A stretch of 46,457 nt of DNA, taken from positions 1-46,457 of IMG/VR virus record IMGVR_UViG_3300044453_000128; one strand, 5' to 3'. Below the pieces are notes generated by a model that saw nothing but the letters and a program-made list of their open reading frames with translations, was not told where the DNA came from and did no database searches. How positions within the stretch are numbered: the stretch's first letter is position 1; each line of letters opens with the position of its first letter. A program made the position numbers and the translations under genes. Source of the stretch: a virus (taxonomy: Duplodnaviria; Caudoviricetes). Below, piece after piece: positions 1 to 46,457 of the stretch.

Positions 1-130
1 GACATCTGTCTTTACAAGAAGGTTCTTGCTATCTCGCTTCACAGTATATAAACAAAGATTCAGAATGAGGAATGGCTGGTAAAGCAGCCGTGAGGTATGC
101 ATGCAAGTTAAGTTTTTCCCAGAGTTCACC
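1..130. repeat. Terminal direct repeat, left copy (circular contig overlap)
   Basis: 1-130 matches 46328-46457 with one mismatch (C127 vs T46454). Confidence 0.95.
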
Positions 131-664
131 AGCCCGATGGATTTCATTACCGATTTTCTTGAGTCCAAAAAGGGCATGACAATTTCGGACTTGGGCGAAA
201 AGGCGAAGGTCCCAAAGTCGACGCTATTTGTCGGCCTTTCAGCGGACAGCACGCGCTGTATCAATAATGAAAACGCCAGGAAGCTGGCTAAGGCAATGCG
301 GTTAAGCAAAGAAGATGCTGAAAAATTCATTTGGCTCTGCTGGTGGGATGGCGTTGTTAAAAGGGATGACTCTGGGCATTCGGCGGTACTACGCGGGGCG
401 TTAGTCGCGTCTTTTGGTGAAGACCTTGGAATTGCCGACTTAAACCCTCGGGAAAAGGGCATTGAAGCGTTGCTTCGCCGCGAGAGACTCGTTGCGGAGC
501 GCGAGCGAATCGCGAGCGAGCGCGAGGCTCTTTTGGCTGAGCGCGACAGCACTCTGACGAAGGAGACGGGAGCGCTCACGGAGCGCGAGAAGATCATCCT
601 CGAGAGGGAGCGGGGCATTGAGGATCGCCTGAAGGGCCTCCGTAGGTTGATGAAGGACGTCTAG
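101..664 (+). CDS. XRE-like HTH regulator with C-terminal coiled coil
   Basis: N-terminal MTISDLGEKAKVPKSTLF resembles an HTH; C-terminus has ERE-rich heptads; GAGGT upstream of ATG; divergent from the early operon across the circular junction. Confidence 0.65.
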   Translation: MQVKFFPEFTSPMDFITDFLESKKGMTISDLGEKAKVPKSTLFVGLSADSTRCINNENARKLAKAMRLSKEDAEKFIWLCWWDGVVKRDDSGHSAVLRGALVASFGEDLGIADLNPREKGIEALLRRERLVAERERIASEREALLAERDSTLTKETGALTEREKIILERERGIEDRLKGLRRLMKDV

Positions 665-761
665 GGGAAGGCCAACCTTGGGCTCAGAAAAAAAAGACAT
701 GAGTTCTCCAGTCAGGGTCGCCCCTGATTTTAAAAAATTAAATTTTAGTTTTACTTTTGGC

Positions 762-932
762 CTACTTAGGCCGGCTCGACTTGTCCCGGTGCTTCTCTGC
801 ATCGGGTTCAGACTTCAGCGGCATTTTGCTTATTTGAAACAATGCCTTGGCTGCTTCTTCAAGCGGCGGAGTGTCGGCAGACCGCTTCGAGAAGATAATT
901 CGAACCGGCGTTTTGGCGAGAGATTGCTTCAT
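762..932 (-). CDS. Small hypothetical protein, 56 aa (MKQSLAKTPVRIIFSKRS...), not in the ORF track
   Basis: Its ATG overlaps the stop of the upstream Cro-like gene (ATGA); frame is open to TAG at 762-764. Confidence 0.5.
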   Translation of the reverse strand: MKQSLAKTPVRIIFSKRSADTPPLEEAAKALFQISKMPLKSEPDAEKHRDKSSRPK

Positions 933-1231
933 TGCTGCACCTGGCTTTCGCTGGTGTTGTCGCTGTTGGCTTCGATGGCCGCACGAAGTCGTTTGACCTC
1001 GGCAAGGCGCTCAGCCTCTTCACGGAGATAGATGGGGTGGTCGTAGTAGCCAAGAACTTTGCGCAGGGCTTCTCGGGGGCCGTATCGGCTGGGCCATAAG
1101 TTGGTGGAGTAAGCCCGGTGGACCGTGAGGTAATTGATGCCAGCCTCTTGTGCGATCATTTTAATCGGTTTGCCAATCTCTTCTATCAGACTCAACGGTC
1201 TCGGCTGTTTTTCCTGCTGTGTTTTGCTCAT
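929..1231 (-). CDS. Cro-like HTH protein
   Basis: PIKMIAQEAGINYLTVHRAY is HTH-like; gene is divergent from the CI-like gene; likely start ATG 1231. Confidence 0.65.
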   Translation of the reverse strand: MSKTQQEKQPRPLSLIEEIGKPIKMIAQEAGINYLTVHRAYSTNLWPSRYGPREALRKVLGYYDHPIYLREEAERLAEVKRLRAAIEANSDNTSESQVQQ

Positions 1232-1337
1232 GTCAAAACTGTGTATAAAAAGTAGATTCGTCAAGACAAAAAGTTTATTATAGCTTTATCTGCTTATTTT
1301 TCATTTACTTATACTGGTCAACCTCTATATACCGTCT
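1232..1337. promoter_or_regulatory. cro/cI divergent control region
   Basis: AT-rich 106-bp gap between divergent HTH genes; TTGACG on the minus strand at 1259-1264; no Shine-Dalgarno before the cI GTG, so possibly leaderless. Operators not resolved. Confidence 0.5.
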
Positions 1338-2243
1338 GTGTCTAGCTTAAAGATTAGGGCCAAAAAGGGTCTGAGAGCCTTTGGCTTAAAACAAAAAGAT
1401 ATCGCCGATGCTCTCGGTTTGTCACCTCCAAGTGTCTATCTTGTGCTTGGAGGCAGGGGTGAATCACAGTCGGTTATAGCAAAAACAGCGGAAATGATTC
1501 AGTGCTCGGTTGAGTGGTTGCGGTACGGTACCGGCGAACCCCCATCCTGGGCATCTAACGACCCCGACATTCTGACTAGTGAGCGGATAAGTACTGGAAT
1601 CAAAGAACTTTACGGAAGCGTTGAGGCAGCATCATTAAACTCGACAATGTCTGTCGAGGAGATAAACCAATACATGGATAACAGGTTTGAGGATTCAAAC
1701 GAATACCTGTATCCCGCTGTTTTGGTTAAGGCATCAAAACAATGGATCCTGAGGGGTTTTGGTGATCCACCTGAGTGGGCTAAGGCATATCCACACCTGA
1801 CCCAGCCTAAGCGCAAGCCAACTCCAGAATCAGACGTTGAGGTATATCACGAGAAGCGATTAAGGGTTGGCTCCCATGAGATGCGAATTCCAGTTGGCGG
1901 GACAGTTACCGCAGGGAGCGGTTGGTCACATAACGATGATGAAGATGGAGTCTCAATTAAGGTCCCATCGGGCCTCATTGCGGTAAAGATCGAGGGGCAG
2001 AGCGCTGAGCCGCTTGTTGAAGATGGGCAGTATGTCCTGGCAGACCCCAATATCGATACCTCTGACATACCAATTGATGCCATTGTTGTTGTGCAGACGC
2101 CTCTCAACGAGGCTTACTGCAAGCGATTTAGCGGCATGAAGAATGGTAACCTTTTCTTAACTAGCGTTAATCAGGGGCGTGGTAGCATTATCGTCGATGA
2201 CGAGGGTTGTCGGGTCATGCAAGTCGTGGGCGTGCTCTTCTGA
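1338..2243 (+). CDS. cI: CI/LexA-like repressor with S24 autopeptidase domain
   Basis: N-terminal HTH (LKQKDIADALGLSPPSVYLVL...EWLRYGTG); Ala-Gly cleavage site (VTAG); catalytic Ser (GQSAEP) and Lys (YCKRF). Confidence 0.9.
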   Translation: MSSLKIRAKKGLRAFGLKQKDIADALGLSPPSVYLVLGGRGESQSVIAKTAEMIQCSVEWLRYGTGEPPSWASNDPDILTSERISTGIKELYGSVEAASLNSTMSVEEINQYMDNRFEDSNEYLYPAVLVKASKQWILRGFGDPPEWAKAYPHLTQPKRKPTPESDVEVYHEKRLRVGSHEMRIPVGGTVTAGSGWSHNDDEDGVSIKVPSGLIAVKIEGQSAEPLVEDGQYVLADPNIDTSDIPIDAIVVVQTPLNEAYCKRFSGMKNGNLFLTSVNQGRGSIIVDDEGCRVMQVVGVLF

Positions 2244-2264
2244 GCAATTTCCACAATTCATAAG

Positions 2265-2894
2265 GTGAATTCGCAAGTTATGAATGGCATTAAGAAAATC
2301 ATTGAAAACATTGTGTTGTTTGTTTTCGTGGCCTCGTTACCCGCGGCATTCGTCATTTTTAACATGTATCATGATTCCAGTCCAGCTTACGAAACAGTAA
2401 TCATTCCGGAGAACGATCATCATTTCAAGGTAGAAATTGATTACAGCCCATACTCAGAAGCGGCTATTTTCATGAAAAGCGAAGAGTCGTTTATCAAGGC
2501 AATTGACCGGTCTTTATTTCAAGGCCTCTCAGTTGGTATGAACCCTGATGATGTGGAAGATGACCTAAAGGTTGTTGGCTCCATTGAATACTGGGGGTAC
2601 CCATCATTTGGTGATGCCTTCTTGATCCCATTAGAGTCTGGAAGGTTAATGTTTCAGGTTGACGAAACACTACCTGAAGACCGAGCGAAAATAAACTTAA
2701 TCACTGATGTAATACTTGAGCCGACATCCATGAATCTGAAGGACATAGTTAATCAAGATATCATATCTAAAGCCCCTGACGATTGGTCACCCGAATCATT
2801 AGTTATTTGGGGCATCGGAGATAGCCAAAAGCAGTTTTACCACATCAGTTTTAACGGCAATTTTGTAGAGAGCGTCACATGGGGTATAGAGTGA
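2265..2894 (+). CDS. Membrane-anchored hypothetical protein (cargo A)
   Basis: One N-terminal hydrophobic helix followed by an acidic soluble domain; AT-rich; start 2265 or 2280. Confidence 0.7.
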   Translation: MNSQVMNGIKKIIENIVLFVFVASLPAAFVIFNMYHDSSPAYETVIIPENDHHFKVEIDYSPYSEAAIFMKSEESFIKAIDRSLFQGLSVGMNPDDVEDDLKVVGSIEYWGYPSFGDAFLIPLESGRLMFQVDETLPEDRAKINLITDVILEPTSMNLKDIVNQDIISKAPDDWSPESLVIWGIGDSQKQFYHISFNGNFVESVTWGIE

Positions 2895-3001
2895 AATTAT
2901 CAGCAACACTGGATATTTCATGATTTACAAAGAAAGGCTGAAATGGGAGGATCTTAAGTTATGATAGGTGCTCTAACCAGGTGGTTCATGTTCGGTGTCG
3001 T

Positions 3002-3214
3002 TATGTTTTGGCTGACCCGAGCAAAAGCACCTTTGACATACCTATTGATGCAATTGTGGTTGTGCAAACACCAGACAACTCTGCCTACTGCAAGCGATTC
3101 AGCGGCATGAAAGACGGCAGCCTTTTTTTAACAAGCGTGAACCAGGGCGTGGGAAGTGTCATCGTCGATGCCGAAGGCTGTCGGGTCATGCAAGTCGTGG
3201 GAGTGCTTTTTTGA
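3002..3214 (+). pseudogene. Diverged copy of the cI 3' end (last 70 codons)
   Basis: Colinear with 2031-2243; 59/70 aa identical by hand alignment, with many synonymous changes; no HTH and no catalytic Ser. Confidence 0.9.
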
Positions 3215-3217
3215 ATC

Positions 3218-4498
3218 ATGTATAAAGTAATTTGCAATAAGCCAATATATTTTGATAGGATACGAGCAGAGACGTTTATTGCTGAAAAATACAACGCTTT
3301 GGATGTTATTGAACGGTTTGGCCTTTGGATCGAAAGTATCAATGGAGAGGTGCCTATCGTAAAGCATATGAATGAGCAGTTGGAAAAGATGAGCCAAGAA
3401 GAGCTGGAGGACTTCTGCAAGAACAATTACTTTATTGAATATAGCGATGATGAGGCCGAGGTTGAACTGCCATATGTATTATTCGATGCTTTGGATGTGA
3501 ATAAGATTGGCTTTTTTGTCAAAAAGACAGACGACGGTGTCTGTGTGGCGGCCACTCGTGAAGCGCTTAATTATTCTGATGGATCATTCCGAATTGAAGG
3601 AGTAATTCAAATAGAGGGTACTTTAAGAAGCCTTTTCATAAAAACCTGGGATGATTGTTTTGAGATCAATTCAGACGGTGTAACTTCTCAGTTGCTGGGT
3701 GATCTTGGCACCGGTTCTACCGATGAACCAAAATCAACAGCTTCAGGCCATCCCGGTTCCTATTTTGCGACGATGGTTGCAACAGAAAGATTCATTAAAG
3801 ATTTGTTGCAAATAGAAAAGGAAACCTTAGGGAAAAATCCAGCAGACCTCCTAACTTCTGACCTCGACTTTGAGAATTACGGCAAGCGCCTGACTTCTAT
3901 CTTTATGGGTACCCGTGAAATACTGGATAAAGCTGATGAGGGTGATCCGTCGCTAATGCCGGCAAGAATCTGTGGGTTGGCTGCGATTCGCCTTTCTTTT
4001 ATGATGGCGGGACTCCAGCTAAAAACAGAGGGGCAACCTGGAACAAGTTGGTCAGAGCAAAATGATCTATTATATGAATACAGGCATTTGATGAATCTGC
4101 TAGAGAAGTCGTGGAACAATAAAAATAAACTAAACGAAAACGATATCCAAGTTTTAAATGAAATGGTAGATAAAACCACGGCTCAACTAAAGGGTGATTT
4201 AAATAAAAATGTTGCTGTAATCAGCTTTAAGCCTTACTTCTTTTCCGGTATTATTGCAATGGCAACATGTAACCTGCTTTTTATGCAGGAAAGTAAAAGC
4301 CGAGGGTATTCCGACCTAACGTGGGATAATTTTGGTTTTTTGGGTGCTGCGTTCTTTACCATGCCTCCCTTCTTAATAACGGTAGCCATGTGTCGTTTTG
4401 CATTTGATCACCGAGAAGGTTTATCGTGGCACTTTTTGTCATGTTATCTTGGCGTAATTGTGGCTCTTTTCGTGAATCAATTTGCACTGGGGATATGA
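3218..4498 (+). CDS. Hypothetical protein with about 3 C-terminal TM helices (cargo B)
   Basis: 426-aa ORF starting 3 nt after the stop of the cI-tail copy; hydrophobic C-terminus; AT-rich. Confidence 0.75.
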   Translation: MYKVICNKPIYFDRIRAETFIAEKYNALDVIERFGLWIESINGEVPIVKHMNEQLEKMSQEELEDFCKNNYFIEYSDDEAEVELPYVLFDALDVNKIGFFVKKTDDGVCVAATREALNYSDGSFRIEGVIQIEGTLRSLFIKTWDDCFEINSDGVTSQLLGDLGTGSTDEPKSTASGHPGSYFATMVATERFIKDLLQIEKETLGKNPADLLTSDLDFENYGKRLTSIFMGTREILDKADEGDPSLMPARICGLAAIRLSFMMAGLQLKTEGQPGTSWSEQNDLLYEYRHLMNLLEKSWNNKNKLNENDIQVLNEMVDKTTAQLKGDLNKNVAVISFKPYFFSGIIAMATCNLLFMQESKSRGYSDLTWDNFGFLGAAFFTMPPFLITVAMCRFAFDHREGLSWHFLSCYLGVIVALFVNQFALGI

Positions 4499-4535
4499 TA
4501 GGTTGAAACTCTTTGCACCGATATTTGAGGGCCGA

Positions 4536-4675
4536 TCAACGAGGCTTACTGCAGGCGATTTAGCGGCATGAAGAATGGTAACCTTTTCTTAACTAGCGTT
4601 AACCAGGGGCGTGGTAGCATTATCGTCGATGACGAGGGTTGTCGGGTCATGCAAGTCGTGGGGGTACTCTTTTGA
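4536..4675 (+). pseudogene. Near-identical copy of the cI 3' end (140 bp)
   Basis: 135/140 identical to 2104-2243; its TGA overlaps the next ATG (TGATG). Confidence 0.92.
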
Positions 4676-5082
4676 TGGATATATTCGTTAAATCACTTCG
4701 CTACATAATATTTGCCCCTGTGGCGATTGCTGTTGGGTTTATATTAGAACGACTTTTCTTTCTATGGTCTATGAGTGCTATCTATGGCACCGGCCAACCG
4801 TCATATGGGTTTTATGCTTTCCCTACTGCAATCGTGGCAGCTTTGTTTGGCTCAACCGTTATTATTCTGCTCGCAGCCAAGATCGCACCAGCAAATAAGC
4901 ATTATGCAATAATAATAGCGGGCTCTATTCATTTAGCTTTACTCCTTGCTGCTTTCTCTGTTGGAATTCATATTCAAGAAGGGGTAATGTACTTCATTGT
5001 TCTAGCGGCGAAGGTGATAGGCACTTTCCTAACTGCTGCAGCATTTTTTGTTAACTTTAATAATGACGGCACTTCGAAGTGA
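4675..5082 (+). CDS. Integral membrane protein, about 4 TM (cargo C)
   Basis: ATG 4675 is coupled to the repeat's stop; protein is almost wholly hydrophobic. Confidence 0.75.
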   Translation: MDIFVKSLRYIIFAPVAIAVGFILERLFFLWSMSAIYGTGQPSYGFYAFPTAIVAALFGSTVIILLAAKIAPANKHYAIIIAGSIHLALLLAAFSVGIHIQEGVMYFIVLAAKVIGTFLTAAAFFVNFNNDGTSK

Positions 5083-5104
5083 TTTGATTGATGAGGAACA
5101 CTCA

Positions 5105-5659
5105 ATGGCAAGCGGATTATTTCAGCTTCTTTCTCTATTGCTTTTTCTTCTGTTTGCATCGCTTATTGCGTATGTAACGCTCAATAGCGTTGAGGTTTCA
5201 TCAAGCAGAACAATGGCCGATGTCTACCCATATGCTCGTTTAATTGTTGCGAACTTTGGATTTGCTGTGGTCTGTGGATTATTGTATGGATATAGGTATT
5301 TTTCTAATTTGTCTTCAAAGTCCGAGGGTTTTCATGACGGGAAACGAGGCGATGTGAGGTATTGCGCAAGCCCAGTAGGATTCATGGATGTGTTCTATTT
5401 CTTGCATTTTTCGGTCGCAATGAACTTCATTCTATTTCCAGCACCTTTGCTTGAGGGTCTGAGTTTAGAACATTTTCGGGATGTAATTCTCCCCTTGATT
5501 GCAGGCGTAATAGTATTAACGGTTCCATGGTTCCTTCACTCAGCTAATTATCCATACCCATCAAGCTATGTCGGCTGGGAGTCATTTAAGTGCAACCTTT
5601 GGTCATTAGCGATATTCGTGGTGTTTAAATTGTTTTTTGGTTTTATCTTTGGTTGGTAG
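5105..5659 (+). CDS. Integral membrane protein, about 5 TM (cargo D)
   Basis: GAGGA upstream of ATG 5105; multiple hydrophobic segments. Confidence 0.7.
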   Translation: MASGLFQLLSLLLFLLFASLIAYVTLNSVEVSSSRTMADVYPYARLIVANFGFAVVCGLLYGYRYFSNLSSKSEGFHDGKRGDVRYCASPVGFMDVFYFLHFSVAMNFILFPAPLLEGLSLEHFRDVILPLIAGVIVLTVPWFLHSANYPYPSSYVGWESFKCNLWSLAIFVVFKLFFGFIFGW

Positions 5660-5665
5660 TGTCCC

Positions 5666-7222
5666 GTGAAAGCCAAAGTCTCCACTCCAAGTCCCTGGAT
5701 AATCTACTGTCGTGTCTCCACTGAGGATCAGGCCCAAGGTGGCGTTAGCCTCGATGCACAGCTAAGCGCCTGTCGTGCCTGGGCAACGCTGAAGGGAGTT
5801 GAGGTTGCAGAGGAGATAATCGACGCGGGGCAATCTGCGAAGACTCTCAAGCGACCAGGAATGCAACGCCTGCTCAAGATGATTGAGGACGGCACCGTTG
5901 CTGGTGTTATCGCATGGCGACTTGACCGGTTAACGCGCTCGATTCGAGACTTGGTGACGCTGCTTGACTTATTGGGTCAATCTCGGGGTCTAGTGAGTGC
6001 AAGCGAACAACTCGACACAACGAGTGCAATGGGGCGCTTTGTCGTGCATATGCTTGGGGCCATCGCGCAGTGGGAGCGTGAGACCATTGGCGATCGAACG
6101 CGCATGGCTCGTCAGCACATCCAATCCCTTGGCTACTTTGCCGGTGGTAAGATTCCACCTGGCTTGGCCATCGAAAACGAGGGAGAACGCAAGCGGCTCA
6201 TTCGTGGGGAATATGCAGAGATATTAGAACGCATGTGGCCAATGGTTCTTGATGGCGACTCCATGGGAGACATTGCACGAGCGATGGAAGCTGCCGGCGT
6301 GCCGGGAAAATGGCCAACCGTGCGAGTTAACAATCTGCTAAAGTCACGACAGTACATCGGCCTGCTCGTTGATGAGTCAACGTACGAATCAGTGATCGCA
6401 CACCTCAAAACCAAGCAGAATCCTCAACGAAGGAAGGCAGCCGTGAAGATTGAACGATCACCAAAGCGCGAGTCGCCACTGAAGGGCTTGGTGCGCTGCC
6501 CAACATGCGGAAAGGCTATGGTGCAAGTAACGGCCAAAGGGCGCTCCGAGACCTACAATTACTTTCGTTGTACCGATAAAGCTAAGCAGATTTGCAGCCA
6601 AAAGGATATTCGATGCGAGAATGTCGAGGAACGGATCATAGGCGCCATATCTGAGGCGATCACGGGTGGGGCATACTTGGATGCCCTCGAGAAGGAGTTA
6701 GCGCCTCTGCGTGGCGCAGGGGCCAAGTACCAAGAAGAACTAACGGCATTGCTCTCCGAGAAAGAGCAACTTGCGGCACGTATCCGTGATTTGAGCCTCC
6801 ATGGTCCGCGGCCGGGAAGCGAAGCCTGGAAAATGTCGACAACCCCACTCTTTGAGCGAGCTGATGAACTTGGCCTGGAGATTGCGCGCTGCGAAGGATC
6901 GATTGCTGCGATTGGAATAGACAAGCAAGGCACTGAATGGGCGATGGAGGTCATCACGGATGCACTTGAACGACTCAAAAGGCCCGAGGTTATTGAGGAT
7001 CAAACAACCCTCCTTGAACATCAAAAGCAGGTTTTTTCCAGCATAATCAAGCAAGTGACCCCTGGCGGCAAAGAGGTTATTCTAGAGTTGTTTCTGCCCG
7101 AAAATGCAATCACCCCCGCCGGTGGCGAGGGTGAAGCAAAGACTTCTGGTTCGTTTAGAAGTCAAATTTGGCTCGGCGGAGTTAGTGGAAAACGAACCGT
7201 TTTGGTTCGAGTTGCAAGATAG
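5666..7222 (+). CDS. int: Large serine recombinase (phage integrase)
   Basis: IYCRVSTEDQ catalytic motif, RPGM and RLDRLTR motifs, recombinase domain, zinc ribbon (CPTCG...YFRC...C) and coiled coil. Confidence 0.95.
   Translation: MKAKVSTPSPWIIYCRVSTEDQAQGGVSLDAQLSACRAWATLKGVEVAEEIIDAGQSAKTLKRPGMQRLLKMIEDGTVAGVIAWRLDRLTRSIRDLVTLLDLLGQSRGLVSASEQLDTTSAMGRFVVHMLGAIAQWERETIGDRTRMARQHIQSLGYFAGGKIPPGLAIENEGERKRLIRGEYAEILERMWPMVLDGDSMGDIARAMEAAGVPGKWPTVRVNNLLKSRQYIGLLVDESTYESVIAHLKTKQNPQRRKAAVKIERSPKRESPLKGLVRCPTCGKAMVQVTAKGRSETYNYFRCTDKAKQICSQKDIRCENVEERIIGAISEAITGGAYLDALEKELAPLRGAGAKYQEELTALLSEKEQLAARIRDLSLHGPRPGSEAWKMSTTPLFERADELGLEIARCEGSIAAIGIDKQGTEWAMEVITDALERLKRPEVIEDQTTLLEHQKQVFSSIIKQVTPGGKEVILELFLPENAITPAGGEGEAKTSGSFRSQIWLGGVSGKRTVLVRVAR
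7148..7198. other. Candidate attP inside the integrase 3' end
   Basis: Inverted repeat GGTTCGTTT (7148-7156) / AAACGAACC (7190-7198) spanning 51 bp around TGGCTC, the reverse complement of a tRNA-like 3' end GAGCCA. Confidence 0.6.
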
Positions 7223-7262
7223 ACTACAGGCACAGTAAAAACTTGAGCCTCCTAAGTTTAGC

Positions 7263-7685
7263 ATCAATAATATTCAGCACGCGAAACGAATCATTACTTG
7301 ATAAGCTATCGGACATGAAATCCAACGACCAACATTCATTGGGTGCAACCGGCACCGTGAGCGGGATTGGATTGCGATTTGGCAATCATTTCTTTGGTTT
7401 GATCCGTAAGTTCAGCTCCAGTTTCTTATAGACGCGATACACGCGTTTATGGTTCCAGGTGTAGCCTTGGTTGCGTATCCAAGCGTACATCAGTCCAAAT
7501 CCCCAACGAACGTGGGTCGCTGCCAGACGCAGTAACACGTCCTCAAGATTGCTATCCTTCCCAGTGTCGGGCACATGCCGATAACAGCCTTCGCTAATGG
7601 TAAACAGCCTGCAAGAGCGTCGTGCAGCAATCTTTCGATCAGCTACAGTAGCCTGGGCCAGCTCGCGACGCTCACCAGGCTTCAC
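7263..7685 (-). pseudogene. IS3 transposase OrfB, nonsense-interrupted and truncated
   Basis: WNHKRVYRVY motif; in-frame TGA at 7386-7388; frame continues PNECWSLDFMSD...RVLNIID and then breaks off. Confidence 0.88.
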
Positions 7686-7948
7686 AACTTTTTTTCGATC
7701 ACCTCCCGCAGGATGTCGCAGTCCATTTGGCTATCAGCATACATCTTCTTCAATCGTTGGTTTTCAGCTTCCAGCTCTTTCATTCGCTTGATCAGCGAAG
7801 CGTCCATACCGCCAAATTTCGAGCGCCATTTGTAAAATGAGGCTTGGCTCACGCTATGCTTCCGGCAGACATCAGCAACGCTGACACCGCCTTCGGCTTC
7901 CTTTAAAATGGCACAAATCTGTGATTCGGTAAAACGGCTTTTCTTCAT
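7682..7948 (-). CDS. IS3 transposase OrfA
   Basis: MKKSRFTESQI...FYKWRSKFGGM...ELEAENQRLKK signature. Confidence 0.95.
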   Translation of the reverse strand: MKKSRFTESQICAILKEAEGGVSVADVCRKHSVSQASFYKWRSKFGGMDASLIKRMKELEAENQRLKKMYADSQMDCDILREVIEKKL

Positions 7949-8106
7949 GAGATAAGTCTCCTGACCCGATCGGGTCGTCTAGGGTGAAACTCTCTACTTC
8001 GAGATGCGTTACGTTTTAGGGAGGACTATACCTCAAAATGAAGTTTTTCAAAGGTTAGCCAAACTATGGGATTGTAAACAATTTAGTTTTATAAAGATTT
8101 CCGCCA

Positions 8107-11100
8107 CTACCTACTCCACTTCTCTCTTACCCTCCTTGCTAAGCGAATAGCTCTCTCTTTCGCTTCGTCATCCTGCTTCTCGCGGGCTTGCTTTAGCAAG
8201 TTGCGGATCGCTTTTGCTTCGCCCTTGCTGTAGGCTCCTCGGCGCCGGGCTTCATCCATGACCCACTCAACATCAGCATCCGACCAAGGCGAAGGCTCGC
8301 GATAGAGACGGCCAAGGCCGGTCATATTGCCCAAAAACTTCCTCAAGGTGGTCTTGTCGTCTGGGGTGATCATCGTTCCCCAGCCGGCACCGTAGCCCCT
8401 GATAACGTGGTCGACCTTTCTGGGGTCAATGCTGTAACCACTTAACATGCTACCGATTTTGCCTAATTCCGAAGCACCCTCGAAGCCTTTACGCTTAGTA
8501 ACATCGCGCTCGTAGGTCTCCCAGTAGGGAACGATCGTGCGACCACGGAAAAGGTCGTAATTCATCATCGACTCAACAACAGGAGCGAAGCCCGAACTCA
8601 TTGAATTCCAGTCAAGAGGCAGGACTGCAGCAAAAGCACTGTTGCCGTAGTTTTTCCAAGCATCTTTGGCCAGGTCTTCACGGCCCACACTTTGCGCCGC
8701 AATCATCTCGGCCATTCGCCGGGCCCCGCTGAACATGAAGCCATATTCGTACGGCATAGGAATCATGATATTCTTGCCGTTTCCAACCGGAATAATGTGA
8801 TTGAAGTCGCGGAAGTAGGCCGGGTATTTCAGCCAACGCTCCCGGTCTTCCTCGTCCATCATCAGCAAGGCCGCAAGATAGCCCATCACCTGCATGGGCG
8901 CCAGGCGCGTCATGATGCGCAAAGCAAAGGCAGCATTGCCGCGTTCCTGTCGCGTCTGAGCTAAGCGGCGCAAGCCCTGCAAGGCTGGGTTCACGAAAAG
9001 CAAGACCGAGCCAAGTCCATACACGGCGGCACCCATTTCTGCGAAGTCGATCAGGCCGCGACCAGCATCAGCACCAATTAATCGCGCTTCGCCTTCGGAC
9101 TTCCCTTCTCGACGTGCCTTCTTGTAGGCAGCCAAGTATTCAACCTTACGGTTAATTGCATCCGACTCTTCGCCAATTTTTTCCCAGGCGCGCAGCATTT
9201 TACGCCAAGGCGTAATCAGGGTGCGGCCGGTACCGGTTTCGCTTTGCAGGTATTCAGCCATGCGCTGCCCGATTTGATCAGGCAACCGCTCCATCATACC
9301 AGCGAAGGCGCCGCCGGTTGAATGATAGGCCTCGTTCAGGGTCAAGCGCCCCAACTCGCCACGGCCTTTAGCCAGTTCTTCGGCCTTATTTTTCACGAAG
9401 TCTAAGCCAAGGCCGCTGTTGCCATCGATCATCCTGGCCTGTGCATCGCGGAACGGTTGCGCAACAAGGAAGGTGGGCGATCGAGTAATCATAAACCGCT
9501 GCAAGTTGACCAAGGCCCGCATCGTGCGCGAGAAAAGATCATCGCTGCCGGCTGCACCACGGTTATGCATGGCGTTGAGCGATGCATTCATGGCGCCGTT
9601 AAACACCCACATTTCATGCTTACCATCGCGGCGGAAGTGATGGATCTGCCGCCCTTCGTAGGTGTTCTTGCGCTCCCCGTCGTTTTCGCGCCAATGATCC
9701 TCGTATTCCTCTTTGCTGACTTGGAAGGCCAGGTCATGGAATTCGCCGCGCTTCTGGTTCTTGCCTGGCTTAAAGGCATCGGTTAAGGCAATCATAGCCC
9801 GGTTGCGATCTCCAACAGCGACCGCATTGGCAACCTGAACCAGTAGACCTTGGACCGGGTTGGCGACCTTGCGCGTCGATGACTTAAAACCCTTCGTTGG
9901 CAAATTGGCCGTAATAATGTCATCATCAAAAAGTCGGTGCATGTCGATGTAGGCAGGGACCGACTCTTCCTTGGCGATAAATGTTTTTCCGTCTGCTGTT
10001 TTCCAGGTATCGCCTTTCTGAACGGCTTTTGGATCAAGCGTATAGCGCACCACCTGACCTTTATTGGTGATTTCCACCGCCATCAATTCCTTGCGCATAT
10101 ACTTATTGTTCATGTCCTCGACTTGCTTGGCACTCAAGAAACCGGAATCATGTAAGTAGCCTAATACAAAATTAGAAATGACGGCGTAGCGACGCAAGAA
10201 TTCGTCATGCGCTTCGCGATGCGGATCATTGACCATCTCATCAAAGGCCTTTTTCGCCAACTTGTAATCGCTGGTCAATCCGCCACCGATACCAGTAATG
10301 CGCTGCGACCACTTCCGCCACACCTGAAAGCGAGCATTGCGGAAGGTAGCCAAAGAATCGCGCACAATGGCGTTTGAAAGCACCGCCCCTGTCGCCTTCG
10401 GCACATTAAATGGCTGCTTAGGGTTCATTGCCTTGCGGCTGGCTTTGATCAATTCACCACGCAGCGCGCTGACAAATTCTGGCCCGGTGTGCGCATTAAG
10501 CGCCTGCATTGCATCGTCCCGGTCTGGTTGGCTGCCTTTTGATTGTCGGATCAACCGCTCCATCATTTTGACTATTCGTAGCGCGATGGTGTTAGCCTGA
10601 TCAAAAGATAGGCCTTCCGGTGGTAATTCTGACAACGCGGCTGCTATATGGTCGGCTGGTTCAACACTCTCTAACTTGGCGCGCTGATATTCCAAATCGC
10701 CTTCTAGCCTTGTCCGTCGCACCACGCCTTTGGCAACGGCTCGGTCCATTTCGTGTTGGGCCTCTCTGGTTGTGAGGTGCCTGAGTGGTGCCAGGAGCCA
10801 GGCGAGATTGACTCGCTCTCCGGTCACAAGATCGAACAACGGCGAGCCATCAAAGGTGGCGAACCCCTTGCCGTACATCCACGATTCTAACTTACCGGCA
10901 ATGCCGCGACTCAATCGGTTGAGCAATCGGTAATCTTCAAACGGTGACAACTCATCAATCTCTCGGCCTTGGCGCGCTAGGCCCTCATGCCAGCCCTTGA
11001 TTGCCAAGTGTGCATCATTGAACCAGCGGAACGCCAGCCAATCACGCCACGAACCAGCGGTAAATTCACCCAGCGAACGCTTGTCCTTGGTCGAGAAAAC

Positions 11101-14100
11101 ATTGCGGCCATGTGCCAGGTCATTGAGCCAACCGATCGCCTTGCGTATTGGCGAGGTCTGACGCTTAATTAATTCCTCAAGCGCCTCGATCTGGTGTAGT
11201 GGTCGGTCTGCGGCCGGCATGCCTTCAATTTGCCGCACATAATTGCCGAATGACTCTAATGCCTCCAGCTGCTCTTGCGGCACATGCTCACGCATCAGGC
11301 GCTCTAACTCAGGAAACTTACTCGTGCTCGATGGCGCCACCGCCCAAGCCCGCATAAATTCTGCCCAGCCCTCATGCCGTAGGTATCGCTCGCGGTCTTC
11401 CTTGCGCAGCCCTGCCGGCGGTTTGCTGCCAAACTGCCCCCACCAAGCCAAGTCGGTGGCTGGAAGGCTTGGGAGGTCAACAAGGTCATTCAACGCCGCA
11501 ATGCGGTGGCTGATTTCGTGTGCCGTCGAATCCAAATCGCCTTCGTGCGCGATACCAGTAGCCCCGGTGGCCTCATTGAAATAACCACCCAAACCACGCG
11601 GAACAACAATACGTCCCTCGACCTTCGTTTGGCCAAGTCCCGCATCAGTCAAATCCTTCGCGAATTTCTTGATGCGATCAGCGTAATGCTCTAATCGCTT
11701 CGCCTTCGTCGGTATCGCGTCGATTTTCGGACGATCAGGCGTGTTCTTGCGTTTGGTGCGCTCAAACGGGCGCCCGGCTTCAGTGCGGCCAATTTCGCCG
11801 CGGCCGTCATCGTTGTCCTGCTTATCGAGGTCGCGGTCTGGTGAACCTGGGTCGATATCTCGTTGCGGAGAACCAAAACCTTTGTTAGGCTCTCCGCCAG
11901 ACCCATTGGTGTTGAACCCGGTGTCTCCCTCTGTCTCCGAAGTCGCGGAGTCATGGTGCCCGGGCTGAGCCGGTGGGTTTGCGCGTTTACTGTCATAAAA
12001 AAAGTCACCGTCGTAAAAGAAGTTACCGCTGGCGGTTTCTCGAACCATTGCAACGCCAAGTCCTTCGATGCCATTCACTGTTACAGATTTTTCGAACCGG
12101 TGTACCCCTCGAACATGTTCTCGGTTTTTCCGGTCAGGGTCGAAGCCCTTGTAGGTTCCCGTTTTGATAATGTCAGCTATCTGCGGCAGTGCAGAGAGGT
12201 CCATAACACTATGGCGCCCAGAAGTTGCATGCTTAATTCCGGCAACAGTAAACTGAATCTTTCCAACTTCTTCGCGTTCAATCGACCTTCCGACAAGGTT
12301 TTCTCTCGCCCATGTGCGAGAAGCCTTCATTAAATTTTTTTTGTCATTAAATGGGATTGTGGGGTTGCCTTCTGAAGTTTCATTGGCATCAGGCTCTTCC
12401 CGCGAACGCCCTGAATTTCGTTGTGGCGCGGCAAACTCAGTGTTAACATTTACCAAGTCTTCCTGGGTGTCGGCGGCGCTGTCTTTAACTGGTTGTGGTT
12501 CTGGATCAGCAACGGCGGTGGTGGTGGCGGGCTCGGCATATTCTGCGGGTTGCGGGCTTGGCGCTGGTTGCTTGACCGTTGCTTGACCGTTGTTTGATCG
12601 GCTATCCTTCCACTCGTCAACGGTCTGCATAAACTCTATTTTTAATAAAATCTTGGCTGTTCCGCTGCGCTCCCACGGCGTCCCGCGCAACCACCGCTCT
12701 GCTGTCATATCAGCAAAGATATTTGCATTTTCAATAAAATGCTTTTTATCTTCGGGTGTTTCAAGAGTTGAGATAAGACGGTTTGCTCGCTTAGCCATGT
12801 GTGACCGCATAATGAGCATATCAGGGTGACCTAAGTCCTGATCGCCTGGTTGTGGATTTGGCGCCGGTTGCTCGTCCTTTTCATGATCTTCGGTTACTTG
12901 ACCGTTGTTTGCCTGCTCCGGTTGCGCCGCTGCGTCAGCATTCGCCCGGCTGTACGCATTTTTGTACGCCTGCTCCAGCTGGGCATGCGCGCCGCGTTGA
13001 CCAACCATCCCGGTTGGCATGAGGATATTCGTTGCCAGGAATTTAGCGCGATCGCTCCAGGCCTTTTGCTCTTCTTCGGTTTCTGGCGCCTTGCCGTCGC
13101 GCCTGAAGTCTTCCGTGGCGCGTTTCTCGATGGCTTTGCGTAGGGTGTCAAAATTACCGATAGACCCGCTACCCACTGATTGTTGCTCAGTTGGAAGCGG
13201 GTTTTCGTTGGTTTTTACTGGCCTTTCTTCAATCGTCGCGGTAGGCACAGGACCAGAAACAGGAGCAGGGTGCGCTTGTTCGGTGGTTTCCTCGGCTGGT
13301 GCCGGGGCAAAGTTGGCAGGCGTTAAGCCGGCTTTGCCGCCGCGTAACTTCCCGTCAGCGGTGCGCGCAACCAAACGGCCATCGTCGCGCACTTCTTCGA
13401 TGGTGTAAACGCTGCCCTTGTGTTTCCCCTTCGTGACGACGACTTTTTCACCGGCTTTAACCTGCTTAAAGTCGGTGCCGCCAGGGGTGAAAATTGATTC
13501 AACCGTACCGACTGGCGCGGTGTTTTCCGTTTTGTCGCTCACTTCCTCGGGTTTTTGATCGACAATGCCAACAGGTTGCGGTGGTGCATCTGGCGCAGCA
13601 TCGCCCTGAACCAACTCGATCCTGCCAGGGCGCCCCGCTGGTGCTGGCGTTGGTTTCCATTTTGGCTCATTGGACTGCGGGACCTCGTTAATTTCCCACG
13701 GCATATCACCAGTAAACTGTGGGCCAAACACACCCTCAGTATCAACGCCAGTTGTGGCGGCGCCCTTCGCCATCTGCTCGGCCTTTTGCGTTTGGTCTGC
13801 CAATGCATCGGCTTCTTGCCGGGCCGCGATCATCTTCTGCTCGTGCTTGGCCAATTCCGCCGCGTACGGGTGCTCTAATTCCGTATTGGCTGGGGCTGAA
13901 GGGTTTTGCGGGTTGCGCGGCTGGCGTAGGAGTTGCGCTGTCAGGATCACCTTGTTTGCCTGCTCTGCGACCGGTTGCGCCGCTGCTCTGGCGACTCCCG
14001 CCACATCGCTCGCAATGCCGGTAGCGCCATCTCTGACGATGCCACCAATCGCCGCAACTTCCTCGGCCAACGTTTTCGCATGCGGTGCAATTACCTCGCC

Positions 14101-15174
14101 GGCCTTGAGTGCGCCTTTTGCCGCGACTTGTATCCCTGCGCCTGCGGCCTGGGCAAGATCCTGCCCGGCTACTTGCGCAATTTCTGGTGCTCGTGCACCG
14201 CCGCTTACTGCGGTCCCTAAGACGCCACCAATAGCACCTTCGTAGAACATTGCTTCAGCGGCTTCTTGAAAAGTTTTGCCATCATTGATTGCTTGTAAAA
14301 AGCCTGCGCTGCCTTCTTCCGCGTAGTCGCCCAAACCGTTTGTTATCAAGAATTTCGCGACATCATTTTTCGTGGCTAATTTAGCAGCATCATCGAGACC
14401 CGCCAGAGCCTCTACTCCGTATTTGCCTCCAACATATGTCGTTAATCCATCAATCAGGCCAGCGGAAATCGCGCTACGGTAGCGTTCGGCACCTTCTTTA
14501 TGTCGGTTATCGGCAAAGTTAATGCCTGCACCTTGAGCCCCGGCCACCGCGGCCATTGCGGGCAAGCCTAGAGGAGCGGCAAGTATTGCCGGCGCGAGCG
14601 ATGGTACCGCTCCTGCAACATCAGTCGCGAAGTTACTACCTTTGTCAATTATTTGCGCATACGCTTCCCTGGGCAGAACTTGATCCACATGACCGCTTGG
14701 GATGCCACTTTGCCATGCCTGTAATTGTCTTGAGGTGTCATCAATCGACGAATATGCTGCATGAGCCATTCGTTTAATCTGCCGTCTGAGTTTATTCCTA
14801 CCCCAAATCTGCATCGGTAGCGAGTCACTTGCGACCTCAGCTGCGGCGAATGGCATCTTGCTAAAATTAGAAAGGTTATCGATTACCCTGGCTTGCGTAG
14901 TTGCCCATGCATCTCCGCTTGCGCCATTTGACGGGGTGTAGTGGTACAGAGTGCCGACGTCACCAAGAAAGTCTAATTCGCGTTGCTTTTCACCACCATT
15001 TAGGCGCTCAACGAGTTTTCCAACAAATTGCTCAGTCTGGGGTACTCCAAGCATGCCAAGGGTCTGTAGGGCCCGCTCGTAAACTTGATCGCCGTGCGCA
15101 AAATACCCACCTTTTTCATCTAAAAATGACTGAAAACTTGATAAGGCGACATCAGCGTAGGGATGTTGTTCCAT
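8107..15174 (-). CDS. Giant polyvalent / internal virion (ejection) protein
   Basis: 2355 aa; last gene of the structural operon; KOW-like motif, LPD3-like segment, HEISH zincin motif and LPD38-like C-terminus, separated by low-complexity linkers. Confidence 0.75.
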   Translation of the reverse strand: MEQHPYADVALSSFQSFLDEKGGYFAHGDQVYERALQTLGMLGVPQTEQFVGKLVERLNGGEKQRELDFLGDVGTLYHYTPSNGASGDAWATTQARVIDNLSNFSKMPFAAAEVASDSLPMQIWGRNKLRRQIKRMAHAAYSSIDDTSRQLQAWQSGIPSGHVDQVLPREAYAQIIDKGSNFATDVAGAVPSLAPAILAAPLGLPAMAAVAGAQGAGINFADNRHKEGAERYRSAISAGLIDGLTTYVGGKYGVEALAGLDDAAKLATKNDVAKFLITNGLGDYAEEGSAGFLQAINDGKTFQEAAEAMFYEGAIGGVLGTAVSGGARAPEIAQVAGQDLAQAAGAGIQVAAKGALKAGEVIAPHAKTLAEEVAAIGGIVRDGATGIASDVAGVARAAAQPVAEQANKVILTAQLLRQPRNPQNPSAPANTELEHPYAAELAKHEQKMIAARQEADALADQTQKAEQMAKGAATTGVDTEGVFGPQFTGDMPWEINEVPQSNEPKWKPTPAPAGRPGRIELVQGDAAPDAPPQPVGIVDQKPEEVSDKTENTAPVGTVESIFTPGGTDFKQVKAGEKVVVTKGKHKGSVYTIEEVRDDGRLVARTADGKLRGGKAGLTPANFAPAPAEETTEQAHPAPVSGPVPTATIEERPVKTNENPLPTEQQSVGSGSIGNFDTLRKAIEKRATEDFRRDGKAPETEEEQKAWSDRAKFLATNILMPTGMVGQRGAHAQLEQAYKNAYSRANADAAAQPEQANNGQVTEDHEKDEQPAPNPQPGDQDLGHPDMLIMRSHMAKRANRLISTLETPEDKKHFIENANIFADMTAERWLRGTPWERSGTAKILLKIEFMQTVDEWKDSRSNNGQATVKQPAPSPQPAEYAEPATTTAVADPEPQPVKDSAADTQEDLVNVNTEFAAPQRNSGRSREEPDANETSEGNPTIPFNDKKNLMKASRTWARENLVGRSIEREEVGKIQFTVAGIKHATSGRHSVMDLSALPQIADIIKTGTYKGFDPDRKNREHVRGVHRFEKSVTVNGIEGLGVAMVRETASGNFFYDGDFFYDSKRANPPAQPGHHDSATSETEGDTGFNTNGSGGEPNKGFGSPQRDIDPGSPDRDLDKQDNDDGRGEIGRTEAGRPFERTKRKNTPDRPKIDAIPTKAKRLEHYADRIKKFAKDLTDAGLGQTKVEGRIVVPRGLGGYFNEATGATGIAHEGDLDSTAHEISHRIAALNDLVDLPSLPATDLAWWGQFGSKPPAGLRKEDRERYLRHEGWAEFMRAWAVAPSSTSKFPELERLMREHVPQEQLEALESFGNYVRQIEGMPAADRPLHQIEALEELIKRQTSPIRKAIGWLNDLAHGRNVFSTKDKRSLGEFTAGSWRDWLAFRWFNDAHLAIKGWHEGLARQGREIDELSPFEDYRLLNRLSRGIAGKLESWMYGKGFATFDGSPLFDLVTGERVNLAWLLAPLRHLTTREAQHEMDRAVAKGVVRRTRLEGDLEYQRAKLESVEPADHIAAALSELPPEGLSFDQANTIALRIVKMMERLIRQSKGSQPDRDDAMQALNAHTGPEFVSALRGELIKASRKAMNPKQPFNVPKATGAVLSNAIVRDSLATFRNARFQVWRKWSQRITGIGGGLTSDYKLAKKAFDEMVNDPHREAHDEFLRRYAVISNFVLGYLHDSGFLSAKQVEDMNNKYMRKELMAVEITNKGQVVRYTLDPKAVQKGDTWKTADGKTFIAKEESVPAYIDMHRLFDDDIITANLPTKGFKSSTRKVANPVQGLLVQVANAVAVGDRNRAMIALTDAFKPGKNQKRGEFHDLAFQVSKEEYEDHWRENDGERKNTYEGRQIHHFRRDGKHEMWVFNGAMNASLNAMHNRGAAGSDDLFSRTMRALVNLQRFMITRSPTFLVAQPFRDAQARMIDGNSGLGLDFVKNKAEELAKGRGELGRLTLNEAYHSTGGAFAGMMERLPDQIGQRMAEYLQSETGTGRTLITPWRKMLRAWEKIGEESDAINRKVEYLAAYKKARREGKSEGEARLIGADAGRGLIDFAEMGAAVYGLGSVLLFVNPALQGLRRLAQTRQERGNAAFALRIMTRLAPMQVMGYLAALLMMDEEDRERWLKYPAYFRDFNHIIPVGNGKNIMIPMPYEYGFMFSGARRMAEMIAAQSVGREDLAKDAWKNYGNSAFAAVLPLDWNSMSSGFAPVVESMMNYDLFRGRTIVPYWETYERDVTKRKGFEGASELGKIGSMLSGYSIDPRKVDHVIRGYGAGWGTMITPDDKTTLRKFLGNMTGLGRLYREPSPWSDADVEWVMDEARRRGAYSKGEAKAIRNLLKQAREKQDDEAKERAIRLARRVREKWSR

Positions 15175-15280
15175 TTAATGACTCCATTTCGTCAATTCAT
15201 TAAGTAATTCAGAGGCGTTTTATGTGTTGCCAAGTCTTTCATTAATTAAGGTGCGTCGGCCTCCGAGTGTTCTAAGTGCT

Positions 15281-16180
15281 TCATTTGTAGCGCTGCCAAT
15301 ACCCCCTGCGCCTCGTAGCGCTGCCAATACCCCCTGCGCCTCTTAATTTCCGCTGGACATCAGTTGGGATCCCTGCGCGAACGCGCCATTGATTTAGAAT
15401 TGCTCGCTGCATATCCGGTTCAGCTTGATCAAGCGCAAGGCGAAATGCATTGGCCTCTTCAGGTGACAACTGCCCAACAACCTCCATCTCGTCTAAAGTA
15501 GGTTGCCGACCACTGTATTGCTCACCTCTTGATGTGTCAGGGAATATTTGTGAAGCAGGAGCCTTTAATCTGTTTTTGAGACTGCCATTGCCGAACTTAT
15601 TATCGATTTCAATTTCATCGGGTGACAAAGCTGCCCTTCTTGGGTCGCGCATGTTCTCTATGGTAAGTTCTGGGGCCGCTACCGACTCGTCTTCCTGCTG
15701 TAAGGTTGCTCCAGTCTCTTCAGCGGTTAACGCTGGGGCCGGGGCTGCTTGCTGTTGAGTCGATCCCGCAGGGACGCCATTCCACCACTCTGTCCAGCTA
15801 CGTTTTGGGTCAAAGAAAGGTGGCTTATATTCTGGCTCAGGCTCCGGTGGCACATGCAACGGCTTCAAGCCAAACGCTGAAGCCTGCTCGTTATAGACTG
15901 CGCGTGGATCACCCTCGACGGTTTCAGCAATATCCTTTGAAATGCGCCACATATCCATGTTCAGTGCCGGTGCCGCTTGCGTCTTCGCGGCATCACTTGC
16001 GACCTTCTGTTGCAGCAAGTTTTGCCTGGTGAGCGCCAAGCGCATCCGGTTATCTTCCCGATTGGCCTGCAATTCCTGCTCGCGTCGTAAACGAGGGCCC
16101 TTCAGGAGTTCAGCCGACAAATGCGCCAGACCATTCATAGCGCCATGCGGCGCAAGTGCTGCGGTGATATATTGACTCAT
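15281..16180 (-). CDS. Probable internal virion protein; C-terminus frameshifted by a duplication
   Basis: Lies in the ejection-protein cluster; A/Q/P-rich. Confidence 0.55.
   Translation of the reverse strand: MSQYITAALAPHGAMNGLAHLSAELLKGPRLRREQELQANREDNRMRLALTRQNLLQQKVASDAAKTQAAPALNMDMWRISKDIAETVEGDPRAVYNEQASAFGLKPLHVPPEPEPEYKPPFFDPKRSWTEWWNGVPAGSTQQQAAPAPALTAEETGATLQQEDESVAAPELTIENMRDPRRAALSPDEIEIDNKFGNGSLKNRLKAPASQIFPDTSRGEQYSGRQPTLDEMEVVGQLSPEEANAFRLALDQAEPDMQRAILNQWRVRAGIPTDVQRKLRGAGGIGSATRRRGYWQRYK
15287..15342. repeat. Perfect 28-bp tandem duplication
   Basis: GTAGCGCTGCCAATACCCCCTGCGCCTC x2. Confidence 0.95.
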
Positions 16181-16189
16181 GATTGCCTC

Positions 16190-16891
16190 TTATCCGATTC
16201 CGAAGGTTGCCCCATTGGCGTTCACACGCGGTTGATTGCCAGCAAATCCAAAGAGGCCGCTGCCAAGTAAATTCATCCCGGCCGAAGCCATGTCCCAGCC
16301 ATTGGCCTGGTTGGCTTGCCCCATTGCCGTATCAAAATTGCTGCGAGCAATCGCGTATTGGCGCTGTGCGTCGGTCAATTCATGCTGCACCGTTAAATTG
16401 GTGTCGTGCGCGTTCTGACGGACCTCGCGCATATTCTGGCGATACGGCATCATCGCAGCATTCATGTGCTGTGCCCGCCCTGCTTGCGTTTGCGCGTAGG
16501 TGGATTGATCGAGCATTGGTTGGATGCGCTGTTGCGTTTCTGCCTGGGCCTGCGCTGCCATTGGCCCGCCCACATTCGGCGCCGATTGTGTTGCTGCATT
16601 CTTTCCCCAAATATCACGAAAACGATCAGCGCGGTTTTCACCGGCTGCCTGTTGACCGCCCAAAGCCTGGATCACCGGGTTGTACGCCGTCTGTGCGTCC
16701 CTCGCGTAACCAAACATCGAATCGCGCAGATAGTCGTTTGCCGCGCCCGTGCGTTCGAAATGCGCGTTTTGATCCTCGCGCCATTGATTAATGGCCCGTT
16801 GCCGCTCCCGCTGGCGTCGTCGTTCGGCACTTGAACCGAAAAGACCACCAAGCGCCTGCGCTCCGATGCCTGCCGCCATTGCCCACACCAT
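16190..16891 (-). CDS. Probable internal virion / pilot protein
   Basis: N-terminal AMAAGIGAQALGGLFG and a Gly-rich hydrophobic C-terminus flank a Q/A/R-rich helical body. Confidence 0.6.
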   Translation of the reverse strand: MVWAMAAGIGAQALGGLFGSSAERRRQRERQRAINQWREDQNAHFERTGAANDYLRDSMFGYARDAQTAYNPVIQALGGQQAAGENRADRFRDIWGKNAATQSAPNVGGPMAAQAQAETQQRIQPMLDQSTYAQTQAGRAQHMNAAMMPYRQNMREVRQNAHDTNLTVQHELTDAQRQYAIARSNFDTAMGQANQANGWDMASAGMNLLGSGLFGFAGNQPRVNANGATFGIG

Positions 16892-16893
16892 AA

Positions 16894-17682
16894 TTAGCCC
16901 CCAAATGCGTTTGGCTGGAAGGAATAGGGTTGATACCCGCCGCCCTGCCATTGTTGTATCTGTGTGCCAGGAACACCGTTGTGCACACCAAAGATGCCCT
17001 GGAATTCATTCACCATTGGCCGGCTATTGTAGTTGCCGATCCCGGCGCCGATGCCTGATAGAGCCCCACCAATTGAACCGGAAACACCATTATAAAACTG
17101 CTGATCGCTATTGAATTCGGCCAGGTTGGCTTGGTTCGCGCCAATCGTCTGCAAGGCGCTGTTGTTCATGCCGTTTTGCATCGCTTGCGCACCGGCATCG
17201 CTGAATGGGTTGGTACCAAAAACCTGCGCCAAAGCCGCGTCACGTTGGTTATTCCAATTGTTGGTGACTTGATCTTCCGCCGCAAGTGCCGCGGTTAAAT
17301 TGGCTGCGGTTTGGGTTTGGTATCCGCCGTGCAAATCAGCGGCCTGCTTGGCGTGAGTTGTCGCGCCAGCCTGGCCACGGCCATAACTATTGTAATGCGC
17401 CTGGTTGAGGTTGCGATTATAGTTGTCTTGGTTCGCCTGCTGACGCGCACCAAAGATGTTTTGGAAAGCGGCCTGTTGGTCTAATTGCAGTTGGCGCGGA
17501 TCAAAGGCCTTGTCGATGTCGCGCTGCTGCTGATCACGCAGGTTCCGTTGATCACCCAAGTGCCGACCGGTGGCATTCCCATCAAAGGGCTGCACCGGCT
17601 GCTTGCTTTTCATGCCAGGAGACGCCATTTTATTGCGATCCTGCGGCATATTACTTCCGACTACTGAGGGTATAGGTCGCAT
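16894..17682 (-). CDS. Probable internal virion protein
   Basis: Q/N/A-rich with a GVSGSIGGALSGIGAGIG segment; position typical of podovirus ejection proteins. Confidence 0.55.
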   Translation of the reverse strand: MRPIPSVVGSNMPQDRNKMASPGMKSKQPVQPFDGNATGRHLGDQRNLRDQQQRDIDKAFDPRQLQLDQQAAFQNIFGARQQANQDNYNRNLNQAHYNSYGRGQAGATTHAKQAADLHGGYQTQTAANLTAALAAEDQVTNNWNNQRDAALAQVFGTNPFSDAGAQAMQNGMNNSALQTIGANQANLAEFNSDQQFYNGVSGSIGGALSGIGAGIGNYNSRPMVNEFQGIFGVHNGVPGTQIQQWQGGGYQPYSFQPNAFGG

Positions 17683-17685
17683 AAC

Positions 17686-18870
17686 TTAATCCTTGATGAT
17701 ATAATTGACGTTCTGGCAGGGGGGCGTATTAGCGAAGGCTTCACTGTCACCCTCTTCTGTCGTGTCTATCTCGTAGAGGTCAAACTTATCTCTACCGTTA
17801 GCAAATGTGCTATGCTCATGGCCGCCCTGCGGTCCATCTGAACTAATTTTTTCACCCACGCCAACAGGTCCACTCGTGCGATGGTCAACGATGTTTCTTT
17901 GGTTTTCTGATATGTTTTGACCCTCGACCCAGCTACTTCCGTCTCCCATGTAGCCTTTCGTTATATGTTTATGAGGTGGCATATTCCCTTCAGCGAGAAC
18001 GGTGTTAGCAATCCCGCCAACAGTCCCTCGGTCTTCGTTCGGCACGTTAAGCGGTGCCGTTCCGCCATCGTTCCGGCCACGAGGAAAGCGCCCGCGCAAG
18101 TCGGGCAGGTTGAATGTCGTCGCTGAATCGCCGGGCCCGTATGCCACGCCAATTGCCTGAAAAAGTCGCTGGTACGTTGTGCGGTTCAACTCGCCGCCGT
18201 GGCACCAATGCCAACCGTTCGGCAAGGCGTCACCAGCAAACGGCACAATCATCCCGGCCGGCAAAACTGGATAATTGGCAACGGTATCATTGATTAATGC
18301 GCGCACCTGGCCAACGCTGATACTTTGGTCGTCAATCGAGTCATCTGCCAAGTTGATCGCATCAACCGGCATGCCAGTGAAAACGCGCCCAGCCATAGGC
18401 ATATTGGCGGATGGATGATTTGAACCATTCAAACGCCAGTAGAGCGATGATAATTGGCCAAGGTCAGCAACGAGTGAACGAATCTGCGCCAGGGAAACCG
18501 GTTGATCGTCATTCTCGGCATCGGGAATGCCGTTGATTGCATTGCCAAGCATATCCAAGACGCCGCCCATCGAGGCGCCATTCAACGAGGCATAGCCAGC
18601 ACCCATGCCAGGCACCACCATGATATGCACCACGTCACCCATGCGCACCGGACGCGGAAAGGTTGGCTGCACCGTCGTTCCATTTACCCAGGTGGCCGGG
18701 TACTCATTTCCATTCAGGGTGCAAAACAGACCGTGCGTAGCAGTGTCGTACGTAGCGCCAAGGGTGTAGGTCGTTTCGCCGCCAATGGGCAAAAAACGAT
18801 TCAGGCCAGGGAACAATAATTGCTCCATGACGCGGGTTAATGTTTTTTGCAAAAAGCGATCAGCGGCCAT
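17686..18870 (-). CDS. Tail fibre protein with phage tail collar domain
   Basis: PAGMIVPFAG...PNGWHWCHG...Y..LFQAIG..YG.GD..TTFNLPDLRGRFPRG and terminal N.PP...VNYIIK; start 18870 coupled to the upstream stop. Confidence 0.88.
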   Translation of the reverse strand: MAADRFLQKTLTRVMEQLLFPGLNRFLPIGGETTYTLGATYDTATHGLFCTLNGNEYPATWVNGTTVQPTFPRPVRMGDVVHIMVVPGMGAGYASLNGASMGGVLDMLGNAINGIPDAENDDQPVSLAQIRSLVADLGQLSSLYWRLNGSNHPSANMPMAGRVFTGMPVDAINLADDSIDDQSISVGQVRALINDTVANYPVLPAGMIVPFAGDALPNGWHWCHGGELNRTTYQRLFQAIGVAYGPGDSATTFNLPDLRGRFPRGRNDGGTAPLNVPNEDRGTVGGIANTVLAEGNMPPHKHITKGYMGDGSSWVEGQNISENQRNIVDHRTSGPVGVGEKISSDGPQGGHEHSTFANGRDKFDLYEIDTTEEGDSEAFANTPPCQNVNYIIKD

Positions 18871-20213
18871 CAGACCTCCCCAATGAATGACAAAGCATCC
18901 AATCTCCAATCCGAACTAGCGTTTGGGTCGTGAATTGTCAAATCCCAACCGTAGGCGCGTCCAAAAACTCTCGATCGTGCCGGCTTGCCGGCCTCGGTGC
19001 CTAAAACGCGGTCATCCCGGTCAACGCCATCGCTGGCAATACCCAAGGTCAGGGCTTCGGTTGCCTGCGCGGAAACGTGCGTTGCTTTGATCAATTGCCC
19101 GGCTGGATGGCGCATGGTTTCTAATTGAATCGTGACAGGAATCGCGCCGCCGGCCTCGTCGGTTTCAGCCTCGTCATCCAAGCGGTAAATGTCGTCACCG
19201 CTACGGAAGTAGACTTGGCCACCGGCCTCGCACCACATGTCAACCGACACCGGCAATTCCCATGTGGTCCAGCCATTGCGGCCACCGATTTCTAACGACA
19301 AGCAATAAACCGTCGAACCGCGTGCACAATAAAACTGCTGACGCGCATCAGACCAATGCGCCGCAATACTTTCCGTTGCCAGGATATTCGCCACCAATGG
19401 ATCAATGGGGTCGCCAATGTTGCCAGCGTCGGTTTCACCATCGCGCAACGTGCCCGACAACAGGCGGAAACCACCACGGCCGTAATACATCACATCGCGC
19501 CGCATCGAAACGATGGACATGGGGTGATAGCAACCGGGCCCCTTAAGTGCTACCTCAAGGAAAATAGCGGCCGGGTCGGGGTGTGGTCGCCACACCTGAA
19601 TGGCATCATCGAAAAACAACGCCAACTTACCAGCCAGGTTGCCAAGCGCATTGAGGCGCGAGGACCCTTCAGCGTAGCGCGAAACATCGAGGCCATTGTC
19701 AACGTTGCTATTCGGCTCCTGCCAATTTACCCAATCTTCTAGGGCTGAATAGCGCAAGAGGCCTTGGCCAGGATCAACCGCCCATAACCGGCCTTCTGCT
19801 GAAAGAATGTCACCGCCTGGCGTAAATGGCGACGGGGCTTGCGCGCCATCATAATAAAAAGCCGGGCTGCCGTTTGAGGTGGCCAGGATAAATAATTTTC
19901 CTTCGCCATCAATTTGCACCGATTCAACGGAATCTAAAACAGCGGTATCAACGCTGGCGTATTCCGTCAGCGCAGGGGCAGGGTCAGTGACCGTATTCGG
20001 TACGATGGCCGTCACGGCGCCGCGATGGTCAAAGATGCCGCGTGAATCGGCATGCACCGTAGCGATCTTCTGCACTGCCGGCCGGCGCGACAATGATCCG
20101 GTGCCGTCCAAGACAACGTTTTCGGCAACAGCGCACACACCTGGGCGCCAGGTGCCATGCGGCTGCAAGTTAATGCCATGAAAAGGCTGCGAATTAAATT
20201 GAATCGACTGCAT
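18870..20213 (-). CDS. Tail nozzle / packaged-DNA stabilisation protein (P22 gp10 / T7 gp12-like)
   Basis: Beta-propeller-like pattern (ENVV..G.LSRRP, LRYSALED, GWTTW) and gene position. Confidence 0.65.
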   Translation of the reverse strand: MQSIQFNSQPFHGINLQPHGTWRPGVCAVAENVVLDGTGSLSRRPAVQKIATVHADSRGIFDHRGAVTAIVPNTVTDPAPALTEYASVDTAVLDSVESVQIDGEGKLFILATSNGSPAFYYDGAQAPSPFTPGGDILSAEGRLWAVDPGQGLLRYSALEDWVNWQEPNSNVDNGLDVSRYAEGSSRLNALGNLAGKLALFFDDAIQVWRPHPDPAAIFLEVALKGPGCYHPMSIVSMRRDVMYYGRGGFRLLSGTLRDGETDAGNIGDPIDPLVANILATESIAAHWSDARQQFYCARGSTVYCLSLEIGGRNGWTTWELPVSVDMWCEAGGQVYFRSGDDIYRLDDEAETDEAGGAIPVTIQLETMRHPAGQLIKATHVSAQATEALTLGIASDGVDRDDRVLGTEAGKPARSRVFGRAYGWDLTIHDPNASSDWRLDALSFIGEV

Positions 20214-20214
20214 C

Positions 20215-21303
20215 TTATGGCTGCTCCGGGGCTAGGTCACGAATAAAGTTTGCAAAGAGTGAAACCCACAACTCATTGAAAAATTGTTGCTCTACAATAT
20301 CTGCATCTGGTTCTTCACTTGCTAGCCAGGCCTTGAACTGGCTATATGTGGGTTCAATTGTCCCTGTTTCCATTGAACCCGAGTTATCTACGACCAGTAA
20401 TATTTTATTCGCCTGGAAGGTAGCGTCTTGTGCCAATGCATTGGCCTTCACGAGGTGGAAGTGATTTTGAAGGTCCGTAAGCGTTGGCGGGCGACCTACA
20501 TTGATTGCGGGGAATTCAGGCGGAGGCGATGAATAGGTAGACGGAATGCAAAACTCCCATCCGCGTACAACAATGTGACCCTTGGGAGAAATAAGACCGC
20601 TTGAAATGATGTTTCCGGCATTCTCAATAAGATTCCGATAATCAGCCAAGTCAGTCTCAAAATTAATTTGGGAATCATAATATCCCGGCTCAGACTCATC
20701 AATAAACGCAAAACAAAGCGAGTTTGGAATAAAGTACTCGATGGTACGAACATTCAGTGTTGCCCATGCTGAGACAGCGGTGTTGTGTGGTCCCGTTCCT
20801 ACCAACCGATACATGTTGCCGTCATCGGCTTCGGTTGCCGGTGGCGTAGTGTAACTTTCGGTGGTACTTCCAACCGGAACAACCGTAGTCCCGCCATTGG
20901 TCCTCATTTCCCACTGAAGCGTTATCGGTGGGTCTGGTTCAGGTGGTCGAACAATGAAAGACTGAAATGTTGCCGTATTTCCCTCAAGGACCGTTTGGTC
21001 CTCTGGGTTGGTAAGGCCAAGCGTGAAGACAGGTGGCAAAGGAAAGGATATATTGGGACCGGTTATAACTGGCGGTAATGGTGGTAATGGTGGTGGGGAG
21101 GTGCCGTTGCCGCCACCGGCGTCAGGCCATTCACTGTCGCCTCCTGATCCGCCAATGCCGGCAGATCCAGGCAAAACGGGTGGATTCTCCGGGCTTTTGA
21201 CCGTATCAGGTCCAAGCACGTCAGCGCCGCCACGCCTGGCCCGGATACGTTCACGCGCCAAGCGGTACCGGGCAAAAGGCAGGCGCCGCTCCCGCCCTGG
21301 CAT
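20215..21303 (-). CDS. Virion-associated protein: Pro-rich linker, Ig-like domain and vWA-like motif
   Basis: PEDQTVLEGNTATF...LQW...DDGNMYRL fits an I-set Ig pattern; ILLVVDNSGSM is a DxSxS motif. Confidence 0.6.
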   Translation of the reverse strand: MPGRERRLPFARYRLARERIRARRGGADVLGPDTVKSPENPPVLPGSAGIGGSGGDSEWPDAGGGNGTSPPPLPPLPPVITGPNISFPLPPVFTLGLTNPEDQTVLEGNTATFQSFIVRPPEPDPPITLQWEMRTNGGTTVVPVGSTTESYTTPPATEADDGNMYRLVGTGPHNTAVSAWATLNVRTIEYFIPNSLCFAFIDESEPGYYDSQINFETDLADYRNLIENAGNIISSGLISPKGHIVVRGWEFCIPSTYSSPPPEFPAINVGRPPTLTDLQNHFHLVKANALAQDATFQANKILLVVDNSGSMETGTIEPTYSQFKAWLASEEPDADIVEQQFFNELWVSLFANFIRDLAPEQP

Positions 21304-22166
21304 TAGTAGCGTTTCCTGCCAGGTAAATGAATGACGCGGGGGAATTGACCGTGACGGGTGCGCAGTTTACTCATGTATTTCGCTAGGCCGGCAGTTTCAG
21401 CCGGGAGGCGAGAAGGCGCTAGGATGGCAGCCAGGCGAATGCGCGCCGCCTTGACTGCCGCATAAAAATCAACGGGTATTTCATCGGTTTGCGTTGCCAA
21501 TTCAGGCAATTCAACTTGATAACGCACCGTCATGTAGCCGATTGAATCAGATAACGCACGTAGGAAGGCGACCAGAACCGGCTTGAGGGTGGTCGTTAAT
21601 GTTGCATCGGTTTGACCGTCAGTGTGCACCGTGACCGTTGGTGCCTCGACATACCCCCAGCCAGGATGCTGCACACTGCCACCGGTTACAACGCCGCCGA
21701 CAATGGAAATATCAACAATGCCGCCCATGCCAATATCAGGCGCCTCGGTCGTAATGGTTGCTAATTCCGTCTGGCCGGCACCGGGTTGATCAACCGTGAC
21801 TGTCGCAATTCCAAGCGAATTGGAAAAATAAAATTCTTCAGGAAAAGCCGACTCTCCCGCGTTGAGTGGGAAAGTCGGCTCTCGTCTGATAACAGGGTAT
21901 CTGCGGCCATCGCTATCGGTGAACACCATGCGAACGCTGTCAGGTACGACATTGGCCGGGAGGTTGATCCCTGTCTGACCAATTTCGACCGTTACGGCGC
22001 TGGTATATTCCTCAGCAAGCCAGCGTTCCTCCACCTCAAGTTCACGGATGGCCTCAACAGTTGCCTGCTCTGCCATCTGCAACACTTCAGGGTTGGTGCT
22101 GTTTTCTGCCCATTCGCCTAAACCAACGAGCGCGCTTTGCATGACGTCACCGACAGTTTTTGGCAT
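21303..22166 (-). CDS. Head-tail adaptor (tail tubular A-like) with inserted beta-rich domain
   Basis: Position between capsid and nozzle genes; helical termini typical of adaptors; internal PGWGYVEAPTVTV segment. Confidence 0.55.
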   Translation of the reverse strand: MPKTVGDVMQSALVGLGEWAENSTNPEVLQMAEQATVEAIRELEVEERWLAEEYTSAVTVEIGQTGINLPANVVPDSVRMVFTDSDGRRYPVIRREPTFPLNAGESAFPEEFYFSNSLGIATVTVDQPGAGQTELATITTEAPDIGMGGIVDISIVGGVVTGGSVQHPGWGYVEAPTVTVHTDGQTDATLTTTLKPVLVAFLRALSDSIGYMTVRYQVELPELATQTDEIPVDFYAAVKAARIRLAAILAPSRLPAETAGLAKYMSKLRTRHGQFPRVIHLPGRKRY

Positions 22167-22168
22167 AC

Positions 22169-22825
22169 TTATTCCCCGGCCTCAATCGCCGCTTGGCAGG
22201 CAGCAATGAGTTTTTTCGAACGCGCAGGACCAAGGCCCTTCGCATCAACCGCGTCCAGCTGCTCAACAGTCAAGCCGGCAACGATTTCCTTGGTGACATA
22301 CCCAGCCTGGCGGAAACCAAGGAACCAGTCTTCGTCAAGCAAATCGCCAAGGAATTCATCAAGCAACGGCAAGTCGTCCGTTGGTTGAAACTCATCAGTT
22401 TCAGCCGATTTCTGTTTTTCTTCCAGGCCGGCAGGGATAATGCGCAGAGACATTTTATTACCGCTGCCGCCTTCCATGACTTCATAACGCCGGCCGATTT
22501 CAGCCACTTCAGCAAACGCCTTCGCAAACGCTTCAATAGTCGGGTAAATCAGCTCGACAATCTGCGAATCATAGTTGACCATCAGGCGGTCATACTCTTC
22601 GGCCACTGTCACCTGCGCAGCGAAATAACGCGGCATATCAGGATTGTAATCAACAATCTTACGTCCCTGATAATCAAGACCCGTTTCGTTGCTGAAAGCG
22701 GTGCGAAGAATCGGCGCCACGTACTCAGGCTCGACGTAGTTTCGTGAGGTTGAACCCGGATCAGGTGGATTAATGCGTAATGCCACCTTCGGGATTAAAT
22801 AGGATTCTGCAAAATCAATGTCCAT
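22169..22825 (-). CDS. Hypothetical protein with C-terminal helix-hairpin-helix motif
   Basis: FRQAGYVTKEIVAGLTVEQLDAVDAKGLGPARSKKLI resembles HhH (Rad51-N / NusA-AR-like); AAGGAG RBS. Confidence 0.55.
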   Translation of the reverse strand: MDIDFAESYLIPKVALRINPPDPGSTSRNYVEPEYVAPILRTAFSNETGLDYQGRKIVDYNPDMPRYFAAQVTVAEEYDRLMVNYDSQIVELIYPTIEAFAKAFAEVAEIGRRYEVMEGGSGNKMSLRIIPAGLEEKQKSAETDEFQPTDDLPLLDEFLGDLLDEDWFLGFRQAGYVTKEIVAGLTVEQLDAVDAKGLGPARSKKLIAACQAAIEAGE

Positions 22826-22866
22826 GTGTGCTCCTTGTGCTCATGGGATAGGTGGGCTCTCCATTG

Positions 22867-22914
22867 AAAAAACCCGCGCCGCCAAGGAGAACCCGAATCG
22901 GGACGGCGCGGGTT
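22867..22914 (-). terminator. Intrinsic terminator after the major capsid gene
   Basis: AACCCGCGCCG / CGGCGCGGGTT stem followed by a T run on the minus strand; the large loop contains a second small hairpin. Confidence 0.75.
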
Positions 22915-22932
22915 AATCCGCACAAGCGGGGA

Positions 22933-24342
22933 CTAGGCCGCAGCTACAATGCCGTTGGCGCGGAGGCCGTCGTTGTAGATGCGATAGGTACCATCAATGT
23001 GGAATTGGCTGATACGCTGGTTGCTTGGATCGGCCGGCATGGTCGTGATCTCATCAAGGCCAGGCTGGCATTCGAAATGCCAGGTCTGTTCATTGAGGAG
23101 GTAGCAACGGTTGGTGAATGGCACCAAGTCAGGGACTGGATAACCAGAACCGGCATTGCTGACGGTGATTTCAGCAAGCTGACCAATGCGAACGTCGTCA
23201 CCTTCAACCTGGCTCAGGCCGCCACCGCTTGATGCGCTGTAGACCGTCGCGGATGCAACGGCACCGGAACCGCCACCAGAAGTGGCAAAGGTGATGGTTG
23301 GGGCGCTGGTGTAGCCTTCGCCACGATCAGTGATCGCGATGCCTGCTACGGTGCCATCAGAAGCGATGTAAACGACGCCCTTGGCTTGGCGCGTTGCGCT
23401 GCCGCCACTGAAAGTTGCCGTTACAACGGTTTGCCCAGGTAAGCCCTGCTCGGCCGAGAAGCGATCATCCATTTGATCAAGCGTTGGGTCATGAATTAAC
23501 TTCACGCCTTTGTACGAGTGACCAGTGAAGCCAACGTCAATCTTACCTGCTTTAGCAGCCTCAGTATTGAACGACAGGCCGTTGTTGACCAGCCAGGCCT
23601 CGTAACGCTCAATAAAGTACCAACCACACAGGCCAATGCTGGTCTTGCCTTTGATGCCGGTTTTGCCGGTATAAAGGGCAGTGTCCTTCATCACGCGCTG
23701 CATGCCTTGACGCAAGGTGCCGCCTGCGCCGCTGGTCAATCCAACCGCAACCGGGCTTTGCAAGATAACCTGCGAAGAACGATCGTGGCCAGCATAGTTG
23801 CCAGCAAACGGGTTGATTGGTAGAATGGCGTTCAAACCAACCGGCTCATTGTCGTTCGAGCCTTGACGGTGTAAAAGCGCGTCGTGGTCGTCACGCCAGG
23901 CCCATTGCGCGTCATCAAGATCTTCACGAACCTTGTGAATAAGACGCTTGGCATCGCCACGAGTCATTTCACTGAGGCGGCTCTGTGGGGTGCCTTGGCC
24001 GTTCGGGATGATGGTAAAGCCGTGCTGCTTGTACTCGTCATGCTCGATTTCGACGGCCATGACAAGGTTGTAGTAAGCGTGCTCGGTGTTGATGCCTGAA
24101 CGGTTTGGTGTGGCACTGAAAGTGTCTTTACCGCGCCATGCGGTCACTTTCAGATTGCTGCGGGTTTTGAGTTTCACCTCTTTTTTATCGCCAGTAAAGC
24201 CAACGGCTTTTTTACGGCGTTGCAGCATGTCATAGAACGGCTTGGAAGCGCGATCTTGTGGGGTGGGTTTCATGTTCGCTTGGGTGCGATGGGTGGAAAA
24301 AAGGATGTTGGAAATTTGATCCGTGCTGATGAGTATCGTCAT
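22933..24342 (-). CDS. Major capsid protein with inserted surface domain
   Basis: Follows the scaffold gene; GGAG RBS; terminator downstream; capsid-like motifs (PVGLNAI, LIHDPTLD...RCYLLN). Confidence 0.8.
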   Translation of the reverse strand: MTILISTDQISNILFSTHRTQANMKPTPQDRASKPFYDMLQRRKKAVGFTGDKKEVKLKTRSNLKVTAWRGKDTFSATPNRSGINTEHAYYNLVMAVEIEHDEYKQHGFTIIPNGQGTPQSRLSEMTRGDAKRLIHKVREDLDDAQWAWRDDHDALLHRQGSNDNEPVGLNAILPINPFAGNYAGHDRSSQVILQSPVAVGLTSGAGGTLRQGMQRVMKDTALYTGKTGIKGKTSIGLCGWYFIERYEAWLVNNGLSFNTEAAKAGKIDVGFTGHSYKGVKLIHDPTLDQMDDRFSAEQGLPGQTVVTATFSGGSATRQAKGVVYIASDGTVAGIAITDRGEGYTSAPTITFATSGGGSGAVASATVYSASSGGGLSQVEGDDVRIGQLAEITVSNAGSGYPVPDLVPFTNRCYLLNEQTWHFECQPGLDEITTMPADPSNQRISQFHIDGTYRIYNDGLRANGIVAAA

Positions 24343-24402
24343 GGTAGTCTCCGTTTCTGTGAGCGGTGAACGCCGTCCACAGAAACGGGACCGGCATTCG
24401 GG

Positions 24403-25545
24403 TTAGCGGCGGCCTCCCATAGACATGACTGAATTGATCAGCTTGTCTTCTTCGGAAACCGTGGTTTTCGTGGTTTTTGTGCGGTGCGGTTGCTGACCTC
24501 GCGGCCGTTGCTGACGTGACGGTTTCACAGCGTTCCAAGCGCGTTGTGCGGCGGCTGCCCGTTGGGCTGGCTCGATGTATCCACCGGCTAAAGCAACCAG
24601 TTGTGCCATCTCTTGTTGAAAACGCTCGGTGTAGACCTTTTGATCGGTCGCCGGCATGCGGTTCAACTCGTTCAACACGGGTGCAATTGCGGCCTGATGG
24701 CTTTGCTCATCAATGGCGTGCATTTGCTGTTGCTGCTCAGGCGTCATTTGCGGCTGTGCCGGTGGCATCTGCTGCGGTGGCGCCTGCGGTGCGGCTTGTT
24801 GCTGTCCCTGTCCAGGGGCTTGATTCACGTTTTGTGGACCCTGATTGCCGATAAGGGCGCGCAGGGCGTCAAAGTCAAAGTCTTCTTCGACTTTGTCGAT
24901 CGCTGCTCGCAAGACTTCGTGGTCAATCGCGTTTTGCGGCGCCGGGGCTTGGTAGCCACTTTGCTGCAAGATACCCGCCAGGGCTTCAATGCCTTGGGGG
25001 TCGCCATTGACCGCTTTGCCTAACATTTCAAAGGCATGGTCAGCAACTTCAGGATTGAGCCCGTACTTTGAGGCAACGGCCTTGGCCGTCGTGCCTTGCA
25101 AGGTTTCAATCTCTTTGCGCAACGTTTTATTGGTTTTTTCCAGTTTCCGGTTCAGCTTCCGGGCGGATGGATGCCAACGGCGTTTTTCCTCGTCTGATAC
25201 AGAAGATTCCTCTTCTCCATCATTTCCAGTTTCGTCGTTTGTGTCCTCGTCGCCTGGCGCTTCTTCGGCCTCTGGTTGGCCATCGTCCGATTCCTCGGCT
25301 TGCGCATCATCTTGGCTTGGTTCGCTCGTATCGTCGTTGTCAGCGGTGCCAGTGAGTTCATCAATAAGCGATTCGTCAGCTGCATCGGCATCAGCCGTTG
25401 CGTTGTCTGATTCGTGCTCTGCACCGTCGCCATCGGCCGCTGTATCGACCGGCTCATCTTGCAATGGCTCCTCTTGCTCTGGAAGCAAGTGGCCTTCATC
25501 GTCAAGCGTTGGGTTCTCCATAGTCATGGGTGAGTCCTTTGTCAA
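24403..25545 (-). CDS. Capsid scaffolding protein
   Basis: Very acidic disordered N-terminus plus coiled coil, between portal and capsid genes. Confidence 0.7.
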   Translation of the reverse strand: MTKDSPMTMENPTLDDEGHLLPEQEEPLQDEPVDTAADGDGAEHESDNATADADAADESLIDELTGTADNDDTSEPSQDDAQAEESDDGQPEAEEAPGDEDTNDETGNDGEEESSVSDEEKRRWHPSARKLNRKLEKTNKTLRKEIETLQGTTAKAVASKYGLNPEVADHAFEMLGKAVNGDPQGIEALAGILQQSGYQAPAPQNAIDHEVLRAAIDKVEEDFDFDALRALIGNQGPQNVNQAPGQGQQQAAPQAPPQQMPPAQPQMTPEQQQQMHAIDEQSHQAAIAPVLNELNRMPATDQKVYTERFQQEMAQLVALAGGYIEPAQRAAAAQRAWNAVKPSRQQRPRGQQPHRTKTTKTTVSEEDKLINSVMSMGGRR

Positions 25546-27650
25546 CCGCCAGGGTTCGGGTTCGTGGGTTCAGCCGCAGCAAGTGGCGGTTCACCCTGCT
25601 GAGACATGTCTTGATTTTGTGGACCGGCTGCACCTAAAGGTGGTGCGGATTGCATGCCGGGAGGCTGGTAAACGTTCATGGCGCCAGGTTGGCCTGGCAA
25701 CGTGCCGACTGGCAATTGCGCTGGCATGTGTTCGGCAGGATTCAGCGGCGTCACAACATCATCAGCCTTCCCAAGCCCGGCCTCGTCAAACATCCGTTCG
25801 GTTAGCTTCACAGCGTCGATCGCTACCGGGTTGTTCGACATCGAGTTCGCGGCCTGAATAAACTGCGGCAAGGCCTGGAAGGCAGCGATAACCTTTTGCA
25901 TGTCCGGTTTTTCACTGGCGCTAGCAGAAACATTGATCGACATGCCATAGACCAATTGTTGAATGCCAACCGTTGGCCAGATTGCACCGGGACCGGCAAT
26001 AATACGCGCATATTCCGGGTCAAACGCCTGCGAAGCGTAATGAATGATCATCGAAAAAATTGCTGTAATCGCCTTCTCGATGTTTTGCTCGGCCACGCCG
26101 GCTTGCTGTTCCATATTGGCACTGGCTTCTTTGACCTCGGCCGCGAATTCCGCGGCACCGGTTACGCCAGTTGCCTGCTGCGGGGCGCCAATAGCTGCCT
26201 GTAAATCACGGTGGGCCCGTGAATCATCATACAGCTGCTCGTTGATCTGCCCCATCGACATGGGGTAAATACCTTTTTTCAGGTCTTCCAGCGAATTAAC
26301 GACAATGGCTTGCAGGGGGCGTGAGTTTTCAAGAACCGTTGTGAATTCCTCTTCATCCTCGACCAATGACTTATCAATAAATACACGCGGCTGCGATTTG
26401 TTCACCGCATCACGGCGATCACTGCGCGTGCTGTTGATTTCTTCCTGCAATAGCTTGCCAAGCTGAACGGAAGACAGCGGGAATAACCGGCGCGAAACTG
26501 TGTTATGATAGACCGGAACCACGCTGAAAAACTTCGGCCAAGCCAATTCCATCACCTCATCAACCAGAAAACGATCAAGCCCGTCGCACCAGATATAACG
26601 GCGGTGGGTTGCCCGGTCCTCTCGCTCCCAGACCGCAATTAAGCCCGCTTTCTTGAAAGTTTGCGCATCGCTGGCGCCTTCCTCTTCCGGGTTGGTATCG
26701 CTTTGATCGCCTTCCTCCTTGTTGTTGTGCATTTCACGCAACGTCTTGGCCTCTTCGGCGGTCATCGCGTAACGGTCGGCAATCTCTTCAGGAGTGTACC
26801 AATAGCGATACGTGAATTGCCCGGACAGATAATACCGGCGAATATCGCGCACAGAATTCATATCAAAGAAAACGTCTTCAGGCCGCAACGTGTCGATCTG
26901 AACGCCGCGAAAGGTGGGCAATTCGGCTTGGCCACTGACAGCGGCCATCTTTGGATCGGCAGCTAACGCTTGCATAGCGCCATTGCGCGGGTCGCCTTCC
27001 ATGAGTCCCATCTGCATGAGCGCGGCTTGCTCGGCAACGTAATCAGCCACACGTACCAACTCGCCAAACTCTTCGCTCTCTTCATCGAAATGACCAGCGG
27101 CCAATTCCATTTCCAGGCGGCGCAGGCGATCAATGTTATCATTCAGACTGCCAACCGCAGGATGACCAAGGGGGTCACGCGACCGGTCTTCAATCCACGT
27201 ACAACGCACCCAAGAAATACCGCAAGTATCAGCATCCTGAACCGCTTCTTGAAAGGCCTCTTCACCATCGCCCAATTCAAAGAGACGCTGTGCAACGCAT
27301 TCCATTGTTTCCGCAAAAGTTGCGGCGGTTTGAATCATCAATGGATCAGCGCCGATCAACCGGCCTGGCTTAATGGCCAGTTGCGGCTGGCTGGGGTTGA
27401 TTTTCCCCAACTTGGCTTGCTGGTACCGATAGAGCCAGTTTGTCTCTACGATCGCATCAGGGTCCTCGCTGCCTTCGCCCGGCGTCTCTTTGTTCATGTA
27501 CCGTGCATCGGCACCAAACTGATCGTAAAACTTTTGCGCCCATCCCGGCACTCGCGTTTCCTGCCGAAACCGATTCAACAGCATTTGCTCTTCTGGGATT
27601 TCCTCAACGTCCTCGGTAAGAACTTCCGACATGCCTTCTGATGGTCCCAT
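25542..27650 (-). CDS. Portal protein (podovirus / P22-like)
   Basis: 702 aa upstream of the scaffold gene; LQEEINSTRS helix and P/Q-rich C-terminal tail typical of this portal class. Confidence 0.8.
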   Translation of the reverse strand: MGPSEGMSEVLTEDVEEIPEEQMLLNRFRQETRVPGWAQKFYDQFGADARYMNKETPGEGSEDPDAIVETNWLYRYQQAKLGKINPSQPQLAIKPGRLIGADPLMIQTAATFAETMECVAQRLFELGDGEEAFQEAVQDADTCGISWVRCTWIEDRSRDPLGHPAVGSLNDNIDRLRRLEMELAAGHFDEESEEFGELVRVADYVAEQAALMQMGLMEGDPRNGAMQALAADPKMAAVSGQAELPTFRGVQIDTLRPEDVFFDMNSVRDIRRYYLSGQFTYRYWYTPEEIADRYAMTAEEAKTLREMHNNKEEGDQSDTNPEEEGASDAQTFKKAGLIAVWEREDRATHRRYIWCDGLDRFLVDEVMELAWPKFFSVVPVYHNTVSRRLFPLSSVQLGKLLQEEINSTRSDRRDAVNKSQPRVFIDKSLVEDEEEFTTVLENSRPLQAIVVNSLEDLKKGIYPMSMGQINEQLYDDSRAHRDLQAAIGAPQQATGVTGAAEFAAEVKEASANMEQQAGVAEQNIEKAITAIFSMIIHYASQAFDPEYARIIAGPGAIWPTVGIQQLVYGMSINVSASASEKPDMQKVIAAFQALPQFIQAANSMSNNPVAIDAVKLTERMFDEAGLGKADDVVTPLNPAEHMPAQLPVGTLPGQPGAMNVYQPPGMQSAPPLGAAGPQNQDMSQQGEPPLAAAEPTNPNPGG

Positions 27651-27655
27651 AATAA

Positions 27656-28054
27656 TTACTCCTCGTCTTCTCGTCGTTTTCTTACTGGTTGTGATGGCGC
27701 AGGGTGGGCCGGCGTCGGTTGTGGCGGCTGCGCATGACGCGCCCGCTGGTAAAAATACGACATAGCCGCGCCGCCAACCAACGTCACCGCCTCAGTCAAT
27801 CCCGGCGGCAATCCACTGGATGCAGCAACCTGGCCAACCACACGCATGCCGTCCTGCGCCATTTGCACTTCTGTTTGTGATGAGGTCGTTTTACCCTCAA
27901 TCGTATGTCGCCGCGTCGTCAACTCGACAATGTTCCCATCTGGCGCTATTTCCTGCCGTGTTTCCACTTCAATGACTTCACGCTTTTCCTGCGACCGCGA
28001 ATTAACGCAGCCGGCAAGGAAAAAGGCGCAAATAATGAGGGGATAACGGTGCAT
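27656..28054 (-). CDS. Putative lipoprotein with a second hydrophobic segment (possible lysis/spanin role)
   Basis: Signal peptide with lipobox FLAG-C; hydrophobic stretch near the C-terminus; start coupled to the upstream stop. Confidence 0.5.
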   Translation of the reverse strand: MHRYPLIICAFFLAGCVNSRSQEKREVIEVETRQEIAPDGNIVELTTRRHTIEGKTTSSQTEVQMAQDGMRVVGQVAASSGLPPGLTEAVTLVGGAAMSYFYQRARHAQPPQPTPAHPAPSQPVRKRREDEE

Positions 28055-28443
28055 CAGTGCGTGTGCTCCGGGTTCCAATAGTCGTGATGATCCCAGCCGG
28101 TATCAAATCCCTCACCTTTGAGCTGACGTAGGGTCTCTCCAATCAGCCGGCCTAACTCAGGATCACCGCCCGCATTATAGTAGAGCAAGTACATTGCCTC
28201 GTGGATCGCTGTCGCTTTCATCTGTCGAGAGGTTTGCCCTATGGCCAGTTCAATACCTCGTTCTGAGCTGAAGAAACCGTAAACCTGCCTATGATTGTGG
28301 TGCTCACTGGTTTGATCCGTGAGCGCCGACATGCCACGCATGGTTACCGGAACTTCTGCGCCAGGATTGAGCTGCTTGCGGTAACCACCACAACCAACCG
28401 AGAACAAGCAGGCCAACAGGATCAGAAGCGCTTTCATGATCAT
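28054..28443 (-). CDS. Putative lipoprotein
   Basis: MKALLILLACLFSVG-C signal/lipobox; degenerate zincin-like HEAMY. Confidence 0.5.
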   Translation of the reverse strand: MIMKALLILLACLFSVGCGGYRKQLNPGAEVPVTMRGMSALTDQTSEHHNHRQVYGFFSSERGIELAIGQTSRQMKATAIHEAMYLLYYNAGGDPELGRLIGETLRQLKGEGFDTGWDHHDYWNPEHTH

Positions 28444-30185
28444 GCGCGTGTCGGCCTTCCGTCCGTATAAACCAGGTCGTTGTTGACATCGAGTTGATAG
28501 CGAACCCCATTGGTGCCCATGATCACGTTTGCCGCGCCTTGCATGTACGTGGCTTTAAGATCGTCCTCCGTCACGCCCTCGGGCAGGCCGCCTGGATGGT
28601 AATTGGCAGATACGACACCGTTTAGAAATCGATCCTGAGCCAATCGGTTGCCAAGGTGAAGCACTCCCGAAAAAACCTCGTTCGTTGGCACGGTGAATGT
28701 GCTGCCGTCCGGTGCGGTGAAGATTGCATTGGTTCCATCCAGTTCAGCCAAGCAGACAATTGGCCTTATTTTGTCCCATCCGCTTGCTGTCTGTTCTGCC
28801 CTAGCGCCGCCGCCCGTGATGAAGCCAACGTTACCATTAGTCGCCAAATACTCCAAACGCTTGCCTGTGCTCGTTGGCGAGGTTTCGAGGAAACGTGGCG
28901 CGGTGGATGGTCCAGCAAAGGAGGGATGCCACCCAAGGAAAACACAGCAACTAATTAAGCCCTTGCCATCGCCCCATGGCACGTTTTGAAACTGCACGTT
29001 GTCAGAACCGTAAGAAGCACCGGCCGGTGATCCGGATACAAGGCCATATTTGATTGAGGGGTTTCTAACTAAAATAGCTGATTCGCCGTCACCCTCATAA
29101 ACATAGTTGCCGCTTTTGACAAAAAGCACCTTACAGTTGTTCGTGTATGCCCCAATACCTGAATAGGTGATAACCGTAAATCGCCACCAACCATCACCTA
29201 AATCTTCAGCAGTGGTTTCATCAAAGCTAGTGTGTCCCGTGATTTTCGATCCATCGGACAAACTAAAGTTTGCTGTAGCGAATTGAACATCGGCAGGCAT
29301 TTGCAGGCCAATCGCTTCGACTCCATCGGATTTTACTTCAACAGAAAAGGTACATGGCAATCCATCGGCAATGCCTCGCCTAAAGTCAACAAGCTTCTGA
29401 TTTGTGCTGCCTACTTTTTCTACTGCTCTGATCGTGCCTTGACCTGCATTGTAGTCATCAATCGCCTGATAATCCCATTCTGGGTTGTCGGCCTCTTCCT
29501 TAAATCCAGCCAAGGTCGAAGGGGTGGCAAGGGTTGGGTAGCCGGTGTCAGTAACCCGCATGTTGTGTTCAATTTCGATGGTCGCGTCAGATAAACCCGA
29601 GGATCTGAACATGATCCGATCAGTGACATCGGATGAGCCCACAAAAGCGTCAATCGTTGTCCATTCATTCAGAACAAGGCTGTCTAATGAGAACAGGGTG
29701 CCCGTCGTGTTTGAACCGTTCCGGAAACCAAAATAGCTTGAAGCTGTTTGGAAGCTGCCAGAAACGAGTCTGACCCGACATCGAGCCCACCGGCTGCCGG
29801 TGCGCGGATCGAGAGCAAACTGCCACACAACTGCGTCACCCGTAAATCTTAGTCGCGTGATCCCATTGCCTAAATCGGTCTTTGCAACATCGCCACCACC
29901 ATTTTCGGCCCAACCTGTTATGGTATCGGTTGGCACCAAGTTCGTCTCGCCCTGATAAACGCTCACAAAATCCAAAAAACCAGACTTGCGAGCATCTGCC
30001 GTATCGTCCGGAACATCAGGCATGCTAGCAAAAGCAGAAGCACGGCCGCCAGTTCGGCTGACCGTCAGCATGGCTGGATTGGTGAGACTGATCGCGCCTG
30101 CGAGGGGGTTGCCCTCCCTTTGAACGAAAGGTCCCCGTAAAACCGGCTTCAGGAGCGAATTAACCAAAGGCCCTCTTAAAACCAC
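28440..30185 (-). CDS. Virion spike/fibre-like protein with beta-sandwich (carbohydrate-binding-like) domains
   Basis: G/S/T/W-rich; ETNLV...W and EDLGDGWWRFTV motifs recur in phage spike proteins. Confidence 0.55.
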   Translation of the reverse strand: MVLRGPLVNSLLKPVLRGPFVQREGNPLAGAISLTNPAMLTVSRTGGRASAFASMPDVPDDTADARKSGFLDFVSVYQGETNLVPTDTITGWAENGGGDVAKTDLGNGITRLRFTGDAVVWQFALDPRTGSRWARCRVRLVSGSFQTASSYFGFRNGSNTTGTLFSLDSLVLNEWTTIDAFVGSSDVTDRIMFRSSGLSDATIEIEHNMRVTDTGYPTLATPSTLAGFKEEADNPEWDYQAIDDYNAGQGTIRAVEKVGSTNQKLVDFRRGIADGLPCTFSVEVKSDGVEAIGLQMPADVQFATANFSLSDGSKITGHTSFDETTAEDLGDGWWRFTVITYSGIGAYTNNCKVLFVKSGNYVYEGDGESAILVRNPSIKYGLVSGSPAGASYGSDNVQFQNVPWGDGKGLISCCVFLGWHPSFAGPSTAPRFLETSPTSTGKRLEYLATNGNVGFITGGGARAEQTASGWDKIRPIVCLAELDGTNAIFTAPDGSTFTVPTNEVFSGVLHLGNRLAQDRFLNGVVSANYHPGGLPEGVTEDDLKATYMQGAANVIMGTNGVRYQLDVNNDLVYTDGRPTRA

Positions 30186-30430
30186 AGTGTTACCCCAGAA
30201 TTATTTACACCGGTCACAAAGCGAACGGTGTCCATTGATCCCTCAATGATGTTTTCCCCGGCTGCAAGAACGACTCCCGCGTCTTTCCATAAACCGCTGG
30301 CCGTTTTCCGCTCAACGCGAATGGCGGCGGTGTCCACATCGCCTTCAGCATTCACCGCTAGGCCGCTGTGATGCGCTGCTACGACAGGTGATACCTCGCC
30401 GGCTACGCTGGTTGTCCAATGGGTCTTCAT
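30176..30430 (-). CDS. Small hypothetical beta-rich protein
   Basis: Overlaps both neighbouring genes in the operon. Confidence 0.55.
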   Translation of the reverse strand: MKTHWTTSVAGEVSPVVAAHHSGLAVNAEGDVDTAAIRVERKTASGLWKDAGVVLAAGENIIEGSMDTVRFVTGVNNSGVTLWF

Positions 30431-30879
30431 GATTTCCCCTTTTCGTTTTTAAGGATTTCTTTGAGCAGGTCGTGTTGCGCCTGCATGGTGTTTTCCATCG
30501 ACTGCAATAGCTGCGTGACTTCAGCCTTATGGATCAGCAATTCGTGCGTGTCTTTTTGAATTTTCTCAGTTAGGCCCTTGCATTCCTTCTGCACCGTTGC
30601 GATCTGCCCAAGCACCTCGGTGCGCGCCGCCTCAAGTCGCAGCATCGTGTAGGCGTCCTGTTGCTTCAGGTCTTCATCAGCCTTCTGCAATGCCTCGATG
30701 TCCTTATCTTGCTCGGTTTCCCGTGCCACCATCTGCGCACCGATAACCAATACGCTGATAATCACGCCAATAACCGTACAGGCACCAACAATACTTGCGC
30801 CAACCCACATAAGCGGCACAGACGTCCTCTGATCAACCGACTGCATGCCCGTCGTGCTATTTCCCTGCAAATCTGTCAT
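30427..30879 (-). CDS. Single-TM coiled-coil protein (possible lysis component)
   Basis: Hydrophobic helix at about aa 22-47 followed by a coiled coil. Confidence 0.55.
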   Translation of the reverse strand: MTDLQGNSTTGMQSVDQRTSVPLMWVGASIVGACTVIGVIISVLVIGAQMVARETEQDKDIEALQKADEDLKQQDAYTMLRLEAARTEVLGQIATVQKECKGLTEKIQKDTHELLIHKAEVTQLLQSMENTMQAQHDLLKEILKNEKGKS

Positions 30880-33665
30880 GATAACGACGCTCCATATCTG
30901 CGCGCAATAACCTTGGTGCCGGCAGGTGGGTTAAATCCTGGCGTAGCAAGGTTGATCGTGGTGAAGTCTGTTTGCCCGCCGGTTTCACGCGCTGCATGAA
31001 TGTTGCGCGCATAGGGGATTCCCGGCGAATCCTGCGAAAACGATTCAACGTGATTGACTTGGTATCCTGCCGCTATGCGCAAGTGAGCCCTGGCAAAGGA
31101 TACCAACTCATTCCCAAGGCGGAAACTTCCACCAAACGACTGCGACTCTCCGGCCTCGACAAATCCATTGGCTGATCCGTAGCGCGCTGACGAATAATTG
31201 GCTGCGCTGGTATCGCCATCAAAAAAGATCTGCAATTCCCCTGTCGTCCCGCTCGGCGGCGCTTCAAACACCAGCTGCAATTCCTCAACAGGCTGGGCCA
31301 GCGTGATTGAACCAGAATTAACCGTCCCGTCGAATTCAAATTCCCCAAGGTCGAGTTGATTCAGGGGGGCTGATCCTGTCGTGAAAACGGACCCGCCAGG
31401 GATGAACCACGCATGCGATGCGCTGGCAAACGTAGCGGTAACGGTTCCATTAATGCCTGTGTAACGCAATTCAAAAGTCTGTGGTCCGGTTGTGGCATCT
31501 ACCAGACAGGTGGCATGGCTGGAGAGGCCTTGAGAATATGAGGCCGTATTAGCCAGGAGCGCCGCGCTAGCTCCGACAAATTCGCCCCTGGTTACATTAT
31601 ACCATCGCACATACGCTTCATCATTCGAGCCAGTAAAGTCCACCCTAGGAGACCCTGACAACACGCCCTTGCTGCCCGCTTGAATAGTTATTTGATTGTT
31701 TTCTAGCGAAATACCTTGACTGTCATCGTCGAGCACGTTAAACGGTACGGCACCGCCAACCGTTGCGTCTGTGAGGTCGGTCGGGCTTACCAGTACCAGC
31801 CCCATAGCCGCGTCCATCGGCAGCGCCACCTTGCCGCCTTCTTGAGTCAGTTCCGCCCAAGTCCATTCTGGCTGCCATCTCAGGTTGAAGTTTTCAGCAG
31901 CGAAGCACCAAATCTCTACGTAATCCCCTGGCTCAAGGTCCAAGAGCGGGCTGGTTCCGCTGACTATGGCAAAGGAGTAGTTTACAACATCAGCCGCACC
32001 AATGTCATAAACCGCTTTTCGCGTTCCCGTGCTGTCGTAGACATCCACAAAAATGGACAGATCAGATACGTCATCGGTGCCAGTCGAAATCACGGCAGTG
32101 AGCCTGCCTGTGAATTTCCGGGTTGCCACCCATCTATTTAGAGCTGGGTCGAATGTAGCTGGGAATCCATCAGTCTGTTTTCCGATCAAACCGAGCGGTA
32201 TTTTTTCAATCGTCCACGCGGTGCCAATCGAGACCTCTGAAACAGAGTCAAGATGGACGCGGCTTCGCGGTGGTTCGGCCTCGGGAATAACCACATCCCC
32301 GCCAACAACCGATAACTCTGCCCAGCTATGACCAGGAAGAGGGTTCCATGTTCCCGTATCTGTTGTGAAAGCTGATATGAATACATAGTCACCGGTATTG
32401 CATTGGAAAACTGGTGATATTCCTGGGGTTGATCCGTATGCCTGATTGGCTTCTTGAACACTTAAAACGTAGCCTTCGTTTGTCTGGGTCGCTGCCTGAA
32501 ACCGCGTCCCAAACGTTTCGAACCTGCCGACAGAATCAGCAGCGATTCTTACAGCCACACGCAGGCGTACCGAACATGGCTTAGTAATGTCCCAGCGGTT
32601 TTCTGCCGAGTTCCAGTGGAAGGGCGCTGAGTCCGTTTCGTCGATAATATTATCGAATGCGATGGGTTCGATGATTCCATTTGCCAAGGGGAGATTGACG
32701 CCTTGTTGATCGACTAAACTGCGGCTCGCATTCGTCACAACTCGCCCGACGTCCGGCGTCGTCAATATCGTCCGATCATTCGCAGCATCATCGACCGGCT
32801 TGACGATCCCGGTGGCCTGCAATTTCGACCGCTGCGGCAAATCTTTGCCGTCCTCGTCCTGGATCGTGTGGCCAACATTCCCACCACCCGACTGCGGAAA
32901 CGCCACATACAAATAATCGCCATTGGCCAGGTTGGTAATATCCTTCCAGCCCTTGCTTGGATTCCCGCAGCGAATCTCGGCCCATGTCCCATTGTCAAAA
33001 ACATCAGTGACGGTGTATGTCACGTTTATATTGCGATCGCTGTCCGTATAGAATTGAACTAAATCGCCAACGGCCAAAGCGGTTATTGCGTTGCTCGACG
33101 CATCCGTGCCGCCAAGCGAGGGGGTTTTACTGATAAAAAACTGACTTTCTTCAAAAGACGCAAAGGGGCTTGCAACATTCCCGCTGCCAGGATCAGCAAT
33201 CACTGCATCGAGCACAACCTGCCACGCATCATCACCAGCCGGCACCACGCTGTTACCTGTCTGCCCGCCGTTGCCTGCCCCAATGTTGCCTTGCAGGTAA
33301 TCTTGCAGCATCGCATGCAGCTGATCGGCCGACACTTCAACGCCGGCCTCTGTGCGCAATTCAGTATCTCGGTTACGACTGTGCGAAACGTCCTGTAATG
33401 CCAAAATATCGGCCTCTAACTGCGATAAATCGACCTCGGCGCCCTGCCCTGCCTCTAACGCATCAAGCCTCGCGTTGATTGCCTCAAAACGATCCTCAAG
33501 CGAATTGATCATCGCCTGGTCGTCTGGATCAATGCCAGTCGCTAGTTCAACCGCGGCTTGCAGGTCCGCAATGAGCCTACGCAGGTCCGCATGGGCGCCC
33601 TTGTCCTGCTCATGCTGCCGTAGTGCTTCTGCTTCCTGGCGTCCACGCATTGTGGACCCATACAC
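30876..33665 (-). CDS. Fibre/adhesin-like protein: coiled coil plus tandem C1q/TNF-like domains
   Basis: N-terminal heptads; repeated units IAFDNII...WNSAENRWDITKP, IPLG...FDPALNRWVATRK and VPFNV...LENNQITIQAG. Confidence 0.6.
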   Translation of the reverse strand: MYGSTMRGRQEAEALRQHEQDKGAHADLRRLIADLQAAVELATGIDPDDQAMINSLEDRFEAINARLDALEAGQGAEVDLSQLEADILALQDVSHSRNRDTELRTEAGVEVSADQLHAMLQDYLQGNIGAGNGGQTGNSVVPAGDDAWQVVLDAVIADPGSGNVASPFASFEESQFFISKTPSLGGTDASSNAITALAVGDLVQFYTDSDRNINVTYTVTDVFDNGTWAEIRCGNPSKGWKDITNLANGDYLYVAFPQSGGGNVGHTIQDEDGKDLPQRSKLQATGIVKPVDDAANDRTILTTPDVGRVVTNASRSLVDQQGVNLPLANGIIEPIAFDNIIDETDSAPFHWNSAENRWDITKPCSVRLRVAVRIAADSVGRFETFGTRFQAATQTNEGYVLSVQEANQAYGSTPGISPVFQCNTGDYVFISAFTTDTGTWNPLPGHSWAELSVVGGDVVIPEAEPPRSRVHLDSVSEVSIGTAWTIEKIPLGLIGKQTDGFPATFDPALNRWVATRKFTGRLTAVISTGTDDVSDLSIFVDVYDSTGTRKAVYDIGAADVVNYSFAIVSGTSPLLDLEPGDYVEIWCFAAENFNLRWQPEWTWAELTQEGGKVALPMDAAMGLVLVSPTDLTDATVGGAVPFNVLDDDSQGISLENNQITIQAGSKGVLSGSPRVDFTGSNDEAYVRWYNVTRGEFVGASAALLANTASYSQGLSSHATCLVDATTGPQTFELRYTGINGTVTATFASASHAWFIPGGSVFTTGSAPLNQLDLGEFEFDGTVNSGSITLAQPVEELQLVFEAPPSGTTGELQIFFDGDTSAANYSSARYGSANGFVEAGESQSFGGSFRLGNELVSFARAHLRIAAGYQVNHVESFSQDSPGIPYARNIHAARETGGQTDFTTINLATPGFNPPAGTKVIARRYGASLS

Positions 33666-33688
33666 ATGTGCGCGTGAAAGTGCAAGTC

Positions 33689-35098
33689 CTACCTGCGCGC
33701 TCTGCCAAGTGCCTTGATCTTACGATCAAACGCGCTGCCCCGTTTCTTGAGTTCACGTTGTCGCAATTTGAAGTCAGGCACCGTTGAGGGGGCCCGTTCA
33801 ACTTGCTTGTGTGGCGTTCGCATCTTATCGACTTTCCGCGCCAAGATGCCGGCAGAGTCAACAATGTCGTCCCGGCCGTCGTCCTCGCCGTTGAATTGCC
33901 AAAACTCATCCCGCATTTCTGGCCACCACGGCACGTTTTCAGGCACGCAGAAGTTGCCAGCACCGACTAGACCAACCAGCGTTGTTGCCTTGGCTGCCTT
34001 ATCGCCACCGGCATGGCTGATAATTTCATACTGCACGCCTGGGCAGCGTTTCATCAACTCCTCGCGCAAAAACGGCTCTAAAGCCCTGCCTCCGGGCCCA
34101 CCCTCAAGCAACACGCACCGCACTTTGTGCTGAATCACCAATTCAACGATGCGATCAATCAACTCATTCGGCTCAAGGTGATCAGCCTCCATGTGCGTAC
34201 ACCACACGCGCTCTGTCTCATCCATACCGCCTATCGTAATCGCTGATCTATCTCGCCGCTCACGATCTTTCCCGGTGAACGCCGGGTCACATGCCAGGTA
34301 CTTCACGCCAATCGGTACCTGCGCCATCCGCAGAATCTTATCAGGGTCCAATATCCCGCCGCTGGCCGCAATATCCCATCGCCCATTTAGCCAGGCCTCG
34401 ACTAGCCACTCTGGCCCGGACGCACGAATCCGCCCGATGTACGTCGGATCATTCTCCATCAGGATTTTATTATCCGTCACTTTAGATGGAATATACACCA
34501 CATAGGGGGGCGCCTGACCCTCAACCGCAGCCTTTTTGTCGATCCACGGCACCAACGGTTCTTTGCCGTCGATATAACGCTCCCGCAGCCATTGATGGCC
34601 AGGGCCGCCGGGGTTTGCTGTGAGAATCAACCGCGTCGGCACGCCGCGCGTCGAGCGCATTGCCGCCCTCAGCAAATTAATGACGCCATCAGTCGCATAG
34701 GTGCCAGCCTCATCGACTGCCACCCATGACAGCGACCGGCCTTGATACTTCATCGCATCGCGAGGTTTATCCAGATACCGCATCCGCAGGCGCGCCCCGT
34801 TCGGGAACCGCCACGTCTTTGCTTGTTTCTCGTATTTAGCGCCCAATGGCTCGTAAATCTCATACGACCGATCGATCAATTCCTCCAGCTCGGTCATGTC
34901 CCGGCGGAAAATCAGACCATTCGCGCCCGCTCCATACCGCAGCGCATAAACTGCAAAATCTCCCAGAATCGCATCAGTCTTCCCGCCGCCGCGAGCGCCG
35001 CCAAACAGTATTTCGCTACATGGACACGCCAGCAGCCAGGTTTGTGGCCCGGCCTGCGCACTCCACACTACGTTGCCTTGTGGTGTGGTTGCAATCAT
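33689..35098 (-). CDS. terL: Terminase large subunit
   Basis: Walker A GGARGGGKT, Walker B VAVDEAG, TANPGGPGH motif, and nuclease residues DPA...DDIVDS. Confidence 0.95.
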   Translation of the reverse strand: MIATTPQGNVVWSAQAGPQTWLLACPCSEILFGGARGGGKTDAILGDFAVYALRYGAGANGLIFRRDMTELEELIDRSYEIYEPLGAKYEKQAKTWRFPNGARLRMRYLDKPRDAMKYQGRSLSWVAVDEAGTYATDGVINLLRAAMRSTRGVPTRLILTANPGGPGHQWLRERYIDGKEPLVPWIDKKAAVEGQAPPYVVYIPSKVTDNKILMENDPTYIGRIRASGPEWLVEAWLNGRWDIAASGGILDPDKILRMAQVPIGVKYLACDPAFTGKDRERRDRSAITIGGMDETERVWCTHMEADHLEPNELIDRIVELVIQHKVRCVLLEGGPGGRALEPFLREELMKRCPGVQYEIISHAGGDKAAKATTLVGLVGAGNFCVPENVPWWPEMRDEFWQFNGEDDGRDDIVDSAGILARKVDKMRTPHKQVERAPSTVPDFKLRQRELKKRGSAFDRKIKALGRARR

Positions 35099-35379
35099 AG
35101 GTCTTCAGCCTTTTTTACGGCAGCAAACCGCTTGTCGCTCTGAATCAACGCTGCAACCAATTCATCCGGGTTCTTCGCACGATCAATGATCTGCATATCC
35201 TGCGGGTGAAAGTTCCGCGCCCCGTTCTCGTCGATAAACACAATTGCGCCGCACTTATTCACGGTAGGCGACATGCTTGGTAGCAATTTATCGTGCTTTT
35301 CAGCGTCATAGATCGCACTGGCACACCCTTGGTAATGCCAGTTGATGATTCGCTGTTTTCGTTCTGGATTAAACGCCAT
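35095..35379 (-). CDS. Hypothetical protein
   Basis: AAGGAG RBS; overlaps terS and terL. Confidence 0.55.
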   Translation of the reverse strand: MAFNPERKQRIINWHYQGCASAIYDAEKHDKLLPSMSPTVNKCGAIVFIDENGARNFHPQDMQIIDRAKNPDELVAALIQSDKRFAAVKKAEDL

Positions 35380-36001
35380 TCGTCTCTCCTTGCGCAATTC
35401 TCACGGCATTCTGCCAGTCTAATGGATCGCCAACTCTTGCCGGTGCCTCGATAACTTTGGCGCTGTCCTGGCCCTTCTGCTTCGCGTCTCGCTCGGCCTC
35501 GGCCTCTTTGCGCAGCGTCACATGCAGGTCGGCCAGGTGCTTTGCCGCCTTGGTTCGTTCATTCAGGTTTGACGGCACCTCGATCGCCATGCCATCGCAG
35601 ACCGTGATGTCTTTCACTTGGCCGCGCATTACCTTGGTCAGGTAATCGCCAACCTCATTCAGGTCGGCCACCCTCCCGGCTGCTGCCTGGTTGACCTCAC
35701 GAATCTCGCTATTGATCTGGTTTTGCTCTTCACGTAGCGCCTGCCTTCGCGCTGTTTCGATCGCTGCTTCCACGTCGGCCGCCACCAGTTTCAGCACAGC
35801 GGCCATTCTCGGCTTATTGACCGCGTTCACCAATGCGGGACGTGTTACTCCCTGTTCTTCCGCGACCTCTTTCAGCGCATGTGCATTCGTCGGCCATCCC
35901 GCTCGGATCAACAGCGTGATGCGATGGCGCTGTCCCTGCGTCAGTTTTTGCATCTCCGCAATTGTAGGGGGTGTTAGCGGGCCATCGCTCATTTCCCCCA
36001 T
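35369..36001 (-). CDS. terS: Terminase small subunit
   Basis: VADLNEVGDYLTKVMRGQ...ERTKAAKHL pattern; lies upstream of terL; start 36001 or 35992. Confidence 0.75.
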   Translation of the reverse strand: MGEMSDGPLTPPTIAEMQKLTQGQRHRITLLIRAGWPTNAHALKEVAEEQGVTRPALVNAVNKPRMAAVLKLVAADVEAAIETARRQALREEQNQINSEIREVNQAAAGRVADLNEVGDYLTKVMRGQVKDITVCDGMAIEVPSNLNERTKAAKHLADLHVTLRKEAEAERDAKQKGQDSAKVIEAPARVGDPLDWQNAVRIAQGETNGV

Positions 36002-36066
36002 ATACACAAGGGTTCGTGAATTGGCAAGCCTCCTTGAAACCCCTGAAACCCCCACTCAAACCCCAC

Positions 36067-36093
36067 AAAAAACCCCGCCACATTGACGGGGTT
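36067..36093 (-). terminator. Intrinsic terminator closing the early operon / cassette array
   Basis: Minus strand reads AACCCCGTCAATGTGGCGGGGTTTTTT. Confidence 0.8.
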
Positions 36094-36106
36094 AGCGAGG
36101 CTGCAC

Positions 36107-36151
36107 CTACAACCTGGGTTAGCGAGGTGTCTCGCTAAACAAGTGTTGGGC
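36107..36151 (+). other. attC-like site 1 (short, 45 bp, atypical)
   Basis: CTACAAC-N5-TTAGCGAG-gtgt-CTCGCTAA-N6-GTTGGGC. Confidence 0.55.
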
Positions 36152-36450
36152 GTCAATATTTACTAAGAAGTTCGCCGGTTTATTCCGAATCAACTTGTAA
36201 TTGGTTTCCCGATATTCGACTCCCTACTTCATTGGGCTAAATCCTGGCTTCCCACCTTTAAATCTTGGCCATCAACTTGCTCATCAACCGCCCATTACCT
36301 GACCACTCATCAACATTTGGTGACTCGTACCCAGGGCTGACTGGCTAAAATTGATTGCAAACCGTAGGACGCAGCCGAAGGTAGACGGATACTTCGAAAT
36401 TGCGGATCATTGGCACATCCATCCGGTGGTTCCAAACGCATTCAAGCTAC

Positions 36451-36622
36451 GCCCAACACGGGTTTACAGAAAACGGGAGCCCCTAGCGATGCTTTGTAAC
36501 TTGGATACGCAATCTTCAAACCATCGGTATGTGGGTCGCCTTCGGCGCCATTATCCACATGCCTATCTTCCAATCAGCCTGACACAGACCGTGTCGGGGC
36601 CCCCTGAAACTGAACGTTGGGC
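36451..36622 (+). other. attC site 2 (172 bp)
   Basis: GCCCAAC...GTTGGGC core sites; L boxes GTTTACAG / CTGAAAC; colinear homologue of site 3. Confidence 0.8.
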
Positions 36623-36654
36623 AACCAAACTAAACCGATATAGAAAGATTCAAG

Positions 36655-37008
36655 ATGAAGAAAGCAATAAAATACTACTTGATAGGAACATCCATCTTCT
36701 TCCATGCGATCATATTAATATCCTTGTTCTGGATTATTCCATTCTTCAATAATGCCTCTACTGCTGGAAAATCATGGGCAGAATCCGCCATGAATCCCGA
36801 CAAAGGTATTATCGAAGACGTTTCAACCCTGGAACAAGATGGCCTAAAGTATCAAGGGTATAAAATAAACTATAACGACAGAACACTGTATACGATGGGA
36901 ACTGGAAATGATGAATTTGAAATTGGACAAACCGTGAATGTAATGGTAAATGCTCACCCCTACGGACCTTTAAAAACATTAATGGTAACAATTACTCCAG
37001 AACGGTAG
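36655..37008 (+). CDS. Cassette gene: membrane-anchored small OB-like protein
   Basis: AT-rich; N-terminal TM; starts 32 nt after GTTGGGC and its TAG overlaps the GCCCAAC of the next attC, which is classic cassette layout. Confidence 0.75.
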   Translation: MKKAIKYYLIGTSIFFHAIILISLFWIIPFFNNASTAGKSWAESAMNPDKGIIEDVSTLEQDGLKYQGYKINYNDRTLYTMGTGNDEFEIGQTVNVMVNAHPYGPLKTLMVTITPER

Positions 37009-37179
37009 CCCAACAAAGTGTTCAAGAAAACGGGAGCCACTAGCGATGTTTTCCAACTCAAGCCTTTTTAACTACAGTGCCCCGGTGGCCGTGCCGCCTA
37101 CGGCGCCATTATCCGTCCACCTGCTCGCGATCAAACTTGTAAAGTTTGCCTCGTGGCCCCCTTAACGTTGACGTTGGGT
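37008..37179 (+). other. attC site 3 (172 bp)
   Basis: GCCCAAC...GTTGGGT core sites; L boxes GTTCAAG / CTTAAC; compensatory stem change relative to site 2. Confidence 0.82.
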
Positions 37180-37182
37180 TCG

Positions 37183-37482
37183 TTATTCGGTTGATCCATC
37201 ACAGTCTATTGCATGAAGGATCGACCTAGCAAGCAATCGCGCAGCCCTGTGATCTAAGTTGACCAATGATACTGGCATGAATGAATCGACAACATTCTCG
37301 TTCCATTGTTCAAGTTGAATTTGAATGCAATTATTATCGGCATTAGTGACATTTAGATATGCCTCTCCGTAATCATCATCCGGTTCAATCCGATATTTTC
37401 GTAAACCTGCTGCTAATGGTTCTTTGGCCTGCATGTATATTGGGGACATGCAGGATATTCTGACTTGCATGTAGTGTTCCAT
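37183..37482 (-). CDS. Cassette gene, hypothetical 99 aa (inverted relative to attC)
   Basis: GGAAGGA RBS then ATG 37482; fills the space between attC3 and attC4. Confidence 0.65.
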   Translation of the reverse strand: MEHYMQVRISCMSPIYMQAKEPLAAGLRKYRIEPDDDYGEAYLNVTNADNNCIQIQLEQWNENVVDSFMPVSLVNLDHRAARLLARSILHAIDCDGSTE

Positions 37483-37506
37483 ATTTTCGTTCCTTCCGTT
37501 AATTCC

Positions 37507-37566
37507 ACCCAACAACCGGATCAAGTCAGGCGAGCGCAGAGCGCCGCCTAATCCGTTAGGTTGGGT
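37507..37566 (+). other. attC site 4 (60 bp)
   Basis: ACCCAAC...GGATCAAG...GGCGAGCGC-aga-GCGCCGCC-TAATCC...GTTGGGT. Confidence 0.82.
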
Positions 37567-38396
37567 TACTGTAATAAATGGTATGCAACGGCTGCCTGAA
37601 GTGGCACCCATGCGTCTCCTAGTGATTCGATGCGCTTGCTCCGATCGGCCATCCCATCCACCACTCGCAAAAGTCCGGGCTCAATCGGATTCCAACTGTA
37701 TGCTTGGCAGTATCGCGCAGCGGCTTCGATCGCTTTGCCGCCTGCTTCCGATAACCCTCCGCGCTGTATGGCGATTTGTAATCCGTCGCGCAAAGCGTTG
37801 GCAGAAGCTGGCGTAATTTTCCCGACAGTCGCAGTATTTTCTTCCCTCGACTGGTCGAATAGGCAATGGTTCGGCAATCCGCTGCTAGCAAGGTCGGCAT
37901 ACAAGAACCATCTGTCTCTTCGGTGGGGGGCTTCAACATCAGACGCGGCAATGATTCCGTCTCTTGGTCGGTAGCCTCGATTGCGAAGGTCTGCCAATAC
38001 AACATCTCGCCCTTTGGTTTTGATTCTGGGGCTGTTTTCAAAGAAAATCCAGGATGGTCGAAAAGCGTCGATTGCCTGGATGCATCCTCTGTAAGTCGGG
38101 CCTGTCTCTCTTCCGCCAAGGCCCGCTCCTTCGCCTGCTGCGCTAATATCTTTACAAGAAAAACCTGCTGCGATTCCGTCCACTTTTTCATGGACTGCGG
38201 CATGCCACTCTGTACTGGCAATGTCTCCGCATACGACGGTAAGGTGTGGCCACCAGCCTGCCTTGGCTTCGCTTGCCACAGCACGACAACGCCACTCGTC
38301 GGCATCGAGGGCGAACACTGATTTCCATCCAAGGATTTCGCCGGTCCACAAGGAACCGCCTCGTCCTGAGCAAAGGTGCATGACATTCTGTTTCAC
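37566..38396 (-). CDS. C5-cytosine DNA methyltransferase, alpha polypeptide (cassette gene)
   Basis: Motif I HLCSGRGG, IV GFSCKDIS, VI FFENSP, VIII APHRRDRWF, X SLGDAWVP; probable GTG start 38396; stop abuts attC4. Confidence 0.85.
   Translation of the reverse strand: MKQNVMHLCSGRGGSLWTGEILGWKSVFALDADEWRCRAVASEAKAGWWPHLTVVCGDIASTEWHAAVHEKVDGIAAGFSCKDISAAGEGAGLGGRETGPTYRGCIQAIDAFRPSWIFFENSPRIKTKGRDVVLADLRNRGYRPRDGIIAASDVEAPHRRDRWFLYADLASSGLPNHCLFDQSREENTATVGKITPASANALRDGLQIAIQRGGLSEAGGKAIEAAARYCQAYSWNPIEPGLLRVVDGMADRSKRIESLGDAWVPLQAAVAYHLLQ
37619..37900 (-). CDS. Putative methyltransferase beta polypeptide in an overlapping frame
   Basis: Alternative frame encodes LLPTLCATDYK and RLSPDFCEWWMGWP (motif IX-like), which the main frame lacks; start uncertain (frame open to 38386). 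Confidence 0.65.
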   Translation of the reverse strand: MPTLLAADCRTIAYSTSRGKKILRLSGKLRQLLPTLCATDYKSPYSAEGYRKQAAKRSKPLRDTAKHTVGIRLSPDFCEWWMGWPIGASASNH

Positions 38397-38419
38397 TCCG
38401 TTTCCTTCGTTAAATCGTA

Positions 38420-38480
38420 ACCCAACAACGCCGTTCAACTGGGAGCGCCTAGCGGCGCCCCGTTACCGTTGAGGTTGGGT
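38420..38480 (+). other. attC site 5 (61 bp)
   Basis: ACCCAAC...GTTCAAC-TGGGAGCGCC-tagc-GGCGCCCC-GTTACC...GTTGGGT. Confidence 0.82.
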
Positions 38481-38517
38481 TACTTGGTTGCCCGGTCTGC
38501 GCATTTGGTGCAATACT

Positions 38518-38631
38518 CTAATCCATCTCAGATGGCTGAACTTTAATCGGCCTGCGCGTTTGAGTCTTGCGGCCGTCCAAAATAGCGCGGACCATTTCGG
38601 CGTTAAATAAAATCGGTTTCTCGTTTGGCAT
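38518..38631 (-). pseudogene. Truncated conserved phage protein (ASCH/PUA-like N-terminus)
   Basis: [30 protein letters not shown] matches a widespread phage N-terminal motif, but the frame stops after 37 aa next to attC5. Confidence 0.75.
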
Positions 38632-38634
38632 GGT

Positions 38635-38958
38635 TCAACCTGACTTTTCTCTAAGTGATAACGGCTCGCACGACTTACATATTTCCAGAATATGATCTAA
38701 CCATTCATGAAGCGTTTTCTTGCTACAAAACTCATGGTTGTGTGCGTGTTGCGCGATCTGTCTGACAAATTCTGACAGCGCTTCATTTCGCTTCATGATC
38801 TGTTTGCTCAACTCAATCGCCTCATCGCATTGCTGCTCACATTCGTAACCAATCTCAATGCTTTCCTTGATTACGTTGCGTTCTTCCTGGGTCAGCTGCT
38901 CCTTGTCGAGCAATGCGAGTATCGCCTTCTGCTCCCTTGATAATTCGTCTTGGCTCAT
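38635..38958 (-). CDS. Hypothetical protein
   Basis: GGAGG RBS; ATGA overlap with the upstream gene. Confidence 0.6.
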   Translation of the reverse strand: MSQDELSREQKAILALLDKEQLTQEERNVIKESIEIGYECEQQCDEAIELSKQIMKRNEALSEFVRQIAQHAHNHEFCSKKTLHEWLDHILEICKSCEPLSLREKSG

Positions 38959-39287
38959 GATGCGTCCTCCGTTAAAACAGGCTGCGACACCACGATTAAA
39001 ACAGGCCTCCAGATTAAGCCGTTCGGTGTTGGTCGAATTTTCGCTACAGCATAACTGCCATCAGGCGCCTCGATCTGCACGCTGAAGGTTTCGTCATTGT
39101 TGCTGCTCGATAAATCAAAGGCCTCTGGCTCTGGCAATCCCGGCACTTGCTCCTGCAAAGCGGCATATGCCTGCTTGATCGTCCCGGTGACGCTTGCGTA
39201 TCGCTGCACGGTCACTGTTCGGCCGTCTTTGGTTTTTGATAGTTTTGCTTCTTGAAAGCTAGTTGTTGGTTTCTTGGCGTTTACCAT
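38955..39287 (-). CDS. Hypothetical protein
   Basis: AGGAG RBS; operon context. Confidence 0.6.
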   Translation of the reverse strand: MVNAKKPTTSFQEAKLSKTKDGRTVTVQRYASVTGTIKQAYAALQEQVPGLPEPEAFDLSSSNNDETFSVQIEAPDGSYAVAKIRPTPNGLIWRPVLIVVSQPVLTEDAS

Positions 39288-39395
39288 TGGTTCTCCTAAA
39301 AGTGCCGGTCTTTCCCGGCTGTCAGTCGCTTCCGTTTAGTGGCCTAGTGCATTGTTCGCATGCGGGGTCAGTCCGACTGCTCGACCAAATCTGTG

Positions 39396-39878
39396 CTACG
39401 TGCCGAAATAAAGGTGATGCATAATCGCTTTCGCGCCCATGCGCAGGATCGTTTCTTGGTACTTTTTGTGGTTTGAGTACTCGGCTTCGGTTAGGTAGAC
39501 GCCGTGCATGATTTCGGGACGCTCAAAGCCAACTAAGCGGCCTTCATCAAAAAACGTCGTCGCGTCCACATGGGCCCAGCCCAATCCACGCGCCAAGGTT
39601 GAGATAACCTGCGCGACCTTCGTAAGCATTTCTAAGGTGAATCCGCTGTTACTCAGGTTTACGAGGCGCCACGTATGCGACCGTGCGTCAAAGGTGTAGG
39701 TAGTGCCTTCCGGCATTTCCTGGCGCTGCCACTCAAGGACCACTGCTAGGCGCTCGACCAACGGATACATGCCTACCGTGTTGATCCACTCAAGGTCTAG
39801 GGCGGCTTCGCCCAACCGCAGAGCGGAATCAATCAGCGCATCTTGCGATTTTTCAACCGCTTTGAATTCATCGCTCAT
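39396..39878 (-). CDS. Hypothetical protein
   Basis: ATGA overlap with the upstream gene. Confidence 0.6.
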   Translation of the reverse strand: MSDEFKAVEKSQDALIDSALRLGEAALDLEWINTVGMYPLVERLAVVLEWQRQEMPEGTTYTFDARSHTWRLVNLSNSGFTLEMLTKVAQVISTLARGLGWAHVDATTFFDEGRLVGFERPEIMHGVYLTEAEYSNHKKYQETILRMGAKAIMHHLYFGT

Positions 39879-40786
39879 TTTGCTGCCTTCCGCAAGGCGT
39901 TCATGGCGTCGTCCAACATGTTCAAAGCCATGCGGCCTACGGCGACATCGTTGATAACCGGGCGCACAATCGGCTCGATCTGTTCCAGCATCGCCTTGAT
40001 GCGATAGCGGTCAGGGCCTTCGGACAGGCGGCGTTTTTCTTCAGCCTCTTTTGCCAATCGCTGCTGCTCTGCCAGCTGGGCCCGGCGTGTTTCGGCCTGC
40101 TCGGCTGCCAGTTTCGCCTCGGCCTTACGGCGTTCTTCCTGTTCCGCTAACCGGGCCTTACGTTCCTCGTCGGCTTTGGCTGCCAGGCGGGCCCGTTCTT
40201 CGGCATCGCGCTTTGCTTGTTCCTCGGCTGCCTTTGCTTCGGCATCGCGCTTGGCTTGGTTTTCCTTTTCGGTCTGCTCATAAGTGGCTGCAAAGTTCTT
40301 CCATTGCTCTTCGGTCATTTCCGCCAGGAAGTCATCACTATAGGTCTGCGCATCATTGCTGATCGCAAGTAGGTAGCCCCGGCGATAATCAGCCTTTTCT
40401 TTGCGCTCTTCTGCAATTCGCCGTTCCTCGGCCTTTTCAACGTCTTCAAGTTTCGCCTCAAGGCTTTTCATTTCGGCTGCAAATTGATTAAAGATCGACT
40501 GCACAACGCGGCCAACGGCAAGTGATTCAGCCTTCAGGGCTTCGCGCACTTTGTTCAGCGCAGTGCGAGCATTCTTGATAACCAGGCGATGCTCCCGCGC
40601 TTCATCTGGTGTTGGCTCAAAAGCGAGTGCTTCCTGCGCGGCCGGCACCAGTTCTTGAATCTTAGCGATATGTGGGAGGTATTTCTCCGCGATCGCTTCA
40701 ATGGTCTTCGGGCTCAATAGGCCTTTGGGGTCGCAATCGGTGATGATTGCCTGCATCTGGGTTTGTGGTTCGGTTAATTCTGACAT
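39875..40786 (-). CDS. Coiled-coil phage early protein
   Basis: AAGGA RBS before ATG 40786; A/E/K/R-rich helical body. Confidence 0.65.
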   Translation of the reverse strand: MSELTEPQTQMQAIITDCDPKGLLSPKTIEAIAEKYLPHIAKIQELVPAAQEALAFEPTPDEAREHRLVIKNARTALNKVREALKAESLAVGRVVQSIFNQFAAEMKSLEAKLEDVEKAEERRIAEERKEKADYRRGYLLAISNDAQTYSDDFLAEMTEEQWKNFAATYEQTEKENQAKRDAEAKAAEEQAKRDAEERARLAAKADEERKARLAEQEERRKAEAKLAAEQAETRRAQLAEQQRLAKEAEEKRRLSEGPDRYRIKAMLEQIEPIVRPVINDVAVGRMALNMLDDAMNALRKAAK

Positions 40787-40814
40787 GGGGTTTCCTTGAT
40801 TTGTGGTTTTCTTG

Positions 40815-41435
40815 TTAGTTGCTAAAAAATGACGAGAATTTTTCACCGCCGTATTGATCCGTGGTCATCGCAATCATTTCTGCAATCGTCGCCTTTTTGT
40901 CGGTGGTGAATCCCTTGGACTCAACAAAGCCGCGAACGCCGGCTGCGCATGCGCCGGTAATAGACCGATAGCATTCAACGGCTTCTTCGAAGCTAAATTG
41001 ATGACTCAACTCAAGACCCTTATATCTTTCCGTTGAGCGATCTGATATTTTATAAATCAAATCCTTCTTGGCTTCATCAAGCGTATCACCGTGTGCCCAC
41101 TTAGATCCGTCCGTGACGGCATATTGAATTTTAGTTTTTCCGATATTCCGAGTTCTGTAGACGCCGCCTTTGTGATCGACGACCTCCGAGAATATCCCAT
41201 CGATAAGGATGTATTTACCGTTTTGCCAGCTCAGTGGATATTTCGGTTCATCAATGTGCTCTGGCTCCTCAATCTGCGTGCCGCGCAGGTCGAGATAGCC
41301 GCCAACCGTGAGACCGTCAGGCAATGCGGTGATCTGCGTGCCGCGCAGGTCGAGAGGGCCGCCAACCGTGAGACCGTCAGGGCCATCTGTGTATTCGATT
41401 TCGTATTTTTTTAGAAATTCAATTAAATTAGTCAT
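40815..41435 (-). CDS. Phage protein with short LRR-like repeats
   Basis: PDGLTVGGxLDLRGTQI x2; C-terminal AHGDTL.EA..DL..K...YR.ITGAC..G motif. Confidence 0.75.
   Translation of the reverse strand: MTNLIEFLKKYEIEYTDGPDGLTVGGPLDLRGTQITALPDGLTVGGYLDLRGTQIEEPEHIDEPKYPLSWQNGKYILIDGIFSEVVDHKGGVYRTRNIGKTKIQYAVTDGSKWAHGDTLDEAKKDLIYKISDRSTERYKGLELSHQFSFEEAVECYRSITGACAAGVRGFVESKGFTTDKKATIAEMIAMTTDQYGGEKFSSFFSN
41272..41381. repeat. 60-bp-period tandem repeat (about 1.8 copies)
   Basis: 41272-41321 and 41332-41381 differ at 2 nt. Confidence 0.9.
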
Positions 41436-41458
41436 GTTTATCTCCTTGATTTTTGTTT

Positions 41459-41923
41459 TTAGAAAGGTGGCATTTCGTCGTCGTAGTTATCACCGGCAGG
41501 GGGCTGCGGTGGCGATGCATCCCGCCCACGGCCACCAGATTGAGACGAATCTCCCGATTGTGGACCGTAACCGCCTGAAGAACCTTCCCGACCGCCGAGG
41601 AATTGCACCATATCTGCTGATACGCGTAGTTGGCTGCGTCTCTGGCCGGTGTTCTTGTCCGTCCACGAATCCAGCTTCAGGCGCCCTTCGCAAAGCGCCG
41701 ACCGGCCTTTGGTCAGGTATTGCCCGACAAGTTCTGCGGTGCGTCCCCAGGCCTCGACCTCAACGAAGGTTGTTTCCTCCTTCTGCTGGCCGTCTGGCCC
41801 GCGGTATTTGCGATTGATCGCAAGGCTGAATTTCGCCACTGCTCGCTCATTGGTCAGGAAGCGCACTTCTGGATCTCTCGTAAGATTTCCTGCGATGATT
41901 ACTTTGTTGTAGTTAACTGCCAT
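41459..41923 (-). CDS. ssb: Single-stranded DNA-binding protein
   Basis: NKVIIAGNLTRDPEVR, EGRLKLDSW and acidic tail DDEMPPF. Confidence 0.97.
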   Translation of the reverse strand: MAVNYNKVIIAGNLTRDPEVRFLTNERAVAKFSLAINRKYRGPDGQQKEETTFVEVEAWGRTAELVGQYLTKGRSALCEGRLKLDSWTDKNTGQRRSQLRVSADMVQFLGGREGSSGGYGPQSGDSSQSGGRGRDASPPQPPAGDNYDDEMPPF

Positions 41924-42455
41924 GATGGCTCTCCGTTTCTGGGCGTTTTAAGGCCCTGTTTTGTTGATTGATGTCCTGGGTAGGGTCAACCTTAGAAAGT
42001 ACGTCAGAAACGCTCCTTGGCCCCTTATTTCGGAATGAGTTCATATATTGTGAACGGTACTCGCGTTGCTTTTGCGCTTCTTTGCGTTTTCTGGCCGCAT
42101 CGATGCTGTCAGCCCAGTCTACGATGATGTTCCCGAAGGTCTCTTTGAAGCGCTTGATTCCTTCAGGATCTTGGACGATCATCCGGGCCTTGCGAGCCGT
42201 CCTGCCAATGCCGACCAGAGACGCTGCGAGAGGCAAGGCCTCAAGGGCGAACGCAACTTTGTTTGCCTGCTTGATTGATTCGCACTGAGCGGCTTCGTGA
42301 AGCGTGACCATTGCGTTGGCATCGGCTGCTTCGAGTTTCCAAAGGCGAAGAACGTTGTCCGCCCATCGTTGGTCGTACGGCCCGTACGGTGAGGGAGCGT
42401 TGGAGTCGTTAGAGACACCTTCGCTGCTGTCGTTATTTTTTCTTTGAATAGCCAC
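41913..42455 (-). CDS. Hypothetical protein in the helicase-loader position
   Basis: Directly downstream of the initiator gene; no recognisable motif. Confidence 0.5.
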   Translation of the reverse strand: MAIQRKNNDSSEGVSNDSNAPSPYGPYDQRWADNVLRLWKLEAADANAMVTLHEAAQCESIKQANKVAFALEALPLAASLVGIGRTARKARMIVQDPEGIKRFKETFGNIIVDWADSIDAARKRKEAQKQREYRSQYMNSFRNKGPRSVSDVLSKVDPTQDINQQNRALKRPETESHHGS

Positions 42456-42457
42456 AT

Positions 42458-43324
42458 TTAATCCTTGACGTCGTAGTTTTTATCAAGCCACTGAGTCGCT
42501 TGGCTCAGGTAAATCGGACCGTCTCCACGAGTTGGGTCTTTGAGCAATGAATCGTACATGTCGCAAAGCGCTCCCCATCCGTCCGAGGTGTTTCCCTCGT
42601 AGCGTCGAAACAAAGCCTCCCAGTGACGGTCCTCGTCCCGGCCAACGAAGATCCGTGGATGGGTCATCCTGAAGTCTGGCCAGTTTCTTTTTCGCTGATC
42701 AAAGTCCGGTGGTGTTTCGTTTTCACTGAAAGGATCAAAAGATCCTTGAGTGGGTGTGGGTGGGTGAACTTTTTCGCCCGTAGAGCGGGCACCCGCACGC
42801 TCTATATGATTCTGACTCTGATTCTGATTGGTTGCTGTTTCGTTGGAACGCAAAGGCAACGCCCGTTCAACACCCGTTGCTGTTTCGTTGGAACGCAAAG
42901 GCAACGCCCGTTCAACACCCGTTGCTGTTTCGTTGGAACGCAAAGGCAACGCCCGTTCAACACCCGTTGCTGTTTCGTTGGATTTTTTCTGTTTTTTGCG
43001 GTTACGCCGTGCTTCAGCCGATGCTTTGCCAGCTTTAATGGCACTTTGGTATTTCCTAGCAACATCGTCCAAATCACGATTGATCCGCTCATGTTGCCAG
43101 TGTGTTGGGGTTACGTTGAAGAAGCGTTGCAACTTGATTTCAACGGTTGTCCAACGGTCGTTGGCCAGTCGTGTAATCATTTGCAGGTCTTCCGTTGGAA
43201 GGGGTCCTCCATTCTTCCAATAGGCTAACATTAAGAGAAAGTAAGCCCCATGCTCTTCGGTGTTTAAGTGCATAGTGTCGGCCAGGTAATCGCCTGGATA
43301 GAATGGCATGTAAGCGATGCCCAT
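42458..43324 (-). CDS. Replication initiator (YdaU/DUF1376-like)
   Basis: YMPFYPGDYLADTMHL..EEHGAY.LL...YW signature; internal tandem repeats. Confidence 0.85.
   Translation of the reverse strand: MGIAYMPFYPGDYLADTMHLNTEEHGAYFLLMLAYWKNGGPLPTEDLQMITRLANDRWTTVEIKLQRFFNVTPTHWQHERINRDLDDVARKYQSAIKAGKASAEARRNRKKQKKSNETATGVERALPLRSNETATGVERALPLRSNETATGVERALPLRSNETATNQNQSQNHIERAGARSTGEKVHPPTPTQGSFDPFSENETPPDFDQRKRNWPDFRMTHPRIFVGRDEDRHWEALFRRYEGNTSDGWGALCDMYDSLLKDPTRGDGPIYLSQATQWLDKNYDVKD
42831..42982. repeat. 45-bp perfect tandem repeats x3.4, candidate iterons / origin
   Basis: GTTGCTGTTTCGTTGGAACGCAAAGGCAACGCCCGTTCAACACCC at 42831, 42876 and 42921, partial at 42966. Confidence 0.9.
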
Positions 43325-43816
43325 CTACCTGCCTCCCTTCGCGAAGTAAATCCGAATACGGCACAATGACGACTGGCCACGCTCTTGATCTGCGCGCAGA
43401 CATCCTTGCGGGAGGTACTTGGTGGTATCGTCCTCAAGTAACTTTCTCTTAACTAATGCGTCGATGATCGGCTTGCAGGCCATAACCATATTATCGACGT
43501 CATATTCGTTTGATGCCCCTGCATAAATTCTGGTGATCCACAAGGCCTTGGGTTCTGCTGTGAAATCAGGCGCAGGTAGAGCAATCGTTGAGTTGATGGC
43601 TGAACGCCACCGCCGGGCAAGGCTGCAATATTGACCCCAATGCATTCTTTTAATTTGATTGGCGCTTTTCCAGAACGGTGGTGGCACGCCAATGCTGGCG
43701 GTCATGACCGGCATGGCTGATTCGAAGTTAAAATTTATAGTTGCCATAGTTTCGCTCGCATTCCTGTGACCTGGCATTGGCCCGTGCCTGTTTTTCTGGC
43801 GTTTCTCGACAGCCAT
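43325..43816 (-). CDS. rusA: RusA-like Holliday junction resolvase
   Basis: DVDNMVMACKPIIDALVKRKLLEDD motif; true start may be 43747. Confidence 0.75.
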   Translation of the reverse strand: MAVEKRQKNRHGPMPGHRNASETMATINFNFESAMPVMTASIGVPPPFWKSANQIKRMHWGQYCSLARRWRSAINSTIALPAPDFTAEPKALWITRIYAGASNEYDVDNMVMACKPIIDALVKRKLLEDDTTKYLPQGCLRADQERGQSSLCRIRIYFAKGGR

Positions 43817-43968
43817 TCACTGATGAGCCCTTCATCTGGTGCCATCTCAACGAATTTTCGCGATCTGCTTTGTATCTCGCGCATAGTTAATGGTCTGTTC
43901 AGTGCTCCTTTTTTGATTTTCTTCATCAAAATATCGAGCATGTCTCTTATTGATTGGCTATCATCCAC
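43735..43968 (-). CDS. Hypothetical protein
   Basis: AAGGAG upstream of GTG 43968; fills the operon gap. Confidence 0.4.
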   Translation of the reverse strand: MDDSQSIRDMLDILMKKIKKGALNRPLTMREIQSRSRKFVEMAPDEGLISEWLSRNARKTGTGQCQVTGMRAKLWQL

Positions 43969-44239
43969 GATGGTCTCTCTCCTTCGCGACATATACCCGA
44001 GCCTTACGGCCACTGGTGGTCCTCCTGCGGGCACCACTGTCGATGATTAGCCCTTTCTCCTGAAGGTAATTACAGGCACTTGATGCGGTCTGGTGTCGCA
44101 TGTTTAGCTCAATCTCAACTTCTTCGCATGTGGACCCATAGAGCCCCTTAACGCTGATCGCCTGCAGGACTGACTGACGAATGGTGCCGATGATTGGCTG
44201 GATACTTTGAAGGGCTTCTGCACTTGTATCGTTACTCAT
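43961..44239 (-). CDS. Winged-helix DNA-binding protein
   Basis: GSTCEEVEIELNMRHQTASS...L..KGLIIDSG.RR.T.SGRKA.V pattern. Confidence 0.7.
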   Translation of the reverse strand: MSNDTSAEALQSIQPIIGTIRQSVLQAISVKGLYGSTCEEVEIELNMRHQTASSACNYLQEKGLIIDSGARRRTTSGRKARVYVAKERDHRG

Positions 44240-45378
44240 TGAGACCGACCTTTCCCGGCCTTAGTAAGGCTCATGGCCTTCGGCACCGATTTAAGAGCAT
44301 CACGGGGAACATCGACGCCAAGGCTGCCCAAGTCCTTGAATCCCTTGGTGGCTGCCATGCGAATAACTGCTGGCATGATCTCTGGACGCTCTTTAACTGC
44401 AGCCTCAAGCGCATTGACCAGCGCATCTTCGTCAGCAACGCTCGTCACAGAGCCATTGCCTTGCAACTTATACCCGGCCACTTCGTTGCCCGCTTCTGCG
44501 TGTGCTTTGGTGAGTTTCTTGGTGCCATTCGCAAACTTTTCAGCAACCTTGCCGGCAGTGGCTAATTCGCCCCACTCTTCCGGGCTTGATGGTGCGCCAA
44601 ACGCTTCTTGTAGCTGCATGTGTTTCTCCTGATATTCTTGGCGAACATGACAGAAAGGCGCTGCTCGACAGAAAAAGCAGGCGTCGCCGGGGATTAATTG
44701 AAGGTCTTCACTCAAAGCCGCGAACACACATGCCGCTAAATGAATGCGCATGCTTTTGAATTGGTCGCGGGTGTAGGTGATGTAAGCCAGGCGCTCGCTG
44801 ACTTCGTTGAATGGCTGAACGCATGCAACGGTGATCTTGTCGGCTTCGTAGTGATCGCTTGCCATGACGGCGTAACAATCGAATTGCTCATTAAAGCCAG
44901 GCGCATCCACTTCAACGCGGCCGAACTTCCAATCGAAAAGAAAGGCGTGCGTTTCTTCGGACACAAAAACAATCACTAAATCGGGCGTGCCGCCGCGCTC
45001 GATGCCTATTGCGGTACCTTCTAATTTTTCCTCGGTGAAGATCCAATGCTCGGCGCATCGTTTAATTTGCGGCGTCACCAATTCAAGCACATGCTCCAAG
45101 CAACAGCGGCAGCAATACGCATCATAACCGCTCGACAAATTATTAATTATTTCAAAGGCTGCATCAGGATCGGCGATAAAATCGACCTCCTTGCAAACCT
45201 TTTCCATGACCCCGTGCAATTCGGTGCCGCGTTCGGCCTCCGGGCTCTCTTCGTTGAGGGGGATCAGTTTTCGCAAGATTGCTTCGGCCGTCATCATTAA
45301 TGACCCAGGGCATCCGGTGACTTGTTTCATGGATGAGGGGCGCGTCAATTCGCGGACAAGTTCAGCGTGGGCAGTCAT
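44236..45378 (-). CDS. PD-(D/E)XK exonuclease (DUF2800 / Cas4-like)
   Basis: PSS...CPGS, GTELH, GTPD, DWKFG, Q...YA and C.FC.A...C motifs; adjacent to ERF. Confidence 0.85.
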   Translation of the reverse strand: MTAHAELVRELTRPSSMKQVTGCPGSLMMTAEAILRKLIPLNEESPEAERGTELHGVMEKVCKEVDFIADPDAAFEIINNLSSGYDAYCCRCCLEHVLELVTPQIKRCAEHWIFTEEKLEGTAIGIERGGTPDLVIVFVSEETHAFLFDWKFGRVEVDAPGFNEQFDCYAVMASDHYEADKITVACVQPFNEVSERLAYITYTRDQFKSMRIHLAACVFAALSEDLQLIPGDACFFCRAAPFCHVRQEYQEKHMQLQEAFGAPSSPEEWGELATAGKVAEKFANGTKKLTKAHAEAGNEVAGYKLQGNGSVTSVADEDALVNALEAAVKERPEIMPAVIRMAATKGFKDLGSLGVDVPRDALKSVPKAMSLTKAGKGRSQ

Positions 45379-46034
45379 GCTTTCACCACTGCTTTCACGG
45401 CAGCAATAAAGGCCGACCGCTTTTCGTCTGCGATGTTGTGCCAGTCTGGGATTTCTTTTTTACCAAACTCGAGGCCGTATTCACGGCAGAGCGAAAGATA
45501 TTTTTCCTTGTCTTGCTTATAAAGCGCCTGGGCAAATTGGTTATCTGTCTCTGGTGGCTTAGTGGAATTATTCTTTTTGGCCGCTTGTTGGCTCGCCTGG
45601 CGCTTGGCGTTCTCAAAGTTATCACGGCCTGATGTGGGGGCGCTTGCCTCGCCGTCGTCTTCATCGCCGGCTGCAATGCCACACAAAGAAGACAAGGTGT
45701 ATCGCTTGGCGTAGGTGATTTCGCTTCCGACATGCTGAGCGCTGAAACTCTTTGGCGTTAATGACAGCGATGTCTCATACCATTGACCGCTACTGTGAGA
45801 TAGGCGAGTATAAACCGTGACACTTTTGCTTTCAAAGTCGGTATCTGTGCCCTGGATGAATGAAATGCCGCTTGAACTCAATGGGCCTTGAATTGCTTTA
45901 ATAACCGAATTGAGCGTGGCGTAACGGCTGCGCAGGTGTGGGTTGACCCCATCTAACTCTGCGGAACCCATTTGCGCCTGGGCCTTTGCAAGCGCCGCGG
46001 CGATCTCATTTGTCTCTGGTGATGTGGTAAGCAT
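45375..46034 (-). CDS. erf: ERF-family single-strand annealing protein
   Basis: AALAKAQ...NPHLRSRYATL...GSEITYAKRYTLSSLCGIA..EDDG. Confidence 0.92.
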   Translation of the reverse strand: MLTTSPETNEIAAALAKAQAQMGSAELDGVNPHLRSRYATLNSVIKAIQGPLSSSGISFIQGTDTDFESKSVTVYTRLSHSSGQWYETSLSLTPKSFSAQHVGSEITYAKRYTLSSLCGIAAGDEDDGEASAPTSGRDNFENAKRQASQQAAKKNNSTKPPETDNQFAQALYKQDKEKYLSLCREYGLEFGKKEIPDWHNIADEKRSAFIAAVKAVVKA

Positions 46035-46108
46035 TGTCTTCTTTTTGTGCGATGGTTTACGAATCGTGGATTGATGGGGTAAAGTTTCTGCTTTGTCCTG
46101 TTGTCTTG

Positions 46109-46309
46109 TCAGTCTTCGGGCAAAATGCCCCTTTTAAGTGTTTCTATGTGCCAGAAGGCTCGCTTTCCTACAAATCGGCATGATTTCTTGGGAAACAACG
46201 GGTGCTCTGGACCGTTATTTTTGATATTCATTGCCTGGCGATGCATCATTGATGGTGAGAAGCCCATCTCTCTGGCTGCTTCTGGATTGGTCATCCATTG
46301 TTTCTTCAT
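46109..46309 (-). CDS. Small Xis/AlpA-like HTH protein
   Basis: GGAG RBS, ATG 46309; WMTNPEAAREMGFSPS...FP.....VGKRAFW pattern; first gene of the early operon. Confidence 0.6.
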   Translation of the reverse strand: MKKQWMTNPEAAREMGFSPSMMHRQAMNIKNNGPEHPLFPKKSCRFVGKRAFWHIETLKRGILPED

Positions 46310-46327
46310 GTCTAAACTCCAATTAGC

Positions 46328-46457
46328 GACATCTGTCTTTACAAGAAGGTTCTTGCTATCTCGCTTCACAGTATATAAACAAAGATTCAGAATGAGGAAT
46401 GGCTGGTAAAGCAGCCGTGAGGTATGCATGCAAGTTAAGTTTTTCCCAGAGTTTACC
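46328..46457. repeat. Terminal direct repeat, right copy
   Basis: Matches 1-130 with one mismatch. Confidence 0.95.

Follow-up and report, generated by a model that had tools for sequence, protein, structure and literature searches.

An attI-like site and a variable attC cassette array in a temperate phage genome

The analysed stretch of 46,457 bases, called the window here, is a whole IMG/VR record and contains an attI-like site followed by four attC-bounded cassettes. Contigs assembled from public sequencing runs carry alternative forms of this array, which are joined within the core of the attI-like site. We consider it probable that these arrays arise by recombination in trans, catalyzed by an integron integrase (IntI) of the host. 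A sequence-only reading had already described the phage as a user of a host integrase, and this description is supported by the variable arrays, by the attC family found outside the phage and by the position of the joints in the cores. The array is a CALIN with an attI-like head that works like an integron; it is not a complete integron.

Genome setting and anatomy of the recombination sites

The record was estimated by CheckV to be 100% complete, and its first 100 bases are repeated at the window end. A PHROGs scan of 51 ORFs identified a temperate tailed phage with genes for a repressor, serine integrase, portal, capsid, terminase, SSB, Erf-like protein and exonuclease. The array is located at the end of the minus-strand early operon, directly before the gene of the terminase small subunit (35369..36055, minus strand; phrog_51, E 1e-4; start uncertain), which forms the fixed left flank. 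The fixed right flank (38480..38631, minus strand) consists of a short frame with its stop codon inside the core of site 5 and of a 37-aa N-terminal piece of an ASCH-like phage gene (38518-38631, minus strand; phrog_874), the ASCH label being taken from the database match. An intrinsic-terminator-like hairpin with a T-run was found by consensus scan at 36071..36093 on the minus strand. The same scan found four terminators against 2.9 expected in shuffles, which makes the hairpin weak by itself; it would end the leftward early-operon transcription that crosses the array. No consensus promoter was found on the plus strand inside the array region.

The absence of a tyrosine recombinase from an apparently complete genome, noted in the sequence-only reading, was borne out. 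A six-frame search of the genome gave no PF00589 match, and 14 of 14 control genomes were positive. The large serine integrase (5666..7222, plus strand; PF00239, PF07508, PF13408; phrog_95) is the sole recombinase of its kind detected and is not an integron integrase. Among recombinases, the PHROGs scan yielded this enzyme and transposase pieces, and no intI. By the genome-wide PF00589 search no intI lies near the array, as in a CALIN; a complete integron has intI next to its array.

All five sites proposed from the sequence, at 36107, 36451, 37008, 37507 and 38420, are present. They had been taken together as attC-type palindromes, an assignment that holds for sites 2-5. These sites were identified with an attC scanner which combines paired cores, paired L boxes with one extrahelical base, and bottom-strand folding. 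In its strict form the scan gave four matches in the window, namely sites 2-5, all on the plus strand and all within the 2.1 kb of the array, where a CALIN needs at least two attC sites close together. The chance level, estimated from four matches in 200 dinucleotide-shuffled windows, is 0.02 per window. As controls, four attC sites were recovered in the class 1 integron region of MH445380 and two in the first 2 kb of TJE1; the sensitivity is imperfect, as one published TJE1 site and most sites of M16-3 were missed.

Sites 2 (36451..36622) and 3 (37008..37179) are attC sites of 172 bp and belong to one family, with compensatory L-box changes in site 3. Sites 4 (37507..37566; 60 bp) and 5 (38420..38480; 61 bp) are short, and thus two size classes exist: cassettes 1 and 2 carry the 172-bp attC, cassettes 3 and 4 the 60-61-bp attC. 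The top strand is the plus strand at all four sites. The RYYYAAC/GTTRRRY cores of sites 2-5 agree with the consensus at 8/8 positions, and six to seven of the seven core pairs have a pairing probability of at least 0.89. Paired L boxes (6-7 of 7 pairs) with an extrahelical base on the arm that faces the cleaved AAC were found by scan at sites 2, 3 and 5, the base on the bottom strand being T at site 2 and G at sites 3 and 5; the L box of site 4 is imperfect. The minus strands of sites 2-5 fold lower than the plus strands, with z-scores of -3.0 to -6.2, and attC bottom strands are described as folding lower on average in the part of PMC5027507 drawn on here. The minimum-energy folds displace the register at sites 3-5. 

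Two covariance models were built without any sequence from the window. Model R1 was derived from six published attC sites and R2 from 24 sites, mostly of other viral contigs; some training sites of R2 had been found through a pattern derived from this window. On the minus strand, R2 recovered site 5 (22.9 bits, E 0.0014) and, weakly, site 4 (11.5 bits, E 0.76); the 172-bp sites 2 and 3 were not found by it at full length. R1 gave weak matches only, to site 4 (E 0.3) and to site 1 (E 0.2). A search of Rfam gave no match for the array.

The ends of each unit had been reported as exact reverse complements of its own start. The complementarities are indeed exact (9, 7, 7 and 10 nt for units 1-4), and they discriminate less than was assumed: only the 9-nt end of unit 1 uniquely matches its own start, the ends of units 2-4 match other cores equally well, and the end at site 5 is complementary over 10 nt to that site's own core as well.

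Site 1 differs from the others. The interval 36107-36151 is part of a longer element at 36089..36151 on the plus strand. This element comprises two 12-bp direct repeats (36089-36100 and 36116-36127), an L-like box (36133-36139), a 5-nt spacer and the core GTTGGGC (36145-36151). By the integron rule the crossover would be placed at G36145|T36146. The inverse core is imperfect, with 4 nt matching any core, and site 1 failed the strict attC scan. It agrees in layout with attI1 (MH445380), namely in the L box, the 5-nt spacer and the upstream repeats. Among the features of an attI, site 1 shows the core preceded at a distance of five bases by a degenerate L box, and it lacks the inverse core of attC; an inverted-attC-like hairpin is also present, which folds better on the plus strand (z -5.5), opposite to sites 2-5. 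Site 1 looks like an attI-like site that marks where cassettes join. The original scheme of an attC array stands, but the attI-like role of site 1 and the reversal of two cassettes had been overlooked.

Alternative arrays and copies of the attC family outside the phage

Thirteen public runs contain the stretch or part of it, and no RNA run is listed among them; seven hold at least half of its words, and those are all synthetic metagenomes. Seven different runs (X1, X3, X4, X5, X6, X7 and X8) were compared as assembled Logan contigs. Cassette content varies, as had been expected, with three alternative arrays in contigs of X4, X5 and X6. In X6, a contig of 1405 bases joins 36040-36144 directly to 37173-38472 without mismatch, so that cassettes 1 and 2 are absent; the joint is flanked by 105 and 1300 exact bases and has a depth of 36.9. 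In X4, position 36144 is joined to 37560 at a depth of 10.1 and cassettes 1-3 are absent; the short side of this joint has 24 bases plus six shared letters, and the reference form also occurs in X4. The phage contig of X5 is interrupted at 36150. Among its continuations, one agrees at 28/30 positions with the beginning of the HNH cassette carried by L189, a second phage described below. The best match of this continuation within the window is only 19/30. The junctions in X4 and X5 rest on about 30 bases of site 1.

All three alternative joints fall inside the GTTGGG core at 36145 of site 1. The attC-side joints lie at 37173 and 37560 and are resolved to six shared core bases. Recombination at G|TT, as postulated from the sequence, is thus upheld at this six-base resolution. 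Across the runs four different cassettes follow the core of site 1; only the HNH case, known from one contig, cannot be explained by excision, and the contigs of X4 and X6 may reflect either gain or loss of cassettes. Joints of this kind were listed in three of the seven runs and in none of X1, X3, X7 and X8. X4, X5 and X6 are filed as separate studies, and none of the three is given as the source of the window; they may belong to one campaign. X1 and X3 have a further joint between 36360 and 38440 (side 20), which lies outside any core and is not accounted for. In the marine metagenome X8 three short stretches match exactly, one of which spans site 5. Two other IMG/VR copies of the phage are identical throughout the array.

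Sites of the 172-bp family also occur outside the phage, as had been anticipated: X1, X4, X5 and X6 contain many contigs 80-99% like sites 2 and 3. The summed depth over these two sites is 180-390, compared with 15-37 for unique phage DNA, a ratio that is not a copy number. The contigs diverge from the phage at 36451, 37008, 36620-36622 and 37178, the exact borders of the sites. As in forward cassettes, some of them show a start codon immediately after the core or a stop codon immediately ahead of the inverse core. Relatives of cassette 1, about 86% alike, start exactly at 36145, and one of them stands behind a different attC arm. The 172-bp copies are likely to represent a chromosomal integron of the host. 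A pattern for this family gave two chance matches in GTDB genomes and none in JGI metagenomes, and neither a host genome nor intI was found in the searches. The cassette 2 protein was found at no locus in metagenome contigs and, among viral contigs, in the two copies of the phage only; a search of plasmids with the SSB gave nothing close.

Cassette cargo and a second phage

Cassette 1 (36146..36616, plus strand), which includes site 2, is of the host type and has no clear ORF. It is either gene-less or carries a decayed gene; in a coding test no frame exceeded 8/16 synonymous changes. Cassette 2 encodes a protein of 117 aa (36655..37008, plus strand) with an N-terminal hydrophobic stretch. The gene is in forward orientation, its stop codon overlaps the inverse core, and its GC content is 37% against 52% for the genome; the family is unassigned, and two relatives are known at 57-60%. 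Cassette 3 encodes a protein of 99 aa, also of unassigned family (37183..37482, minus strand), whose gene is reversed relative to attC and has its own ribosome-binding site. For cassettes 2 and 3, no Atlas match reached 0.9.

The gene in cassette 4 (37566..38396, minus strand) encodes a C5 cytosine methyltransferase (PF00145, E 7e-18; phrog_363). It is likewise reversed relative to attC, and its stop codon overlaps the core of site 4. A tentative assignment of motif IX forms part of the comparison of this enzyme with M.EcoHK31I. A second long frame within the gene (37619..38386, minus strand) is also open and conserved at the locus L089, and by analogy to M.EcoHK31I it is likely to encode a beta chain. 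The methyltransferase is a member of a large phage family. Its closest phage relative, at L089 with 59% identity, stands without attC flanks, and no attC was found by scan at that locus. Among the 79 other methyltransferase loci (80 minus this phage) none had a full-consensus attC, and loose matches were seen at six.

A single gene had been said to fill each coding unit. Unit 4 instead contains two overlapping long frames, and in units 3 and 4 it is the minus strand that codes, against the polarity of attC. Relative to attC, one gene is forward, two are reversed and one cassette has no clear gene. In a complete integron the genes are co-oriented with attC and a promoter stands at attI; in this region no consensus promoter was found. 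In the control integrons the top strand given by the scanner was always the coding strand, and the gene reversal in this array is therefore no scanner error. The genes of cassettes 3 and 4 are aligned with early-operon transcription.

L189 carries the same IMG/VR sample number as L002, one of the copies. This second phage is unrelated to the phage of the window: its terminase and portal are of a different type, and the shared DNA is limited to attC sites. The site at its head corresponds to site 1 in spacing and in the sequence near the core; L189 further possesses two attC sites, and its genes are reversed. The HNH cassette of L189 and cassette 4 agree in their 10-base ends, and the first site of L189 scores 30.5 bits with a model of classical attC. 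No PF00589 match was found in the L189 record, which is 36% complete.

With a generic attC pattern, several attC sites were found at 4 of 39 other loci (43 minus four copies). Two of these four were looked at more closely: nine sites are present in G004 (92% complete) and at least seven in G005; in both, small genes lie opposite to attC, and neither gave a PF00589 match. PHROGs matches confirmed the gene strand for 3 of the 11 ORFs tested in G004 and for 1 of 6 in G005. A pattern for the head site retrieved 33 loci, with downstream attC in the two copies and the L189 record only and in none of the 30 others. A short-attC pattern retrieved 25 loci; five of these, copies or the L189 record, were left out, and none of the 20 others had attC. 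The terminase search gave 79 loci, namely two identical copies and the rest at no more than 44% identity, and the 12 scanned among the 77 others contained no attC. Matches in GenBank phages and plasmids were limited to the ASCH-like piece.

Proposed mechanism and relation to known systems

In integrons, attI and the bottom strand of attC, in its folded form, are recombined by IntI at G|TT, and the newest cassette stands first. We propose that an IntI of the host acts in trans on the prophage or on the replicating phage. Cassettes would enter, likely at site 1, via the folded minus strand, and would leave by recombination of site 1 or of an attC with a later attC. The array points against the early operon, so that the cassettes with reversed genes (3, 4 and HNH) would be read by the early transcript of the phage. 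The terminator that lies directly past site 1 would end this transcript, and no integron promoter would be needed. Cassettes 4 and 3 would be the older, phage-type cargo read in this way. Cassettes 1 and 2 would be recent acquisitions, likely from the chromosomal integron of the host. They may be silent; their absence from X4 and X6 would be consistent with that. The reversed cassettes may have arisen directly from phage genes or by inversion between two inverted cores.

With the cassette chemistry unchanged, site 1 could be something other than a selected attI, either an inverted attC acting through its top strand or a chance site of the attG type that was hit repeatedly by the host integrase. 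The hairpin on the plus strand would fit the former, R1 reads the site as an attC with reversed polarity (17 bits, E 0.18), and attG sites are able to seed small CALINs according to the part of bioRxiv 2022.09.11.507474 drawn on here. We regard this explanation as unlikely. R1 gave no match to the head site of L189, although this site agrees with site 1 in spacing and in the sequence near the core; site 1 is unmatched by R2; top-strand recombination is orders of magnitude rarer in the data quoted from PMC5027507; and three of three alternative joints use this one core. The failure to see intI in the searches also leaves room for a different tyrosine recombinase, whether host-encoded or carried by a co-resident element, in place of a classical IntI. 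Such an enzyme would have to act on sites with classical RYYYAAC/GTTRRRY cores and with the extrahelical base positioned as in IntI substrates, and two of these sites, site 5 and the first site of L189, score with the classical-attC model; we judge such an enzyme quite improbable.

The array might finally be an inert relic captured by ordinary recombination, with the variants produced by microhomology deletions or by assembly errors. The phage encodes an Erf-like annealing protein (45375-46034), six identical bases are common to the cores, and Qi et al. (PMC9892861) raise illegitimate capture as a possibility. The HNH cassette, on the other hand, is not obtainable by deletion, the X6 contig carries long exact flanks around its six-base overlap at considerable depth, and the cassette 1 relatives also have their beginning at this core, there preceded by an attC arm that differs. 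An origin of this kind is very improbable, and recombination of the phage array by a host IntI remains the reading that we prefer.

The function of published phage attC clusters has been shown only with cloned sites and a foreign integrase. The array described here is seen in four states in public samples, and an integrase-less phage array can therefore be a working gene-capture device. The array is linked by one junction to a cassette found in an unrelated phage, and by two of its own cassettes to a likely host integron; the host integrase would be a shared tool for gene flow from host to phage and from phage to phage. Anti-phage genes are described as stored in host integrons in the portion of the literature covered, and phages using the same enzyme for methyltransferases would be the counterpart of this storage. 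The reversed cassettes provide a concrete test case for how cassettes arise. A tentative and rather doubtful extension is that temperate phages of one host keep their own attI and share a pool of reversed cassettes that is specific to phages and is exchanged among unrelated ones by the host integrase, with ordinary phage early genes, such as that of the methyltransferase, becoming cassettes. If this is true, phages are a place where integron cassettes are made, and the array also draws on host chromosomal cassettes.

Integrase-less attC clusters of phages have already been published: Qi et al. 2023 (PMC9892861) report 17 CALINs in 10,705 phages with five methyltransferase cassettes, and five of six phage attC sites tested recombined with IntI1. 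The present array resembles these CALINs, as described in the part of that article drawn on here, in having at least two attC sites with cassettes, no intI, a phage location and methyltransferase cargo. It differs from them in its attI-like head and in its alternative states in sequencing runs, and that part of the article reports neither in-place turnover nor exchange between phages. The Shewanella prophage M16-3 has an attI-headed CALIN, but intI is also present there (PMC9892861). In TJE1, genes and attC sites are on the same strand, whereas two cassettes are reversed here. No published account of reversed-gene phage arrays or of cassette turnover in a phage was found in a literature search conducted mostly at title and abstract level, with subscription journals outside its scope; reversed cassettes may be shown in the bioRxiv supplements and in the Dryad annotation of Qi et al. 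What is added here is the junction evidence and the link to a second phage.

With integrons such as that of attI1 (MH445380) the array shares the core GTTRRRY, the L box five bases upstream, the upstream direct repeats, the folded bottom-strand attC sites and the joints at the core. Unlike integrons, it has no intI and no plus-strand consensus promoter in the region, and expression would start at the far end of the array. The methyltransferase gene resembles that of the heterodimeric C5 methyltransferase M.EcoHK31I (PMC2836561) in containing a second chain in another frame; in contrast to the system outlined in that source, no cognate restriction enzyme was recognised in the phage. As in the SALIN and attG insertions treated in the part of bioRxiv 2022.09.11.507474 cited above, the cassettes lie outside an integron and the integrase is encoded elsewhere. 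The phage array is distinguished from those insertions by the repeated use of a single site and by the similar site that heads the array of a second phage.

Cassette depth and contig breaks in the sequencing runs

In the assemblies of the public runs X1, X4 and X3, the contigs that cover the region of cassettes 3 and 4 (window 37173–38479) are deeper than those of the flanking DNA, by a factor of roughly two at most, and they break at the cores. A second copy of the two cassettes, or excised circles, may be present. A further break in X4, at position 38485, coincides with the point where an HNH-type cassette would diverge. A contig recovered in X1, X4 and X5 leads from the end of an attC resembling site 3 (37178) to the start of another (37009). 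It possibly reflects a very short or empty cassette in the array outside the phage, which likely belongs to a host integron.

Right flank of the array and other elements of the phage genome

The ASCH-like gene at the right flank (38480–38631, minus strand) ends after 37 codons. It is followed by a short frame with a cysteine pair, the stop codon of which falls within the core of site 5. This segment looks like two genes fused by an internal deletion.

A tandem repeat of about 45 bases (42832–42983), which yields loose matches in the attC scan, lies within the replication (primosomal) gene and probably represents origin iterons. A direct repeat of 60 bases is located near 41270–41380. Two small ORFs matching transposase families (7386–7948, minus strand) adjoin the serine integrase.

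Other viral contigs

Long attC arrays with reversed genes are present on two contigs without an integrase, G004 (L247; 582–4257) and G005 (L249; 288–2749). The reversed genes include a Mom-like DNA modification gene, and reading frames enter the attC arms. Two classical attC sites are located at the end of contig L198 (3708–4071). In L189, the unrelated phage contig with a similar head site, this site is adjoined by two small genes (2973–3612, plus strand), the second Arc-like, which from their layout may form a toxin-antitoxin-like pair.

The methyltransferase gene of cassette 4

The methyltransferase frame (37566–38396) is overlapped by a second long frame (37619–38386, minus strand), and the starts of the two frames are at most 10 bases apart. 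The second frame is likewise open and conserved in L089, which holds a relative of the methyltransferase; in L089, arrayed repeats of small glycine-rich (GYG/GDG) genes (2950–3830 and 4860–5180) surround that gene. The family carries SC at the catalytic motif, whereas PC is usual. With its two overlapping long frames, the gene resembles in layout the two-chain gene of M.EcoHK31I.

Follow-up and report, generated by a model that had tools for sequence, protein, structure and literature searches.

An integrase-less, integron-like array with inverted gene cassettes at the far end of a predicted phage early operon

Why should a phage that encodes no integron integrase carry a row of integron recombination sites, and why should genes between these sites point against them? 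The question is raised by the window, that is, the whole stretch of 46,457 bp analysed here, which is an entire virus record, rated complete. A profile search of the window returned the gene set of a temperate phage (serine integrase, repressor, terminase, SSB, ERF). Within 8000-46457 our home-made gene caller placed 37 genes on the minus strand and one on the plus strand, the latter being the 117-aa gene of cassette 2 described below. The complete record gave no match to the IntI family (TIGR02249) at any point, and no match at all to a tyrosine recombinase. Searching IMG/VR with terL and SSB for close phage relatives yielded nothing beyond two identical copies, and the two IMG/VR assemblies of the phage are identical across 8.8 kb. 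Since the best genome matches of the phage SSB are Planctomycetota MAGs (55-73% identity, 24 of 64 parts scanned), the host is probably a member of the Planctomycetota. IntI is encoded in 30 of the 48 genomes of the SSB-matched class, and IntI frames of the candidate class (L423-L433) have long N-terminal open extensions, giving frames of 450-510 aa.

Several features of the phage outside the array were also recorded. These are a polyvalent protein of 2355 aa with LPD3 and LPD38 domains (8107-15174), a partial copy (2981-3214) of the C-terminal peptidase domain of the repressor (1338-2243), a 60-bp duplication within a leucine-rich-repeat-like gene (41272-41381), and perfect 45-bp tandem repeats within the DUF1376 replication gene (42831-42982) that may be origin iterons. 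Just past the serine integrase, at 7386-7948, lie two short ORFs that we take to resemble an IS3-family transposase pair, the second ORF being short.

Four attC sites lie within 2.0 kb between the early genes and terS, where 500 shuffles of 36000-38700 gave a mean of 0.006 sites and a maximum of one. With at least two attC sites within 3 kb and no integrase nearby, as called by a home-made attC scanner, the array has the composition by which a CALIN is recognized. Its features, together with the flanking gene and the distal end, are as follows:

35369-36001, minus strand: terminase small subunit (phrog_51, E 7e-5), the first gene past the terminator, with terL next
36066-36093, minus strand: candidate intrinsic terminator closing the early operon, 10-bp stem and T run
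36107-36151, plus strand: attI-like entry site, crossover G/TT at 36145
36146-36616, plus strand: cassette 1, 471 bp, gene-less (no internal ORF above 43 aa), probably host-type
36451-36622, plus strand: attC1, 172 bp, long family
36655-37008, plus strand: gene of cassette 2 (36617-37173), 117 aa, hydrophobic N-terminus, standard polarity
37008-37179, plus strand: attC2, 172 bp, long family, 80% column identity to attC1
37183-37491, minus strand: gene of cassette 3 (37174-37560), 102 aa, inverted, own RBS beside R''
37507-37566, plus strand: attC3, 60 bp
37566-38396, minus strand: gene of cassette 4 (37561-38474), C5 cytosine methyltransferase alpha chain (PF00145, E 7e-18; phrog_363, E 5e-31)
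37619-38386, minus strand: predicted beta chain in an overlapping frame within the alpha gene, 255 aa, motif IX-like end (phrog_1008, E 5e-8)
38420-38480, plus strand: attC4, 61 bp, crossover 38474, three extra-helical bases on the R''-L'' arm
38475-38631, minus strand: probable deletion scar at the distal end, with a 37-aa N-terminal piece of phrog_874 at 38518-38631

The attC sites contain the boxes R''-L''...L'-R', where L'' holds an additional C and the R''-L'' arm has other extra bases too; attC4 is canonical, and the L''/L' pairing of attC3 is imperfect (5/7). According to PMC2727003, attC polarity is defined by the extra-helical bases. The polarity of attC3 and attC4 is plus, because their extra bases lie on the left arm of the plus strand and the bottom strand folds better (-20.0 versus -16.9 kcal/mol for attC3, -19.8 versus -17.7 kcal/mol for attC4), and a shared plus polarity was confirmed for all four sites. 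Furthermore, each R'' is fully complementary to the head R' of its own cassette, over 9, 7, 7 and 10 nt in cassettes 1-4. Two other readings of the polarity were discarded. The junctions seen between array variants fall at plus-strand R' cores and rule out a minus-polarity array, and misinsertion of whole cassettes via top-strand recombination was ruled out as the attC would then flip too, yet the extra bases are found on the normal arm. Separately, a search with an attC4-type pattern returned two non-self loci, both within genes, which were taken as chance.

Set against this polarity, co-orientation of the gene with the attC top strand holds in cassette 2 and fails in cassettes 3 and 4. The first-pass annotation had claimed as much: the cassettes with short attC sites (60 and 61 bp) do carry minus-strand genes, at 37183-37491 and 37566-38396, and the gene of the long-attC cassette 2 is in normal polarity on the plus strand, antisense to the operon. 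The stops were correctly placed at or near the core site as well, that of cassette 4 overlapping the core heptamer by one base and that of cassette 3 ending 3 nt off. The statement that each inverted gene has its own RBS just inside the attC requires amendment; both quoted motifs exist, but they are located 4-5 nt inside the cassette beside R'' and not within the attC. Absent from that annotation were the overlapping beta frame, the attI-like site, the lack of a gene in cassette 1 and the scar past attC4.

The entry site is a short perfect hairpin without extra-helical bases, with a 12-bp direct repeat (36089 and 36116), and it has the same spacing as the attI of Shewanella given in PMC9892861. 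It aligns gap-free to attI candidates beside IntI in five Planctomycetota MAGs (5 of 18 hand-picked candidates), and also to a similar site in a second phage, G478/L651. Every array variant seen starts at G/TT 36145. The site, itself a hairpin, could alternatively be a trimmed attC. A search with the entry-site pattern gave four non-self loci, none with similarity or attC, and near the site no match to a sigma-70-like promoter (Pc) was obtained in a type of scan that is weak. At the proximal ends of the viral arrays L472, L516 and L482 the core is immediately preceded by a short hairpin or a direct repeat, as in the window. The terminator that had been placed at the end of the early operon does have its stem (36071-36093, minus strand); the scan, however, found 14 such sites against 14.6 expected, no better than chance, so that it is retained here as a candidate.

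Cassettes 1 and 2 probably derive from a host integron, because diverged copies of the 172-bp attC abound in the same runs. There, the long attC and cassette 1 recur with other flanks, several of the copies have an ATG shortly past the core, as expected of a host array of standard cassettes, and paralogues of cassette 1 with about 87% identity were found in runs X1, X4 and X6. The exact long-attC pattern gave no match in the GTDB scan or in the 48 genomes of the SSB-matched class, and cassette 1-2 DNA matched 0 of 5 and 0 of 48 genomes. Rfam gave no match for cassette 1, whose segment 36146-36450 could carry a promoter or small RNA. The proteins of cassettes 2 and 3 belong to no Pfam, PHROG or PADLOC family. 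For the cassette 3 protein one convincing distant relative was obtained (P0204, 36% identity, E 1.4e-7), and the match P0205, a repeat protein, and the ESM Atlas matches, which were under 0.9, were disregarded. At the distal end, the phrog_874 piece is followed by a short frame that shares with the cassette genes a stop overlapping the core, here that of attC4, and the sequence past attC4 probably marks a deletion.

The gene of cassette 4 is the typical phage methyltransferase that it had been taken for, matching phrog_363 and belonging to a family common in cultured phages (400 records). Its alpha chain has the catalytic motif S-C rather than P-C, which is common to its clade, and a sequence search of PDB returned no match for it. 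A motif IX-like segment in another frame inside the alpha gene was counted in 121 of 159 homologue loci, using a pattern taken to represent motif IX. None of these 159 loci (79 viral, 80 metagenome) is a cassette, with at least 250 nt of flank on each side in 110 of them; the homologues are therefore not confined to chromosomal integrons in standard orientation, the distribution that had been named as contrary to a phage-adapted pool. Five lone attC-like matches within 450 nt of homologues were taken as chance, none occurring on both sides. Six other viral contigs, including a near-identical pair, do have family members at 28-35% identity that adjoin an attC in inverted polarity. The architecture recalls M.EcoHK31I, a heterodimeric C5 methyltransferase with motif IX in a second frame (PMC2836561). 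As in that enzyme, alpha carries motifs I-VIII as well as X, and the motif IX-like segment lies wholly inside the alpha gene; unlike it, the present one is an orphan, phage-borne and cassette-packaged, the likeness being one of architecture and not of direct sequence comparison.

Array content was compared in 7 of 13 listed sequencing runs, of which X1-X3 are possible sources of the window; contig depths were not taken as copy numbers. In one of the seven, X6, the entry site is joined straight to cassette 3 and cassettes 1-2 are absent: 36144 and 37173 meet at the shared core in a contig of 1405 bp, with 105 nt on the short side. The junction was seen at 85% as well as at 97% likeness, its phage flanks are nearly identical, and the depth over the cassette 2 gene is 0. 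This is the same phage without cassettes 1-2, and the junction shows movement of whole cassettes with crossover at G/TT, gain and loss being indistinguishable. A second downstream sequence in X6 starts at the attC4 core. In X5 the entry site runs into a different sequence, a near-copy of the HNH cassette of an unrelated phage; by eye, 28 of 30 letters match the start of the inverted HNH cassette of G478/L651, which points to cassette exchange between different phages. Weaker evidence comes from X4, where a related entry site is joined to cassette 4 (short side 24 nt, 85% likeness). The arrangement of the window itself is bridged by contigs from the entry site to cassette 1 (X1, X2, X4, X5), from attC2 to cassette 3 (X2, X4, X5) and from cassettes 3-4 to the early genes (X2, X5). 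A long attC is nowhere covered in full by one contig, and the order of cassettes 1 and 2 follows from three identical assemblies and overlapping pieces. Outside the array, at 35126-35424, a low-depth contig in X1 swaps 297 bp between terS and terL for 20 other letters.

The survey of other viruses started from L146, a methyltransferase locus with attC sites all opposite to its genes. This phage-like early region (L146:1607-3146) has three scanner-called attC sites and one hand-read site; one of its cassettes houses several small genes, and the methyltransferase itself is attC-free. IMG/VR was scanned with two strict attC patterns, followed by the home-made attC scanner and gene caller. Scan 1 reached 19 of 64 parts of IMG/VR; 50 short loci of scan 1 and 2 + 2 sites inside genes were dropped before counting, as were the 64 of 80 scan-2 loci without a counted site. 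The 249 attC sites of scan 1 (81 loci) comprised 211 with an inverted gene, 7 standard and 31 uncalled. Scan 2 (80 loci, 16 with sites) gave 59 sites, 48 inverted, 7 standard and 4 uncalled, one of these standard calls being a known miscall (L651). In total, 308 viral sites were obtained, with the gene inverted in 259, standard in 14 and uncalled in 35, and at the level of sequence clusters 69 of 80 were mostly inverted, 5 standard and 6 tied. The same pipeline applied to a cellular control, which consists of Planctomycetota only and is not matched to the hosts of the viral set, returned 46 standard, 4 inverted and 25 uncalled among 75 sites (55 loci). Inversion among called sites thus amounts to 259/273 viral versus 4/50 cellular (Fisher p ~2e-38, the sites not being independent). 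The pipeline missed the cassette 3 gene and miscalled L651 as standard; it found standard polarity in TJE1, in agreement with the annotation of that phage, and in P12002L the scanner found no site. In viral contigs inverted genes predominate, and in cellular integrons they are uncommon.

A perfect match of the site to its own cassette core was found for 185 of 233 viral cassettes versus 59 of 233 junctions, and the better own-core match marks the cassettes as shuffled. Among neighbouring inverted genes in viral arrays, 74 of 214 stop at the same offset inside the core as the cassette 4 gene. PHROG matches were obtained for 64 of 139 inverted viral genes, confirming the called strand of these, versus 13 of 61 cellular cassette genes (control cargo set: 2 of 64 genes not sent to PHROGs, one integrase fragment dropped). 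DNA methyltransferases make up 16 of the 139 versus 1 of the 61 by our own count, and other inverted cargo includes Mom-like, queuine tRNA-ribosyltransferase, HNH, RNA ligase and pyrophosphohydrolase genes. With 259 of 308 sites inverted in viruses versus 4 of 75 in cells, and six viral contigs with distant relatives of the methyltransferase in inverted polarity, the phage-adapted pool of inverted cassettes proposed in the first-pass annotation is supported. Two further points are not supported. Inverted viral attC sites have a median length of 66 bp versus 90 bp, but short attC sites are no hallmark, as 11 of the 46 cellular sites with standard polarity do not exceed 70 bp either. A bearing on the origin of chromosomal cassettes is without support, because PHROGs gave no match for any of the three inverted cellular genes submitted; the only visible direction is that of host-type cassettes in phage.

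A full IntI was found in 1 of 50 viral records (G445) and in none of the 14 near-complete ones, weaker tyrosine-recombinase matches in 7 of 50, and 13 of 50 matched one terminase family; the IntI and terminase searches omitted 12 of 62 loci. In G445 the full IntI (479 bits) belongs to a canonical divergent layout of intI, attI and inverted cassettes, all transcribed one way, the first cassette encoding an alpha/beta C5 methyltransferase 30% identical to that of the window; the contig also carries tail, lysis and integrase genes. Its array is L610 (G445:C1:14000-22914), 1560-7140, with intI co-oriented with the cassette genes, and a reverse transcriptase lies beside the tail genes (L609:6617-7615, phrog_1423). 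G478/L651 is a lambda-like phage with no protein in common with the window, in which an entry site very like that of the window is followed by inverted genes and short attC sites. Its inverted cassettes (L651:2471-4501) lie between terL and a head-tail adaptor gene, the second attC is 51 bp, and a plus-strand two-gene pair, the second gene being Arc-like, stands just before the entry site. L613 (G440:C1:1-20000) has two separate inverted attC arrays, one per divergent operon, and L615 looks similar. Dozens of other uncultured phages show the layout of inverted genes with attC sites.

In the reading that we consider likely, the far end of the early operon houses an integron platform without an integrase, consisting of an attI-like site and swappable cassettes that are recombined by a host IntI, with the phage-type cassettes reversed so that they would be read by the early transcript. 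The host, probably one of the Planctomycetota, would supply IntI in trans. New cassettes, each bringing its own RBS, would join at the end farthest from the promoter, immediately ahead of the terminator, and because the entry site is this promoter-distal end, additions would leave the upstream genes undisturbed. Judging from gene order, the early transcript would read through inverted cassettes 3-4, while host-type cassettes entering the same site (cassettes 1-2) would land antisense and be silent. The inverted cassettes may form a pool that passes between phages and abounds in DNA-modification genes, and the methyltransferase cassettes may shield phage DNA from restriction, as PMC9892861 proposes for phage orphan methyltransferases.

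Inversion might instead reflect how cassettes are made and not selection, if attC sites are placed around native early genes in situ and the phage acts as a factory of cassettes. The closest relatives of the methyltransferase (53-59%) are ordinary genes with no attC, the copy in the cassette ends short of the last residues of its family and stops inside the core, the same offset recurs in the 74 neighbouring genes counted above, and in L146 an attC-free methyltransferase has cassettes for neighbours. As no gene was found at high identity in both states, flanked by attC and free of it, as an intermediate would be, and sharing between unrelated phages implies that at least some cassettes arrive ready-made, we regard this as unlikely to be the whole account, although it is compatible with a host-recombined platform as an earlier step. 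We think it improbable that a prophage once captured a passive fragment of a host integron, with the inverted cassettes as rare host ones and the variation as excision decay. Cassettes 1-2 are indeed host-type and could have been lost by simple excision, cellular arrays do contain short attC sites and a few inverted genes (4 of 75), and phage capture of integron fragments has been published (PMC9892861). Such a fragment would nevertheless be hard to reconcile with the frequencies of inversion among called sites and their agreement in 69 of 80 clusters, with phage-type cargo, and with differing first cassettes behind the same entry site.

An equally slim chance is given to attC-like sites worked by a different, phage-specific recombinase. 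That 49 of 50 viral records are without a full IntI and seven have weaker tyrosine-recombinase matches would suit it; the canonical geometry of the extra-helical bases, the host-type cassettes at the same entry site, the canonical IntI beside the inverted array of G445 and the lack of any tyrosine-recombinase match in the window phage speak against it. Finally, host cassettes might have been spliced into a phage contig during assembly via repeated attC sites, the long attC sites being high-copy repeats in the runs that no single contig spans. The contigs that bridge the entry site to cassette 1, attC2 to cassette 3 and cassettes 3-4 to the early genes, as well as the identity of the two IMG/VR assemblies across 8.8 kb, make an artefact of this kind very improbable, and it would leave cassettes 3-4 unexplained.

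The preferred reading, a platform recombined by host IntI, permits a bolder extension, which we offer tentatively, as somewhat less likely than not. Phages would run a mirror-image integron on host IntI, in which a library of reversed cassettes, with many genes for DNA modification and other counter-defence, is swapped between unrelated phages at phage attI sites. Polarity would insulate both ways, keeping host anti-phage cassettes silent in the phage and phage cassettes silent in the host, and such arrays would perhaps make new cassettes from phage genes. Chromosomal integrons are reported to stock anti-phage systems (bioRxiv 10.1101/2024.07.02.601686). If a widespread phage counterpart exists, the integrase would be a two-sided tool of the arms race, and phages would gain modular shuffling of early accessory genes. 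The window locus lends itself to a test of the idea, since one entry site serves host-type as well as phage-type cassettes and the variants differ by exact cassettes. In addition, gene families that occur in plain phage form and also in reversed cassettes, such as the methyltransferase family, provide a handle on how cassettes form.

Phage-borne CALINs with DNA methyltransferase genes have already been published (Qi et al. 2023, PMC9892861), and the window array resembles these in having an attC cluster without IntI beside a terminator (a candidate one in the window), methyltransferase genes and similar site lengths. The cassettes of TJE1, however, have standard polarity, and divergent sites are mentioned solely for P12002L (PMC9892861), whereas the window has genes inverted relative to their own attC, an attI-like head, a mix of host and phage cassettes and variation from run to run. 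No description of inverted phage arrays was found in the literature searched, which included few subscription papers; inverted cases may be present among the 21 phages whose strands are annotated with PMC9892861. With sedentary integrons, as described in PMC8946536, PMC2727003 and PMC4889954, the locus shares the attC anatomy, G/TT crossover, own-core complementarity and a simple attI-like site, and the newest position adjoins the entry site. Unlike these integrons, with their order intI-attI-Pc-cassettes, the window has no intI and its inverted genes would need no Pc; predicted transcription runs towards the entry site, so that the newest cassette would be promoter-distal. It differs also from 'inverted integrase' integrons, in which intI is flipped and not the cassette genes. 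Cassette 1, ORF-less and multi-copy, is like the gene-less cassettes of Vibrionaceae superintegrons described in bioRxiv 10.1101/2023.11.21.568050, albeit in a different host group. In combination, the array is a CALIN by definition and integron-like in its working, and departs from the typical system in intI and gene orientation; what the locus adds is a mixed host and phage array and its variation between runs.
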